Shown: one piece after another, positions 1 through 64,000 of the stretch
How the letters are laid out: the number at the start of each line of letters is the position of its first letter
How positions within the stretch are numbered: position 1 is the first letter of the stretch
Source: Chrysomallon squamiferum
Taxonomy: Eukaryota > Animalia > Mollusca
Reading direction: 5' to 3'
Assembly (NCBI GenBank): GCA_012295275.1
Contig: CM022676.1
Coordinates: forward strand, 2,666,001 to 2,730,000
Length of the DNA stretch: 64,000 bases
Notes under the pieces: model-generated
Database searches by the model: none
Told to the model about the DNA's origin: nothing
The model's input: only the letters and a program-made list of their open reading frames with translations
Translations under genes and position numbers: made by a program

Positions 1-45
1 AAAATGGAACATATTTATTGCTTAAATAACTGATTCATCTTTTAG

Positions 46-105
46 TTCTAGAAGAGTTGTACTACATGAATCGTGATGACAGATTACAGAATCAAGTATT
101 GCCAG
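46..105 (+). CDS. Gene 1 60-nt Tyr-containing tail exon with a GC donor
   Basis: tttag|tt cta gaa gag ttg tac tac ... ttg cca g|gcgagt; phase 1-1; LEELYYMNRDDRLQNQVLP. Confidence 0.6.
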
Positions 106-3100
106 GCGAGTACCATAAAATCATATGAAATTAGACTGAAATAACCAACTTGCACATGATACAGAGTTTATTCCAACAGAAATAAACATTTGTCTTAAAA
201 TCTGTGCTTATTATTAATAACATAAATTTATTTGAAGAAGAAAGGAAATAAGATAAAACCGTTTCTTCAACAGCTGAACAATACTGGAAATTTTCACATT
301 GCAATAGCTATTATTCTTTCTATTGCAGAAATAATATTTTATAAACTGTTAAATTTAATAGATATTTGTGGTAAAAAATTAAAACAAATAATTATTTAAT
401 TAAATTATTTTCTTGTTTTTGTTTCAGTGTTGGAGGATAATGATTTGTATTTCAAATCTGATGACAAAAAGAAACTCAGATTGCCAGGTTTGTATTACAT
501 CATGTTTAAAAAGAGACAAAGAGGGAAAAAAAGTAATAATATTAATAATAAAATAATTTACAGATAACTGATCTCTTCAGAATATAAGTTTCAGTAATAT
601 GTTGCTGTTTTTTGTTGTTGTTTTTTGATGTTTTTTTAGTTTAAAAAAATTAAAGACAGATTTATTCTGGCAGCATTTAATAATATGGAAATGAAAATTA
701 TTTTCTTATTCTGTATACAATTTTTCAATCATTACAATTAATAGTTCATTACTTAATTAATTTACTTTTAACCACATTCATATTAAAACTGTGTTGTACC
801 AATTTTTCATTACATACAACTGCTGATAATGAACATGATACGTGTTCTTTTCATTGCTAAAAAAGAGTAAATTATAATATCTTTACCCATCCATTTATCC
901 ATCATCTGTGAATTCTGTCTGTTATCTTTTTGAGTCTAATTTTGCCATAGTCTATGTATTATTTTTGCGAAATGTTAATAATAATAATAATAAAGAATTG
1001 GCTTGTAAGAATTCTTAGTTTTTAGAAATGATAAATTCATAATACATTTACACAAACATACCAGTGTCTGGTGTTGCTAACATTTTCATATTTATTAAAA
1101 TGATATCTACTGTAATTTAATATGCTGTCATTGTTATAGCAGGAAATGATTCCAGACAAGTTGATCCTAAACCAAGCACAAGTTCTGGAGTGACAGCTGA
1201 GAATACTGAAAGTCAATATTCTGTTGTAAAGACAACAAAGACTGGTCAGTCTACAAGTAATCAGAGTAAAGAAGGTAAAAAAACATTAAAAACAAATAAT
1301 AGTAAAAAAACATGAAAGGCTGACTGGGACTTGGAGCATATCTTTAATGTTGAACTCTACACCTTTTCAAATGTACTTTATATAATAGTATCCAATGACA
1401 ATCTTATTGATGTAGCTCAATGCTATCATTTCAACAGATTTTAGTCATTGTTTAATAAACCTTGAAATTATATATGGATCCAAATTATTTAAAATTTGTA
1501 TCACATTTTTTATAAAAGCTCCACACAATTTACTATTAAATATTTATTAGGTCATAACAGAAATAATACTTGTCAAAAATTAAATTGTTTCTTGCTGATG
1601 TGCTGCTTATAATACAGTATTCACAGTCATCAAAAGTCATTTATAAGTGCAACTATTATGTGGCTTTGGTGAACATATTGTTGAAATGGTGGCTGGAAAA
1701 AAGTCACAAAATGTATGGGTTTGTATTGAATGTGGCATTATAGTATGCATGGGCTAATTGTTAAACTTATTGATTAAGCTAGATTAAAGAAAGTGGCTTC
1801 ATACTGGGTCTAGCTTGGGTTTAGCTTGCTGATTAGGATATATTTAAACTAAGGGCTTCCTATTGTAAATGATTTATAAAATATCCCAGGTTAAAATTAT
1901 TTCACTATATATTCTACAGCTTGCTCTAGTATCAGAAGTATGTTTAATATTGAAGTTACTCATAGCAATAAGAGTGGTAACAAAATCTGTTATGAGGGTT
2001 CATGTATACCAAACATGCAAATCGCAAAACAAAGTTGTGGTGGAAATGCATAAACAAATATCATTGTAATTGTCGAGGTTCAACAATAACAGACTTACAG
2101 AGAGAGCCTTGAGGACTGCAAAACTGTGGTAGAATTTCTTTGTGGTATTGGGTGGAACATCCACCTAAATCATCAACATTAAAATCAAAGAACAGGTGTT
2201 TCATCTATCTTTCATTTCTTAAATTTAATAAAAAGTTGTGACATTTTTCCTAGAATTGTTGAAACACCTGCAAATAATTGAGAAGAAAAGAACATTCTTA
2301 GAAAAGAGAACTGCAAGTAGAGGATATTTCAAAACTTGTCAAATGGTTTTCTTACCATGAATAAAAGAAGAAGAAAAAAAAAATATCTATGAGCCACTTC
2401 ATACAGAAATCTGATTTGGACAGATTCTGGTTTAGAATGTATTTTTTTGTTTGTTTGTTTTTAAACATAATTGTAAGTTGCACAAATGAAATGTGTTGAC
2501 TGTATCATTAAATGAAAATCTTCCTACCTTTGTTTAAGTTAATTGTCACTTATAAAATTCATATTATTGTTTGATCAGTTAATGTTATTTCTCCTATAAA
2601 TTACAGGTGAGAAAGGTAAAACAGAGTCTGCCAATGAGAAAAAAAGAAAGAGGAAAAGCAAGATATAAAAAGAAGGGAACAAGAAAAGAAAAAGAAAGAA
2701 AAAGGTTTGTAAATTGAATTAGCAGGCTTATGCGATGAATTAATTTACACCTAAATTTAACAAGTAATATGAAATATTTTTTCTAACTATGACATTTTTA
2801 CGGGGATCCTACTCCAAATTTGGACACTCTGGTAACATAGAAATTCATACACTATCTAAAATACAGGGATCGTATGCATTTTGGAAAGTTTGGGAAAATC
2901 GGGTTTTGTTACATTGGCTGTGGAAAAAGTTATGGAAAATTATGTATGAAATAATGTATGAAAAACTGCTTTGTTTCACCAATATTCCAAAGAGTGCTGG
3001 TACAATTTATTGTTCCCATATTTAGTAATCTTGTGAAAAAATGTATGTGTTTAAAACAAGCAGTATATAAAATCACCGTGCATAATCTGGATGATCTTAT

Positions 3101-4352
3101 CGGTGTCAAATGACGTCTTGCACACCCCAGCTATGTGGGAGGCATGTATTGATACAAAGTGTATTTCGTTTCCAGTTTTTTAAGTCTGTTTAGTTATCAA
3201 CAATACATGATACTTGTTGCAAACTTTTATCAGACTGGCAGAGTAGACTTGTTGTGATAGCACTAAGTGGTCAGTGTAATTCATTACAAACTGATAATCA
3301 TATATTGTTGCATTGTTATACTTTTGGTATCAACATGCACAATGTGACATGCCACATAATGATTTAATACAACGACAATCAGCTGTTCCAACTAGTTCAA
3401 GTTTTTAAATGCAAGAACACATCCTACTTACAGAATCTGCTGATACATTATTTGAAACTGAAAATGAATATCATATATAAAGTGCACCATTATATAAACA
3501 GCCCACTGCAACACGATTTGGAATAATTTAAAGCTACTTGTTAATTGAATAAGAAGAAAGGAACACAGCCACTTTTTGTGAAGCAATATTTCTGTATTCA
3601 TATTGTTGCCAATCTGCCTTAATCATAGTCAGCTCCACTCCAAGAATAAATTTGCATTTCAAAATGCCAAAATAAATTATATTATTTTTTTGATTATTAG
3701 TAATTCTACATTGATAACACGCAACTTAGTCAAGGCAAACATGTCTACAAACTGCAGAAAAACACTTTGTTGTGATTGAGAAAGCTTGAAAATGGTTTTG
3801 CAAAATTTGGATTTGTGGCTGTGGAAAGCTTTTGAAAAATCATGGAAACTTTGACAGCCTAAGGTGCACAAACCCTGAAAATAATTGTATACCACTGTAA
3901 TAAAAATAATTTTGTCACAGCAAGGATCAGAAAGGCCGTCAGAATATGTATTAAGCAAGAAGACATACAGGCTGTTGTTTTCAGTGGCGACTGTTTAATA
4001 AATAAGCAGACATGATAACAACACCATGTCTAATGGGTATTATGGCATTACATAATCTAATTAGTCAGTTTATACAATTATTTTAATATTAATCATTGCA
4101 TCCAAAAACGTGTGTATATTTATTTATATATATTTAGATGTACGTGTGAAATTCGGTTTGTTTGATATAATTTAAATGTTAAACTATTTCTTTTACTGAA
4201 TTTATTTAATACATGTGGAGTAATTTGAAACAGAATTTAAATTTTAAAACCAAAAGTATAATAGAAACAGATAATTAATTTTTTATGACAAAATAACAAT
4301 GATAATGATAATACTCATAATAATAATAATAAATAAAAAAATAATCATTATT

Positions 4353-4383
<31 letters not shown>

Positions 4384-4476
4384 TTTTTATAGCGAAAAGA
4401 AAGTGGAGAAAAGACAGAAAGGTGTTGTTCAGATAATTTTTATTTTAAAAAGTGTGCATTTCCATAGGTGTGTTCA

Positions 4477-4572
<96 letters not shown>

Positions 4573-4732
4573 ATAATAAAAAAATAGTTATCCTTAACAA
4601 AAAGAAAATATAAAATTATTTAGATTAATATTCTATTGTTATTGCTATTATTATCATTTTCAAAAACAAAAAATATAAAATTATTTAATTCTTTATGTCA
4701 GGTTAATATTCTAGTATTAATATTACTATTAC

Positions 4733-4803
<71 letters not shown>

Positions 4804-6347
4804 ACCACTATTATTATTATTATTATTATTAACTACCACTATTTTTATTGGCTTTTATTTTCAAAATTTATTTTTAAATTTGCTTAAAGCTTAATATAAA
4901 TATTTTAATATTACTACTTATTTCAAGACATAGACCAGTTATTTAGAAACTAAATATTTTTACTAATAATAATTATAGAAATTTCTGATGACAGAAACAG
5001 AGTGGTTTACAAAGGGAACTAGTTGATTAAAGAATACTCATCTGGAATTTTTCAACACATTTAATAATATGAACGATCAGATTCCATTTGACTCATTTAC
5101 TTTTGTTTAGGAGATGTTTATGAAAATGTTGATGTAAAGGATGATGGTGCATATGCAAATGCAGCATTTGAAGGAGAAAGTGCAGCAGGTCAGAATATAC
5201 AGGTAATAAATTAACATTTATGCACAGCAGTTATTAACTAAATAAATACAGAACTTTTTTTTAAAACTAATATGAATAAAAGGATAGAATAAACACTTGA
5301 ACCCATCGTAGATAAAGGACAGCTTTGACCAGTATCATACCCAGTAAAAACAAACCTAAACAAGAACTTACTTGTAAAACTTTGAAGCTATCAATGCAAA
5401 GAAAAACCTTGCCATTAGTTCCTCATATGGGGAAGAAAACAAACAACAAAAAAACATTGTATCCAAACATTTTAATTTATTTAAAGTTTCATGAAACATT
5501 TTTTTTTTTTTATCCCAATTTGTTGTCTAATATAATACATTAAATTTTAAATTTTGTATATATAACTCTATTTGTGTGAAATATTCTGAAATTTGATTTT
5601 CTTTTAATGTGAGAGAACAAAAAAAGATTAAAAAAAGTTATAGAAAATCTGACCAAAACTCAACCTATTTCAATGTGGAGACAAAGTTACAGTGAAATCT
5701 CTTTATTTACACTGGCTCTATTTTTCTCATATACTTTTTCTCAATGAACTATATGCAAGAAGGCCTGAAATGTTTATTTTAAATTATGTAATAGAACTTT
5801 GCAGGTATCATATATTATTGCATCTTCAGCAAATAGGTATTTGGCAGAGTAACTATGGCATATAGCTGGGGTAGTAAAACAAGGTAAATTTGGGTGTATT
5901 TAAAAAATAAGTTAAATTTATGTGTATTTATTTAATTCTTTTTTTATTTGAATCTTTCTAAAGTTAACTATTTGTGTATTCCAAAAAGTTAAATTTGTGT
6001 TTCTTAAAATGCAGACAAGTATTTTGGAGGTAATAAAGGGGAGAATGATGTTATAAAGGTATTTGATTAAAAAATTTCTTCAGTGACAAAATATTTGTTG
6101 AATACTGGAAGGCCTAAAGGGTATGGTATTAAGTAGTTATACGTCTTTTTTATTTCAGGGAGCAAAGCATGGCCGAAATGAAGATGGGTTACTGTATGTT
6201 GGTATAGATTTCTCTAACGCACAACCAAATAAACCAGTTCACAAAACACAGGACAAAGTGGAGTACGTCTCCACTGACTGGAACAAGAAAGCAGAACTAC
6301 TTCCTGATGAAGATGACAAACAAACAGAGCCTAAGAGTGAAAACTAA
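46..6347 (+). CDS. Gene 1: 3' cytoplasmic-tail exons of a tyrosine-motif (ITIM-type) membrane receptor; the 5' part lies upstream of the window
   Basis: Phase-compatible exons 46-105, 428-487, 1140-1274, 2607-2704 (1 nt short), possibly 4393-4421, 5111-5202 and 6159-6347 (stop). They encode LEELYYMN.., LEDNDLYF.., SQYSVV, a K/E-rich segment, DVYENV..GAYANA and GLLYVGIDF..VEYVSTDW. The ectodomain is not visible, so IgSF membership is inferred from context. Confidence 0.75.
428..487 (+). CDS. Gene 1 60-nt Tyr-containing tail exon
   Basis: tttcag|tg ttg gag gat aat gat ttg tat ... ttg cca g|gtttgt; phase 1-1; LEDNDLYFKSDDKKKLRLP. Confidence 0.7.
1140..1274 (+). CDS. Gene 1 tail exon with ITIM-like SQYSVV
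   Basis: NAGNAG acceptor (tag/cag), donor g|gtaaaa, 135 nt and open: GNDSRQVDPKPSTSSGVTAENTESQYSVVKTTKTGQSTSNQSKE. Confidence 0.75.
2607..2704 (+). CDS. Gene 1 Lys/Glu-rich tail exon (98 nt; 1-nt shortfall in an A-run)
   Basis: ttacag|gtgag...aaag|gtttgt. As written it hits TAA; one extra A in the A7 run gives a 99-nt phase 1-1 exon GEKGKTESANEKKKKEEKQDIKRREQEKKKKEK. Confidence 0.55.
2864..3877. mobile_element. Probable non-autonomous DNA transposon (MITE-like) in a gene 1 intron
   Basis: Imperfect terminal inverted repeats CAGGGATCGTATGCA / GTGCACAAACCCTG, with similar subterminal tggctgtggaaa..atggaaa blocks at both ends; no coding capacity. Confidence 0.45.
4479..4568. repeat. Compound (GT)n(GA)n microsatellite
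   Basis: Seen directly. Confidence 0.95.
4738..4830. repeat. (TTA)n microsatellite
   Basis: Seen directly; source of the poly-Leu ORF 4636-4887. Confidence 0.95.
5111..5202 (+). CDS. Gene 1 tail exon with YENV and YANA (YxN) motifs
   Basis: tttag|ga gat gtt tat gaa aat gtt ... ata cag|gtaata; phase 1-0, matching the next exon. Confidence 0.8.
6159..6347 (+). CDS. Gene 1 terminal coding exon with a tandem ITIM-like pair
   Basis: tttcag|gga gca aag; GAKHGRNEDGLLYVGIDFSNAQPNKPVHKTQDKVEYVSTDWNKKAELLPDEDDKQTEPKSEN*. Confidence 0.85.
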   Translation, partial: GAKHGRNEDGLLYVGIDFSNAQPNKPVHKTQDKVEYVSTDWNKKAELLPDEDDKQTEPKSEN

Positions 6348-9300
6348 CTTTTTTGTTTACTTAATGAAGTTAAAATAGGAAACTATTTTTTTACTAACAA
6401 ACAATTTCATTCCAGAGATACATGTAAGTAAATGTGTATTTTACACAGTACAGTTGTTTATTTTGAACACATTTAAATGTATATGAATTTTTATATTTAT
6501 AAATAACAAAGTTGATTACTTTCTACTATACAGTGCATATTTTAGATATAAATATATTTTATTTTATTACTAAAATAAATACTACTTTGCATAATTATTA
6601 GAGTGAAACATAACACAAGTAAATTTGAGGAAATTGGATTTGAAATTTATTAACACTGATCTTTTAACCAAGGACATTTGTTAACATCTTGGTAATAGAA
6701 ACAGACATTCATCTTCATTACATATGAAGTTTGACTGAAAATAAGTTACTAATACACATATACAGAGAGTTCATTTAGTTAGAATTTTTACAAAAATGTG
6801 ATTCACTGATTCTGCAAATGTTTTCCAGATGTAACAATTTGTGATGTAGCTATTTTGTGCTAACCAGTAATGTATCCAGTTCCCAACAGATATCAAAAGT
6901 CTATCAAACATTTAGAAAACATAATTTTAGTGAAATCCAGTTATTTATGTTAAAATAATTTGCTATGTGTCAGAATTATTGTGCTTTGATTTTAATTTTA
7001 AATACAGAAACTGTAAAAAAGTTCTGGTTTGGCTGTTATATCCATTGTCTTTCATTGGCATGTCTTCTAATTATTTTCTATATACAGTTGGACCCTACTC
7101 TATCAACCATCCTAGAGTCAACATTTTTCTGTGCATGTTGAGATCACCAGCTGGTCCCATCTAAAACATGTATGACTGATATGACCCTTTCCTCTGTTGA
7201 GTTAAAATAATTCAGTCACTGTTGTGTTAGTGTTGATATATTCTTCTGGTCTCAGCTTAGGCTTTTAGCTAGACAACTAATTAGATGTGTGAGTATTTAT
7301 ATTCTGTTGAAATGAATTTATAAAAAGGTAAAGTATAGTCAGTGAGAATGTAACTGTTGCTGACTTGTTATTGTCAAAAGTTATGGTTGGTAATTAGTTT
7401 TCACTTGTCATATAAAGTATTTATCTAAAACACTGACCAAAGTATTAAATTGCCTCATCAAAATTGAAAACCCATGCTTAAGCTAGTAAATGACTTGATT
7501 TTTACATAGATATTTTTGATATAGAGCCTTGTTAAAATGAGCTGTAGTAACAAGGTCTCGGATCAGTTAGTTATTTGTTAATTACTGGAGAACCAATCTT
7601 GATATTTCTTTGGTGACATCAATGTTATTTAAGAGCTTTTAATATAAAAGTATATATTTTTTATTATTTTTTGTTTATTCTATGTTTCTTACATAGATAA
7701 AATTAAAATAGTACTTCTCAGTTTTCTATGGTAAGTGAAAATGTGTTGATAATTAAGTTGTTATTTTTGGATAAATGTGAATTAACAACATAAACAATCC
7801 CAACTACTCTTGTTCTAGTATTATTTTCTAAAATCAGTAAACACCAAAAGAAAAATATTTTAATTATTATTTATAACTTAGAGAAAAAAATGAGTTCCCT
7901 TTAAAACATTAATTAATCACAAAAATTCTGAAAAAACAACATTTAAATAAATTTATTATTTGTATGGTTTGCCATGCTTATTTTTTCTTCCTTTTCTTAT
8001 TTTTTTTTTTTTTTTTTAATGAATGACACATGAATAAGTGTTTAAAATGCTTATATTTTAAAAATGTACACTAATAAACAAAACAACAAAAAAAATGAAA
8101 ACATTAAAAGTCCAATATGTGGAATACATTTTCCAATCCTTTTGAAAGTAACTATTTTAGGATTATCTTCTTCATATATTTGAAATGCATCTTTATGGAT
8201 CAGTAGAAAATGGAACTGTTATAAGGGCATGCAAAATTAGTCCAGTAGGATTATCAAAAACTGTCTATTGGTCTAAATGAATACTTGATGAGCAGTAGTA
8301 ATTTGTATTTTAAGAAAATAATTGAGATATTGGAACAAAGAAGACAAAATCTTAAGTGCTGATTAAATTAATTATTAAGCTTTATTAAGTTAAACACTAA
8401 TGAGAACAACAGTATTGTATTTAACTAGAATGTAGCATTCCACTGATTATATGGCTGATCTGAAGAAATAAACAAAAAATATTAATTTGCACAGATGAAA
8501 ATACCACTGAAAATATTCATTACTATCTTTATCTCTGTGAAGAATTAATTTTATTTCTGAATATGAAATTTTTAATATATTTTAAAACATGATTTTCTAA
8601 CATAAAAATTAAAAATTTACATAATTTTCATAAAATTATATCTCAGACTATCTCCAGATGTGTTTTTCACCAATAGAAAGTTTAAATTGTCTTTTTTAAT
8701 ATTAATTAATGTTAGATTGTAACATTAAATTGTTTTTCATAACAGAGCAATATTTCTTCACTTTAAGAAATGAAAAGTTCAAAATAATAGTATGTGCTGT
8801 AAATTTAAAATATTTTTTATTCATGTTTACATTTGAGTGTTAAAACATAATTACAGTGTTTTTATATATATACATTTTCTGTTATTCTTTTAATTGCAAA
8901 TAAATATTTTTTCTATTGCTTTTGTATTTAACATTTATGTTTTGTTTTTAAATATATATATATACTTACAAAACAAAATGTTCAATCAGTGACACAACTG
9001 AACAATGTTAAACATACAAAGAATGTTATTGTAACTCGCCAAGTATTCTGAAGATTTGATTGTAGGTTTACTTTGGGCTGGAATGCTTTTGGACCAGTAC
9101 TCTCAAATTGTATCACTAATTTCCTAGAGTTATTTGAAGGCAGAGTGTTACCAAAAAATCACATATTTTACAACATACACAATTATTAGTCCATGTATCA
9201 AAAGCTCATGAGCCACATGTTTATAATATTTTTGATTTAGATTTACATTTGAGTGCTAAAACATTTAGTCATTACAAATACAAATTATGTTCTACTACTT

Positions 9301-9558
9301 TTGTATATGCATTGTTTGTCTTTCAAAACGGCCACAACTGGATTTATATAGTGAAAATCTAATTTCTGTGATTAATACATTTGTTTTTGTTTTAAATCTT
9401 TCTAATTTGTATACACTAACAGACTAATAATTTCTATATTGTAAAATAAAGCTCAGAACATAAATATTATTATAAGTAATAGTTAACATCTTTCTTTTAA
9501 CGTATGAATTAAAAACAAAATAATAATAATAAAAATAAACGAACAAAAGTTCACTTAC

Positions 9559-9613
9559 CTAGACAATATCTTACAATCAAGACGAAAAGAAGTAATTATG
9601 TCAACAATGCCAT
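9559..9613 (-). pseudogene. Orphan signal-peptide (leader) exon of the gene 2 family with an in-frame stop
   Basis: 55-nt ATG..G|gtaagt exon MALLT*LLLFVLIVRYCL, paralogous to 22881-22935; upstream 9620-9835 matches 22940-23170. Confidence 0.75.
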
Positions 9614-10225
9614 TGTTTATGTTGTGACAGCATCTTTCTTCCAAGTACACGAGCTGTTCTCTAGGTTAACTACCTGTGTCACGTTATTACAGCTGTCATT
9701 GTGTAAAAGTCTCTACTTTCTTCATATATTTAATTAACTTCATTTCTTACTTAGCGCCTCAGTTTATCTCTTTCTTCAGTTTAGATATAAAATAAATTAC
9801 CAAAAAGGCTTTTACAATAAACTGAATTAGTTGTACACGATATGGTCAACATATACAATTATTTTTGTTGTTACTAATTTATTTTATATCAAAGTTATAC
9901 GTTTGTTACAATTACTTTTTTGTTTTATTATTGGTATTCTCTGTTTATCCAATTTATAACAGCAGTTTCTTAGAAACGTATTTTTGAGTACATTTCTGAT
10001 ATGACATACGTTTTTCTTTTGACTAGTTTCTTTCTCGAAAAACAAAACGGAAATAATTTGAAGAAACATATTTATTATACTGTATATAACAGTTAAACAA
10101 TCATCTACTATTTATTGAATTTAGCTTTTATCAAAGAAAACATGAAGTCTCAGTGTTAGTAGATAGAATATATTAACTATTACACTAATTAAAAACATAC
10201 ACAATACAAAGTTACTTCAGTTATA

Positions 10226-10344
10226 TCATTTGTCACCTTTCTTCACATTTTCATACAGGTTCAGTTTGGTGTATTGTGGTTCTTCTCTGCTTTCTTGTAG
10301 ATCTTCATACATGTGGTCAGCTTTTACAATATTATTTTCAACAC
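10226..10344 (-). CDS. Gene 2 terminal exon, ITAM 2 plus YENV
   Basis: GVENNIVKADHMYEDLQESREEPQYTKLNLYENVKKGDK*. Confidence 0.85.
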
Positions 10345-10442
10345 CTGAAATAGTTTTAAAATTTTTAAATAAAATTTCTTCTCTTTATAAATGGCAGTGA
10401 TTTCAAGTTACAGTTTAAAAAAAAAAACTATATAGGTTTTAC

Positions 10443-10547
10443 CAGTTTGTCTCAGATTCTTGAGAATTCTTGAGTATTCAGTAGTATCTCTGTTTTGTTG
10501 AAGTCCTTCGTATGTCTGGTCTGTAACTGGACTCGGATGTTCCATAA
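10443..10547 (-). CDS. Gene 2 cytoplasmic exon, ITAM 1
   Basis: VMEHPSPVTDQTYEGLQQNRDTTEYSRILKNLRQT; 105 nt, phase 1-1. Confidence 0.85.
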
Positions 10548-10821
10548 CTGTAAAGATAACAAAAATCAGTAACTGATAAATACACAGCTATTACAAAAGC
10601 AACAGTCACTACTACAAAAACTGCTTTCGACTAGTGGTGCATAATATCATACATTAGTTCTAAAAATTAGATTTGCTATGTTATTTTTGTTTTTTAACCT
10701 TAATGTAAAAGATAAAAATACAAAGATAGCGATTATATTAAGGAAAATTAAGGGAAAACACACGTGTCAATTACTGTTACTATTTAGTTTTCAACGTTTT
10801 GTAAATTGTGTAATCAGTTAC

Positions 10822-10953
10822 CGGATTTGTTTGAAAATGGTCTGCATCTTCTAAGAAAAAAAACAATTATCACTATGAGAACAATTTCAGTCACAGAACC
10901 AAGAGCTCCTCATACAGCTGCACCAAGCAGAGAACTAGAACTACTATGTTCTT
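10822..10953 (-). CDS. Gene 2 transmembrane exon with an in-frame TGA
   Basis: EEHSSSSSLLGAAV*GALGSVTEIVLIVIIVFFLRRCRPFSNKS; 132 nt, phase 1-1. Confidence 0.8.
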
Positions 10954-11742
10954 CTGAAGTTGTAATACATAAATAACATTTATAATAACATTTGTTTCTT
11001 CTGAAAATTGAATAACGTAAAAACAAAAATTGTTATAAAACTGTAGTAATTAAACTCCATAATAACAGTTAATTCTTCAGCAGCTGTTATCATTACTTAA
11101 ACATGAATGATGTTATTATCTCTTTCTTTTGTGATCAATAATTAAAAATAAGCAATAATATAACTGTAAAATCGTAATTACAAATTATATATCAGCGTAA
11201 TGTTTGTTATTTTAAAACTGTTAAGTTTATTAATACAACAAATATTATCATTTTCTTCCTTTCAGTTAAGACAGTTTCTAATGTTAGTGAAAAGAAAGAA
11301 CAGATTTCAGGTAGGTGATTAGATTAGATTGAATATTCTACACTGATATATATATAATATTAATAAATTAATTAAATGGTTTGATGATCACTGTAAAATG
11401 CTTCCACTGAAATTCAACAAAATTCTATAAAATAAGAAAATAAATATACTTATGCACGTAGATATGCATACATACAAATGACCAATCAATCATACACACA
11501 AATAAAGACATGCACATACAGCTATATACACAGTAATACACAGAAAAATATACTCTGTTACTGAAATAAAACATTAAAAAGATGATAAATTCAATATAAG
11601 TAAATGTTAAAATTCATATAGTGAATTATATATCTCTCAACCACAAAAATACATATATTTATATTTTTAACTTGTGAAACTTATAATTATTTTTTCTTCT
11701 AGTGGTAATAATAAAAATGAATAGGATTGTCGTATTAATTAA

Positions 11743-11857
11743 TTTTAATATTTGTTTTATCTTTTAATTATTTACATTTGTGTATGTATCTATGTACATA
11801 CATACATGCATGCATACACAAATGTAAATAATTAAAAGATAAAACAAATATTAAAAT
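11743..11857. repeat. Near-perfect inverted repeat (about 44-bp arms) in the gene 2 FN3-TM intron
   Basis: ttttaatatttgttttatcttttaattatttacatttgtgtatg and its reverse complement (one indel) around a short loop. Confidence 0.85.
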
Positions 11858-11907
11858 ATTATATATATACTCAGAAAATGTGAACAAACTTAAATGAACA
11901 AAATGAA

Positions 11908-11940
<33 letters not shown>

Positions 11941-11956
11941 CATAATAATCATAATC

Positions 11957-11987
<31 letters not shown>

Positions 11988-12157
11988 TAAATATAAATAA
12001 AAATAATTTAAAAATATTAAATAAATAAAGTAAAAAGAAATAACAATACTTAGATCGACATTTAGATCAAAGTATTCTTTCAATTTAATTTATATGGATA
12101 TTTGCTTGGTGTAAAATATTTTAAAACTTTATAAAATAAAAGAAGATGCTAATTAAC

Positions 12158-12805
12158 CTTTTGTAATTGCTTGAATGGTGACATAATCACTTCTATTATC
12201 TGAAGTTCTCATGTCTTCAGCTGAAATTCTCACATCATAAACTGTTTTATCGTGGAGATTGGTGATCTTAAAAAATATTTTCTGTCCCTGTGTTGAGTCA
12301 TTAAACCATTTACTTGTCCAAGAAGTAATCCAGTTAGAGTCACTTTGTAATTTGTACTGCAGTATAAATCTTTGTTTGAAATTACCACCTGGGTAGTTAG
12401 GTAGCCAGGACAAGAACACTGTGTCTGATGTTGATTCTCTTTCTTGTTGGAACTCTTTAGGAGGAAAAGGTGGACCTGCTCCAGTTAGGTTCACAGAGAA
12501 CTCAGAGCATCCAACTTCATTACAGACAGACAGTTTGTATGTTCCAATGTCGTTTTGAGTAAAATTACTGATACTGAGATAAAACGTGTAACCAGAATTT
12601 GTTACTGTTTTACTGTGTATTTGTAATGTAACACTTTCCTGTACTACATCTGTGTTATTATAATGTGTTTGTTTATCAAAGTTATTCCAAGTAAATGTTG
12701 GGAAGTTTGGCTTGGAAAACACAGATTTGATTAGTCTGACAGGTCTTCCAGTCTCAGCTCCCAGGATACTGTTTGCCTTGGTCTCCATAGCAATCTTTGG
12801 TGTTG
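12158..12805 (-). CDS. Gene 2 membrane-proximal Ig + fibronectin type III exon
   Basis: 648 nt, phase 1-1; ..NDIGTYKLSVCNEVG..GPPFPP..VFLSWLPNYPGG..FILQYK..ITNLHDKTVYDVRISAED. Confidence 0.9.
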
Positions 12806-13418
12806 CTATAGTTTAATAATAAAACTAATTTGTAACAATTATGTACAGTTTAACTATTATAGTTAATAAAGAGACCAAAAATTATTTTTATTTTAGATCT
12901 GAATTTTCAAATTTAATAATTAATTTATGATTGTAAAATATTTAACTTGCAAAGTATACGAAAGAAGCAACTTATAACATGGAAAACATCAAGGCAGGCT
13001 TTGGTGATCTATACAGTGAACCCTTGATTTAACAGAGAATGAGTAGCGTGGAAAAAGAAACTCAGACATTTTGTAGTGAGGTGTTAAAAATAACACAAAT
13101 ATTGATATTGGTAATGTAGGATAACATACAGAAATAAATTTTCTTTAAAATAACAGATTTTAAAAAGCCTGACAGACAGCAGATTGAACTGGCTCAGCCA
13201 TTATCATATAATTCATTCCAAATCAGTGGAGATTGGAGATTATTTATACATTTCCCAGATTTCTCTCCAGAGTTTTCCTAAATCAAGTAAGAATAGGTTG
13301 GGTTTACTGACAAACACCAATAATTTGCGTGTTAAAAATTATTACTAAAAAACTTTAGTTATTCCATTGTTTATTTTACTTTTCTAATCAGAGAAATCAA
13401 ATTACAACTATAAAATCC

Positions 13419-13706
13419 CTTTTACATAAATATCAGCAGATTTGGTTTGACTCAGTTTTCCAGATCTATCTCTAATTCCATTATGTACACTACAAGTGTA
13501 CGTTCCTCCATCTTCACATATAACAGATTTAAACATCAGTCTGTACTGACTGTTTCCAACAACAACTCCACTAACATCCTCTATAAATACTCCATTCCAA
13601 TAATGTTTAAAACTTGTAAACGTCAAGTTGCCAGGACGACCATCAGCAAAACACGTAATATTTGCTGTTATGTTTTCTGTTGTATTCACTGAATCAAAAG
13701 TGATGT
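13419..13706 (-). CDS. Gene 2 Ig exon with a defective donor
   Basis: ITCFADGRP..HYWNG..EDGGTYTCSVHNG; ends aaa g|ggattt, with GG where GT is needed. Confidence 0.8.
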
Positions 13707-13797
13707 CTAAGAAAAATTGCTAAAATAATAAGTAAATATTGTTAATTTGTTTAAATAAACAGCTACAAGTTTGGAGACAGAACAAACAGATACTTAC

Positions 13798-14064
13798 AGC
13801 TGACAACAACTTCAGTGTCGCGTGACTTAACAAGGTAGACATATTCTTTTGTAGTGACGTTTGCTTCACATGTGTAATTACCATGATTTGTTCTGTTCAA
13901 GTTTGTTAAAATTAACTTTCCATTATTAATCAGCTCTTGTCGATCAAATGTCCACTTGAGTTCAGCTGGACGAGGATTGCTGTCTGATGTACAGGTCAAG
14001 GTCAGGTCATCACTTTCTTTAAGAAGTCCTGATTTTGAAAATGTGACTTTGATTCTGGGATAAT
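13798..14064 (-). CDS. Gene 2 Ig (I/C2-set) exon
   Basis: YYPRIKV..LTLTCTSDSNPRPAELKW..NHGNYTCEA; 267 nt, phase 1-1. Confidence 0.85.
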
Positions 14065-14352
14065 CTAAAATATGACCAAGTTGAAATAATAAAATTAATA
14101 TTAAACATCTAACAACTCTTTCTAAATGAATGTACTATATTCTTTCTTATAAAGAAACTGAATTTCTGTTTATTTCTTACAACTGTTTTATTCTGATAAT
14201 TATTTAAAAGCAACTGAAAAGATGTTGACATGATTTAGATTTCAATTTTCAACAGACTAATACTTTTTAATTCAGTGAGTACTTAGCAGTAACGTTTCCA
14301 AAATTAAAATCAAACAGATCATTAAAAATGTTTGAGGTAACAAATATCGTAC

Positions 14353-14640
14353 AGTAAATGTTTAGTTGTATCTTATTAGATTCATGTCTTTGTTGTTCGT
14401 TTCTGTCTGTGTATTCATTCCCAGCTGAACATTTGTAGCAGACTCCATTGTCTTCCTTTGTGGGTGTCAGTGACAAGTTAAATCCTGTGTGTTGTACATC
14501 AGATCCATTTCTAATCCAGTAAAACTGAGCTGCTGCATTTCCTTTACCACTGTCAGGTAAAGAACAAATCAAAGAGCCTCCTGTGTTTTCTAGCCATGGC
14601 TGTTTAGGATCTGATGAAAGTGTTGTTTTGTGTGGATGAT
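14353..14640 (-). CDS. Gene 2 Ig exon
   Basis: YHPHKTTL..LICSLPDSGKGNAAAQFYWIRNG..EDNGVCYKCSAGN; 288 nt, phase 1-1. Confidence 0.85.
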
Positions 14641-16342
14641 CTATTTAAAACATTTTCATTTTAATTCAGATAAAGATGTCTTGATTTTTGTTTTTCATAT
14701 AAATAAGCAGGAAAATATATACATTTTGTTGTATCTGCAATTTTGTTAAATTATTATTTTCTTCTGAATTGTGAATGGAATACCGACACAGAAATATATT
14801 TACTAATATAAAAAAGAAGTATTTGTTATATTTATTTCTAAGAATTAATTGTTTTTAAACATTTATTTCACAAATTCAAGGTCAGTGTTACAAATATTTA
14901 TGTAAATATGTAAATATAAAAAAAAAATGTTGCTGATTGCAAATTCTTAATCAGTTGTGCCATATTTTTCAACATGACTCACTGACTGCAGACAAAAGAA
15001 GTTGTAAACATTTTTAATAAAAAAATAAACCCTGATATTGTCTAAATTACTGAGGTGGTAAAGTAAATACCTTGGTTATAAAAGTTCCTACTCATAACAA
15101 ACAAAACCGCGAAGTAACGCTATACTTGTAAGTAGTGTGGTTAAGCCAACTGGGTGATTTTGCAAAGGAATTGCCAAAAGGTGAAATTTTATTACAATCC
15201 AATAATTACCAGTCACTGTTTGGGTTAGATCTGCATTGCTAATTAGAATTAATCCTTGATTACCACACTAATACTAGTATTATAGATAAACAGGCGGAAA
15301 TAGTGGAAATAAATCAATTAACATATTTCAAAAACCTCACAAGTTTGATAAATGTGAATAAAACTTACAGGAACAAAGAGATAACAGTAGTGTTGTGGTT
15401 ACTTGCACACAATTAGACTACCACGTGAGATGAAAGGTTCACGTTTCTTTGAAGGCTTAAGAAATAATGGTCCCATGTTTCTTGTAATTACTATATGCAG
15501 GTAAATGATCAATATTATTACGAGTGTGTATTGATACCTAAATGAATTCATTCATTTAGTTTTGCACGTTTTGCATTGTCTTATTTAATTTATTATAATG
15601 GCAGAGCAACCTAAAAATGACAAATATGAAACCTTCTATGCAGTGTAAAGTGAAATTAATAAGAATAGTTTTCATTAAATCTACTTATAACAGTGACCAT
15701 TACTGGCTATTGTAAGAAACCAACATTTTGACAATCAGAAAACAAGTAATGACTGGCGAATCAAAAATTGTTTGACGATACACAAAAACTTTCGTACACT
15801 CACCAAACGTTCATATATACTAACAGTTTTAAAATGATCACAGAATTTAAATTTCTTGCTGCTACTACCATGACAGAAGTTTGCTTCTGAGAGAAATATG
15901 GAAAGGAAAAAAAAAGGTCCTGTCCTCAGTGATAGACTATTTATTAGTTGACAACTGATAGGCATTTAACTGAAACATTTGTAATAAGAAAATATTCCAA
16001 CTTCATAAACCGGCACGCTGACTAAAACAGCATATCTCATTGGTTCCAAGTGAATACAGTTTTGACAGTCTACTCTCTCTCACTGTAGATAGGTAGATAG
16101 ATGGATCTATAAAAAAAAAAGCAAAAATAAATTGACTAAAACTGTGTTGTGTTACCACGGTGTGATCATTGTGTTAGATGTAAATGGCCATTTATTAACA
16201 ATACAAGTCAAATAAATTTGAAAATAAAAATAAAATAAATGAATTAACGTTGAGAACTAGATGTCATTACAAAAAAAAAACACACAAATAAACTGATACT
16301 CAATATAAACATTTAAAAAATATCTAACATTAAAAGTCTTAC

Positions 16343-16654
16343 ACCACACATCAAGTATTCCAGTGTTGGATGTTACAAGAGTTTGTCCAGGAATCCCTGC
16401 GTGGCAGTAAACACTGTGTCCATCATCTGACTCAGTCAGTGTTAGCGACAGAGAACTCTTTCTTACAGTCAGGTCACCTGATGTGATATTTATGTTGGTG
16501 ATTCCTGTGTTTATCTGTTCATTATTCTTGTACCAGTAAACAGAGGAGACTGGGTTGCTAGGTGACGTGACACATGTCAGAGAGTCAAAACCTTCACTGA
16601 TTTTTTTATTATTCTGTGAACTGATGTTTAATAGTGTCACCTATTTTACTTGTA
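16343..16654 (-). CDS. Gene 2 Ig (C2-like) exon with an in-frame TAG
   Basis: VQVK*VTLL..LTCVTSPSNPVSSVYWYK..DDGHSVYCHA; 312 nt, phase 1-1. Confidence 0.8.
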
Positions 16655-16912
16655 CTGTAACAAATGTGTAAATAATCAGTAACTTTGCTTTATCGTACTT
16701 AACATCTATTAAAATATTATTTACTTATTTGTCATAATAAAATCAGAATGAATAATTTGCATATTAAGTAACACATGAAAATACTTCATACTCAGGCATC
16801 AAAAGTTTGTAATATTTTTTGTTGCATCTATATAAAAAATTACAAAAAGGTAAATACATTTACTTAAAGTAATAAAAATACAGAATGCTTTGGGTAATTA
16901 ATGTTATCTTAC

Positions 16913-17662
16913 CTGGAAAGTTAGAGGTACAAATAAACTTCTCATAAACGTCATTGTTAAAAGACTGATGAATCAGTTGAGTGGAGACATTAACTTTTCC
17001 TTGTACAGTTAAATAATTCATAGTCAGCCTGGCAGCTGTTTTAACTTGTATAGTTGTACAACCGTTACTGACTTTTGTAGCAACTGGAGTCAAGTTCTTA
17101 AATAGAAAGATAGCAGAAATATAATTATTATTATTAGTTTATTCCTTTAACTAATATAATATTAACAATAGATATGTTTTTCTAATAAATGCTCATTGGG
17201 TCTGTTCAAAGGTGAAAATCATTTATTAAAGTTTATAATTGTACTAACTGAACAATGTTTTAGTTATTTTTGTATCAGGAGAGAATCATCACTTTTGTCA
17301 TGTAAACCTATCATTACAATATAAGGGGAAAAAAAGAGGTATATAAATAATTAGTTTTTTAAATGTTGGTGTTTTTAATGAAGGGATTAGTTGGAATGTT
17401 TCCTGGCTTTTGGTAAAGTTAAAAAAAAAAAAAAAAACACAAACACACACCAAATAAAGTAATTATAATAATGCACCAATAACTTTTCTTTATATTTTAC
17501 AAATTTAGTTATGAACACAAACGTACCACAGAAGATTCACCAAAAAAATTCCAGGAGATGTTCACAACTGGGTAAGCACAGCCAGTCGTTACACTGACAG
17601 TAAAATCTTTCTCAGAATCAATGTATGTCTCCACTGGACACGCATACGTGAAATCAACAAAG
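16913..17662 (-). CDS. Gene 2 second Ig-like domain split over two exons (17662-17527, 17096-16913)
   Basis: ACPVETY..GCAYPVVNISW.. joined in phase 0 to NLTPVATKVSNGCTT..KFICTSNFP; canonical splice sites. Confidence 0.65.
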
Positions 17663-18000
17663 CTAAAACGTAATAATAATAACAAATAAAAGAACAATAA
17701 ACAGACTTTATGCTACCAGCATATTCGACTATTCTATAACTGTGTTAGTAATGTTGAGGAAAAAAACAAAACACCTAGGTTTAGTTTAAAGAATAGTGAC
17801 GAGGTTTCTCTTCAGGACAAGAAAAAAAAAAGTATCAACAGAGCTACTTTATATATTTCATCTTTACTATTTTTATTATAATTTGAAAAGCCGTCAAACC
17901 GTTATAAATTCAAATCTTCACCTGCTAATTATCAGTCTTTTGATTGTTTTTGATTGACAAACTTATAAAATTACAAAGGTGCAGATTTTTTCAAGAACAA

Positions 18001-18030
18001 AAATATATATATATATATATACACACACAA

Positions 18031-18101
<71 letters not shown>

Positions 18102-18122
18102 TATTTACAATAAAACAATAAA

Positions 18123-18196
<74 letters not shown>

Positions 18197-18230
18197 TATA
18201 ATAAAAATAATAATAATAATAATAATAATA
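18001..18230. repeat. (TA)n/(AAAT)n/(AAT)n microsatellite block
   Basis: Seen directly. Confidence 0.9.
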
Positions 18231-19649
18231 AAACTTAGAAGATGGTCAGCATTTGACATTCGTGGTTTTACATAAGGTAAATGAAACAGCTCGAAATCTC
18301 TGTAACTTTCTTGTATTGTATAAAGACTTTTTTCTTGGTCACAGTATTCCCTATTCCTGTTTTTAACAATAGCAATAGCAACTGATCACAATACATCATA
18401 TTTAAAGTGGTTAATTTCAAAACGTAGCTGAAATAGAGACTTGAAATTCTGCCTGCTTATTTTTTTCCTAATTGCTAATGTCCATTAAATTATAGTGTGT
18501 TTTCATTTAATTTATAAAATTTCTTGATACTAATGTAATCCAAGTTGATAGTTAAAAACGTGACCATCTGAAAATTTCAAGAATATCACTGAGAAAACTA
18601 CAGTATATTATATATATATATATATATCTCTTTTAAAAATAAAAACAAACAACAAACAGACACACACAAAAAAAAAATAATAATAAAAAAATGAATCAAA
18701 CAACATAAGTTAAGATACTATTGTTTAAAACAAGTGCATAATATGTTCCTTTTAAAGATAGAGATGAAAACAAAAAAAATGAAAACAGGAAAGAAAACTA
18801 GTGTGATTGACTACTTATTAATTTAAGTGAATGCATCTTCATAGGACTAACAGAAACAAAAATGTCTATTTCAGCGAGAAAACACATATGATGAACCTAT
18901 ATTTTAATTTATGTTCTCGATCTATAAAGGTGTACATCGGTTTTCCTCAAAATCAGTTATAAAAAAATAAAAGCTGGTCAAATATTTTGCATTCTGTGAT
19001 TATACACACTATATTGTTTCTGAGAAGTGTCATTTTAATTATTTTGGCCAAGCGTGAGAAAAAATATCTTTCAGTTTAATTATATAAAATCTTTATAAAG
19101 AAGTCATGTAGTTGAAATTTATAAAATGAGTTTGTAGTCCTATGAAAATGCAACTGAAAACATAAGTAGATATATGTTTAAATAAGAATGACTTGAAATG
19201 ACTGAAACTACATTGAAAACTAACCTGTCATATATATAATGTTACTAGTTTCATGAAAACTAGAAGTAACAATAAATTATTGATTCATCAGATTGTCACT
19301 TGTTTTTGAGGTATATATCTAGGCTTGGAACCTTTCAATCTAGTCCCCACTTATTATGTTCTAAAAAGTTTTTATATTTCGTTTCTTGTAAAAAAAAAAA
19401 AAACAACAAAACGTATGAACCTGTAAGGAAAAGTCTTTTCTGGCAAAAGTATTGTGAAAACACCAGTACCAGGGTGAAAGTATGTATGATATTTATCATT
19501 AAATTAAATAATGTCATTTTTGAGAATTAAGTCTTTTAACTGTTTACCTCTAATATTAACTTCCTATTATTCACACAAAAAAAAAAATGTTGTGACGATA
19601 GAAATCTTACATCACTATAAATGTGTTCTGATCTATAAATGTTTTCTTA

Positions 19650-20800
19650 TTTTCTTCTTTCAGTCAAACAGATAGTCAGATAGATCCTGATTATCTCTGG
19701 GATTAGAATTAAAACGATTACGAGGAGGTAAATATACTGAACATAATGTAATAGTTTTATGAGTTGAGAATTGTACAGCCACCTGCTGGAAATTAGTATT
19801 AAATTGAACTGTATTCTGGGCTATGTTTTCAATAAAACTTATGGATGAAGCCATGGAAACTGTACCTTCATCTTCATGAAATATACGATAAAGCTTAATC
19901 TGCTAATAGTGTCAGTTTCCTTCAGAAGAGAAACTGCAATAAGGCAGTATTTTTTTATGAAGGTAATTCGTCAATGTTCGATCTAAACTCGTGACAGTAT
20001 CACTAAATAAATGTATTTGCTATAACTGGAGATATTTTAATCTTATCTCTTGTTCGTTGAGATGTAGATGCTGATATAGATGTTATCTTGAGATGAGGTT
20101 TCTATCATGTAGTCAATATCAAGAGACAAAAAAGACTGTTAGTCAGGATAAAATTGTATTCATTCTTCTTTAATTGTGTCATATATCATGGTTTGAACAT
20201 TTTGAATGTATGGTATGTGTTCCTTAGTTGGTCTTACTGAAGCCTAACTTCTCAGTAGAAATCCACCTTGACAGACTGTTAGATTCTCAAGATACTTGAA
20301 TTTATTTCTGTGCAAGCTCCCTTATTAAATAACACTACATCATTTGGTCTGGTTAAGTCCGTCTGTATTTGAATAATTCTTGTAGATACTTCCACAGCTG
20401 AAATGGATTTTCAACTTTCAATTACTTCAGTTTTTCACTTTGGTCATTCTTGCTAATATGTGAAGAGCTTCTCCTTGTAGTTGGTGCTTACCACATCATT
20501 CTTACATCCCTTGTTGTCATGATCATATTGAACACAAGAAGCACGTATCACTTTGCTATGACATGCATTTTGACATTTAAAACACAGCAGAGGGTTTGGA
20601 ATTTAAGACAGACAGGTATACTCAGCCTCAACAGATTCCGGCCAACACTTATCGGCGTCACATGACCCAAGTAAAGATAATATATGCAATGCTCTTTCAC
20701 TGACAGACCCAATAACTAGAAAGCCTGGAAAGGCTTGAGAGGTAATAACCTTTATTTCATAAGCCAGTTTATCATCATCCAAAGATGAAACGTTACATAC
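19650..20800 (-). mobile_element. Degenerate 5' part of a LINE retrotransposon (I-group-like ORF1/gag + APE endonuclease start)
   Basis: FPGFLVIGSVSE.., an IPNPLLCFKCQNACH zinc-knuckle remnant, and QQVAVQFSTHKTITLCSVYLPP (APE endonuclease-like motif); many stops and frameshifts. Confidence 0.75.
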
Positions 20801-21148
20801 ACACACACACATATAAAGTGGGAACTGGTTTAGTTTGAAATGGTGATTATCCCCTTGTATGAACCCTGGATATACATCTTAATAGTAAGAAAACAGTTTC
20901 CATGTAGGTTTGTAAAGTTTGAACCAAGACAGAAATTTATATGTATTCAAATATCTGTATCTGTATATTTTTGTTTAAAGTATGGCAAGGTTTAGTACAA
21001 AAGAGCAATTATTTCGACTATGCTGCTTCCTTGCATGATCCCTGCATAAGTTATGATGTATCTAACGATTTAAAAAAAAAAAAAAAAAAATAAATAAAAA
21101 ACACATGTAAATATAACAACAACAATAATAACTGCTTACAAAACTTAC

Positions 21149-21466
21149 TTGCAAAAGGAGCTCTAAGTGTTAACCTCACAGAATATACAAAGTTTTGATA
21201 AGTTTCAGTAACATTCCAGGTTCCTGCGTGTTTTGTTTCATTAAAAGTAAAAATCTCAAGAGTTATGACATGTGTAGACTGTCTTGTTACATTGTAATTA
21301 AATCCAGAACCACACGGTCCACCTGATGCAAAACATGCTCCTTGTGCTGATCCATTCAGTATGAAAATAAGAGATCCTGTTATGTCTTCTTCACTGTTTG
21401 TGTAGATCAAAACAAGAAACTGACCAAGCACTGGCATTTTCTTGTCTGTGGTAAGAATTCTATTTC
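21149..21466 (-). CDS. Gene 2 N-terminal atypical V-like Ig domain exon
   Basis: 318 nt, phase 1-1; GNRILTTDKKMPVLGQFLVLIYT...GACFASGGPC...ITLEIFTFNETKHAGTWNV...VRLTLRAPFA. Confidence 0.7.
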
Positions 21467-21511
21467 CTTCAAAGATAATAAAAGTAATGAAAATAGATAT
21501 ATATATATATA

Positions 21512-21543
<32 letters not shown>

Positions 21544-22880
21544 CACCCCAAAAACAACTACAATAAGAATAAATGACGTCGTAATAATTCTCAACCACAA
21601 TAGTAATATAAATGTCTTAAGTATTTAAAAAATAAATAACAAAAATAAAAATGGAAAATAAAATAGAAAATAATAATAATAAAAACAATTGAATTAAACA
21701 CAAAAATAATATAAAAAACTAATATATTACTAAAATACTTTTCATAGTCAGTGAAAACACAGTTAGCTGGAATGACATGTTTGTAGGGTATCATTCAGTT
21801 TGTTACTCGACTCGTTTGTCACACACCTTTTAACAACATGTGTTATACAATAATGGACTCATCTTCCTAGTTGTTACAGAGTCAGCTTAGGGAACAATTC
21901 AGAAACAAGAATACAAATATGTATCCACATCCATTTGTTATGAATTCAGTCACATTTCAGGAATAATATGAACTAACACATCACATTCTATATATGTATG
22001 CAGTAATACGTGTTACATCACAGTGTTATATATAAGTATGTTCAGCCGGTAACTGTTCCATTAAGCTGACTGTGTAACAAATGGGAGACAAATGACATAT
22101 TCTGGAATATGACCTATTTTCTAACTGCCTTGTTTTAGTCTTTGTAAAGTTCAGAATTTGTATAAATATGAAATATCTGTTGCTGATAATTGAAACTCAC
22201 TAGTGTTTCACATGACTGTAACTGTTTTATTGGATTTTTACGTGTTTTCATCTTTACAATATGTTTGATGTCGTATTTTCGTGAATCATGTAGCATGAAT
22301 CATAAATCATCGAGTAAATGATTTCTTTCTTTACAAATAACAATATTTGTTCCACTTAACTCGAACACGATACTGTATAACATGTTGACAGTCTTGTTTC
22401 ATACGTGTCTCTTGTCTAAACAACTAGTGTTGTTTTCAAAAATAAAAATCTGGCTTTAGATACTGTCTTAATTTTCGAATAAATCAATAAATAAATAAAT
22501 GAAAATCATTAATCGACATTAATCGTCTTATTAGTTGTATTGTTGGCGTTTTCATTAAAAAGTAAACGAAACAAAGAAATATGAAACCTTTCTGTGTAAT
22601 TAATCTCACAATGGAATATAATTTTATTTTTAACACACTTGGAAATGTTTAATTAAAATTCTATTTTCAGCATAGAATTCGTTCACTTGTGATATACAAA
22701 CTGTGCAGTTTAAATAATATACAGTGATAAATCTGTATCTACGTTTTAACACTAAACCACCTCCAATCAGGACACAGCTTAAATAAATGTGTTACTTTTT
22801 CAGTACATGGATCATATTTTCAGTAATATTAAAAATATTTATTTTAATTTATCAAATAAGAAATAAAAATAAAAGCTTAC

Positions 22881-22935
22881 CTAGACAGTAACTAACAAGG
22901 ATGACAGAAACAAGTAAATATCGAAGCAGCGCCAT
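22881..22935 (-). CDS. Gene 2 signal-peptide exon
   Basis: MALLRYLLVSVILVSYCL(G), 55 nt, donor gtaagc. Confidence 0.8.
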
Positions 22936-23002
22936 TGTGAATGTTGTGTTTAAACTTGTTTCTTCAGGGTTCACGAGTTGTACTTTATTTAGGTTTTCTT
23001 AC

Positions 23003-23170
23003 TGTGTCACGTTATTACTACAGCGCTGTCACTGTGTAAAAGTGTCTTCTTTTTTACATATATTTAATTCACTTCGTTTCTTACTTAGCGCCTCAGTTCA
23101 TCTATTTCTTTAATTTAGATAACAAAAATAAATAACCAAATGTCTTTTACAACAAACTGAATTAGTTATA
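23003..23170 (-). promoter_or_regulatory. Putative proximal promoter of gene 2, conserved with paralogous copies
   Basis: TGTGTCACGTTATTAC is identical at 9675-9690, 23003-23018 and 25041-25056; it lies about 60-70 nt upstream of the leader ATG in the first two copies. Confidence 0.5.
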
Positions 23171-23494
23171 CCGACGTAGCTTACTCTGGGTTGTTTCGAT
23201 TTATTTGAAATATTTTAAACATATTAGTAAACAAACTATTTTTTGTCTTTTTATATCTTTTTCTGTCATTTTACATCACGTTTTAAATTGTTACACTTAT
23301 AATTTTAACTGCAGTGGGAGGAACACGAAACAAATTCTGAGCAGTCAGTGCGATATCGGTTTTCACTGAAATCACAGAGATAATCAAGAAACGACAACTC
23401 GTCTAAAAAGAAGAAAAAAGAAAATTCTGGCCTTCTTACTAATGGAAAAAGAGAAACATCTAGTCTATGGCAGAAAAATTTGGAGTTAAAACGT

Positions 23495-23665
<171 letters not shown>

Positions 23666-23899
23666 ATATCATTTTTAGTTTTTTAAGAGAAAAGCGGCTG
23701 GTTTTATCAGAATTACTAAAGTTATAATAATTTGGTTAAACTATCACTAATTTAAGTATGAATGAGCTCATTATGCGGCAAAATCATCTTCCTCTACCAA
23801 TCACCTTGTGACAGTCACATGCACTATTTTTTTGTTTTTGTTTTTTGTTCTCTAACTCAAAATATCAAGTCCAGCTTATAAAGTTTTCTTTTCTTTTTT

Positions 23900-24677
23900 A
23901 ACTCTAGAAGAAAATAAATGAATTAAAAAGAAAGAGGAAACAGATAAGAAAGAAGAGGCTACAAAGAAAACAAATACTTTACCTAAAATACTTTTCACAG
24001 TCAGGGGGAAGATCACCATTATCTGGTGTAGCATTACTGTAGAAACGATCCACACTGACATTTTCTGGAATCTGACCTAGTTTCTAACTGCCTTGCATTG
24101 CTCTATGTTAAGTTCTATGTAAAAAAGAATATAAAACAAATTAGGTGTCGAGCATATATTTCTTTCTAAATGATGATTTGCAATGCTATCTTGTTAGTGT
24201 TGTAAGTAGAAAGAGCCTATTGACTGAACTGCAGATCTGAGTTATCATAGATAACAAGACAAATTCGTCCCAGTGCGCCTATTGTATTATTTGTCGTAGC
24301 TGCTAGTGTCTCATTTGTTTATATTTATATTTAAGTGATTAAATCTGCGTTGAAATGATATGGGAGCCGCTACGTGTACATCATCTCACTCTGCCTCCAA
24401 CTTTGTTAATCATAATCAAAGTTGTTTAGCTAAATAACTTCTCGGCATAATCATAAGTACAGACTTTGAGCGAAAAGTCTCTGAAGATTTTGAGGAGTTC
24501 ATTTCATATTGTTGATGTAAAAAAGAAAAAGAAGAAGAAACTTATGGACCAGATTTTTATAATGTATCCCTTCTAAAAATATATCATCATCTAGATATAG
24601 ATTCACTCTGACTAAAGTGGATTAGAAACTATTTTCATAGTACCAACTGAAGTAAAGTTATGAATAATCAAATATTG

Positions 24678-24717
<40 letters not shown>

Positions 24718-25538
24718 TGTACCGGATGAATGATTTTTTAAAATATTCAAATACGTTGCATACTGTAATATTTACCTCATTCGGAGCAGTTTAGTTAAAA
24801 CTGGGTTTTGATGATGCGATTCTCTCACTTGTTATAGATATGTCGTGCAGTTTACATAATTATATAGTGACAAAAGTTTAAGTCAAGTTTGAACACAAAA
24901 CCAACTGTAACCGGGACACAAACTCAATGAAGGTTTTGCGTTTTGTGTACATGAATTTTATTTCCAGTAATATTTAGTATGTTGTGACAAAACTTCTTTT
25001 CTACGGGTGAATGAGTTGTGCTCTCTGTGTGTTATCTTACTGTGTCACGTTATTACTACATCGCTCTCTCTATTATAGAGAGACTACTTCTTTCTGACTT
25101 TGATCAAATTATTCTCGCTTATCCAACTATTTAATTGAATGAAGGGAAATACGTACTAAAGTATCATTGTTTCATGACTTGCGGAAAAAACACAGCAAAC
25201 AGTACATCTAGAAGAAAATAAATGAATTAAAAAGAAAGAGAAAACAGATAAGAAAGAAGAGGCTACAAAGAAAACAAATACTTTACCTAAAATACTTTTC
25301 ACAGTCAGGGAGAAGATCACCATGATCTGGAATAACATTACTAATTAAATAAAAGTTACAACAAATCAAAGTACTGAATTAGATGCTGTTTTAGTTTTGT
25401 ATCGTTCTCAGCATCTGAAATCGCCATTGGTTATTCATAGCTTCTAGTCTGGGACAATTTCGAAAATATTCCACACTACCAATCCAGACTGTATCTGACA
25501 ATCACGATAGAAACAAGAAAGTATCCAAACAGCGCCAT
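23900..25538 (-). pseudogene. Relic of another gene 2-family paralogue: leader exon 25538-25484 plus intron-1 remnants
   Basis: MALFGYFLVSIVIVRYSL with the donor lost. 24060-24100 resembles 22095-22132 and 24820-24975 resembles 22680-22830. A direct repeat of about 130 bp lies at 23903-24030 / 25207-25330. Confidence 0.65.
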
Positions 25539-25850
25539 TTTGTTTGTTCTGACTAAACTGTTTTTTTTTCCCCGAGTACACGATTTTGTAGTCTGTCTAG
25601 GTCATCTGCAACTCTCTCTATTACTACAGGTCTCTCTCTCTGACTCTCACTGATATTTCCAGAGGTGTCCGATAAAATTTCATTTGAGTAATTTTAGATA
25701 TTGAATCAGTTATACAGTATTTTTGTATACATTCCCTAGAAAGAAAGAAAGAATAAATAAATAAAAAGGACAAAAACGATCTGGGATAAAAAAAGAATTG
25801 AAATAACTACAGAGACTCTGGAAGCCATGATTTCTAACACGTTTCAAAAA

Positions 25851-25914
<64 letters not shown>

Positions 25915-26095
25915 TATTTTACTATTGGCATACAAAACTCCTCATAACGAATAAGGAATAAAAACATTTCAGATTTTCTTTACAAATACACATTTTATTT
26001 CAAGATAGTAATAAGTTATTATCAGTTCTCATCGTAGTTGGATAAATTTTAATATGATAAATAAAAGTGAATAATTCTAAATAAATGTTATTACC

Positions 26096-26254
26096 TCAAC
26101 TCGGTGTGTTATCAGACACCTTCAGCTTTTCATACGCAGGTGCATCACGTGATTGTAAACACTCGTACTGAGTTGTAGGTATTTGACCATGTTCTATAAA
26201 TTTATTAATACTTTCATAAACACATTTTGATAAACTATTTTTCCGTAATATTTT
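26096..26254 (-). CDS. Gene 3 terminal exon with an ITAM
   Basis: KILRKNSLSKCVYESINKFIEHGQIPTTQYECLQSRDAPAYEKLKVSDNTPS*. An internal acceptor before EHGQ is also possible. Confidence 0.75.
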   Translation of the reverse strand, partial: KILRKNSLSKCVYESINKFIEHGQIPTTQYECLQSRDAPAYEKLKVSDNTPS

Positions 26255-27405
26255 CTAGAAAATATTAATTAAAGAAATCGTTACCGGAATTTGAAAAAAA
26301 TATTAGGCGCTTATTTTTAATTCATTTAATTTACTGCAGCTTCTTTGAGTTTATAACATATTGTATATAAAACAAACCTAATAATGTTCTTTCAGTCTTT
26401 GTCGAAATTACTTATTAATTGTTCAAGCTCTTCATGAAGTGAATAAAATATGTGACTGTTTGTAACTGTCTGCCTCTTTGTGTGTATGGGTTTATGCATA
26501 AGGTTTGTTAATGTGTATGAAAAATTGGCATCTGATTTTGAATTTCCGCAATCATCTTGATTAATACTTCAAGATCTACTTCAGTTTGAATCGTTTTATG
26601 TATTAAAGAGACAGCTTCTTTGCAAAGGAAATTACTCTAGTAAAACTAGGATCTAAAAAAGATACTCAAAACACTGGATTTCTATTTTACCTGCACAAAC
26701 AGCTGTTTCACCATTGATACGTCTTGATATCTGTGAAACATAATAAGAAAAATATACTGGTATCTCATTCAAGTATATTTGGTTTTACTTGCATTGCTGT
26801 AACGAGACAATCACACACTTTGCAGAGGTATTTATGTTAATAGAGCAATGTAAATATTTTATTAGAGGTTAATATATTTTCAATCCTGATACAATTTTGC
26901 AGCAAAATTTACTTTAAACATAAATAATGATATGATATAGTTATGCACTTTGGGCATACTAGTGTCTATTTCGAACAAGGTCTGCAGGTACTTTAGTAAA
27001 TAGATACTGAATATCTCTTATCACAGTAGTAATCAGAAATATTTCAACACACTACTCACGTATGTGTTTCATTTTCATTTTTGCTGTCTGAACCTGTAAC
27101 ATATATGTACAGTTGTATTTTACAAGCTAAATAATAATTCTTACGTTGAAATAATTGGATTGGATTTTCTTTTTTAAACAACCAATGAAAAAAGAAAGAA
27201 ACAATAATAAAAATAAATAAATGCACGCACATGCACACACACACACATACGTATATATAGTTAACGATCAGAAAAAATATTAAAAATAAAAAGTAAGAAA
27301 GAAAGATAATTTTAAAATAAATTATTAAAAACTACAATAAAATAAATACGAAATATTCAAAACAGTAAAACAATATCTAATGAGTGAGTCTAAAATTTAA
27401 CTGAC

Positions 27406-27534
27406 TACGGATGGTGTAACCTCTTCTCCTCAAGATGAACAGAATAATTATTGCAGGAAAGCAGAGCAGAAGTATTCCTACTACCAGACCAATTCCAATT
27501 CCAGTTCCAAGTGTTGCCATGGACGAAGATTCTT
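27406..27534 (-). CDS. Gene 3 transmembrane exon
   Basis: ESSSMATLGTGIGIGLVVGILLLCFPAIIILFILRRRGYTIR; donor a|gtcagt. Confidence 0.8.
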
Positions 27535-27798
27535 CTACAGTGATTATAATAACAAGTTTAACTACATAAATCAATTATCCGCATTTACGTTTAATTTTTT
27601 AATTAAAACTTTCTTCTAAAGATCTTTCCTTAAATAATGCCAATAGTTTCGACAATGTCAAATTCACCAGAACCTGTATACAAGTAATGTAAAAAAGTAA
27701 ACAAAAACACACAGAGAAGAAATAAATAAATAAATGAATAAATATTTTGCTGAAATTGTAAATGAAGAATCGAAAACTATATATATTATTTTACTTAC

Positions 27799-28086
27799 TA
27801 AAAGTAGTACAAACAGTCAAACAGTAACGGCTGTCATTTTTATTTGCAGACCAGTAAATTTTAAAGTGGTAGGAAGAATTGGACTTGAGATGAGAAATGT
27901 GTAAAGAAAAAGTCTTGTCGTGTCTCTTATTGTCTGACACTTGCAGACTGATAGACTGGTCTTCAGTAGACAAGCGTTGTTCGACAGTGAATCTAGTGAA
28001 CTTGTTTGTGTTGTATTTCCACTTGAGATCTGCTGAAGTTTCTAACACATTTGTGCAGTAACACCATTCAGGAGCTGATTCAAGAA
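27799..28086 (-). CDS. Gene 3 FN3 exon
   Basis: LESAPEWCYCTNVLETSADLKW..ISHLKSNSSYHFKIY; 288 nt, phase 1-1. Confidence 0.8.
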
Positions 28087-28282
28087 CTAAAACGTGAAAA
28101 AAGATTTATGTTGTGTTTTAATTTCATCTGCAATTTATATATATATACATTTTAGTAAAACCTGCATATAAAAATTGATACTGGCTAATTCTGATAGGGA
28201 TGGAAGCAACAAAAACAAAGAAATGAAAAATCATTTGTACTTGCTAACAAAGGTCACATGAAAAATGTGGAAATAAAGTTAC

Positions 28283-28543
28283 CTGTAACAATGACACTGG
28301 CAGATCCTGACACTGAAGTGTTAAAAGAAGTTTTTGAAATTGCTGAACACGTGTACTCTCCTTGGTCTGACTGTTGAAATGAGCAGATTTGAAACAGAGA
28401 ACCATCAGTGAGATGTTTTGTACCAGTTCGCCATTCAAATACAACACTGTCTGGATTACTGTCAGCTGTACAGTGTAGTATCACAAGTTTTCCCAGTTCA
28501 ACTCTGATGTGACTCTCTGATAAAATTCTTACTCTGGGTGCAT
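28283..28543 (-). CDS. Gene 3 Ig exon
   Basis: APRVRIL..VILHCTADSNPDSVVFEW..SDQGEYTCSA; 261 nt, phase 1-1. Confidence 0.85.
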
Positions 28544-29485
28544 CTACACAGACTGAAATACAAATATATGTAAAAAGAAGAAAAACAACAACATAATGCA
28601 TGCACAGAAAAAAAAATACAAGAAAAAATACAATTAATCTAAGAGGAAACAGAAAACAGATCACATAGATTGCATTATTTCGCAGAAAACTACTGAGGAG
28701 AAGTGGTAAAATACAGTTAACGTACATTGTTTATTTCTGTTTATTATTTATAAGGATGATGTGAGCATGTTGAAAGCAATATTCAAATATCTTCCTAAAT
28801 TATGTCAATATTATTTACTTATTTACTTAATGTGAAAGTTATAATGAACAAAGAAAACAAACAAAACAACAACATTTAAACAACATAAAATATACATTCG
28901 TATGAAGAGAATTAGATTCAAGTCTCTGTTGTCCACTTCTGTCTGTGAAGAGATTTCCAGCTGTACATTTGTACCAGCCTCCATTGTCTTCCTTTGTAGT
29001 TGTCAGAATTTAAATCCTGTATTTTGAATGTCTGTTCCATTTCTAATCCAATAAAACTGAGCTGCTGCATTTCCTTTACCACTGTCAGGTAAAGAACAAA
29101 TGAAAGAGCATCCTGTGTTTTCTAGCCATGGCTGTTTTGGATCTGATGAAAGTGTTGGTTTGTTTGGAGGATCTATTTAAAAGACTCGTTTTAATTCAGG
29201 TAAGTGGGGGTATTTATCTCTTCTTTTCACTTTTTTTTTCCACATTTTCTCATATAAAGAAGGAGAGGAATATAATTAAATCTGGCTGTATCTGTAATTG
29301 CTCTAAAATTACTATTATTGTTATTTTCTTTGGAGAGTCAGACATGTAGATGTGTTTCTTTCACAGTGTATCTAAACATCTTAATTTTATTCAACTATTC
29401 TCGTTTTAATTGTTGTAAGTTAAATATTTTGTACTAGAAATAAGTATTAATATCGATAGATACATACATACATACGTATACATAC

Positions 29486-29516
<31 letters not shown>

Positions 29517-32045
29517 TGTATACATAGAAACATACATCGATACACTATATATATATATTTAATTTGTGTATATTAAATTATATTAGAGGAATAGTTATTA
29601 AGCTATAGCGAATAATCATGTTTTTACAGTTATTCAATGTTTAGCTAATTAATGTTGGAATATGGTGTTAATTACACAAAAACTAAATAGCAGAGATTAT
29701 GCAGACTCCATGGCTGTTTAGAAGCTGTGTTATATAATTACGGGAATTTCCATTATTTTTATAAACGAAAAAACCCCCAAAACACTGGGATTAACTGAGA
29801 ATAAACATTTAAACTGCAAAGTGAATTCAGAAAGGCTGACTGCAGTTGTTTTATCCACGTGAGAAATATATATTTTGTGTGTGCATATTAACCAGGATCT
29901 TTTGATCAGTGCGCAGTCTTGCGTCACGTTGTCTGAGGGACATGAACGCGGGAGAAAGGATCACTCATGGAATGGTAATTACGTTTAAAGGTCTTTTTTT
30001 TAACATACATTTTGATTGCTAGAAGATAGCCAGGAATATTTTTATTGTTATTCTGTGGTAGTTACTTATGCTTGAAAACTAAGTAAGATAACAAAAAGCT
30101 TAGTTAGAAAGTTAACATAACAAACTGGGCTTATTTAGAACAGTATCTGTGAATGTTTTTGCATTTGAATTATATCGTGAGAATTTTACAATTTATTTAT
30201 TTTTTGTTACCATTGATGGTTAATTTATGTGATACATTAAAAAAAAATAACCCATATTCAATTCTTCTTTGTGTTGTTATCCCCTAGTGGATACATAACA
30301 GTAATTTAGTAGCTTAAGCTTTCTCAGATCATTAATAGCTTGTCACTTGACACTATTGTTTGAAAGAAAGAAAGAAAAGAAAACATAATAAGGAAAACAA
30401 AATTGAAAAATGAAAATAAATAATTTTTACTCTCTTGCTTAGCTAATTCGGAAACGACGGATAACTATTGTAATTATCATTTTCTTTGTTGTTACAAACT
30501 GTCATGTCATTTTGTTATATCATCTTTTTTCTTTGTCTGGAAATAACGATATACAAAGATCCTGGTCTGTTTGTGTCATGAATATATTGATCTTTTTTTA
30601 TTATTATTTTTATTTTTATCTATTACTATATCATTCGAAATGTGTCCTCTTCGATACAGGTTTCTTTTATTTCTTTGTTATCGAAGGAGTAAAACATATA
30701 AATAATTAAAAATGATTTGGTTTCGATTTGGGTGGGTTTAGCTGTGTAAATATATCTTTATGTTATATGTATCAATTCTGTTAAGTCATGTAGTAAGAAT
30801 AGAGAGAGATGCTATTTTAAAACGTAACAAATCAAAGTAGTCACAGAATTATCGTTAGTGAATTACACTCTAAACTCTATTGACAAAAGTTTTTATTCAT
30901 ACTGAATTGGGTTATTTTAAATAATTGTTATACAAAATACAGCAGTAAGTAATACTGTATGCTGGGCTTAGTCTCTTACTTTTCACTATACTATTGAACT
31001 ATATAACGTGCAGCAGTCATTGCTTGACGATTTTCTGTCTAACATTTTAAAAAGCCTTCAGATTGCAATTATTCTCATTTGACATTATACTCATGGGAAA
31101 ACACTTTAATAGTGGTGGGTAACGTAGCTGGGTGGAGATGCTATATCTTCCATATAATCTCCACCAACCTCCTAACAGAATTTCCAGTTATAATTTTAAA
31201 TCAGTAATTACTTTTGTTAACATTTTGTATGCATAGATATATATGTTCATGCGTGTGCATACACTCACAAGCAACACCATGACATACACAAACATAAAAA
31301 ATACATTACATATATACATTCACACCCACACAAATACACCATTACGCTCTAATTGTCAACCTGCCCTTCCATCAGAAATGACGGAAGTACCGTCGTTAAA
31401 GACTTGTACAACGAACGTTATTATATTATTATTATTAAGGTTGTTATAATGACAAAGCAGTATTTGTCAGTGTTTTATTTTTAGTTTAGTTTCTACTTCC
31501 TTGATTACTTTAGATATTTTTAGAAAAATTAAATAATAAAAAAAATTAGTACTAAGTTCTAAGTTAAATTATTAAAACATTAAAAGATAAAAATGTTCAG
31601 GTAGCAGAAAAAAGACAACTAAAAAATGTTAACTGACAAGAATCAGTTTTGTTTTGCATCATCAGTATCATCAAATCTGATCTGAGTTTTCCACTACTCA
31701 AAACTAACCGACAAAAATGATGATTGATTTGACATATGTAGGACATTTTAATTGATATTTTTGTTTCAGATGACAATACATTTTTTTAAATTTAATTTTC
31801 ACTTACCATTAACATTTGCCTTCTCATTTTAACAGGAATTTAGCTTCCAATCAACAAACTAAATTACACGCCTTGGATGCCTTAACAAAATGATTTAACT
31901 AAGATGTATCATTTAAAATTTATAATATTAATTTATTTGCTAACTGAAAATAAGTTTAAAAGATTGATGTTGATCAGTCTCTCATCATTAGTAACTGACA
32001 TTTTAAAGTTTCTGATTTTCTGTTGTGTCTGATTCTTTAGATTTT

Positions 32046-34294
<2,249 letters not shown>

Positions 34295-37260
34295 CTGAAA
34301 ATAAAACATTAAAAGTTTACATCTTTAACATTTATTTTATACATTAGCAGTTACCAGATGTTAATCATATTTATGATCTTATATTAGTATTAGAGAAAGC
34401 TGATCATATTATGGATTACTCATATTTCTTAAACAGGCATCTTCTTAGACCAGATACCAAGTAGAATGCTGTTAAACAAACCAGTAATTTGTATATCCTG
34501 TGAATTTCCAATCAGATATAAAATGATATACATCTAATTTCTCTAAAGAATTAAATTCTAAAAAAAGAAAAGAAAAAAAGATTCAAATGCTGCATGCATT
34601 TCTGTGCCGTTATAATTTACGAGACTCATGTAAAAATATTATAAACATTTCAAATGTTCTTGTTATTTAGAACATTTCAATTGAAAACTTCAATATTTGT
34701 AAGCAAACCCTATAATATTTCTATATCATGTTTCAGAATATTATACACATTATATACATTGCCTTACCTCTTAACTTAGAGAGTGTCTTAGTAAGTGTGG
34801 TTGTTTATATTAGTTAATAGTGATATATAGGGGGTTCATGCATATAGATACTGTGTATAGTTAGAAAATCTAAATAAATATGATCCAAAAAACAAAGGCA
34901 CTGATTATTATTATTATTGGTGGTAGTATTATAGTTTTAATGTTTTATGTTCATCTTCCAAATCTTATCTCAGGAGTATGATTTAAAATGTTGAAAACAA
35001 CTGAAAAACGTATTTATCTGTAAATATGCAGCCCACATCTGTTTTAGTTGATATTTTAAGGACCAGATTTTCTTTTAGATACAAAATGTAACCAGTTTAT
35101 TTATCAATTTTTCAAAAAAGCTCTTCAGTATTGAAAGTGTAGTTTCATTTTTGTTTGTACAGAAGAACAGAACAAGGTTTTACATTTCCAACCAATTCTG
35201 TAATCTGACAGACTGTGAACTAATTGATGTGCCTGACAAAGAGATTATCTGCAACAGAGATGCAGTTTTAGGTGGTGATAAAAAAGAAAATTTGAAAACA
35301 CAACATTAATCAATCTGACCGTATTTTCATGTAATGAAGAAGTTGAAATAAAACAAATAAAATGGGCTGTGAATGTTTTGTATTTAGCTACCAACACCTT
35401 ACATGCAAAACATACCTCACATCAGGAAACAAACTGAGCAATCTGAGTGATTGTTGCCTGCAGCATCTGGAACAAATAAAAACACCCTTTGTGTTATTTA
35501 ACTGTGTAGTAATACTGCTTTAAACTGTTTTCAGTTTATACAGTGAAAGTGAATGTGAGACAAATATCTGCTTTACTCCATAAACAAGTCACACATCTAA
35601 AATGAAAACATTATTTGTGCAACAAAAGCTGATAAGAAAAATGAATAAAATATCTTAATATAGGATTTAAAACAGCAACTGAGAAAATCAAAATACATTC
35701 TTTACATCAAACAAGATTTTAAAAGTTCCACTTTTTAAATTTCAAACAATTCTTTTACACTGCTCCTTGAAAAAATAAAAAATCTTGAACACTTTTTAAT
35801 ATAGTTTTTCTATATAGCTTTATAACTTTTATGATCTACTGTTAACAGCAAGATATTTAAACGTGTCTCTCTCTCTATGCTAGAAAGTCAGTGATTGTAG
35901 TAGTTAAATTTAATTGGATCTGATTTTTAAGAGTAAAAGTAATAATAATTTACAACAGATTTTGTATCTGTTAGAGGATGAGTCGTCACAATATTTACAT
36001 GGGTGAAACTTCATGTTAATTCATTCATTACAATAGCAATTTATGAAGCTGGTCATATTTGTTAACACTACCAATCTACAAATACTTAAACTTTGTGTAA
36101 ATACTATTAATCATGTACCAAATACCAAATATAAAACTTATAACTGAGTTATAACTGCAAATGTTATTAACAGACAACAAGGACAGTAAGACAGTTTTAG
36201 ATGCATCATTTTCAGTGGTTATAACTGGACTGATATGATAGTTAAATATGCTCTTGTCTAGCTGATTGTATTGTAAGTTTATTATTGGACTGTAACATGT
36301 ACATTTTCTGTCCTCTGTTTTGCTATAATGAAATGTGACCTTTCATGGCCATATCGTGTCAAATAGATGTCCAAATGTTATCTGCATCCCTCATAACAAG
36401 CCAGCTTAATTATTCTCAGATACAATTTGCAGTTAGTAATATTAACAAATATCGTAAATTACAATTTTAATATTTAATGTAATCACAAAAAATCTGATAC
36501 ATATCTATAATCATAATAATAATTATTAGTGTTAAAAAAAATTAACAGGAATAAAGTATGGGGTAAAATGTATAATATAACAAAACCAGTCAATGCTGAC
36601 TTAATTAAGAAAATGATTACATCTATTTATTTCATGATGTTTTAGTATCATTATCAAAGTTCAAAACTGAACTGAAGATTATTTTTAATTATATTCACCA
36701 TTATCATTCTATTTAATGTGATCCTTATACTTACATGATTTCAGTTTTGCCTCTGTTTTGTGTGAAACAGAAGATGGAATAAAACACTGTCACAGAAAAA
36801 AATTGAAATACTATCTATTACTTAAATAATTACCAGTTTCTTAAAGGAAAGAGTACTCACTTGTATATATGTATACAAACACTGACTGACTGTGTTGTTT
36901 CTGCTGTTGTAACACAATTTTTAAACTATACGAAAACTATCAATCAATAGAAAAATAAGTAAAAAAGTATACTAATTTCAAAAACAAACACAAACCTAAA
37001 CATAAATCTAAGAATGACATTTCAAAGTAATTTTGAGTAAATATCTTAAAATAAAAAAGTCTGGGTTTCATGCTTTGTATTTAACAGTAACATTATGTCA
37101 TAACTACACCAGCCATGATATAGAACTTTAAACAGTTTAGGTTAAATACGTATATATATTTAGGTATACATATAGATAGATAGATACATAGATAGATGTA
37201 ATTACGTAGACTACTGTAGAGAGGAAAAGACAGACAACACTGCTTCACCATTTCACAGAC

Positions 37261-39005
37261 TTACACGACAAAGAAAATGCTGACTACAACGAGTAACACA
37301 GAAGAGACTACAGCAACGGCAGTTACAGCAGTTTTGTTACATTCACAATCGATGATATTTTCTTTTACAGTCGATGTGACATCTGGCTTGGGAGGCAACG
37401 TTAAATATGTTCATATAATTAATGATTATAAACCAAGTCAGTATCATCCATGATTACATCGAATATACTATCACAATAATTGACTGATATAATTGTTTAG
37501 TCCGTGTATTCAAATTAATTTTCAACTTCAAGGTAAACACAATCAACTTTACTGTAAAGATGTGTTGACAAAATAATTATTTAAGACATTACATACAAGT
37601 GTGTATTATCTATATTTTTATAGCTATCCTCATTATTACATCTAAATCTTATAAATTTAGGAGTAACTGTAAATCTTACTAAGCGGTATAAACCACGAGT
37701 TTCAAACTTGTAAAGTTATCAGCATCAAATAACATAAAATAAAAATATCGTAGTATCTATAATGCAGACTAAAATACAAAAATTTCATATTACTATTAAT
37801 ACCAAGATTTACTTTCAGTGTAAAATAAACATAATGCCTATAAAAAAATATAAAATAATAATAATAAAATTTAAAAATTAAAATGGGAAAATTTACAAAT
37901 ATACTTCCTCGATTGATGAGCTTTTCTGTAATATAAAAACACAAAAAATGTTGAGAAATAAACAATTATGAAAATTATTTTGCTTGCTGAGGTAAATGTT
38001 AAAATATTTATGTTGTAATAGACATTATTGTAAACGATCAAAACACTACACAAATATAAATCTGTCATTTCACAATTATCTTTACCCAATGAATAACACA
38101 GCAATAATTAGAGTGATTTGTATGATATTATTTATACGTCAGCACCAATTGAAATATAATTCTGTATGATCTACTGTCCTGGTACGTTCGAGTTACATTT
38201 TAAACTGAAATGAGTCAGTATTAACATTGTTTACACATAAACAAGACGGTACTTTTCATTTATAAAAAATAAAAATGACATTTAGAAATAAAATAATTAT
38301 TACTTTTATATTGATACAGCATACAAACAAACAGGAAAACAGAAACACATGCAGAAATGCATAGATGAAATGAAACCTGCATACTGCAGAAAGATGCTCA
38401 GCTGCAGAGATTAACAGAAAAATGGAAACCAATTCTAAAACCAAATAAATTGAAATCTTACTTTCAGTATTGATGGTAAAGTTTGCAGAATACAGCTCAT
38501 TATTACCCACAATGCATCTGAACATTCGTGTGTTGTCAGTGAGAGATACAGTGTGATTTAAAACAGAACTTCCTCTGTTCTCACACCCAGATAGTGTAGG
38601 TGGGTCATCTTTGATTCTGTCTGTGTTTGGGTACAGCATCCACTTCATGTCAGCAGCATACTTCCACTGCCACGACCACGACTGTGCTGGGTTACCAACA
38701 TTTCCATTACACCTGAACTCTACAGTTTCACTGATAACATAGGGGCTGAACTCCTTTCTTGGTGTAACGATCATTTCAATTTCACCAGGTTTTGCTGAAA
38801 CAGATAAAAACACGAAGTAAATAAACACTGCTTTTTTTCTGTAATTTAGTTCAATTATATATATATATATATATAGACACAGATAGTTAGACGAAATTTG
38901 TATTATATACAAATATACTTTTTTCGACTAATTTTGAAACGATCATTTCAATTTCACCTGGTTTTGCTGATGTAAAAACACAAAATAAATAAACACTAAT
39001 TTATT

Positions 39006-39048
<43 letters not shown>

Positions 39049-40833
39049 GATAGTTAGACGAAATTTGTATTATATACAAATATACTTTTTTCGACTAATT
39101 TTGAAAAGTAATTGTTTGTGTTGAACATTTTCTTTCTCGCTTATTGACTTAGATATTTTTACACAAGTACAAATAACAGACATAAAAAACATGAACATTT
39201 CACTTTATCTGAAATGACATCTTCACTTACTTTCTCTAGTACTGTTCTATAATCAGTAATAAAACAAGTGAATTCACCCAAATACATCAACAACTAATAT
39301 TATATAAAACCAAGTTTTAACTTACATTTGTTGGTAAAGTTATATCATCAACAACAACAGAAATGAAATTCTCTAAATGCACAACAACTCATAAAAATAA
39401 ATCATGTTTTCACTTACTTTGAATGGTGATGTTATCAGAACTTTCAGAGGAATCTGGACTACCATCAAATGTGGTATAACCAATTATACAGATATATTCT
39501 CCTGAATCACTGCAAGTCATTCCTGTCAGTTGAATCTGGACAAAAGATCCTGATTTGTCATTGTTGTCTGACTTTCCTGTAACTGTTGCTCTTGAACCAA
39601 AGTTGTTTACATCTTTTAAAATAGCTTTACCTCCATTTATTACTGACACAGCAGAAGCTATCGAAACATCAGTACTGGAATTGCTGAGAAGTCTTCTCTT
39701 CACTGATAGAGAATTAATTAAATCAACCTGACTGACAATGTTACCAAGACTACATCTGACTGTCACAGGAACTCCTTCATAAACAGGATGTGGGCTGATT
39801 GTCAGTTGTGCGGCTTCACCTGTAAGTAAACATGAACAAAGAAATAACTCAAAAATGTAATAAACGTTTTCAATGTCAATGTTATATATTTCTTAATCTG
39901 CATAATATGTTTTTCATATAAATCAGAAGAAAACATTAATTTTAATTTAATGAGTTTTCTTCCATATTTCAAATATTTCATCACATAATGTACTGAAATT
40001 AAAGAATTTTTTTAAGTTAAATTCATAGAATAAAAGATTAGTAATGTATTTAAATGAATTTAAAGGACCAAATTTGAAAAAAAAAAATTGAAACAATAAT
40101 ATTCTCAAGAGATTATTTAAAATGCAAAAGATTAATAATAGAATAAAAACATTTTTCGAAATAAAATGTAAATAAAAACATAGTATTTGAGATGAAAGTA
40201 TAATTGACGGGAGTAATATGATTACATTTTCAAACATGCCGATACACTCGGAGAGATAGAGAAAATGACAGACAGACAGACAGAGAGACATAGCCACAAT
40301 ACAAGTAGATTTCATATATATTTCAAAAATAAATTATGTAATGTAACGGTCTGAATGTAGGTATAAATATACTGCAATATCAGTCAGATGACATTGCATG
40401 ATAAAGATAATCAGCTACAAATATAAAACGACCACTCCAGAACTATAAATATATGGCACCCAACACTGCACTTATCCAAACTAAAAATCACTTGTAAACC
40501 CTGTTTATAAAATACTTCCTGGTCTAGTCAAAATGTCTGTGACATACAAGAGTAATACAAGAGTAACAGTCAATGTTAAACTTGAAAACAAAATATAAGA
40601 GACACACCCAGACACACACACACATTACATACAATCAGTTAGATAAAATATAACAATAAATAAAATTAATTTGTTAAACGCATTAATAAAAAAAACAATC
40701 ACTTCCTGTATTTCTCGATAGATCAAAACTGAAGACTTGTATTTAGAGCTAAACAAAAACAAATTAAGTAAAACTCACCAGTTGAAGTCAGTGTTAAACT
40801 TGTTAATAAAATAACAGTGATTACTGTGGACAT
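37261..40833 (-). CDS. Gene 5A: leader + V-like Ig + Ig2 + stalk/hydrophobic C-terminus
   Basis: Exons 40833-40779 (MSTVITVILLTSLTLTST), 39819-39418 (V-like, TVRC..CSDSGEYIC), 38794-38462 (FRCNGNVGNP..WQWK..MFRCIV) and last exon 37412 or 37382 to 37261 (..DCECNKTAVTAVAVVSSVLLVVVSIFFVV*). The homologous last-exon acceptor is AT instead of AG; a cryptic in-frame CAG lies at 37383. Confidence 0.75.
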
Positions 40834-42630
40834 GGTTAAACAATCTAAGAACAACGTAAATGAAGAAGTGTAACAGCAAGCTACTCCCTAGTTACTTTGT
40901 ACAGGTTCTAAATTATGGATCACGTGAACAGTGAGATAAAAAAAAAAACCTATACCCTCTGTGACTGTTATCTCCCCTTTTCTACCAAAAATTTCACAAA
41001 TTAAATCGGCTATTTAACCATAAGTTAGTTTTAAAAAAGTAATTAATCTTCATAAACTGTTGAATGGTGCGGACATTCTGACATACTTGTTAGACACAGA
41101 ACAGGAGATGATTTTGTCTTATTTTAAACAGAGGGCACTAGTCACACTCTGGATGAAAGCAGATACGAAACAACACGAAGAAGAAAGAGAGAAGAGAACC
41201 AAGGGAAAGAGAGAAGAAAGTTAAAGCAAGAAGAAACAGAAAAGAGATTACTTTTATATGTATAATTTATTAATGTTTTAAAAGTATTATAACTAATAAC
41301 TGTTGTCCACTGTTAAACCATTTCAAATCTCAACATAAATATCAGTGTCCTATCCCTAGTTCAAATTTCACATTAAAACACACATTCCAACAAAAAAATT
41401 AAATCACATGGAATTTGTTGTTTTGCTAAGTTTGTTTTTTAAAAAAGCAAACAAGAACTGAAAATCTTTAAAATGATGATCATAATATGATCAATATTTT
41501 AAAAAATCTCCAGTGTAACGTTATGTTAATTCAATTTAAATCAAGTTTTAATGGTAAGGTGAGGATATTTTGTTTAATTAAAATTAAATTTAATATTTCT
41601 TAAATGGTAGAGATTTAAGTTTTCCAGCTGAATAAGAAAAACATAGTTAATGTAAAGATGCACCAATTAAATCACTAAGAAGAATAATTAAAAATTAAAA
41701 ATATAAATAAAAATTAATCAATTAATGAAAGGGAACAAAAATTATGTAAAATAATACATTAAATAAAAACCACACGTAAAAGAACGATCAGAGCGTCTCA
41801 TCAGTAAGGGAAATAAAAAAAACCTTTTATAACTTTTTCTTTCTTTCTTTCTTTATTTATTTATTTTACTTAAATAGGAAGTGGGCTGATTGTCAGCTGT
41901 AAATAAACATGTTTAAACAAACTACTTCAAAATCTAATAAACATGCTTTTCATCATCATTATTTATTTTTTAAACATATTCATTAATTAATTATTCATTA
42001 TCCGACTAGGAAATAATTAAAATTGTCCATGTTAACTTACTCATTACGGTTCATATTTCAAATATGTCTGACTTAAGGTTATGTAAAGAAAGAATTTTTT
42101 ACATAGGATTCAGAGAAAACAAAATCACTAATACTTCTCAACAAATGTATAGACGAAACCGCATGTACATTAGATAGTAACAATTAGATAAAAGAGAATG
42201 ATAAGTAAAAGTGAGCTGTTACATTAGTTTATGAAACACTTCCTGGCTTCCGATAGAGATCAAAACTCAAGCCTAGATTTTGAAGTCAATTTCAAACTTG
42301 TTAATAAAATAACAGATTCTTGTGGACATGTTTATACATACATTTCAAATCTAAACTATATATATATACATATTACACTTTGTGTCATGTAGTTTCACTC
42401 TCTCTCTCTCTTTCTCTCTGTGTACAGATACATTACATATGTATACATAAAATGTACATCATGCAGATAACATCCATGTATATTACACAGATAAATTATG
42501 ATAAAGACACGCATCTATAAATATATAGCAACCACGCGAGAACTACAAATATCAGACCACCCAACAGTGAACTGACAAAAAATTAAAATCACTTGTAAAA
42601 CATTTTTATATAATACTTCCTGGTCTCATC

Positions 42631-42685
<55 letters not shown>

Positions 42686-42897
42686 ACAGACACACAGACA
42701 CGAATATATATTGCAACATCAGTCAGATAACATCGCATGTACCTTGCATAGATAAATTCCGATAAATATACTCAGCTACTATTACATCACAAACATCGTG
42801 AACTATAAATATATGACACCCAACACTGCACTTATCCAAACTAAAAATCACTTATAAACCTGTTTATAAAATACTTGTATTTAGAGCTAAACAAAAA

Positions 42898-43187
42898 CAG
42901 TTGAAGTCAATGTTAAACTTGTTAATAAAATGACAGTGATTACTGTGGACATGGTTAAACAATCTAAGAACAACGTAAATGAAGAAATGTAACACTAAGA
43001 CATAAAAGATAAAAAAAGAAATCAGTTCAAAAACCTATTTATAAAATACTTCATCGTCTCTTCGACATGTCTGTGAAAGACAAGTGTTATAGTTATTAAC
43101 ACATGAACAAAAACAAATAAAGTAGAACTTACCAGTTGAAGTCAATGTTGAACTTGTTAATAAAATAACAGTGATTACTGTGGACAT
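42898..43187 (-). other. Extra family-5 leader exons (43187-43133 intact; 42952-42898 donor lost; degenerate copy about 42329-42281)
   Basis: Repeated ATGTCCACAGTAATCACTG..ACTTCAACTG 55-mer. Confidence 0.8.
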
Positions 43188-43257
43188 GGTTAAAAAATCT
43201 AAAAAAAACGGAAAAGAAGTGTAACATCAACCTACATCATGATCTTAGTTGCTTTAT

Positions 43258-43285
43258 ACCGGATGTAAATTGCGGGTCATGTGAC
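43258..43285 (-). promoter_or_regulatory. Candidate ETS site (ACCGGATGT) + M-box/E-box (GTCATGTGAC) upstream of a leader exon
   Basis: Same pair at 58446-58473; the paralogous promoter has TCACGTGA at 40920-40927 followed by AGATAA. Confidence 0.4.
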
Positions 43286-43768
43286 CGGTGACATAAAGAA
43301 ACTATACCCTCTGTGATTGTTGTCTCCCCTAGTCTAATGTAAAATCTAAGAAATAAAATCTGCGATTAAAGCACTGACTTAGTTTTTTTAACTGAAAATA
43401 ATCTTTATAAACTGTTGAATGGTCTGCACATATCGAGACAGTTGTTGCACACTCAACAGGAGATGTTATTGTTTTATTTTAAATACAAGGCGCTAGTCAA
43501 GCACTGGAAGAAAGCAGATACGAAATAACATGAAAATGAAAGAGAGAATACACAAATGGAAGGGGAGAAGAAAGTATAAGAAAGGAGAAAGAGAAGAAAA
43601 CACAATTTAGAACATATAATCTATTTATGCTTTATAAATATTATAAATAATTACTTTTGTCCACTGTTAAAGATTTTCCGGTATAATTATAAATAACTAT
43701 CTCACAATCCTTTGTAAAAATTTCACATTTAAATAGACTTTAAGATTAAATTTATTAAATAACAATGA

Positions 43769-43819
<51 letters not shown>

Positions 43820-44780
43820 TAATAATAATAATAAATAAATAAATAAATAAAGTAAATGCACTTCACAGGTACTGATAGTAAAAAAAAGATTAAAAGTAAA
43901 ATTTTATTAATTCATATAAATAAAGGCTGCTTTCATTTTAGTACTTGATATATTATTTAAAATTCAGAAGCTTATAAGGGTAGAATATTACGTTAGCTAG
44001 TTGAATAATTAAAGCAGTGCGTTAATCTAATTTAAGCACGAATTAAATCTCTAATAAGATTGGCAAAGAGTTAATAAATTAAATAGTTAATATATTCTGT
44101 TAAACAAAATAACCAACACACTGAAGAATGATAAGAACATGAAAGTGGAAATAACTGTCGACGAAGCTTTTAAAACAATTCGTAAAATAATTCTTGAGGA
44201 AGCTTTCAAAACAATTCGTTCTTTCTTGTTTTTCTTTATTCATTGCGCTGATTTGTTGTTCTCTTTATTTTGTATAAGTGCAGTGTTGGGTGTCATATGT
44301 TTATAGTTCTGCAGTGGTTGTTTTATATTTATAGTTGAGCATCTTTATCAGGTATCTGTGTCAGGTACATGCGATGTTATCTGATTGATGCTGCAGAAAA
44401 CTAATACACATATTCAGACGGTTACATTATATAATTTATTTTTGAAGTATATAAATACTCAGTAGTATTAAATACTCAGGCTTTCTTTCATTGAATTTGC
44501 TAGTGGGGGTATTCTTCTGTGAAAGTGTTTTTTAATTCTCATAAACTATAGGATTACTTAAGAGAGAAGACTGCAATACAGATATATAGTAACACAATTA
44601 CAGCGCTCATCCGGATCACTCAGGGGTTTGTTCACAATAGATTAACGTTGACTGGACGAGAGTTTCAAATGGTGCCGGTTTTCTTAAAGTAATTGTTTGA
44701 AGGGTCGTGAAAAAGCAACCAGACAGAGCTCAGTGAAGGAAGATATGTATGACAGACACACAGACAGAGAGTAAGTAGAC

Positions 44781-46318
44781 TTACACGAAGATGACAACGC
44801 CGACTACCACGAGTAGCATGGAACAGACTGAGTGAACAGCATCTACGGCATCTGTGGGCTTGGAAATAGCCGGTTCACCTAATTCAATAATACATGATAA
44901 TGAGGCAAGTCAACATGTTCAACGTATTAGACGCAATATGATGTACGTTGGAATTCGTGGCGAAGATTAAAATGTTCAAGTATATTGTAAAAATGATTTA
45001 GCAAAATTGCAGAAATATTGTTTTCGTTATGTTATTTTCATGGTATTGATTAAGTACTTTTATTTAATTATAGTAATAGATATATATATAGATTCAATCG
45101 CTGATAAACAGACAAAAAAGTATATAGTTATATATAATATAATACATACATACATACATACATACATACATAGATAGATAGATAGACTGATAGATAGATA
45201 CATGGATGGATGGATGGAGAGACAAACAGACTGAGAGACACACACACAGACAGAAGATAAAAGTCTATATTATAACGAATCTTATGTCATAATCAAATAA
45301 ATTAAACACTCATGACAATTTCAGTTTCAGTGATATTTATAAATGATTAAGCCAAGCTGTTACCTCATCAGCATGAAATAAGACAAAATTAAAATAAAAT
45401 AGTGAAATGTGTATTAATGCAGAACAGCAACAGAAAAGCTATTATTAGAAATAGCATCAAGACATACGATTAGTGTCAATTGTTATATATTAATTGTTAT
45501 ATGTAAAATATACTAAATGTGCTCACCCGAAACAAAAATCAAAGTCTACTTGTTACAAACAAAATTAAACTTACTTTAATGTATCACAATTTGAGCGACT
45601 CAGTATCTGTTTCACAATATAAATGACGTTTTTCGTTACCACAATAAAATAACACGAAATATAAAATATACTAAATGTGCTGACGCGAAACAGAAATCAA
45701 AGTGTTGTTGTTACAAACAAAATTAAACTTTCTACGTGTATGTGTACTGAAACTAAAATCAAGTTTATCAGTTACGTAATCCAATAATACAACAAATGGC
45801 AAAACATACAGATTAACAAGTTGAAACTGGACATAACAACGTTATAGTCGCTGCTATTTTCTTCCATTTAATCATTTCAATTCATTTTCCTTTTTAAAAC
45901 AATTTTGTTATACGTTACACATAACAATGGTTAGTTCCATACAGCAATGATTTTCATTCTAAAACCAATTAAAATGAAATCTTACTTTGAGTGTTGATGG
46001 TAAAGTTTGCAGAATAGAGCTCGATATTACCCACAATGCATCTGAACATTCGCATTGTTTCACTGAGAGATACAGTGTGATTTAAAACAGAACTTCCTCT
46101 GTTCTCACACCCAGATAGTCTAGGTGGGTCATCTTTGATTCTGTCTGTGTATGGATACGACATCCATGTCATGTCACCAGCGTACTTCCACTGCCACGAC
46201 CACGACTGTGCTGGGTTACCAACATTTCCATTTCACCTGAACTCCACAGTTTCAATGACAACATAGGAGTTGAACGCCTTTCTTGGTGTAACGATAATTT
46301 CAATTTCACCTGGCTTTG
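44781..46318 (-). pseudogene. Gene 6 relic: Ig2 exon (46318-45986, Cys codon TGT>TGA) + hydrophobic terminal exon (44878-44781)
   Basis: 333-nt Ig2 exon with a stop at 46235-46233; terminal exon EPAISKPTDAVDAVHSVCSMLLVVVGVVIFV*. Confidence 0.8.
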
Positions 46319-46520
46319 CTGAAACATAAAAACACGAAATAAATAAACACTGCGTCTTTCTGTAATTTAGTTCAATTATAAACGTTATATATATATTTAT
46401 TGAAAAGTATCATTAATCTTGTTTTCTTTGAATCATACGTGAAAAATTCCTGTTTTTTATTACTTAAGTTCAGAAATATTTGAAAAATGAACCGTAATGA
46501 CTAAATTAAAATGCAAAATT

Positions 46521-46580
46521 TGATTTAATTTACAGTCGGATAATATATATATATTCATTATCCGACTGTAAATTAAATCA
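46521..46580. repeat. Perfect 24-bp inverted repeat with a 12-nt loop at the head-to-head junction of two Ig2 exons
   Basis: tgatttaatttacagtcggataat / attatccgactgtaaattaaatca. Confidence 0.9.
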
Positions 46581-46634
46581 GATAGATACTATTTTACCAG
46601 TGCCCTACGTATTAACGTCCAGCCTTACGTTTAG

Positions 46635-48351
<1,717 letters not shown>

Positions 48352-48474
48352 AATTACAGATCTGTTTCATATCTATACAAATTTGTTTCATAGTATTTTT
48401 GACGTTTTTCAAAATACTACTCATGTATTTCTACGACAATTAAATATTTCTTAGCAAATCTGGATCTTCATTAC

Positions 48475-48790
48475 ATAGTGACGTATTTTATTATCTTACC
48501 TCTTTACTTAGTGATACAGTGATGTATTTCCTTACAGTAGTGACTTCTGACGTATTTCATAGCAGTAATGATGCTTTGACGTATTTCATTACTGCAATGA
48601 CGTAGTTCATAACAGTCGGGATGTACTGACGCATTTCATAATAGTAGTGAAGTACTGACTATTTCCTTATGGTAGTTATGCAATGACGTATTTTATAAGA
48701 CTAGTGTAGAATTGACATATTTCATAACAGTAGTAATATAGTAGTGATGCACTGACGTAATTTCTTACTATAGTGACGTGACGTTTTCTT
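48475..48790. repeat. Degenerate minisatellite, unit about 30 bp (tagtgatgtactgacgtatttcataacag)
   Basis: Recurring tgacgtattt cores downstream of the gene 7 stop. Confidence 0.7.
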
Positions 48791-49344
48791 AGTGTTTTTA
48801 TTTTATCGCTTTTGATGCATTCATTACACTTATGACATGTACATTTATAGTATGAACTATTTTATAACATTTTTTATGTATTGATATACAGTAGAGACGA
48901 GTTGATATTATTAACGTTTTTCACAACATCACGTATTTCTTCAAAATGATTGCATATTTCATTACTGTAATAGTGGATTTCTTAATGATACGTTGTGACT
49001 AAAGTATATCATAAACTAAAACATTGAACAAGATAATGCAAAATGCTAGTGCCATACAAACTGTCTGTGTAGTTTTCATATGATACTTGTAGAACTAAAA
49101 ATATGCTTTAAAAACAGTTGCATTTACAATTTTACTATTTCCTTATTAATTATGGATTTAAAGTGGCGCCACTGATTTGTTTAAATTTGAGATCCTGATT
49201 TTTTTATATTGTATATGTATAATATGTGTGTATATATATATATATGTATCTTTGTATGTGTGTGTATGTTTGTATATCTATGTCTGTTGTATGTTTTTTC
49301 TCTATGTGTGTGTATATGTGTGTTTGTGTGTATGTATATATAAC

Positions 49345-49393
<49 letters not shown>

Positions 49394-49899
49394 GAGTGCG
49401 GTGTCCTTCCATGCATATATGTAATATGCAAAGGTAAACCCACTTAAAATAATAGTTGTTCTGATTTCAAACGCATACAAAAGTAGTAATCAAAGTAAAT
49501 TAGTTGTTATTTACATAAAATAAATTAATTTTTGTTAAATCTATAAAAACTTAATTTAGGTACACAAAGAAATGAGCCAAATCCAAATAAAGAGAGACGT
49601 AAGATAAGGAGAAACTATTATCACTGAAGCTAATTAGGGCAAAACAGGAAAACATGTTTCGAAACATTAATTGGGTAAAAGGTATAAGAACAGATTTAAA
49701 GTACGTCAGTCACCTTCATATCGCCATGAGAAGATTGACATAAATGCCCAAGACTTGTGGGCCTTTGGCAATAACACATGTACTCTGCTGCCATTTTATG
49801 ACCTGCTTAACTTTACTGAAAGGGTTTCAGGATTTGATTTAATATTTAGGAAAGCACTGACTTTGTTCTATTATACTGAAGGTGCAGGCCAATACTGAA

Positions 49900-51345
49900 A
49901 ATCCTTATTTCTTCCAGGGCTAACTGCAGCTTTAACTGTCCTGAAAATGTGTGTTATCAACACCATCATATCAAAAAGGAATTGTTGCGAAGTGTATGGA
50001 AAACTGAGGAAGTCGAACTCCTCACTCTTTGAAGTGGGATCAAAACACGGGACATCAAGAGTATCTGTTCACATCATGAACAAGAACTTTTAATCAAATT
50101 TTCAACATTGCAGAAAAACTGTTGTGATCCCCTTAATCGCCACCCCGAGCAAGCACGCACTAGATCTTTAAGAATTGTTAGCATGGGCACTTACAAATGC
50201 TTAGTAAATCCTCCAAAGACACTAGTGCCAGGAGACAAGTTGTGCTGTGACTGTCTGATTACCCTTCAGAAATCAAAGGTCCTGCAGAGGATGGCTTTAG
50301 TATGGGTGGTATTACAATGGGAGAATTTGGTGATAACTTGCCAGACAAACCGCTGGTTATTGTTTCCCCAGAAAAGGACTTTGATTTGAATTCTATTCTG
50401 TTGAGTTTAGGCGAAACTCCTGTCAAACTCCATTCACTAGCAGATTCCAGTAAATGAATGAAAGGACAGAAAAAAACTAGCATCAGCTACAGTAACATTA
50501 AAATGACATCTTAATGTCTGAATCCTACCCAGAGTGTGTGCAAATCTTGATTTTGTCACCCTTTACCATTGAAAGGACAATGAATTGAAGGAGGAAATAA
50601 TCCAATTTTATGAAAGTGATGAGAACAGTAGAATGTGTCTGGGAATGAAGGATACAGTGAACATTTGAAACAAACATAGTGAGAAGGTTAAGCATCAGAA
50701 ACACCTAGTTCTCTGAAATTTATGTGAACTTTATGCATACATGTAGGCCTACAATGTCTTACTCGATGATCAAGAAAGATGGTGATCCCTAGCATCCAGA
50801 ATTGATCATTCAGGTTTTAGTTAATCAGATGTTAATGGCTGAAAACGTGTTAATTTCATGTATGTGCATTTTTTAAATCTATATTGTGGCTAAACAAAAA
50901 ATATTACACCCAGGAAACTTTTATATGTTTTAGTTAACATGTGGGAGATTAAATTTCAATAAAGGTCATCTCAAGATCACGTGATCCACACGGTCAATTC
51001 CAAGGTCATAGCAAAGGTCAAAAGGTCAAGGTACTCCAATATTTTCCAAACTAAACAAAAATGGCAGATTTGGTATCCTTGTCATTTTGCCTTTCTAACA
51101 ATACCAATTTTATGAAGATTGGCCCTGTAGTTCCTGAGATATGAGGATTCTAAGGTTGGTGGTCACACCCATTTTTGGCAAAAATCTCAAAATTCGGTGG
51201 GCCGTATCTCCCACACCACTGGTCTGATTGGGCTAATATTTCAGATTTGGTGCTGTGGGATCCCAGTCAACAAGTATACCAAGTTTTATAAAAATCTGAG
51301 ACGGTCGGGTTTAAACCATTGGGTGATTTGACACGGAATGACCCC
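49900..51345 (+). mobile_element. Internally deleted Sola2-like DNA transposon relic
   Basis: CCDPLNRH..SLRIVS..LVPGDKLCCDC and IIQFYESDENSRMCLGMKDTVNI*..KHQKHLVL*NLCELY, motifs I associate with Sola2-type transposases. Right end is ..GATTTGACACGGAATGACCCC; left end not found. Confidence 0.6.
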
Positions 51346-51402
51346 TTATCATTTTTTGTTCACATTTCGATTGCAGTATTTATACATATTTATAATATAT
51401 AA

Positions 51403-51403
51403 C

Positions 51404-51478
<75 letters not shown>

Positions 51479-51578
51479 CAATATGGTGATATGTAGAATA
51501 GTAAAACAACAAGGAAAATAAAAACAGGAATGAATAATTTCGAATAACATAATAATATATAACAATAATAATGATAAT

Positions 51579-51618
<40 letters not shown>

Positions 51619-51640
51619 TAATAATAATAATAATAAACAA
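51403..51640. repeat. (AAT)n microsatellites within a local tandem duplication of about 160 bp
   Basis: aataaacaatatggtgatatgtagaatagtaaaacaacaaggaaaataaaa occurs twice. Confidence 0.9.
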
Positions 51641-51689
51641 TATGGTGATATGTAGAATAGTAAAACAACAAGGAAAATAAAACACAGGA

Positions 51690-52275
51690 TGTGTGATGAT
51701 GGTAAAGTTTGCAGAATACATCTCCTTGTTACCCACAATGCATCTGAACATTGGTGTGTTGTCACTGAGAGATACAGTGTGATTTAAAACAGAACGTCCT
51801 CTGTTCTCACACCCAGATAGTCTAGGTGGGTCATCTTTGATTCTGTCTGTGTTTGGATACGACATCCACAACATCCCACAAGGTTACTTCCAGTACCACG
51901 ATCATGACTATGCTGGGTTACAAACATTTCCATTACACCTGAATTCTACAGTAATTCGGAAACAATGTACGCATTGAAAATCCCTTTTGGTGTAACGATC
52001 ACTTCAATTTCACTTCGCTTTGCTTAAATTGATACATGCTTTACTGTAATTTTGTTTCCACATAAAGGTTTATTTCTTTTCATTTTTGATTTGTTTTGTT
52101 TTGATTTTGTTTTAATTATTAAAGTGAAGTGTACCGGAGTTGTTGATATTTTTTCTCTTCAGTGACACAGAATTAGGTACATCAACCTGAATGATGTTAC
52201 CGATACTACATCTGACTGTCACAGGAAATCCTCGATGTACACGAAGTGGATTTACTCTCATTTGTGCGGCTTTAG
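51690..52275 (-). pseudogene. Gene 8 relic: truncated V exon (52275 to about 52125) + degenerate Ig2 exon (52022 to about 51690)
   Basis: AKAAQMRVNPLRVHRGFPVTVRCSIGNIIQVDVPNSVSLKRKNINNSGT then lost; the Ig2 copy has stops, frameshifts and no donor. Confidence 0.8.
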
Positions 52276-53175
52276 CTGTAACTAAAATGCATAAACAAAC
52301 AACGTATAAAATCAGATGGTTGTTATAACACTATTTATTTCTTGAACAATGTAATATGTGTGAATACCCGAAATGACAGAAAATTCCAAACAAGTGAGTG
52401 AACATCATGACGAGCCATAAGAAAAGTGACTAAAGTTCTGTTTACAATACCACACCACTCAAGTGTCAGTGTAAATCTTTACTTAAACTCAAATCAAATG
52501 ATTACACAAACTGCACATGAAGATGAACCTGAATGTTAAGCAGAGACACGTTTCAGATCCTTAACATGATATATTTGTATAGTAAGTCACTTGTTTTTTT
52601 AACACAAATCACCTAATACTCAGTCTGAGTTATATGATAGGAACCAGCACCTTTGCTCTTATTTACTGTGTGCGAGTCTTCAGTAAACCAGCTGCCACAG
52701 TAGAACAGGACTCATTACAGGTGGACTACTGTTCAGTTCGTCTGGATCTTGTTTCTAGTGTGACTTTGTGACTGCTGCTTGTTACAAGTTCCTGACAGGT
52801 GCATTTTACTTATTTCCGTGTATCTATAACATGAAGTCCAACGGATGGTTCGCAAACTGGATATGGCAGAAACAAGATCATCCCCGTTTTCTATCTCTCT
52901 TGGCAAAGACTACGATTTGTAAGTTAATTGGCCTTTACGTCCAAACATATATAAAGAAAAATTCACCATTCATTGTAAATATTTCACTGTATCTTTAACT
53001 GTAGTTCATTTATATCTCAATATTTTATCACTAAGCTGAGACAAAATCAAAATCTTTGAATAATGAACAAAAAGTAACAATAAAATAATGTATTCTGCTA
53101 CTAAACTAAGTAATTAAATGTAATTATTAAAATATAAAATTCATACATCAAAAGTAAAGTGAAATCAAGTCTTAC

Positions 53176-53296
53176 TTTGAGTGGTGATGGTAAAGTTTGC
53201 AGAATACAGCTCGTTGTTACCCACAATGCATCTGAACATTTGTGTGTTCTCACTGAGAGATACAGTGTGTGTTAAAAGAGAATTTCCTCTATTCTC
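53176..53296 (-). pseudogene. 3' fragment of an Ig2 exon
   Basis: NRGNSLLTHTVSLSENTQMFRCIVGNNELYSANFTITTQ|gtaaga, fused directly to upstream intron sequence. Confidence 0.8.
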
Positions 53297-53820
53297 TATT
53301 GTGATTTTCTGTAATTCTATAAACTTTTTAAAAATAATTGTTCTGTTAAAAATGTTCGTTTTTAGTATTTTATATTTTTTTTTCTGTTGTCAGATTTTAA
53401 ACAATCATAAATAAGAGAAATAAAATTGCTGAAGTACATCACCAAATCATATTATATAAAAATCACGCCTTCACTTATTTTCAATGGTAATTTTAGAAAA
53501 TCAATTATAACAAACGACATTTTTCACATACATCAAACGCGTTTATCTAATATTATAAACTCTTCCCTTACTTTGTTATATAATCAGTAATAACAAAAAT
53601 CAAGTTTTTCGAATGTATCTATGTTGATTAAGTTTTATAAGTTGGTCTTTGTTTCTACACTGAAACCCACATATCCATGAAAATATGTACTACAGATAAT
53701 ATTTTAAAAGTAAATGTGGCATCTCAAGAAAAAAAGAGATAAGACAAGCGGGGCTTCCACAACCCAAGTTTCACTTTCATTTACATTGAGATAATAGGAA
53801 AGGAACTTGAAACTTTGCTC
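53297..53820. repeat. Inverted duplicate of about 62878-63398 (Ig2 upstream intron)
   Basis: Reverse-complement match, e.g. aaaatcacgccttcacttattttcaatggtaattttagaaaatcaattataacaaacgacattttt. Confidence 0.85.
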
Positions 53821-53841
53821 TTCCTTTATACAATCTCCTTC

Positions 53842-54255
53842 TTAATATTAATTATACTACAAACACTACACATATAAAATAAATGGCATTATTAATATTA
53901 ATTATACTACAAATAATACAGATTTAAAATAAATGGCATTGTTAATATTAATTATATTACAAACAATACACATATAAAATAAATCACCTTATTAATATTA
54001 ATTATACTACAAATATAAAGAACAAACAATACACATATAAAATAAATCTCCTAGTTAATATTAATTATACTACAAACACTACACATATAAAATAAATCTA
54101 ATTTGTAAATTTAATGATTCTAAGAATATAAAACTGCAAGCAATACAGATATAAAATAAATCTCTTGGCTATTATTAATTCTACTACACATTTAAAACAC
54201 CAAATAATGCAGACATAAAATAAATATTGTTGATAATGTTAATTATACTACAAAG
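53842..54255. repeat. Minisatellite, unit about 48 bp (ttaatattaattatactacaaacactacacatataaaataaat..)
   Basis: About 7 tandem, partly degenerate copies. Confidence 0.85.
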
Positions 54256-54417
54256 ACAAAACATGAAAACGAAACCGAAAAAAATTTAAGAAAAAAAAAA
54301 AAAAAATTAGCCCTCCTCTACTGAAAATATGAATCTCGTGACTGTTTATTAAGAATTATTTAATATAAAAACAACCATAGGTTTGACATCTTGGATATAT
54401 AAGACACGGAATTTTTG

Positions 54418-57400
54418 AGGTTAAATACATATATAGATTTAGGTATACATATAGATAGAGAGATACATAGATAGATGTAATTACGTGAGAAGTATGTATA
54501 TCTAAGTTATCTATGTATTTATTTATCTGTGCATATATATATCCATATATATATATGTATATTTGGATATATAAGGAAAAATACGAACAGACAGACAGAC
54601 ATGTTGGTAGACTACTGTAGAGAGGAAAAGATAGACAACACTGCTTCACCGTTTCACAGACTTATACGACGAAGAAAACGCTGACTACGACGAGTAACAC
54701 AGAAGAGACTACAGCAACGGCAGTTACAGCAGTTTTGTTACATTCCACATCAGTTGTATTTCCTTTTACAATCGATGACTCAGCAATCTCTGTAGACTTT
54801 GTAGATGGCTTGAAAGATGTTCCTATAATTAATTATTATAAAACAAGTCAATACCATCCATGACTATACTATCACAATAATTGACTCATATAATTGTTTA
54901 GTCCGTGTAGTCAAATTAATTTTCAACTTCAAGGTAAACAAAATCAACTTCACTGTAAAGATGTGTTGACAAAATAATTATTTAAGACGTTACATATATA
55001 GATTGTATTATCTTTATTTTTATAGCTATCCTCATTATTACATCTAAATCTTATAAATTTAGGAGTAACTGTAAAGCTTACTAAGCGGTATAAACCACGA
55101 GTTTCAAACTTGTAAAGTTATCAGCATCAAATAACATAAAATAAAAATATCGTAGTATCTATAATGCAGACTAAAAATACAAAAATTTCATATTACTATT
55201 AATACCAACACTTACTTTCAGTGTAAAATAAACACAATGCCTATGAAAAAAAACCCACATAAATAAATAAATAAAAATTACAAATTAACATGGGAAAATT
55301 TACAAATATACTACCTGGTTTGATGAGCTTTTCTGTAATATAAAAACACAAAAAGTGTTGAGAAATAAACGATTATGAAAAATATTTTACTTGCTGAGGT
55401 AAATGTTAAAATATTTATGTTGTAATAGACATTATTGTGCACGGTCAACACACTACAAAAATATAAATCCGTCATTTCACAATTATCTTTACCCGATGAA
55501 TAACACAGCAATAATTAGATTGATTCATATGATATTATTTATACGTCAGCACCAATTGAAATCTAATTCTTTATGATCTATTGTGCTGGTACGTTCGAGT
55601 TACATTTTAAACTGAAATGAGTCAGTATTAACATTGTTTATACATAAACAAGACGGTACTTTTCATTTATAAAAAATAAAAATGAGATTTACAAATAAAA
55701 TAATTATTACTTTTATATTGATACAGCACACAAACAAACAGGAAAACAGAAACACATGCAGAAGTGCATAGATGAAATGAAAACTGCATACTGCAGAAAG
55801 ATGCTTAGCTGCAGTGATTAACAGAAAAATGGAAAGAAAGTAACGTTGAGTGCAGTGCTAATACACTGACTGTTCATAGTTTGTGTTTCAACACATCAAG
55901 CAGCCTATTCGTGTTGGGTGACTGAAAGATAATAAATCATTATTTACGTAATCCAATAAGCTGGCTTCTACAAGAAATGACAAAACATGGAATTTAACAA
56001 ATTAAAACAGGACATAACATCAACATGATGGCTGTCATTTTCTTCCGTTAAATCATTTCAATTCAGTTGCCTTCTTAAAACAGTGTTGTTATACGTTACA
56101 CATAACAATGGTTTGCTCATACAGCAATGATTTTCATTCTAAAACCAAATAAATTGAAATCTTACTTTCAGTATTGATGGTAAAGTTTGCAGAATACAAC
56201 TCAGTATTACCCACAATGCATCTGAACATTCGTGCGTTGTCAGTGAGAGATACAGTGTGATTTAAAACAGAACTTCCTCTGTTCTCACACCCAGATAGTG
56301 TAGGTGGGTCATCTTTGATTCTGTCTGTGTTTGGGTACGGCATCCACTTCATGTCAGCAGCGTACTTCCACTGCCACGACCACGACTGTGCTGGGTTACC
56401 AACATTTCCATTACACCTGAACTCTACAGTTTCACTGACATCATAGGGGTTGATCTCCTTTCTTGGTGTAACGATCATTTCGATTTCACCTGGTTTTGCT
56501 GAAATATAAAAACACGAAATAAATAAACACTGCTTTTTTCTATAATTTAGTTCAATTATATATATATAGACAGTTAGATACTTAGACGAAATTTGTATTA
56601 TATACAAATATACTTTTTTCGACTAATTTTGAAAAGTAATTGTTTCTGTTGAACATTTTCTTTCTCGCTTATTGACTTAGATATTTTTACACAAGTACAA
56701 ATAACAGACATAAAACAGATGAACATTTCCCTTATCTGAAATGGCATCTTCACTTACTTTCTCTAGTAATGTTCTATAATCAGTAATAAAACAAGTGAAT
56801 TCACCCAAATACAACAACTAATATTATATAAAACCAAGTTTTAACTTACTTTCGTTAGTAATGTTATATAATCAACAACAACAGATATGAAATTCTCCAA
56901 ATGCACGACAACTCATAAAAATAAATGAAGTTTTCACTTACTTAGAATGGTGATGTTATCAGAACTTTCAGAGGTATCTGGATTACCAGCAAGTGTGTTA
57001 TAACCAATTACACATAAATATTCTCCTGAATCACTGCAAGTCATTCCTGTCAGTTGAATCTGGATGAAAGATCCTGATTTGTCATTGTTGTCAGACTTTC
57101 CTGTCACTGTCGCTCTAGATCCAAAGTTGTTTACATCTTTTAAAACAGCTTTACCTCCATTCTTTAGAGTGATAGCAGAAGCTATGGTAACCGTAGTACT
57201 GCGATTGCTGAGAAGTCTTCTGCTTACTGATACAGAAGTAAGTATATCAACCTCACTGATAATGTTACCAAGACTACATTTGACTGTCACGGGAACTTCT
57301 TCATAAACAGGACGTGGGCTGATTGTCAGTTGTGCGGCTTCACCTGTAAGTAAACATGTACAAAGAAATAACTCAAAAATGTAGTAAACGTTTCCATTGT

Positions 57401-58960
57401 CAATGTTATATATTTCTTAATCTGCATAATACGTTTATCATATAAATCAGAAGAAAACATTAATTTTAATTTAATGAGTTTGCTTCCATATTTCAAATAT
57501 TTCATCACATATTGTAGCGAAATTGAAGAATTTTTCTATGTCATATTCATAGAATAATAGATTAGTAATGTATTTAAATAAATTTAAACCACTAAGTTTG
57601 AAAAAAAAAAAAATGAAACAATAATATTCTCAAAAGATTATTTAAAATGCAAAAGATTAATAATAGAATAAGAACATTTTTCGAAATAAAATGTAAATAA
57701 AAACATAGTATTTAAGAGGAAAGTATAATTGACGGGAGTAATATGATTATATTTTCAAACACACGGATACACTCAGATAGAGAGAAGGACAGACAGTCAG
57801 CCAGACAGAGAGAGAGAAACAGCCATGCACACAATACAAATAGATTTCATTTGTATTTCAAAAATAAATTATATAATGTAACGGTCTGAATGTAGGTATT
57901 AATATATTGCAATATCAGTCAGATAACATCGCATGTACATGAAGCAGCTATATTTTGATAAAGATAATCAGTTACAAATAAAAAAAAACAACTCGAGAAC
58001 TATAAATATATGACACCAACACTGCACTTATCCAAACTAAAAATCTCTTATAAACCTGTTTATAAAATACTTGAAAACTGAAGACTTGTATTTACAGCTA
58101 AACAAAAACAAATTAAGTAAAACTCACCAGTTGAAGTCAATGTTAAACTTGTTAATAAAATAACAGTCATTGCTGTGGACATGGTTAAACAATCTAAGAA
58201 CAACGTAAATGAAGAAATGTAACACTAAGAGATAAAAAAAGAAATCAGTTCAAAAACCTATTTATAAAATACTTAATCGTCTCATCGACATGTCTGTGAA
58301 AGACAAGTGTTATAGTTATTAAGACAGAAACAAAAACAAATAAAGTAGAACTTACCAGTTGAAGTCAATGTTAAACTTGTTAATAAAATAACAGTGATTA
58401 CTGTGGACATGGCTAAAAAATCTAAGAAAAACCGAAAAGTTTTTTACCGGATGTAAATTACGGGTCATGTGACCGGTGACATAAAGAAACTATACCCTCT
58501 GTGATTGTTGTATCCGCTAGTCTAATGTAAAATTTAACAAATAAAATCTGCGATTAAAGCACTGACTTAGTTTTTTTAACTGTAAATAATCTTTATAAAC
58601 TGTTGAATGGTCTGCACATATCGAGACAGTTGTTGCACACTCAACAGGAGATGTTATTGTTTTATTTTAAATACAAGGCGCTAGTCAAGCACTGGAAGAA
58701 AGCAGATACGAAATAACATGAAAATGAAAGAGAGAATACACAAATGGAAGGGGAGAAGAAAGTATAAGAAAGGAGAAAGAGAAGAAAACACAATTTAGAA
58801 CATATAATCTATTTATGCTTTATAAATATTATAAATAATTACTTTTGTTCACTGTTAAAGATTTTCCTGTCTAATTATAAATAACTATGTCACAATTTGT
58901 AAAACATTTCACTTTGAATAGACTTTAAGATTAAATGTATTAAATAACAATAACAATGAA

Positions 58961-59018
<58 letters not shown>

Positions 59019-61190
59019 TTAATAATAATAATAAATAAATAAATAAATAAATAAAGTAAATGCACTTCACAGGTACTGATAGTATAAAAATATTAAAAGT
59101 AAGATTTTATTAATTCATATAAATAAAGGCTGCTTTCATTTTAGTAGCTTGATATTTTATTTAAAATTAAGAAGGTAATAAGGGTAGAATATTACGTTAG
59201 CTAGTTGAATAATTAAAGCAGTGCGTTTAATCTAATTTAAGCACGAATTAAATCTCTAATAAGATTGGTAAAGAGTTAATAAATTAAGAAGTTAATATAT
59301 TCTGTTAAACAAAATAATCAACACACTGAAGAATGATAAGAACATGAAAGGGGAAATAACTGTCGACGAAGCTTTTAAAACAATTCGTAAAATAATTCTT
59401 GAGGAAGCTTTCAAAACAATTCTTTCTTTCTTTTTTTTTTTTATTCATTGCGCTGATTTGTTGTTCTCTTTATTTTGTATAAGTGCAGTGTTGGGTGTCA
59501 TATATTTATAGTTCTGCAGTGGTTGTTTTATATTTATAGCTGAGTATCTTTATCAGGTATCTGTGTCAGGTACATGCGATGTTATCTGATTGATGCTGAA
59601 GAAAACTAATACACATATTCAGACGGTTACATTATATAATTTATTTTTGAAGTATATAAATACTCAGTAGTATTAAATACTCAGGCTTTCTTTCAGTGAA
59701 TTTGCTAGTGGGGTTATTCTTCTGTGAAAGTGTTTTTTTATTCTCATAAACTATAGGATTACTTAAGAGAGAAGACTGCAATACAGATATATAGTAACAC
59801 AATTACAGCGCTCATCCCGATCACTCAGGGGTTTGTTCACAATAGATTAACGTTGGCTGGACGAGAGTTTCAAATGGTGCCGGTTTTCTTATAGTAATTG
59901 TTTGAAGGGTCGTGAAAAAGCAACCAGACAGAGCTCAGTGAAGGAAGATATGTAGGACAGACACACAGACAGAGAGTAAGGAGACTTACACGAAGATGAC
60001 AACGCCGACTACCACGAGTTGGAACAGACTGAGACAAATAGCCGGTTCATTTCAATTACATGATTTCAACATGTTCAACGTATTAGTCGCAATATGATGT
60101 ACGTTGGAATTCGTGGCGAAGATTGAAATGTTCAAGTATATTGTAAAAATGATTGAGCTAAATTGCAGATATATTGTTTTCGTTATGTTATTTTCATGGT
60201 TTTGATTAAGTACTTTTATTTAATTATAGTGATAGATATATTATATAGATTCAATCGCTGATAAACAAACAAAGAAGTATATAGTTATATATAATATAAT
60301 ACATACATACATACATACATACATAGATAGACTGATAGATAGATACATGGATGGATGGATGGAGAGACAGACAGACAGACTGAGAGACACACAGACAGAC
60401 AGAAGATTAAAGTATATTATAACGAATCTTATGTCATAATCAAATAAATTAAACACTCATGACAATTTCAGTTTCAGTGGTATTTATAAATGATTAAGCC
60501 AATCTGTTACCTCATCAGCATGAAATAAGACAAAATTAAAATAAAATATTGCAAAACAGCAACAGAAAAGCTATTATTACAAATAGAATCAAGATTTACG
60601 ATAAGTGTTAATTGTTATTTATTTATAGTCACATTATTGGACTGCGAATTGAACTGAACCTTTTTGAGTTAAATGAATACATTTCTCAAGAGTGTTTATT
60701 TGATAAAAAAATAATGTCGTTTTGATCGCATCATCTAAGTGATTTGTATTTCATTAGATATAAACTATTTGTAAGTAAACTTAATGAATAAAAAAATGTA
60801 TCACAATTTCAGCGTCTCAGTATCTGTTTCACAATATAAACGACGTTGTTCGTTAGCACAATCAAATTACACTAAATGTAAAATATACTAAATGTGCTCA
60901 CCCGAAACAGAAATCAAAGTCTACTTGTTACAAACAAAATTAAACTTACTTGAATTTCAGTGGTAACTTCTACGTATGTGGTTCCTAAAACAAAAAACAA
61001 AATTATCAAATACGTAATCCAATAAGCAGAGTTCTACAACAAATGGCAAAACATACAGATTAACAAGTTGAAACTGGACATAACAACGTTATAGTCGCTG
61101 CTATTTTCTTCCATTAAATCATTTCAATTCAGTTGCCTTTTTAAAACAATTTTATTATACGTAGCATATAACATAACAATGGTTTGTTAC
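54418..61190. repeat. Segmental duplication, copy B (of about 37140-45950)
   Basis: Colinear near-identity with copy A. Confidence 0.9.
54662..58410 (-). CDS. Gene 5B: apparently intact leader + V-like Ig + Ig2 + stalk/hydrophobic C-terminus (tail-less or GPI-type receptor)
   Basis: Leader 58182-58128 or 58410-58356, V exon 57343-56942, Ig2 56498-56166, last exon 54822-54662 (RTSFKPSTKS..VECNKTAVTAVAVVSSVLLVVVSVFFVV*); all splice sites canonical and frame open. Confidence 0.85.
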
Positions 61191-61191
61191 A

Positions 61192-62457
61192 TACTTAAGA
61201 AATGAAGTAAGTAAATAAGTAAATAAGCAAGTAAATAACCTAAGTAAGTAATAAAGGAAGTATGTTCGAAAATAATCACCTAAGTAAGTACGTACGTAAA
61301 TAATTAGATAAGAAAGAAGAAACTTAATTAAGAACGTAAATAATTACTTAAGTAAGTACCGAAGAGAGGAAAGAGTACGTAACGTAAATAATTAACTAAT
61401 TAAGAAATAAAGTAAGTAAGTAAGTAAATAATTACCTAAGTAAGTAAGAAAGGAAGTATGTTCGTAAATAATCAACTAGGTAACTAAGTACGTAAATAAT
61501 TAGGTAAGAAAGAAAGAACGTAAGTAAGTACGTAAATAATTACCTAAGCAAGTACCAACGAGAGTTAGGACGTAAAAAATTATATAATTAAGAATTAAAG
61601 TAAGTAACTAAGTAAGTAAGTAAGTAAATAAATGTTTCCCTAAGTATGAAAGGAAGTATGTTTGTAAATAATTGCCTATGTAAGTACGTAAATAATTATC
61701 TAAGTAAGTAAGAAAGTAAGTAAGTACGTAAACAATTACTTGGGAAAGAAAAAATGCAAGTAAGAACGTAAATATTTACCTAAGTGAGTAACAAAGCAAG
61801 TAAGTAAGAATGTAAATAATTACATAATTAAGAAATAAAGTAAGTAACAACGTAAATAATTACCTAATTAAGACAAAAGTAAGTAAGTAAGAATGAAAAT
61901 AATTATCTACGTAAGTAATAAAGGAAGTAGGTTCGAAAATAATCACGTAAGTAAGTAAGTACCAAAGTGACTTAGTACGTAAATAATTACCTAATTACGA
62001 AATAAAGTAAGTAAGTTAGTAAATAATTACCTAAGTAAGTAAGAAAGGAAGTGTGTTCGCAAATAATCAACTAAGTAACTACGTAAATAATTAGGTAAGA
62101 AAGAAAGAACGTAAGTAACTATGTAAATAATTACGTAAGTACCAATGAGAGTTAGTACGTAAATAATTACATAATTAAGAGAAAAAGTAAGTTAGTAAGT
62201 AAATATTTGCCTAAGAAAGTAAGAAAGAAAGTATGTTCGTAAGTAATTACGTTAGTAAGTAAGAAAGTAAGTAAGTACCTAAACAATTACGTAAGTAAGT
62301 ACGTAAATAATTACCTAAATAAGCAGCAATGCAAGTAAGTACGCAAATAATTACCTAAGTAATTATGAAAGTATGTGTGTACGTAAACAATTACCTAAGT
62401 AATTGAGAAAGCAAGTTATTACATAAATAATTACCTAATTAATAAATAAAGTAAATT
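61192..62457 (+). repeat. AT-rich satellite array (core aagtaagtacgtaaataattacct)
   Basis: About 1.27 kb of degenerate short tandem units. Confidence 0.9.
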
Positions 62458-63431
62458 TTTACCGTACAGGGGATCTAGTCGTTTACAAGATCCATCATAG
62501 GGATTACACTGTTGAGACAGTAATTTATTATCGTAATGGTATAATTCTACCCGCATCAACTACGTAAACAACTGATCGACAAAGAGACCATTTTGAATTA
62601 TTTCTAAATTATTTAACGGTGTATTTTCCAATAATACCAAAAAAACAAATTCCAAATTCGGTTTTTGGTAAAATAACATTATCACTGAAATGAAAATTAT
62701 TTGATGACCAAATCACGATAAAATCAATATCATTATGCTAATTTATGTGTATGTGTGCGCGTGTGTGAGTTGTGTGTGTCGCTAATACGTCGCTAATAAT
62801 ACAGATTACGCTACGTAATTACTGCACCAAAATAAATAATGGCATCTTACTAAATCCCGCTTATCAAAGTAAGACCAAAGTTTCAAGTTTCTTTTCTATT
62901 ATCTCCATGTAAACGAAAGTGAACCTCGGGTTATGGAAGCCCTGGCTTGTCTCGTCTCTTGTTTTTCTTCAGATGCCACATTTACTTTTAAAATATTATC
63001 TGTAGTTAGTATCCTGAACAAAGAAATATCTACTGAAACATTTTTTTCACGGATATGTGGGTTTCAGTGTAGAAATAAAGACGAACTAATAAAACTTAAT
63101 CAACATTGATATATTTGAATATATTATATAACGAAGTAAGTGAAAATGTTATTATATTAGGTAAACGCGTTTGAAAAATGTCGTTTGTTATAATTGATTT
63201 TCTAAAATTACCATTGAAAATAAGTGAAGGCGTGATTTTTATATGATATGAATTGGTGATGTACTTCAGCAATTTTATTTCTGTTATTTATGATTGTTTA
63301 AAATCTGACAGCAGATAAAAAATTTAAAATACTCAAAACGAACATTTTTAACACAACATCTATTTTTAAAAAGTTTATAGAATTACAGAAAATCACAGTG
63401 TTTATTTATTTCGTGTTTTTGTCTGTTTCAG

Positions 63432-63631
63432 CTAAGCCAGGTGAAATTGAAATGATCGTTACACCAAAAATGGAGTTCAACTTCTATACTGTCAATGAAA
63501 CTGTACAGTTCGGGTGTAATGGAAATGTTGGTAACCCAGCCCAATCGTGGTCGTGGCAGTTGAAGTACACTGGTGACATGATGTGGATATCGTACCCATA
63601 CACATACAGAATCAAGGATGAACCACCTACA
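63432..63631 (+). pseudogene. 5' half of an Ig2 exon, truncated by satellite DNA
   Basis: tttcag|ct aag cca ggt gaa att..CNGNVGNPAQSWSWQLKY..RIKDEPPT, then satellite. Confidence 0.85.
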
Positions 63632-64000
63632 TTTATGTTCGTACTTACTTGCTATCGTACTGTATTAGGTAATTATTTACTGACTTACTTACTTACTTTG
63701 TTTCTTAATTAGGTAGTTATTTATGTACAAACTCATTTTTGTACTTACTCAGGTGATTATTTGCGTACTTACTTGCTTTATTACTTAGGTAATTATTTAT
63801 GTACTTACTTGCTTTCTTACTTAGTTGTATAATTATTTACGTACTTACGTTCTTTCTTTCTAAGCTAATTATATTCGTACCTACTTACTTTCTTTCGCAC
63901 ATACGTAATTCTTTACGTACTTACTTGCTTTGTTGTTTCCATAGGTAATTATATACGTATTTACTTAATTTCTTTCTTACTTAGGTAATTATTTACTGAC
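63632..64000 (-). repeat. Same satellite as 61192-62457 in reverse-complement orientation
   Basis: ttaggtaattatttac..gtacttactt units; runs off the window end. Confidence 0.9.

What the first reader, a model, noticed from the sequence alone, without database searches (positions are those of the whole stretch)
1140..6347. Gene 1 tail has inhibitory-receptor architecture
Seen: SQYSVV (1211-1228) and LLYVGI (6189-6206) match S/I/V/L-x-Y-x-x-I/V/L. A second Tyr (VEYVST) lies 23 residues after LLYVGI; YENV and YANA give YxN sites. Established: tandem tyrosines about 23 residues apart, as in PECAM-1, suit tandem-SH2 phosphatases SHP-1/2. Caveat: VEYVST lacks the +3 hydrophobic residue.
Basis: partly seen in the sequence, partly recalled or inferred. 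Interest (0 to 1): 0.7.

Follow-up and report, generated by a model that had tools for sequence, protein, structure and literature searches.

The report
Snail inhibitory immune receptor tail, broken
These exons encode the inside tail of a snail cell-surface receptor whose two conserved tyrosine sites are predicted to dock an "off-switch" phosphatase; it sits beside look-alike receptors carrying predicted "on-switch" motifs, suggesting a likely paired on/off family, although this particular copy is frameshifted and likely broken.

Summary
The motifs are all present at the stated coordinates, and RNA contigs bridge four of the exon junctions. The tail aligns exon by exon with Gigantopelta aegis receptors built Ig-Ig(-Ig)-FN3-transmembrane-tail, so it belongs to a membrane receptor.

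The last two tyrosines are invariant in gastropod and bivalve relatives, 23-26 residues apart, and fit the published SHP2 N-SH2 pattern. SQYSVV is a poor SHP2 site.

This copy is likely null or truncated unless that exon is skipped.

Neighbouring genes 2 and 3 carry ITAMs instead. In Gigantopelta an ITIM-tailed and an ITAM-tailed receptor share 87% ectodomain identity, while two ITIM-tailed ones share 67%. This is the pattern of vertebrate paired receptors.

Verdict: a new member of a known kind (oyster CgNCAM1-like ITIM receptor), in a likely paired ITIM/ITAM family. Binding and inhibition are untested.

The parts
52..105 (+). Tail exon a (54 nt, phase 1-1, GC donor); acidic Tyr repeat
   Evidence: RNA joint in X1 and X4; GC donor read; 7 of 14 aligned residues identical to P0015
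428..487 (+). Tail exon b (60 nt, phase 1-1); second acidic Tyr repeat
   Evidence: RNA joints on both sides; 13/19 identical to P0013, 12/19 to P0015
1140..1274 (+). Tail exon c (135 nt) with SQYSVV at 1211-1228
   Evidence: RNA joints in X1; aligns to P0015, where the tyrosine is kept as SLYASV; stretch absent from the P0013 model
2607..2704 (+). Lys/Glu-rich exon d, 98 nt, one base short of the homolog's frame; in-frame stop TAA at 2666-2668
   Evidence: RNA joint 1274/2607; stop; its second half matches P0015 in another frame; X2 contig record 10 has no gap inside it
4393..4421 (+). Probable small Lys-rich exon e (29 nt; phase does not fit its neighbours)
   Evidence: AG/GT ends and 5/9 identity to P0013 and P0015; no RNA joint among those listed (58 joints were not shown)
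5111..5202 (+). Exon f with two YxN sites (YENV 5119-5130, YANA 5152-5163), predicted Grb2-type docking
   Evidence: 19/30 identical to P0013 and P0015; RNA joint to 6159; Grb2 binds pYENV in CD22 (PMC5302901)
6159..6347 (+). Last exon g: tandem sites LLYVGIDF (from 6189) and VEYVSTDW (from 6258), 23 residues apart; stop 6345-6347
   Evidence: 40/60 identical to P0015; both tyrosines invariant in 7 of 7 aligned rows; RNA joint
10224..16640 (-). Gene 2 (3' part): convergent Ig-repeat + FN3 + TM receptor of the same family, with two ITAMs (10512-10465, 10309-10262) and a TGA in its TM exon at 10912-10910
   Evidence: Pfam Ig/fn3; about 60% identity to Gigantopelta receptors; ITAM scan; stop
26095..29167 (-). 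Gene 3 (3' part): Ig + FN3 + TM receptor with one ITAM (26167-26123); one Ig exon is broken near 29006-29030

Best explanation
Gene 1 is the 3' end of a snail Ig-FN3 single-pass receptor gene whose conserved tail is predicted to recruit the tandem-SH2 phosphatase SHP2 (Corkscrew type) and likely damps signalling from ITAM-bearing sister receptors, but this copy carries a frameshift and is likely null or truncated. Steps: (1) shown: exons, splicing of four junctions, motif conservation, ITAM-bearing relatives next door; (2) inferred from homologs: Ig/FN3 ectodomain and TM lie 5' of the window; (3) inferred from known SH2 preferences: after ligand binding a Src-family kinase phosphorylates the distal pair, the two SH2 domains of SHP2 clamp both sites and the phosphatase opens, while YENV/YANA dock Grb2; (4) inferred by analogy: SHP2 or SHIP counters Syk/Shark signalling from ITAM receptors that see similar ligands; (5) shown in DNA, effect inferred: exon 2607-2704 stops translation before these sites, so intact signalling comes from other alleles or paralogs, or from exon skipping.
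For: Homologs P0015 and P0013 (G. aegis) have Ig + FN3 + TM and a collinear tail. Y13, F18, H28, E35, Y36 of the last exon are invariant in 7 of 7 rows; +3 of the second tyrosine is I in 5 and V in 1 of 6 homologs; spacing is 23 in 6 and 26 in 1 of 7 homologs (three rows are one species). SHP2 N-SH2 prefers hydrophobic -2/+1/+3/+5 and acidic +2/+4 (PMC8007070): site 1 scores 4/4 with Asp +4 in the window and in 6 of 6 homologs that could be scored. At 6274 all listed depth in X1-X4 reads T, giving Ile; the other five listed changes in the motif-bearing stretch are silent (2) or fall in the linker (3). Haliotis, Ruditapes and P0005 have an ITSM second site. Genes 2 and 3 and P0012 carry ITAMs. 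Oyster precedent for both arms: CgNCAM1 with ITIMs and SHIP2 (PMC11841013), CgIgR with ITAM and Syk (PMC6994640).
Against: No binding, phosphorylation or cell data. The strongest SHP2 ligands in the cited table (Gab1, Gab2, IRS-1) are scaffold sites through which SHP2 promotes Ras-ERK signalling (role recalled), and Grb2 sites beside them fit that reading too. Gene 1's own ectodomain lies outside the window and no genome was held. X3 has a spliced 5111-5202/6159 contig nearly identical to the window and without a gap, so a close allele is transcribed. Skipping exons d and e, or donors after 2615 or 2657, would restore the frame. Gene 2 is itself broken by a stop.
Confidence: 0.6

Rival explanations
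1. The tail is a positive scaffold: Grb2 sites plus a two-site SHP2 activation motif drive Ras-ERK signalling in adhesion or neural development, as in Gab/Dos, FRS2 or IRS-1 (roles recalled), and the receptor is a nephrin/NCAM-like adhesion protein.
For: Site 1 resembles the IRS-1 and Gab2 sites listed in PMC8007070; two or more YxN sites precede the pair in 5 of 5 relatives that reach that far (P0001, P0013, P0004, P0008; P0015); Atlas look-alikes of P0013 are NCAM, nephrin and fasciclin clusters at 0.92-0.94.
Against: Many copies, broken members and ITAM-bearing sisters with near-identical ectodomains fit an immune family better than a single-copy developmental gene; CD22 also pairs YENV with two distal ITIMs and is inhibitory (PMC5302901).
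Confidence: 0.2
2. This allele is functional: exon 2607-2704 is skipped or cut short, or the missing base is an assembly error, so a full tail is made; including the exon could give a short-tailed decoy isoform.
For: Exons c and f are both phase 1, so a c-f join is open to the end; in-frame donors exist after 2615 and 2657; X3 holds a near-identical spliced f-g contig.
Against: X2's contig across exon d has the same length as the window; X2's contig that runs into the last exon has an extra base behind 6175 that stops the frame after 7 residues; exon e does not fit in phase; the short exon before YENV that P0013, P0015 and P0004 share was not found; the only RNA joint listed from exon c goes to 2607, with 26 letters on the short side; Thr at +3 is in no homolog.
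Confidence: 0.3
3. The motifs are chance matches in a low-complexity tail.
For: A single ITIM-like hexamer turns up in 24% of shuffles; SQYSVV is missing from the P0013 model and scores 1 of 4 on the SHP2 pattern.
Against: The distal tyrosines and their -2, +3 and +5 neighbours are kept across gastropods and a clam while the linker varies.
Confidence: 0.04

Closest known systems
Oyster CgNCAM1 (PMC11841013; passages seen)
   Same: Mollusc receptor with Ig domains, one FN3, TM and a tail with two ITIMs; reported to bind microbes, associate with SHIP2 and lower inflammatory gene expression.
PECAM-1 (PMC3298659; passages seen) and CD22 (PMC5302901; passages seen)
   Same: Two distal tyrosine sites, 23 apart in PECAM-1 and 20 apart in CD22 (843/863), that bind SHP phosphatases; CD22 also has a Grb2-binding YENV just upstream.
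   Different: Vertebrate proteins; no tail homology was found, so the likeness is of motif layout, probably convergent.
Vertebrate paired receptors: KLRC, Ly49, PIR (PMC3210942; abstract and outline seen)
   Same: Opposite tails on ectodomains more alike within a species than between receptors with the same tail type.
   Different: Here the activating members carry their own ITAMs; shared ligands and opposite signals are untested; the evidence rests on predicted gene models.
Hydractinia Alr (10.1101/2022.03.04.482883) and Botryllus FcoR (PMC12582321); passages seen
   Same: Invertebrate clustered Ig-superfamily genes with ITAM- or ITIM-bearing tails; FcoR alleles and splice forms swap or drop motifs.
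   Different: Other phyla; allorecognition role; no link to allorecognition is shown here.
Oyster CgIgR (PMC6994640; passages seen)
   Same: Five Ig domains, TM and an ITAM that recruits Syk: the likely model for genes 2 and 3.
   Different: No FN3 is named in the passages seen; not described there as paired with an ITIM partner.

Membership tests
ITIM-bearing Ig-superfamily inhibitory receptor | Ig ectodomain and single TM segment | tested here: met
   Through homologs only: P0013 and P0015 have Ig, FN3 and TM ahead of a collinear tail; gene 1's own 5' part is outside the window.
ITIM-bearing Ig-superfamily inhibitory receptor | Conserved [ILVS]xYxx[ILV] motif(s) in the tail | tested here: met
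   Site 1 met in the window and in 6 of 6 complete homologs; site 2 not met in the window (Thr at +3) but ITIM or ITSM in 7 of 7 homologs and Ile in all four runs.
ITIM-bearing Ig-superfamily inhibitory receptor | Motifs are translated as part of the receptor in this copy | tested here: inconclusive
   Constitutive joins stop at 2666-2668 or earlier in the tail; only skipping or alternative donors reach the motifs; no read-level data.
ITIM-bearing Ig-superfamily inhibitory receptor | Phospho-dependent binding of SHP-1/2 or SHIP and inhibition of an activating pathway | not testable with these tools
   Needs biochemistry and cell assays.
Paired activating/inhibitory receptors | Closely similar ectodomains on opposite tail types | tested here: met
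   In G. aegis models P0013 (ITIM) and P0012 (ITAM) share 186/215 in the Ig-FN3 part and 38/45 around the TM, against 145/215 and 14/42 for the two ITIM receptors, whose distal tails share 81/92. Not testable for gene 1 versus gene 2 themselves.
Paired activating/inhibitory receptors | Ectodomains homogenised within a lineage while tail types persist | tested here: inconclusive
   AU tests reject an ITIM clade (p 0.00011) and a cross-species ITAM clade (p 0.009) on 7 rows; groups were chosen after seeing identities, gene 2 is a long branch, and three rows have no usable tail.
Paired activating/inhibitory receptors | Shared ligand and opposite signalling | not testable with these tools
   No data.
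PECAM-1 / CD22 (Siglec) gene families | Sequence orthology | tested here: not met
   The last exon found only mollusc and unnamed relatives among 1.84 billion representatives; Atlas tail hits were all 0.80 or lower.

The most novel reading that the evidence does not exclude
Snails of this lineage have their own family of true paired receptors: ITIM-tailed (gene 1 type) and ITAM-tailed (genes 2 and 3 type) Ig-FN3 proteins in one cluster, whose ligand-binding parts are repeatedly homogenised or swapped while the opposite tails persist across species, with frequent null alleles, as in vertebrate KIR/Ly49/PIR/CEACAM. In symbiont-bearing relatives such as Gigantopelta this balance could set tolerance versus attack on bacteria.
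Probability: 0.4. Interest if true: 0.75.

Novelty: new member of a known kind. Interest (0 to 1): 0.48.

Why it matters
ITIM and ITAM receptors have each been reported singly in oysters, and together in cnidarian and tunicate allorecognition loci. I found no report of a mollusc family that pairs them on near-identical ectodomains (paper searches; open-licence library only, and only the top 20-30 rows of the larger result sets were seen). If confirmed, paired on/off immune receptors with ectodomain homogenisation would have arisen independently in a protostome, and the family offers ready-made chimera tests. The tail alone is an ordinary ITIM receptor tail, and this copy is probably damaged.

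Tried and rejected
No whole genome was held, so gene 1's 5' exons could not be read. Word-index protein searches with the last exon (longer proteins) and with P0013 residues 340-585 found nothing; these are weak negatives, since one search found relatives by full HMMER. A metagenome scan gave 124 pattern matches and no relative. Of 8 hits, three (P0002, P0006, P0007) were repeat proteins unrelated in sequence and were dropped. Pfam found no family in the last exon; a DUF4578 hit on P0008 is under its cut-off. Atlas hits for the tail were all 0.80 or lower. Searches for the two short homolog segments flanking exon e found no convincing exon in 2705-5110. No second copy of gene 1's tail exons lies in the window. 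Of the many six-frame ITAM pattern matches, only the three in homolog-supported exons were kept; the rest are mostly microsatellite frames. Summed depth of 520-970 on the last exon against about 135-145 on long X2 contigs hints at several copies but is no copy number. No fold or complex job was sent: the tail is expected to be disordered, no SHP2 sequence was held and phosphotyrosine cannot be modelled. Earlier-findings look-ups returned nothing. No supplements were opened; those of PMC7895826 might show whether its expanded 'CEACAM5' family is this one.
Full report
Observation. The window is AT-rich, intron-bearing animal DNA. The nearest named relatives are from the vent snail Gigantopelta aegis, at about 60% identity, so the source is likely a related gastropod.

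Gene structure. Candidate exons are 52-105, 428-487, 1140-1274, 2607-2704, 4393-4421, 5111-5202 and 6159-6347. Four public runs were laid on 1-11900 (three RNA runs of one study and one run of unrecorded kind that behaves as DNA; all contigs; likeness 90). RNA contigs bridge 105/428 (a GC-AG intron), 487/1140, 1274/2607 and 5202/6159; 58 further joints were not shown.

What the protein is. An HMMER search of 1.84 billion representatives with the last exon gave 8 hits, 5 of them real relatives: P0001 (Gigantopelta), P0004 (Haliotis cracherodii), P0008 (Ruditapes philippinarum) and two unnamed, P0003 and P0005. Cluster look-ups added P0013 (XP_041378941) and P0015 (XP_041372798). Both have Ig domains, one FN3 and a TM segment ahead of a tail that matches gene 1 exon by exon: 12/19, 18/43, 19/30 and 40/60 identical to P0015 for exons b, c, f and g.

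The motifs. In seven aligned last exons only Y13, F18, H28, E35 and Y36 are invariant. Spacing is 23 in six of seven homologs and 26 in the clam; three of the seven are from one species. PMC8007070 (passages) gives the SHP2 N-SH2 preference as hydrophobic at -2, +1, +3, +5 and acidic at +2, +4. Site 1 scores 4 of 4 with Asp at +4; site 2 scores 3 of 4 in the window and 4 of 4 in the Gigantopelta proteins and P0003 (I counted Trp and Tyr as hydrophobic). The window's Thr at +3 is found in no homolog, and at base 6274 all listed depth in all four runs gives Ile, one contig each. Haliotis, Ruditapes and P0005 have TxYxx[IV], an ITSM, at site 2. SQYSVV keeps its tyrosine in P0015, is absent from the P0013 model and scores 1 of 4, so it is at most a secondary site. 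YENV is kept in the Gigantopelta proteins; the same motif binds Grb2 in CD22 (PMC5302901, passages). PECAM-1's ITIMs are at 663 and 686 and bind SHP-2 through both SH2 domains (PMC3298659, passages). One ITIM-like hexamer arises in 24% of shuffles and two in 2.5%; the SHP2-type pair in 0.07%, by a criterion set after the fact.

This copy is damaged. Exon 2607-2704 has 98 bases; entered in phase 1 it stops at 2666-2668, and of four exon combinations tried only the one that skips both Lys-rich exons reaches the distal sites. Its second half matches P0015 in a shifted frame. X2's contig over 2142-2983 has two gaps, both outside the exon, so the short exon is unlikely to be only an assembly slip. 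X2's contig running from 5108 into the last exon has an extra base behind 6175 that would stop the frame after seven residues. Exon 4393-4421 does not fit in phase, and the short segment before YENV shared by P0013, P0015 and P0004 was not found. Against this, X3 holds a spliced f-g contig almost identical to the window, with 42 unplaced bases in front, and in-frame donors exist after 2615 and 2657. I put null or truncated at about 0.65-0.7.

The neighbours. Gene 2, convergent on the - strand, has Ig repeats, FN3, a TM exon with a TGA at 10912-10910 and two ITAMs; gene 3 has Ig, FN3, TM and one ITAM. Gene 2's tail matches that of Gigantopelta P0012 (44% over 34 residues, E 9e-5), which also carries ITAMs. 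P0012 (ITAM) and P0013 (ITIM) share 285/331 residues over ectodomain and TM with unrelated tails. Over the Ig-FN3 part they share 87%, whereas the two ITIM receptors share 67% despite 88% identical distal tails; gene 2 is 59-61% from all six Gigantopelta rows. A seven-row tree groups P0013 with P0012 (97/97), and AU tests reject an ITIM clade (p 0.00011), a wider ITIM clade (p 0.011) and a gene 2 + P0012 clade (p 0.009). This is the pattern described for vertebrate paired receptors (PMC3210942, abstract and outline). Cautions: predicted models on 84-87 kb scaffolds may be chimeric, groups were chosen after seeing identities, gene 2 is a long branch, and gene 1's own ectodomain was not seen.

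Mechanism. Most likely, intact members are phosphorylated on the distal pair after ligand binding, clamp and open SHP2 (or bind SHIP), and oppose Syk-type signalling from ITAM sisters; Grb2 docks at YENV. Exons, splicing, conservation and family layout are shown; binding and the sign of the signal are inferred. The main rival is a positive Grb2-SHP2-ERK scaffold, since the best SHP2 ligands in the cited table come from Gab and IRS proteins.

What is known. Oyster CgNCAM1 has Ig, FN3, TM and two ITIMs and acts with SHIP2 (PMC11841013, passages); oyster CgIgR has an ITAM and recruits Syk (PMC6994640, passages). Hydractinia Alr and Botryllus FcoR families mix ITAM and ITIM tails (passages). A review of invertebrate IgSF names no gastropod ITIM receptor in the passages seen (PMC11999971). 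The G. aegis genome paper lists an expanded 'CEACAM5' family and never uses the word ITIM (PMC7895826, passages); whether that is this family was not tested. Seven searches on the subject (listings only, top rows) showed no mollusc paired ITIM/ITAM family.

Verdict. Observation confirmed; interpretation right for the family, unproven for function, and likely wrong for this copy as an intact protein. New member of a known kind, interest 0.48; the paired-receptor reading has probability about 0.4 and interest 0.75 if true.

Noticed in passing
window 106-427: The intron after exon 52-105 has a GC donor (GC-AG) and is bridged by RNA contigs in X1 and X4; X2 shows a 6-base in-frame insertion at the start of that exon.
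   Followed up: partly
window 52-105 and 428-487; P0013 residues about 355-435: The juxtamembrane acidic tyrosine repeats of the ITIM receptors align loosely with the ITAM repeat unit of P0012, as if they were decayed ITAM repeats; untested.
   Followed up: no
window 10912-10910 (- strand): Stop codon at the start of gene 2's TM segment: either a null allele or a secreted ectodomain (possible decoy); RNA contigs still bridge its TM and tail exons.
   Followed up: partly
window 33000-64000: A second, separate family of V-set + Ig genes with several near-identical, partly broken copies on both strands (about 38256-39892, 45969-46993, 51380-52300, 53181-53414, 56134-57416, 63302-63712); signs of recent tandem duplication.
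   Followed up: no
window 37220-37453, 44780-44860, 47600-47960, 54621-54863, about 59990-60050: Short Thr/Ser-rich stalk plus hydrophobic exons oriented opposite to or between the Ig exons, possibly TM or GPI ends of further genes.
   Followed up: no
window 1720-2230: High-copy repeat inside the intron after exon c; summed depth in X2 reaches over 6000.
   Followed up: no
window 49600-51350: Decayed transposon-like coding fragments; identity not tested.
   Followed up: no
window 61200-62450 and 63600-64000: Long degenerate short-unit satellite arrays flanking an Ig exon fragment.
   Followed up: no

Follow-up and report, generated by a model that had tools for sequence, protein, structure and literature searches.

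Two single-exon ITAM cassettes close a gastropod Ig/FN3 receptor gene whose copy in Chrysomallon squamiferum DNA is probably interrupted ahead of them

We analyzed positions 10226–10547 of a 64,000-nucleotide window of Chrysomallon squamiferum DNA (the window is the whole stretch that was analyzed, and all coordinates are positions in it). Our main reading, to which we give a probability of about 0.6, is that two stretches on the minus strand are the last coding exons of a gastropod IgSF receptor gene (gene 2 of the window), that each carries one complete ITAM that, once phosphorylated, would likely serve as a docking site for a Syk-type tandem-SH2 kinase, and that a stop codon in the transmembrane (TM) exon likely leaves the tail of this particular copy untranslated. 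The exons, the motifs within them, and the intron that separates them are listed below, with a slash marking each exon border.

10443–10547, minus strand: ITAM exon 1 (105 nt, phase 1-1; acceptor tttacag/TT, donor G/gtaaaa)
10465–10521, minus strand: ITAM 1 including the acidic −3 residue, DQTYEGL-x8-YSRI (pattern scan)
10345–10442, minus strand: intron between ITAM exons 1 and 2 (98 nt, GT..AG)
10226–10344, minus strand: ITAM exon 2 (phase 1, last coding exon; acceptor tatttcag/GT)
10262–10318, minus strand: ITAM 2, DHMYEDL-x8-YTKL (pattern scan)
10244–10255, minus strand: YENV, which follows N-L behind ITAM 2
10226–10228, minus strand: stop codon TGA of ITAM exon 2

Both ITAM peptides lie within stop-to-stop frames of the minus strand (10408–10587 and 10226–10384), and the peptides, coordinates, and exon borders given in the preliminary description of this DNA hold: 10226 and 10547 are the outer limits of two exons bordered by AG and GT. 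That description had also assigned one complete ITAM to each exon, and we found both exons to be phase 1 with the motif in equal register, D-x-x-YxxL-x8-YxxL/I occupying residues 12–27 of either translation. The published ITAM consensus is D/E/N-x-x-YxxL/I with a spacer of 6–8 residues, or 6–9 for some authors (PMC4536121; bioRxiv 10.1101/2022.03.04.482883). Both cassettes agree with its spacing of two YxxL/I separated by 6–8 residues, each having a spacer of 8, and both carry an Asp three positions ahead of the first Tyr, as the strict pattern demands. The two exons can be aligned with one another (37% identity over the 19 aa of the ITAM cores, E 0.012 within the window; 68 of 137 columns identical in the nucleotide alignment), which, together with the common register, supports the exon duplication that had been suggested, and we infer that the ITAM cassette was duplicated in tandem. 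A YxN site behind the ITAM, likewise proposed from the letters, is present as YENV in exon 2 and as YQNL, YKNV, and YENL in relatives.

Upstream of the cassettes, the same strand carries the remainder of a receptor gene: several Ig exons come first, then an Ig + FN3 exon and the TM exon, and the two ITAM cassettes follow. Phase 1 is kept throughout.

21149–21430 (possibly, with an ATG) and about 16913–17083, minus strand: tentative further 5′ exons
16343–16640, minus strand: Ig (C2-set) exon, 5′ border provisional (Pfam C2-set_2, 34.3 bits, frame 16257–16640)
14353–14640, minus strand: Ig exon (Pfam Ig_2, 27.7 bits, frame 14267–14644)
13798–14064, minus strand: Ig exon (Pfam Ig_3, 47.3 bits, frame 13763–14134)
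13419–13706, minus strand: Ig exon (Pfam Ig_3, 31.7 bits, frame 13408–13719; tblastn to the Gigantopelta aegis protein P0003)
12158–12805, minus strand: Ig + FN3 exon (Pfam I-set, 24.2 bits, and fn3, 24.0 bits, the latter slightly below the Pfam cut-off of 25; frame 12153–12812)
10822–10953, minus strand: TM exon (donor G/gtaact, phase 1)
10548–10821, minus strand: intron between the TM exon and ITAM exon 1 (274 nt, GT..AG)

The TM exon specifies a Ser-rich stalk and, after it, a hydrophobic 19-mer that contains one Glu and averages 2.52 on the Kyte-Doolittle scale; the stop-transfer sequence RRCR comes next, and because it follows the hydrophobic segment, the tail would be on the cytoplasmic side. 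Exon order, phases, the TM segment with RRCR, and an intact homologue (P0004, below) agree on this placement of the ITAMs, and in the window copy an in-frame TGA interrupts it. The acidic TM residue (Glu in the window, Asp in one transcribed copy) resembles that of the vertebrate signalling subunits, but it carries little weight because the G. aegis homologues lack it.

The same architecture is found in another snail. When the 219-aa Ig + FN3 exon was used as query, all four proteins returned at E ≤ 0.001 were IgSF members of the vent snail G. aegis (59–60% identity over 98–99% of the exon, E 1e-74 to 3e-78), and the longest of them, P0003, is colinear by tblastn with window positions 14656–12159 across four exons. 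In P0004 (XP_041379249, automatically named 'L1-like') an uninterrupted TM segment precedes two near-identical units, each reading T-YEGL-x8-YS[QK]L-T-V-YQNL, and residues 377–410 of this protein match window positions 10321–10220 at 44% identity (E 2e-4). A HMMER search with the P0004 tail among 1.84 billion representatives gave only three matches: P0005, a G. aegis model with one ITAM-YxN unit of the P0004 type; P0007, a 42-aa ORF on an ENA contig that, like its cluster mate P0008, has one cassette (YEGL-x8-YSEF-N-I-YKNV); and P0006, a repeat protein that we judged to be spurious as a relative. The Tyr pair is spaced x2-[LIF]-x8 in every one of the seven cassettes (the window and P0004 have two apiece, and P0005, P0007, and P0008 have a single one), so that the Tyr spacing in relatives, which the preliminary description had singled out as a point on which its reading could fail, is kept: the 8-residue spacer recurs in 5/5 cassettes outside the window. 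The third Tyr, in the form YxN[LV] two residues behind the ITAM, accompanies six of the seven cassettes and is missing from window cassette 1. Thus, the window gene shares with receptors like XP_041379249 an Ig/FN3 ectodomain, a TM segment, and two x8 ITAM cassettes; unlike them, its reading frame is broken by the TGA and two of its splice sites are noncanonical (GG and AA). Three further searches of protein collections were negative: a word-based search with residues 330–418 of the P0004 tail returned the query itself, a search among longer proteins with the 40-aa frame over ITAM exon 2 gave no matches, and the top scores of the tail in the Protein Atlas (0.85 and 0.84) fell short of the level at which a match counts for more than a lead. 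Among the papers listed in our literature searches, we found no description of a gastropod ITAM receptor, most subscription journals being outside their coverage.

Splicing of the tail was assessed in public sequencing runs, 11 of which matched positions 10150–12900, two of them RNA. We compared the contigs of the RNA runs X7 and X9 and of the runs X2 and X5 (DNA or unknown) over 10100–11980. The preliminary description had named RNA junctions as a check on the two exons, and both joins, from the TM exon to exon 1 and from exon 1 to exon 2, were seen in RNA contigs. The first of these, the joint 10547→10822, which skips 274 nt and reads CT..AC on the plus strand, was present in two contigs of X7 (shorter side 22) and in one contig of X9 (side 53), and it was absent from X2 and X5. 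For the second, contig 25 of X9 covers 10237–10345 and then continues for 32 letters, of which the first 16 (shared base counted) are exon 1 from 10443 and the rest belong to a variant exon 1 ending, I-E-M-Y-E-N-L-R-Q-T, in which YxN is present. This contig is the spliced junction of ITAM exon 1 to exon 2 (10443/10344), at the predicted borders, in a near-identical copy, and its variant ending recurs as loose ends at 10465 in 4/4 runs. Contig 17 of X7 (10153–10343) consists of 3′UTR and ITAM exon 2 and goes no further than the exon border; in the DNA runs, the 3′UTR has the depth of the flanking introns.

The RNA contigs with the junctions show 2–9% difference from the window, and we therefore take them to come from alleles or paralogues; what they establish is the exon design of the family and its transcription, not translation of the window copy. 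Depth in the RNA runs is zero over 10982–11800, where the DNA runs continue, a gap that hints against carry-over of DNA as the general source of the RNA signal (positions 11801–11980 were uncovered in all four runs, and uncovered stretches are no proof of absence). Contigs of low depth in X7 extend over the two small introns and correspond to unspliced RNA or minor DNA.

The same contigs hint at more than one gene of this kind. The ratio of exon to intron contig depth, with three exons summed, was 8–27x in X2 and higher in X5, an excess that is a hint, though not a copy number, that the genome contains many further near-identical exons. At least three different transcribed copies carry the TM exon, each with its own FN3-exon end (loose ends at 10959/10945), and transcripts of near-identical copies begin the TM exon at 10959, 6 nt earlier than in the window, straight after these FN3-exon ends. 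Between copies, the ITAM exons show 11 differences, none of them at a Y or L/I position; six are synonymous (5/6 in exon 1 and 1/5 in exon 2). This pattern speaks mildly for continuing constraint, with counts that are below testable size.

In the window copy itself, the tail lies behind a stop codon.

10910–10912, minus strand: in-frame TGA within the TM exon (context L-L-G-A-A-V-stop-G-A-L-G-S-V)

Gly occupies this site in the three G. aegis homologues long enough to include it, in an alignment that is gap-free from the FN3 end. The TGA is found at flanking-intron depth in DNA contigs of two studies (X2 record 5, with 0 differences, and X5 record 12), and the X5 allele has one extra base in a T-run of the TM exon. 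Further upstream, the V-Y-I-x-A-T-P-K of the homologues requires a phase-1 join after the Ig exon at 13419–13706, and the donor expected for it at 13417–13418 (AAA G/GT) reads GG. Ahead of 10959, the window has AA instead of AG, and the next AG follows 6 nt on, in frame. The GG donor and the AA acceptor are known from the assembly alone. Cassette 1 of the window copy is, in addition, without the YxN tyrosine that the transcribed copies possess. Because the tail is downstream both of an in-frame TGA and of an Ig exon without a GT donor, we conclude that the ITAMs of the window copy are probably not translated on a membrane receptor.

Several routes by which the frame could be rescued were rejected. 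For selenocysteine at the TGA, there was no SECIS-like element and no near-threshold Rfam match in 8500–11000; for A-to-I editing of UGA to UGG, there was no T>C at 10910 in the RNA runs, which is weak evidence. An alternative acceptor at 10909 would skip the TGA, and RNA contigs are continuous to 10916 and across 10888–10959; RNA contigs are similarly contiguous across a 65-nt intron (GTATGA...cttag) that could be drawn inside the TM exon. The phase-0 donor TAT/GTAAAA of the Ig exon 13419–13706, the sole GT close by, would disrupt the frame of the next exon. A scan of metagenome contigs for the pattern of the TGA neighbourhood gave 0 matches.

The first alternative to weigh is that gene 2 is an intact, working activating receptor with both ITAMs anchored at the membrane, in which case the TGA and GG would stem from a mistake in the assembly or consensus or from a rare allele, or ribosomes would read through the UGA. 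Such a gene would explain why the ITAM exons are open, with the four Y and the L/I positions kept and with canonical splice sites, why an RNA contig (contig 17 of X7) spans the gene's 3′UTR plus exon 2, and why most of the exon 1 differences between copies are synonymous. Error or a rare allele sits poorly, however, with a TGA that stands at intron-level depth in the DNA of two studies with no alternative letter, with a further 1-nt insertion in the TM exon of the X5 allele, and with three independent lesions in one gene, while read-through has no SECIS-like element in 8500–11000 to draw on. We therefore consider an intact gene 2 unlikely.

A second alternative turns on how widely the stop codon is shared. 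No alternative letter at 10910–10912 was reported in 4/4 runs (a missing row does not prove identity), and RNA contigs 24, 30, and 31, which are divergent elsewhere, cross the TGA, as do high-depth DNA contigs with the 10879 variant. The TGA may therefore be common to transcribed near-identical copies, which fits a lone decayed copy less well than a change throughout a subfamily. Under this alternative, the stop would be a working feature of a recently expanded subfamily of secreted Ig-FN3 binders or decoys that end 16 codons past FN3, the TM and ITAM exons being 3′UTR remnants, and the presence of the TM exon in at least three transcribed copies with differing FN3-exon ends is in keeping with it. 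The sharing of the stop is itself doubtful, however, as contigs lose rare variants and their breaks at 10913–10916 suggest hidden variation at the TGA site; moreover, an old 3′UTR would not be expected to keep the ITAM tyrosines unaltered from copy to copy, as these exons do. A secreted subfamily thus appears to us rather improbable, somewhat more so than an intact gene. A more speculative proposal, to which we would give a smaller chance again, is that a shared UGA just before the TM segment acts as a single-codon switch, the product being a secreted Ig-FN3 binder by default and, upon occasional read-through, a membrane form with two ITAMs, whose whole-exon cassettes would have arisen independently of the vertebrate ITAMs.

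Under our preferred reading, in which intact members of the family are receptors and the window copy is interrupted, signalling would proceed as follows: a ligand would bind to the Ig/FN3 ectodomain and cluster the receptor, a Src-family kinase would phosphorylate the paired ITAM tyrosines, and a Syk-family kinase would then dock on the ITAM with both of its SH2 domains. An adaptor of the Grb2 type, whose SH2 domain prefers pYxN, would be recruited by that site. The family is thus plausibly a self-signalling activating receptor, with Syk docking modelled by analogy on the CgIgR-CgSyk-ERK pathway of the oyster. CgIgR (also CgIgIT2, 'BCR-like') of Crassostrea gigas is described as having five Ig domains followed by a TM segment and a single classical ITAM (PMC6994640; PMC11999971). 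It forms dimers, co-precipitates with CgSyk, and promotes the phosphorylation of ERK (PMC6994640). Compared by architecture rather than by sequence, the snail family resembles CgIgR in being a mollusc single-pass receptor with several Ig domains and with the ITAM on the ligand-binding chain; it differs in that it adds FN3 and has two ITAM cassettes, each followed by a YxN tyrosine.

The tyrosine motifs could instead serve mainly as YxxPhi sorting or endocytosis signals (of the AP-2 type) in an adhesion or scavenger receptor rather than as docking sites for Syk. Every YxxL/I is formally also a YxxPhi motif, and the automatic names of the G. aegis homologues (L1-like, DSCAM, and SYG-2-like) are those of adhesion molecules. 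Sorting signals would not, however, account for the strict pairing, the fixed x8 spacer, the acidic −3 residue, and the retention of both tyrosines in 7/7 cassettes, all of which are needs of a tandem-SH2 ligand, and Syk is bound by an ITAM-bearing IgSF receptor of the oyster. We regard a mainly sorting function as quite improbable.

The motifs are not individually rare. In 100 dinucleotide-preserving shuffles of the window, read in six frames, the strict motif with the acidic −3 residue was expected 0.72 times per window (maximum 3), so a single strict match would not be unusual; four were observed, two of them in low-complexity DNA (11819–11872 and 17995–18051). The loose motif gave 79 matches against 19.6 ± 3.9 expected, an excess that lies mainly in simple repeats rich in Y and I. 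Chance does not, however, yield the combined pattern, in which two strict hits stand 200 nt apart on one strand, in the same register and in exons of the same phase, are mutually alignable, lie behind a TM exon, and have a spacing that recurs in G. aegis. Hence, that the ITAMs are chance matches in AT-rich noncoding DNA, as the abundance of the loose motif might suggest, can be dismissed in view of the splice sites, the agreement of phases, the RNA junctions, and the conservation of the cassettes in a protein of another species.

The cassettes can also be set beside known ITAM systems. With CD3 zeta, FcR gamma, DAP12, and CD79a/b the snail family shares the consensus (D/E/N-x-x-YxxL/I-x7-YxxL/I in those subunits) and an acidic TM residue, and with CD3 zeta it also shares several ITAMs in tandem. 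Those subunits are small adaptors with a spacer of 7 and a split ITAM, whereas the snail protein is a large Ig-FN3 chain with a spacer of 8 and an ITAM contained in one exon; vertebrate ITAMs are described as split by an intron (PMC4536121). Because each snail ITAM lies whole within one phase-1 exon, the gene structure points to an origin independent of the vertebrate signalling subunits, and a whole-exon phase-1 ITAM is a shuffle-ready cassette. Alr of Hydractinia is presented as a set of clustered, fast-duplicating, single-pass IgSF genes with an Fn3-like fold, ITAM or ITIM tails, and many pseudogene-like 'putative' members (10.1101/2022.03.04.482883; PMC9546547). By description, the snail genes are like Alr in their clustered, duplicating IgSF organization, Fn3-like fold, ITAM tails, and damaged members, but Alr belongs to a cnidarian and has unusual V-set/I-set domains, and nothing in the snail data points to allorecognition. 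Drosophila Draper and CED-1/MEGF10 have an ITAM on the receptor chain that recruits the Syk-family kinase Shark for phagocytosis; they share with the snail family the position of the ITAM on the receptor chain itself and differ from it in an EGF-repeat ectodomain, a single ITAM, and other spacing. To our knowledge, functional ITAM-Syk systems outside vertebrates amount to a few cases, Draper and oyster CgIgR, with sequence evidence only for Hydractinia Alr. ITAM-bearing IgSF receptors are already known in a mollusc (the oyster) and in a cnidarian (Hydractinia Alr). Two whole-exon ITAM cassettes in a gastropod family would be a further, independent case of activating immune receptors built by exon shuffling. 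Receptors of this kind, in an animal with symbiont-bearing vent snails among its relatives, are candidates for a role in the management of microbes. The window copy also teaches caution: even a flawless motif may be preceded by a stop codon.

A second member of the family, gene 3, lies at 26–29 kb on the same strand and consists of an FN3 exon, a TM exon, and one ITAM exon with a spacer of 7; a weak further match lies near the first positions of the window.

27421–27534, minus strand: TM exon of gene 3 (phase 1-1)
26096–26193, minus strand: single ITAM exon of gene 3, with YECL-x7-YEKL at 26123–26167
1179–1250, minus strand: possible decayed cassette relic, weakly matching ITAM exon 1 (52% over 25 aa, E 0.08)

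The ITAM exon of gene 3 shares 52% identity with ITAM exon 2 across 21 aa and ends in TGA directly ahead of a GT donor, and an Ig exon of this gene contains a frame change. We infer that the window copy and gene 3 are decaying members of a birth-and-death cluster, with neighbouring genes damaged and near-identical exons numerous in the DNA runs; immune receptors that evolve fast typically turn over in this way. In the possible relic at 1179–1250, the first Tyr is lost, and NKYENV appears at 1079–1096 in a different frame. The window as a whole is AT-rich animal DNA, with 24–37% GC per 2 kb and abundant microsatellites.

A second member of the ITAM receptor family, gene 3, lies at 26096-29167 on the minus strand, with the following exons:

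Within 26096-29167, minus strand, Ig exons
27791-28105, minus strand, FN3 exon
27421-27534, minus strand, TM exon
Within 26096-29167, minus strand, a single ITAM exon (YECL-x7-YEKL)

The reading frame shifts within a gene 3 Ig exon (around 29006-29009), and the ITAM exon carries a TGA immediately 5' of its donor. Gene 3 is likely either a pseudogene or a one-ITAM variant.

The predicted TM helix of gene 2, the minus-strand IgSF receptor gene with two ITAM exons, contains an acidic residue (codon GAA, 10884-10886, minus strand), which is Glu in the window versus Asp in an RNA contig from a near-identical copy. In this it resembles the vertebrate ITAM adaptors, which have an acidic TM residue; the related proteins of Gigantopelta aegis are without it. 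We additionally observed a 300-nt repeat, probably a dispersed element, in two copies of 78% identity, one downstream of gene 2 (9554-9840) and the other downstream of its tentative 5' exon near 21 kb (22876-23174).

A weak relic of the ITAM cassette, similar to the first ITAM exon of gene 2, was found at 1079-1250 on the minus strand; another residue replaces its first tyrosine, and the string NKYENV occurs in a different frame. Plus-strand open frames at 6102-6347 and 1121-1315 hold the ITIM-like strings L-L-Y-V-G-I and S-Q-Y-S-V-V in hydrophilic surroundings. If these frames are exons, an inhibitory-type tail may adjoin the activating-type genes.

Adjoining the ITAM genes is a separate and distinct IgSF cluster. 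Here roughly 8-9 kb of sequence is segmentally duplicated (37206-45942 versus 54607-61194, 84-96% identity). Both copies carry a two-exon gene encoding a V-set-like domain and a second Ig-like domain, and further pieces of the latter also occur:

39410-39892 and 56934-57416, V-set-like domain, one per duplication copy
38256-38927 and 56134-56622, second Ig-like domain, one per duplication copy
45969-46232, extra fragment of the second Ig-like domain
51380-51883, extra fragment of the same domain
53165-53389, extra fragment of the same domain
63302-63712, extra fragment of the same domain
46616-46993, plus strand, diverged copy of the same domain

An additional TM-like exon on the minus strand (33156-33374), in which a hydrophobic segment is followed by RRGR, is possibly part of the V-set gene at 38-40 kb.

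What the first reader, a model, noticed from the sequence alone, without database searches (positions are those of the whole stretch)
26096..26254. Third, homologous ITAM in gene 3
Seen: TQYECL-QSRDAPA-YEKL (YxxL-x7-YxxL), plus upstream VYESI and TYQDV. It shares the YExLQ..R(D/E)..Y..L signature with both gene 2 ITAMs, although the FN3 and TM exons of the two genes are barely alignable. Inference: the ITAM has been selectively retained while the rest diverged.
Basis: partly seen in the sequence, partly recalled or inferred. Interest (0 to 1): 0.7.

Follow-up and report, generated by a model that had tools for sequence, protein, structure and literature searches.

The report
Broken copy of snail ITAM receptor
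The signalling motif is really in the DNA and matches those of neighbouring, likely immune-activating snail cell-surface receptors, but this gene copy is broken and, spliced the way related RNAs are, would not translate the motif, so it is likely a dead member of a fast-changing receptor family.

Summary
The motif YECL-x7-YEKL is real (minus strand, 26167-26123) and homologous to gene 2's two ITAM exons. Related Ig-FN3-TM proteins of Gigantopelta, Haliotis and Solemya carry similar tails. All 6 spliced RNA contigs seen use the acceptor at 26193, not 26254, so VYESI is intronic in them. The window's preceding exon is 10 nt shorter than in those RNAs, which puts the ITAM out of frame. This copy also lacks 5' exons and has a frameshifted Ig exon with a lost donor. 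It is most likely a pseudogene. Relatives are expressed: some keep the ITAM in frame, two contigs have a stop just before it, and RNAs from three runs read through into a gene-2-type exon. Selective retention is supported for the family (non-anchor core 18/44 identical, flanks 7/63) but not for this copy. 'The rest diverged' is too simple, since one Ig exon is 87% identical between genes 2 and 3. ITAM-bearing Ig receptors are already known in oyster (CgIgR) and Hydractinia (Alr). The more interesting lead is an ITIM-like tail in the same cluster, which suggests paired receptors.

The parts
26123..26167 (-). ITAM-type motif YECL-x7-YEKL; lacks the acidic residue at -3 found in the gene 2 and Gigantopelta motifs
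26095..26193 (-). ITAM exon of gene 3 (99 nt, phase 1 acceptor; stop at 26098-26096 immediately before a GT donor at 26094)
   Evidence: acceptor supported by 6 RNA contigs in X1, X3, X4; donor by RNA loose ends in the same runs
26194..26254 (-).
26691..26730 (-). Penultimate cytoplasmic exon, 40 nt here against 50 nt in the spliced RNAs, so the ITAM is out of frame
   Evidence: X5 record 25 identical to the window over 26651-26745; records 24 and 26 have 11 gaps; RNA junction letters
27060..27093 (-). First cytoplasmic exon (34 nt); boundaries from AG/GT and phase only
27409..27534 (-). Transmembrane exon followed by RRR (type I orientation); an alternative donor at 27420 gives the same phase
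27799..28086 (-). FN3 exon
   Evidence: Pfam fn3 E=6.6e-7, above the curated cut-off; Atlas fn3 clusters at 0.95; spliced to the Ig exon in X1, X2, X3
28283..28543 (-). Ig exon, open
   Evidence: Pfam Ig_3 E=4.7e-9; joint 28086-28283 in three RNA runs
28889..29172 (-). Broken Ig exon: 4-nt deletion near 29006 with an in-frame stop; TT where gene 2 has the GT donor; first recognisable exon of this copy
   Evidence: the deletion was not checked against reads
22881..22935 (-). Signal-peptide-like exon of gene 2, skipped by the read-through RNAs
   Evidence: signal peptide judged by eye
21149..21466 (-). First ectodomain exon of gene 2 (no Pfam hit); a relative of it follows the ITAM exon in RNA contigs of X1, X3, X4
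   Evidence: 26 of 30 letters match at 21431-21460, next best 19 of 30
10443..10547 (-). Gene 2 ITAM exon A (YEGL-x8-YSRI)
10228..10344 (-). Gene 2 ITAM exon B (YEDL-x8-YTKL, followed by NLYENV)
6159..6347 (+). Last exon of gene 1 with ITIM-like LLYVGI; matches the tail of Gigantopelta P0007, whose ectodomain is gene-2-like
   Evidence: tblastn 65% over 63 aa, E=2.8e-19

Best explanation
The motif is a homologue of the ITAMs of a multi-copy family of snail Ig-FN3-transmembrane receptors that likely signal through Syk, but the copy in this window is broken and is most likely a pseudogene whose ITAM would not be translated. Shown: the motif, its own phase-1 exon, the RNA-supported acceptor at 26193, the 10-nt-short preceding exon, the frameshifted Ig exon, the missing 5' exons, and expressed relatives both with and without an in-frame ITAM. 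Inferred from oyster CgIgR and the established ITAM pathway: in intact relatives the Ig/FN3 ectodomain would bind a ligand (likely microbial) and cluster; a Src-family kinase would phosphorylate both tyrosines; the tandem SH2 domains of Syk would dock and trigger haemocyte activation or phagocytosis. Inferred history: ITAM exons were duplicated and kept under purifying selection while ectodomain exons were shuffled or converted between neighbours, and individual copies such as this one decayed (birth-and-death evolution).
For: Motif and exon homology: gene 3 against gene 2 exon B, 0 of 5000 shuffles; against exon A, 183 of 5000. Core against flanks: 18/44 and 7/63. Four of 5 hits to gene 2's Ig-FN3 exon are Gigantopelta aegis proteins at 60% identity, and P0004 has two YEGL-x8-YSxL motifs. 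Of 155 fetched proteins, 16 had a TM plus tail and 3 of these an ITAM: Gigantopelta P0004, Solemya P0076, Haliotis P0110. The oyster CgIgR ITAM also ends in YEKL and binds CgSyk (PMC6994640 passages). Breakage of this copy. The 40-nt exon is present letter for letter in run X5. The RNA contig whose ITAM exon is within 1 letter of the window's (X4 record 17) has a stop as the last full codon before that exon, and an X1 contig shows the same letters (read by hand). In-frame junctions occur in X1 record 3, which has 7 differences, and in the consensus of three X3 contigs. X5 holds at least three versions of the penultimate exon.
Against: No full-length gene-3-type protein was found: 0 of 25 and 0 of 44 candidates passed, and nothing among 172 fetched proteins resembles its FN3 beyond background (best 28.5 bits). 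Cross-species conservation therefore rests on gene-2-type proteins. The gene 3 motif lacks the -3 acidic residue and has a 7-residue spacer where gene 2 and P0004 have 8. No contig links the TM exon to the ITAM exon, so the frame upstream of the penultimate exon is taken from genomic splice sites. The 4-nt deletion and the missing 5' exons were not checked against reads and could be assembly errors; a frameshift in an A-run of gene 1 shows that such errors are possible here. The RNA runs are short contigs from one study. Phosphorylation and Syk binding are untested, and Syk could not be sought in this genome (no assembly held).
Confidence: 0.7

Rival explanations
1. One reading: this copy is a working receptor that splices to the AG at 26256-26255, which offsets the 10-nt shortfall (61 - 10 = 51 nt) and keeps VYESI and the ITAM in frame.
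For: The frame is open from the TM exon to the stop with this acceptor, and the site has a good pyrimidine tract. No RNA contig carrying the 40-nt exon was seen spliced at all, so its own acceptor choice is unobserved.
Against: 6 of 6 spliced RNA contigs use 26193. The upstream Ig exon is frameshifted and has lost its donor. No signal peptide or N-terminal exon was found between 29172 and the end of the upstream gene, and the exon that precedes this one in X3 RNA is absent from the window (best match 11 mismatches in 30).
Confidence: 0.06
2. ITAM-less versions (frameshift here, nonsense codon in X1 and X4) are kept on purpose as non-signalling decoys or dampeners beside activating and ITIM-bearing relatives.
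For: Two different lesions hit the same exon just before the ITAM. The nonsense form is expressed in two runs and is the deeper of the two ITAM-exon contigs in X4. An ITIM-like tail lies in the same cluster.
Against: The window copy is also broken in its ectodomain. The nonsense transcript has downstream exon junctions, which by established knowledge makes it a likely target of nonsense-mediated decay. Its ectodomain was not seen. Contig depth is not a measure of expression.
Confidence: 0.1
3. In the gene-3 subfamily the motif is an inherited relic or serves as a pair of YxxL sorting (endocytosis) signals, not as a Syk-docking ITAM.
For: The -3 acidic residue is missing and the spacer is one residue shorter than in gene 2 and P0004. 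No binding data exist. That YxxL also fits the AP-2 sorting consensus is recalled knowledge.
Against: Both half-motifs are kept at ITAM spacing, with inner residues conserved above the flanks. A diverged paralog appears to swap L for I at the second half-motif. The oyster CgIgR motif has the same YEKL end and recruits Syk.
Confidence: 0.12

Closest known systems
CgIgR of the Pacific oyster (PMC6994640; passages read)
   Same: Molluscan type I receptor with several Ig domains, a TM segment and a cytoplasmic ITAM ending in YEKL; shown there to bind bacteria, dimerise and recruit CgSyk.
   Different: Described with five Ig domains and no FN3 in the passages seen; a single gene was studied; orthology to this family was not tested; the copy here is broken.
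Hydractinia Alr family (PMC9546547; passages read)
   Same: [quoted passage not shown]
   Different: Cnidarian, tied to allorecognition by genetics; no homology test was made here and no such function is known for the snail genes.
Gigantopelta aegis XP_041379249.1 (P0004) and XP_041372798.1 (P0007); Haliotis cracherodii XP_071094638.1 (P0110); Solemya velum KAL5019558.1 (P0076)
   Same: Ig-FN3-TM proteins; P0004, P0110 and P0076 have two ITAM-type motifs, P0007 has an ITIM-like tail matching gene 1; the Gigantopelta proteins are 60-61% identical to gene 2's Ig-FN3 exon.
   Different: They are gene-2-type ectodomains, carry only automated names (NCAM-L1-like, turtle-like, uncharacterised), and none is a clear orthologue of gene 3.
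CgNCAM1 of the Pacific oyster (PMC11841013; passages read)
   Same: Molluscan Ig-FN3-TM receptor with two ITIMs, the inhibitory counterpart of the architecture seen in gene 1 and P0007.
   Different: Not described as paired with an ITAM-bearing twin in the passages seen ('ITAM' occurs 0 times in the text).
Vertebrate paired receptors such as CEACAM1/CEACAM3, LILR, Siglec-5/14 (search listing and abstract starts only)
   Same: Similar ectodomains with opposing ITAM and ITIM tails, clustered and fast evolving.
   Different: A functional analogy only; no sequence relationship was tested and no shared ligand is known for the snail genes.

Membership tests
ITAM | Yxx[I/L]-x(6-9)-Yxx[L/I] core (consensus as given in PMC9546547) | tested here: met
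   YECL-x7-YEKL
ITAM | Acidic residue three before the first tyrosine (D/ExxYxxL/I, as given in PMC6994640) | tested here: not met
   T at -3 in gene 3; D in both gene 2 motifs and both P0004 motifs
ITAM | Translated in the cytoplasmic tail of a membrane protein: window copy | tested here: not met
   Out of frame with the RNA-supported acceptor; ectodomain broken
ITAM | Translated in the cytoplasmic tail of a membrane protein: expressed relatives | tested here: inconclusive
   In-frame last junction in X1 record 3 and in the X3 consensus; no contig spans TM to ITAM
ITAM | Both tyrosines phosphorylated by a Src-family kinase and bound by Syk/Shark tandem SH2 | not testable with these tools
   Needs biochemistry; no genome held to look for Syk
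Molluscan Ig-(FN3)-TM-ITAM receptors (CgIgR-like) | Extracellular Ig domains, TM segment, ITAM-type tail in the exon chain | tested here: met
   Pfam Ig_3 and fn3 above cut-off, TM exon, ITAM exon
Molluscan Ig-(FN3)-TM-ITAM receptors (CgIgR-like) | Complete open reading frame with signal peptide | tested here: not met
   No 5' exons found; two frameshifts; lost donor
Molluscan Ig-(FN3)-TM-ITAM receptors (CgIgR-like) | Orthology to CgIgR, microbe binding, haemocyte expression | not tested
   CgIgR sequence not fetched; tissue of the RNA runs not given
Paired activating/inhibitory receptors | Similar ectodomains with opposing tails | tested here: met
   Gigantopelta P0004 (ITAMs) and P0007 (ITIM-like) share 156 of 213 Ig-FN3 residues, against 60-61% of each to gene 2; gene 1's own ectodomain lies outside the window
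Paired activating/inhibitory receptors | Clustered genes; ectodomains homogenised within a species | tested here: inconclusive
   ITAM and ITIM-like tails lie within 5 kb in the window; tree support for grouping the Gigantopelta ITAM and ITIM clades is only 57, or 84 with P0009
Paired activating/inhibitory receptors | Shared ligand and opposing signalling | not testable with these tools
   Needs experiments

The most novel reading that the evidence does not exclude
Vent snails and other molluscs run a vertebrate-style paired-receptor cluster: Ig-FN3 receptors with shared, shuffled ectodomain exons are coupled to ITAM tails (genes 2 and 3), ITIM-like tails (gene 1, P0007) or ITAM-less tails, with rapid gene birth, death and read-through splicing between neighbours, tuning how the host responds to microbes, possibly including its symbionts.
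Probability: 0.35. Interest if true: 0.62.

Novelty: new member of a known kind. Interest (0 to 1): 0.33.

Why it matters
The single motif matters little: it lies in a broken gene, and ITAM-bearing Ig receptors are already described in oyster and Hydractinia. What it marks is of more use. It points to an unannotated, multi-copy receptor family across snails and a clam, filed in databases under automated names such as 'titin-like' or 'turtle-like', with activating, inhibitory-type and dead members side by side. If these are paired receptors, the activating/inhibitory logic of vertebrate innate immunity also exists as a gene cluster in gastropods, and it can be tested directly with Syk and SHP binding assays and long-read haplotypes.

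Tried and rejected
Searches for gene-3-type proteins failed: FN3 exon 0 of 25 candidates, shared Ig exon 0 of 44. These are weak negatives, since one search also missed P0003, which holds that domain at 57%. The Atlas gave only generic fn3 clusters, and a query with gene 2's first exon did not complete. The ITAM exon peptide has no Pfam hit (protein 19). Chance origin was rejected: generic ITAM patterns are common in microsatellite frames of this window (40 of 6427 AG-started segments), but the family signature is not. An assembly error for the 10-nt-short exon was rejected because X5 holds it unchanged, though X5 may be the source of the assembly and so is not independent. A translated gene3-gene2 fusion was considered: the junction is phase 1 to phase 1 and some X5 copies lack the stop, but the read-through contigs seen all keep the stop, and the product would place Ig domains in the cytoplasm. 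Contig depth was not used as copy number or expression. Three look-ups in earlier findings returned nothing. No structure or complex prediction was run, since phosphotyrosine-dependent binding cannot be modelled with these tools.

Full report
Setting. The window is AT-rich (GC 0.24-0.37 per 2 kb), intron-rich animal DNA with a run of Ig-domain genes. The best database relatives of gene 2's Ig-FN3 exon are four Gigantopelta aegis proteins at 60% identity, among 5 hits from 600 candidates. I infer a gastropod, likely close to Gigantopelta. No assembly is held for the window.

1. The observation. YECL-QSRDAPA-YEKL lies on the minus strand at 26167-26123, followed by a stop at 26098-26096. Generic ITAM patterns are frequent in microsatellite frames. 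The signature YExLQ-x5-8-Yxx[LI] occurs 3 times in the window, in this exon and in gene 2's two tail exons, against 3 matches in total over 60 shuffles (the pattern was written from these motifs). The exon peptide aligns with gene 2's exon B better than all 5000 shuffles, and with exon A better than all but 183 of 5000. Each motif sits on its own phase-1 exon. The FN3 exons do not align (276 of 2000 shuffles reach the score) and the TM exons align weakly. One Ig exon, however, is 86.6% identical over 299 bp between the two genes, so gene 3 is a mosaic and not uniformly diverged.

2. The splice frame. Five public runs hold the region: four RNA runs of one study, and one run of unrecorded type that covers introns like DNA. 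I laid X1, X2, X3, X5 on 24200-31900 and X1, X3, X4, X5 on 26040-26800. Of the 22 RNA contigs laid, 6 are spliced into the ITAM exon, all at 26193 (two in X1, three in X3, one in X4). No listed row shows a junction at 26254, and one X1 contig runs unspliced across both sites; table 7 was cut by 23 rows. VYESI is therefore intronic in every spliced RNA seen. In these RNAs the preceding exon is 50 nt long, while the window's is 40 nt (26730-26691). With the 26193 acceptor the window copy leaves the ITAM frame and stops after 23 other residues; only the unused 26254 acceptor would restore it. The 40-nt exon is real DNA: X5 record 25 matches 26651-26745 without a difference, and records 24 and 26 carry the longer form. 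Read by hand from the junction letters, X1 record 3 (7 differences in the ITAM exon) and the consensus of three X3 contigs enter the ITAM in frame. The X1 joint contig and X4 record 17 have a stop as the last full codon before the ITAM exon, and record 17 is within 1 letter of the window over that exon. The version closest to the window that I could read fully is thus also ITAM-less, by a different lesion.

3. The rest of the copy. The Ig exon at 29172-28889 has a 4-nt deletion with an in-frame stop, and TT where gene 2 has the GT donor. No signal-peptide or N-terminal exon was found between 29172 and the end of the upstream gene near 32045. The exon that precedes this Ig exon in X3 RNA is not in the window (best match 11 mismatches in 30), though it may belong to another family member that shares the exon. 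The 4-nt deletion and the missing 5' part were not checked against reads, and an A-run frameshift in gene 1 shows that assembly errors are possible. The Ig-FN3 junction 28283-28086 is spliced in X1, X2 and X3, so gene-3-type genes are expressed.

4. Read-through. RNA contigs in X1, X3 and X4 leave the ITAM exon at the GT donor at 26094 and continue into a sequence matching 21460-21431 at 26 of 30 letters (next best 19 of 30). That is the start of gene 2's first ectodomain exon, whose acceptor is at 21466; gene 2's signal-peptide-like exon at 22935-22881 is skipped. The 4 mismatches point to another allele or another tandem unit. These contigs keep the stop at 26098-26096, so the downstream exon would be untranslated. 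X5 record 20 has a sense codon there, so other copies read on into a further exon, as gene 2 does; which exon is unknown.

5. Selective retention. With the two tyrosines anchored by hand and one gap for the shorter spacer, gene 3 against gene 2A, gene 2B and the two motifs of Gigantopelta P0004 gives 4/11, 6/11, 3/11 and 5/11 identities at non-anchor core positions (18 of 44). The flanks give 0/15, 1/16, 3/16 and 3/16 (7 of 63). X4 record 18, a diverged paralog, matches 46 of 52 letters over the core and reads N-I for K-L at the second half-motif, with an unrelated flank after it (its 6 differences were not printed, so its tyrosines are assumed). Among 155 fetched proteins, 16 had a TM segment plus a tail and 3 of these an ITAM: Gigantopelta P0004, Solemya velum P0076 and Haliotis cracherodii P0110. 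Haliotis rubra P0108 has a relaxed form, and P0108 and P0110 share gene 2B's trailing YEN. These are gene-2-type ectodomains; no gene-3-type protein was found. Retention is thus supported for the family over a long time, and not for this copy. The gene 3 motif lacks the acidic residue at -3 that the gene 2 and P0004 motifs have.

6. Mechanism. Shown: exon anatomy, lesions, expression of relatives with in-frame and truncated tails. Inferred from oyster CgIgR, whose ITAM also ends in YEKL and recruits CgSyk (PMC6994640, passages), and from the established pathway: ligand binding and clustering, Src-family phosphorylation of both tyrosines, Syk docking, haemocyte activation. I put 0.7 on this reading, in which intact relatives signal and the window copy is dead. 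The rivals are a sorting signal or relic (0.12), purposeful ITAM-less decoys (0.10) and rescue by the 26254 acceptor (0.06).

7. Context. Gene 1's tail exons (plus strand, 428-6347) match the tail of Gigantopelta P0007, with 65% identity over the last 63 aa (E=2.8e-19). P0007 has ITIM-like LVYVGI and VEYMSI on a gene-2-type ectodomain. P0004 (ITAMs) and P0007 share 156 of 213 Ig-FN3 residues, more than either shares with gene 2 (60-61%), but tree support for grouping them is weak (57, or 84 with P0009). ITIM patterns are short and matched 8 of the 16 tails, so the label rests on a pattern plus cross-species conservation. This suggests, but does not show, a paired-receptor cluster.

8. What is known. 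ITAM-bearing Ig receptors are described in oyster (PMC6994640), ITIM-bearing Ig-FN3 receptors in oyster (PMC11841013, passages), and clustered Ig-Fn3-like genes with ITAMs, ITIMs and expressed pseudogenes in Hydractinia (PMC9546547, passages). A 2025 review gives only the oyster case for a molluscan ITAM (PMC11999971, passages). The Gigantopelta genome paper lists an expanded 'CEACAM5' family without tail motifs in the passages seen (PMC7895826); whether that is this family was not tested. The Biomphalaria sudanica paper describes clusters of single-pass Ig/FN3 genes and does not use the word ITAM (PMC10875847, passages). Nine searches listed no description of a gastropod ITAM/ITIM cluster; the library lacks most subscription journals, and I read no supplements, which could hold such annotations.

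Verdict. The motif is real and homologous, and it is conserved in the family. It is out of frame in this broken copy, and it is a new member of a known kind. Interest 0.33; the paired-receptor reading of the cluster has probability about 0.35 and would deserve about 0.6.

Noticed in passing
window 10912-10910 (-): Gene 2's TM exon has an in-frame TGA where homologs have a small residue, so gene 2 may also be broken, or misassembled, upstream of its two ITAMs; not checked against reads.
   Followed up: partly
window 428-6347 (+): Gene 1 tail exons match the long lysine-rich, ITIM-like tail of Gigantopelta P0007; exon 2607-2704 has a frameshift in an A-run, possibly an assembly error.
   Followed up: partly
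window 26095 to 21466 (-): Read-through splicing from the gene 3 ITAM exon into a gene-2-type first ectodomain exon in three RNA runs, skipping the signal-peptide-like exon.
   Followed up: partly
window 25538-25485 and 9613-9559 (-): Two further copies of gene 2's signal-peptide-like exon: one without a GT donor at the homologous place, one with an in-frame stop; relics of tandem duplication.
   Followed up: partly
window 26098-26096 and the penultimate exon of X1/X4 RNAs: Two successive exons each occur in a form where the last full codon before the donor is a stop and in a form where it is serine; probably coincidence, unexplained.
   Followed up: no
window 32045-39900 (-): Upstream gene with V-like and Ig exons, two hydrophobic TM-like exons (about 34294-34193 and 33301-33199) and a short lysine-rich tail without tyrosine motifs.
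   Followed up: no
window 37200-63700: Several duplicated and partly decayed copies of V-like and Ig exons, 80-95% identical, including inverted ones; the block 37.2-45.5 kb repeats at 54.6-60.6 kb.
   Followed up: no
window 46616-48454 (+): A plus-strand Ig exon, a TM-like exon and a tail exon with tyrosines, in the opposite orientation to its neighbours.
   Followed up: no
window 61200-62450 and 63630-64000: AAGT-based satellite arrays in opposite orientations flanking an Ig exon.
   Followed up: no
window 19660-19902 (-): Decayed frame in a gene 2 intron that resembles the endonuclease of a non-LTR retrotransposon (recalled resemblance, not tested).
   Followed up: no
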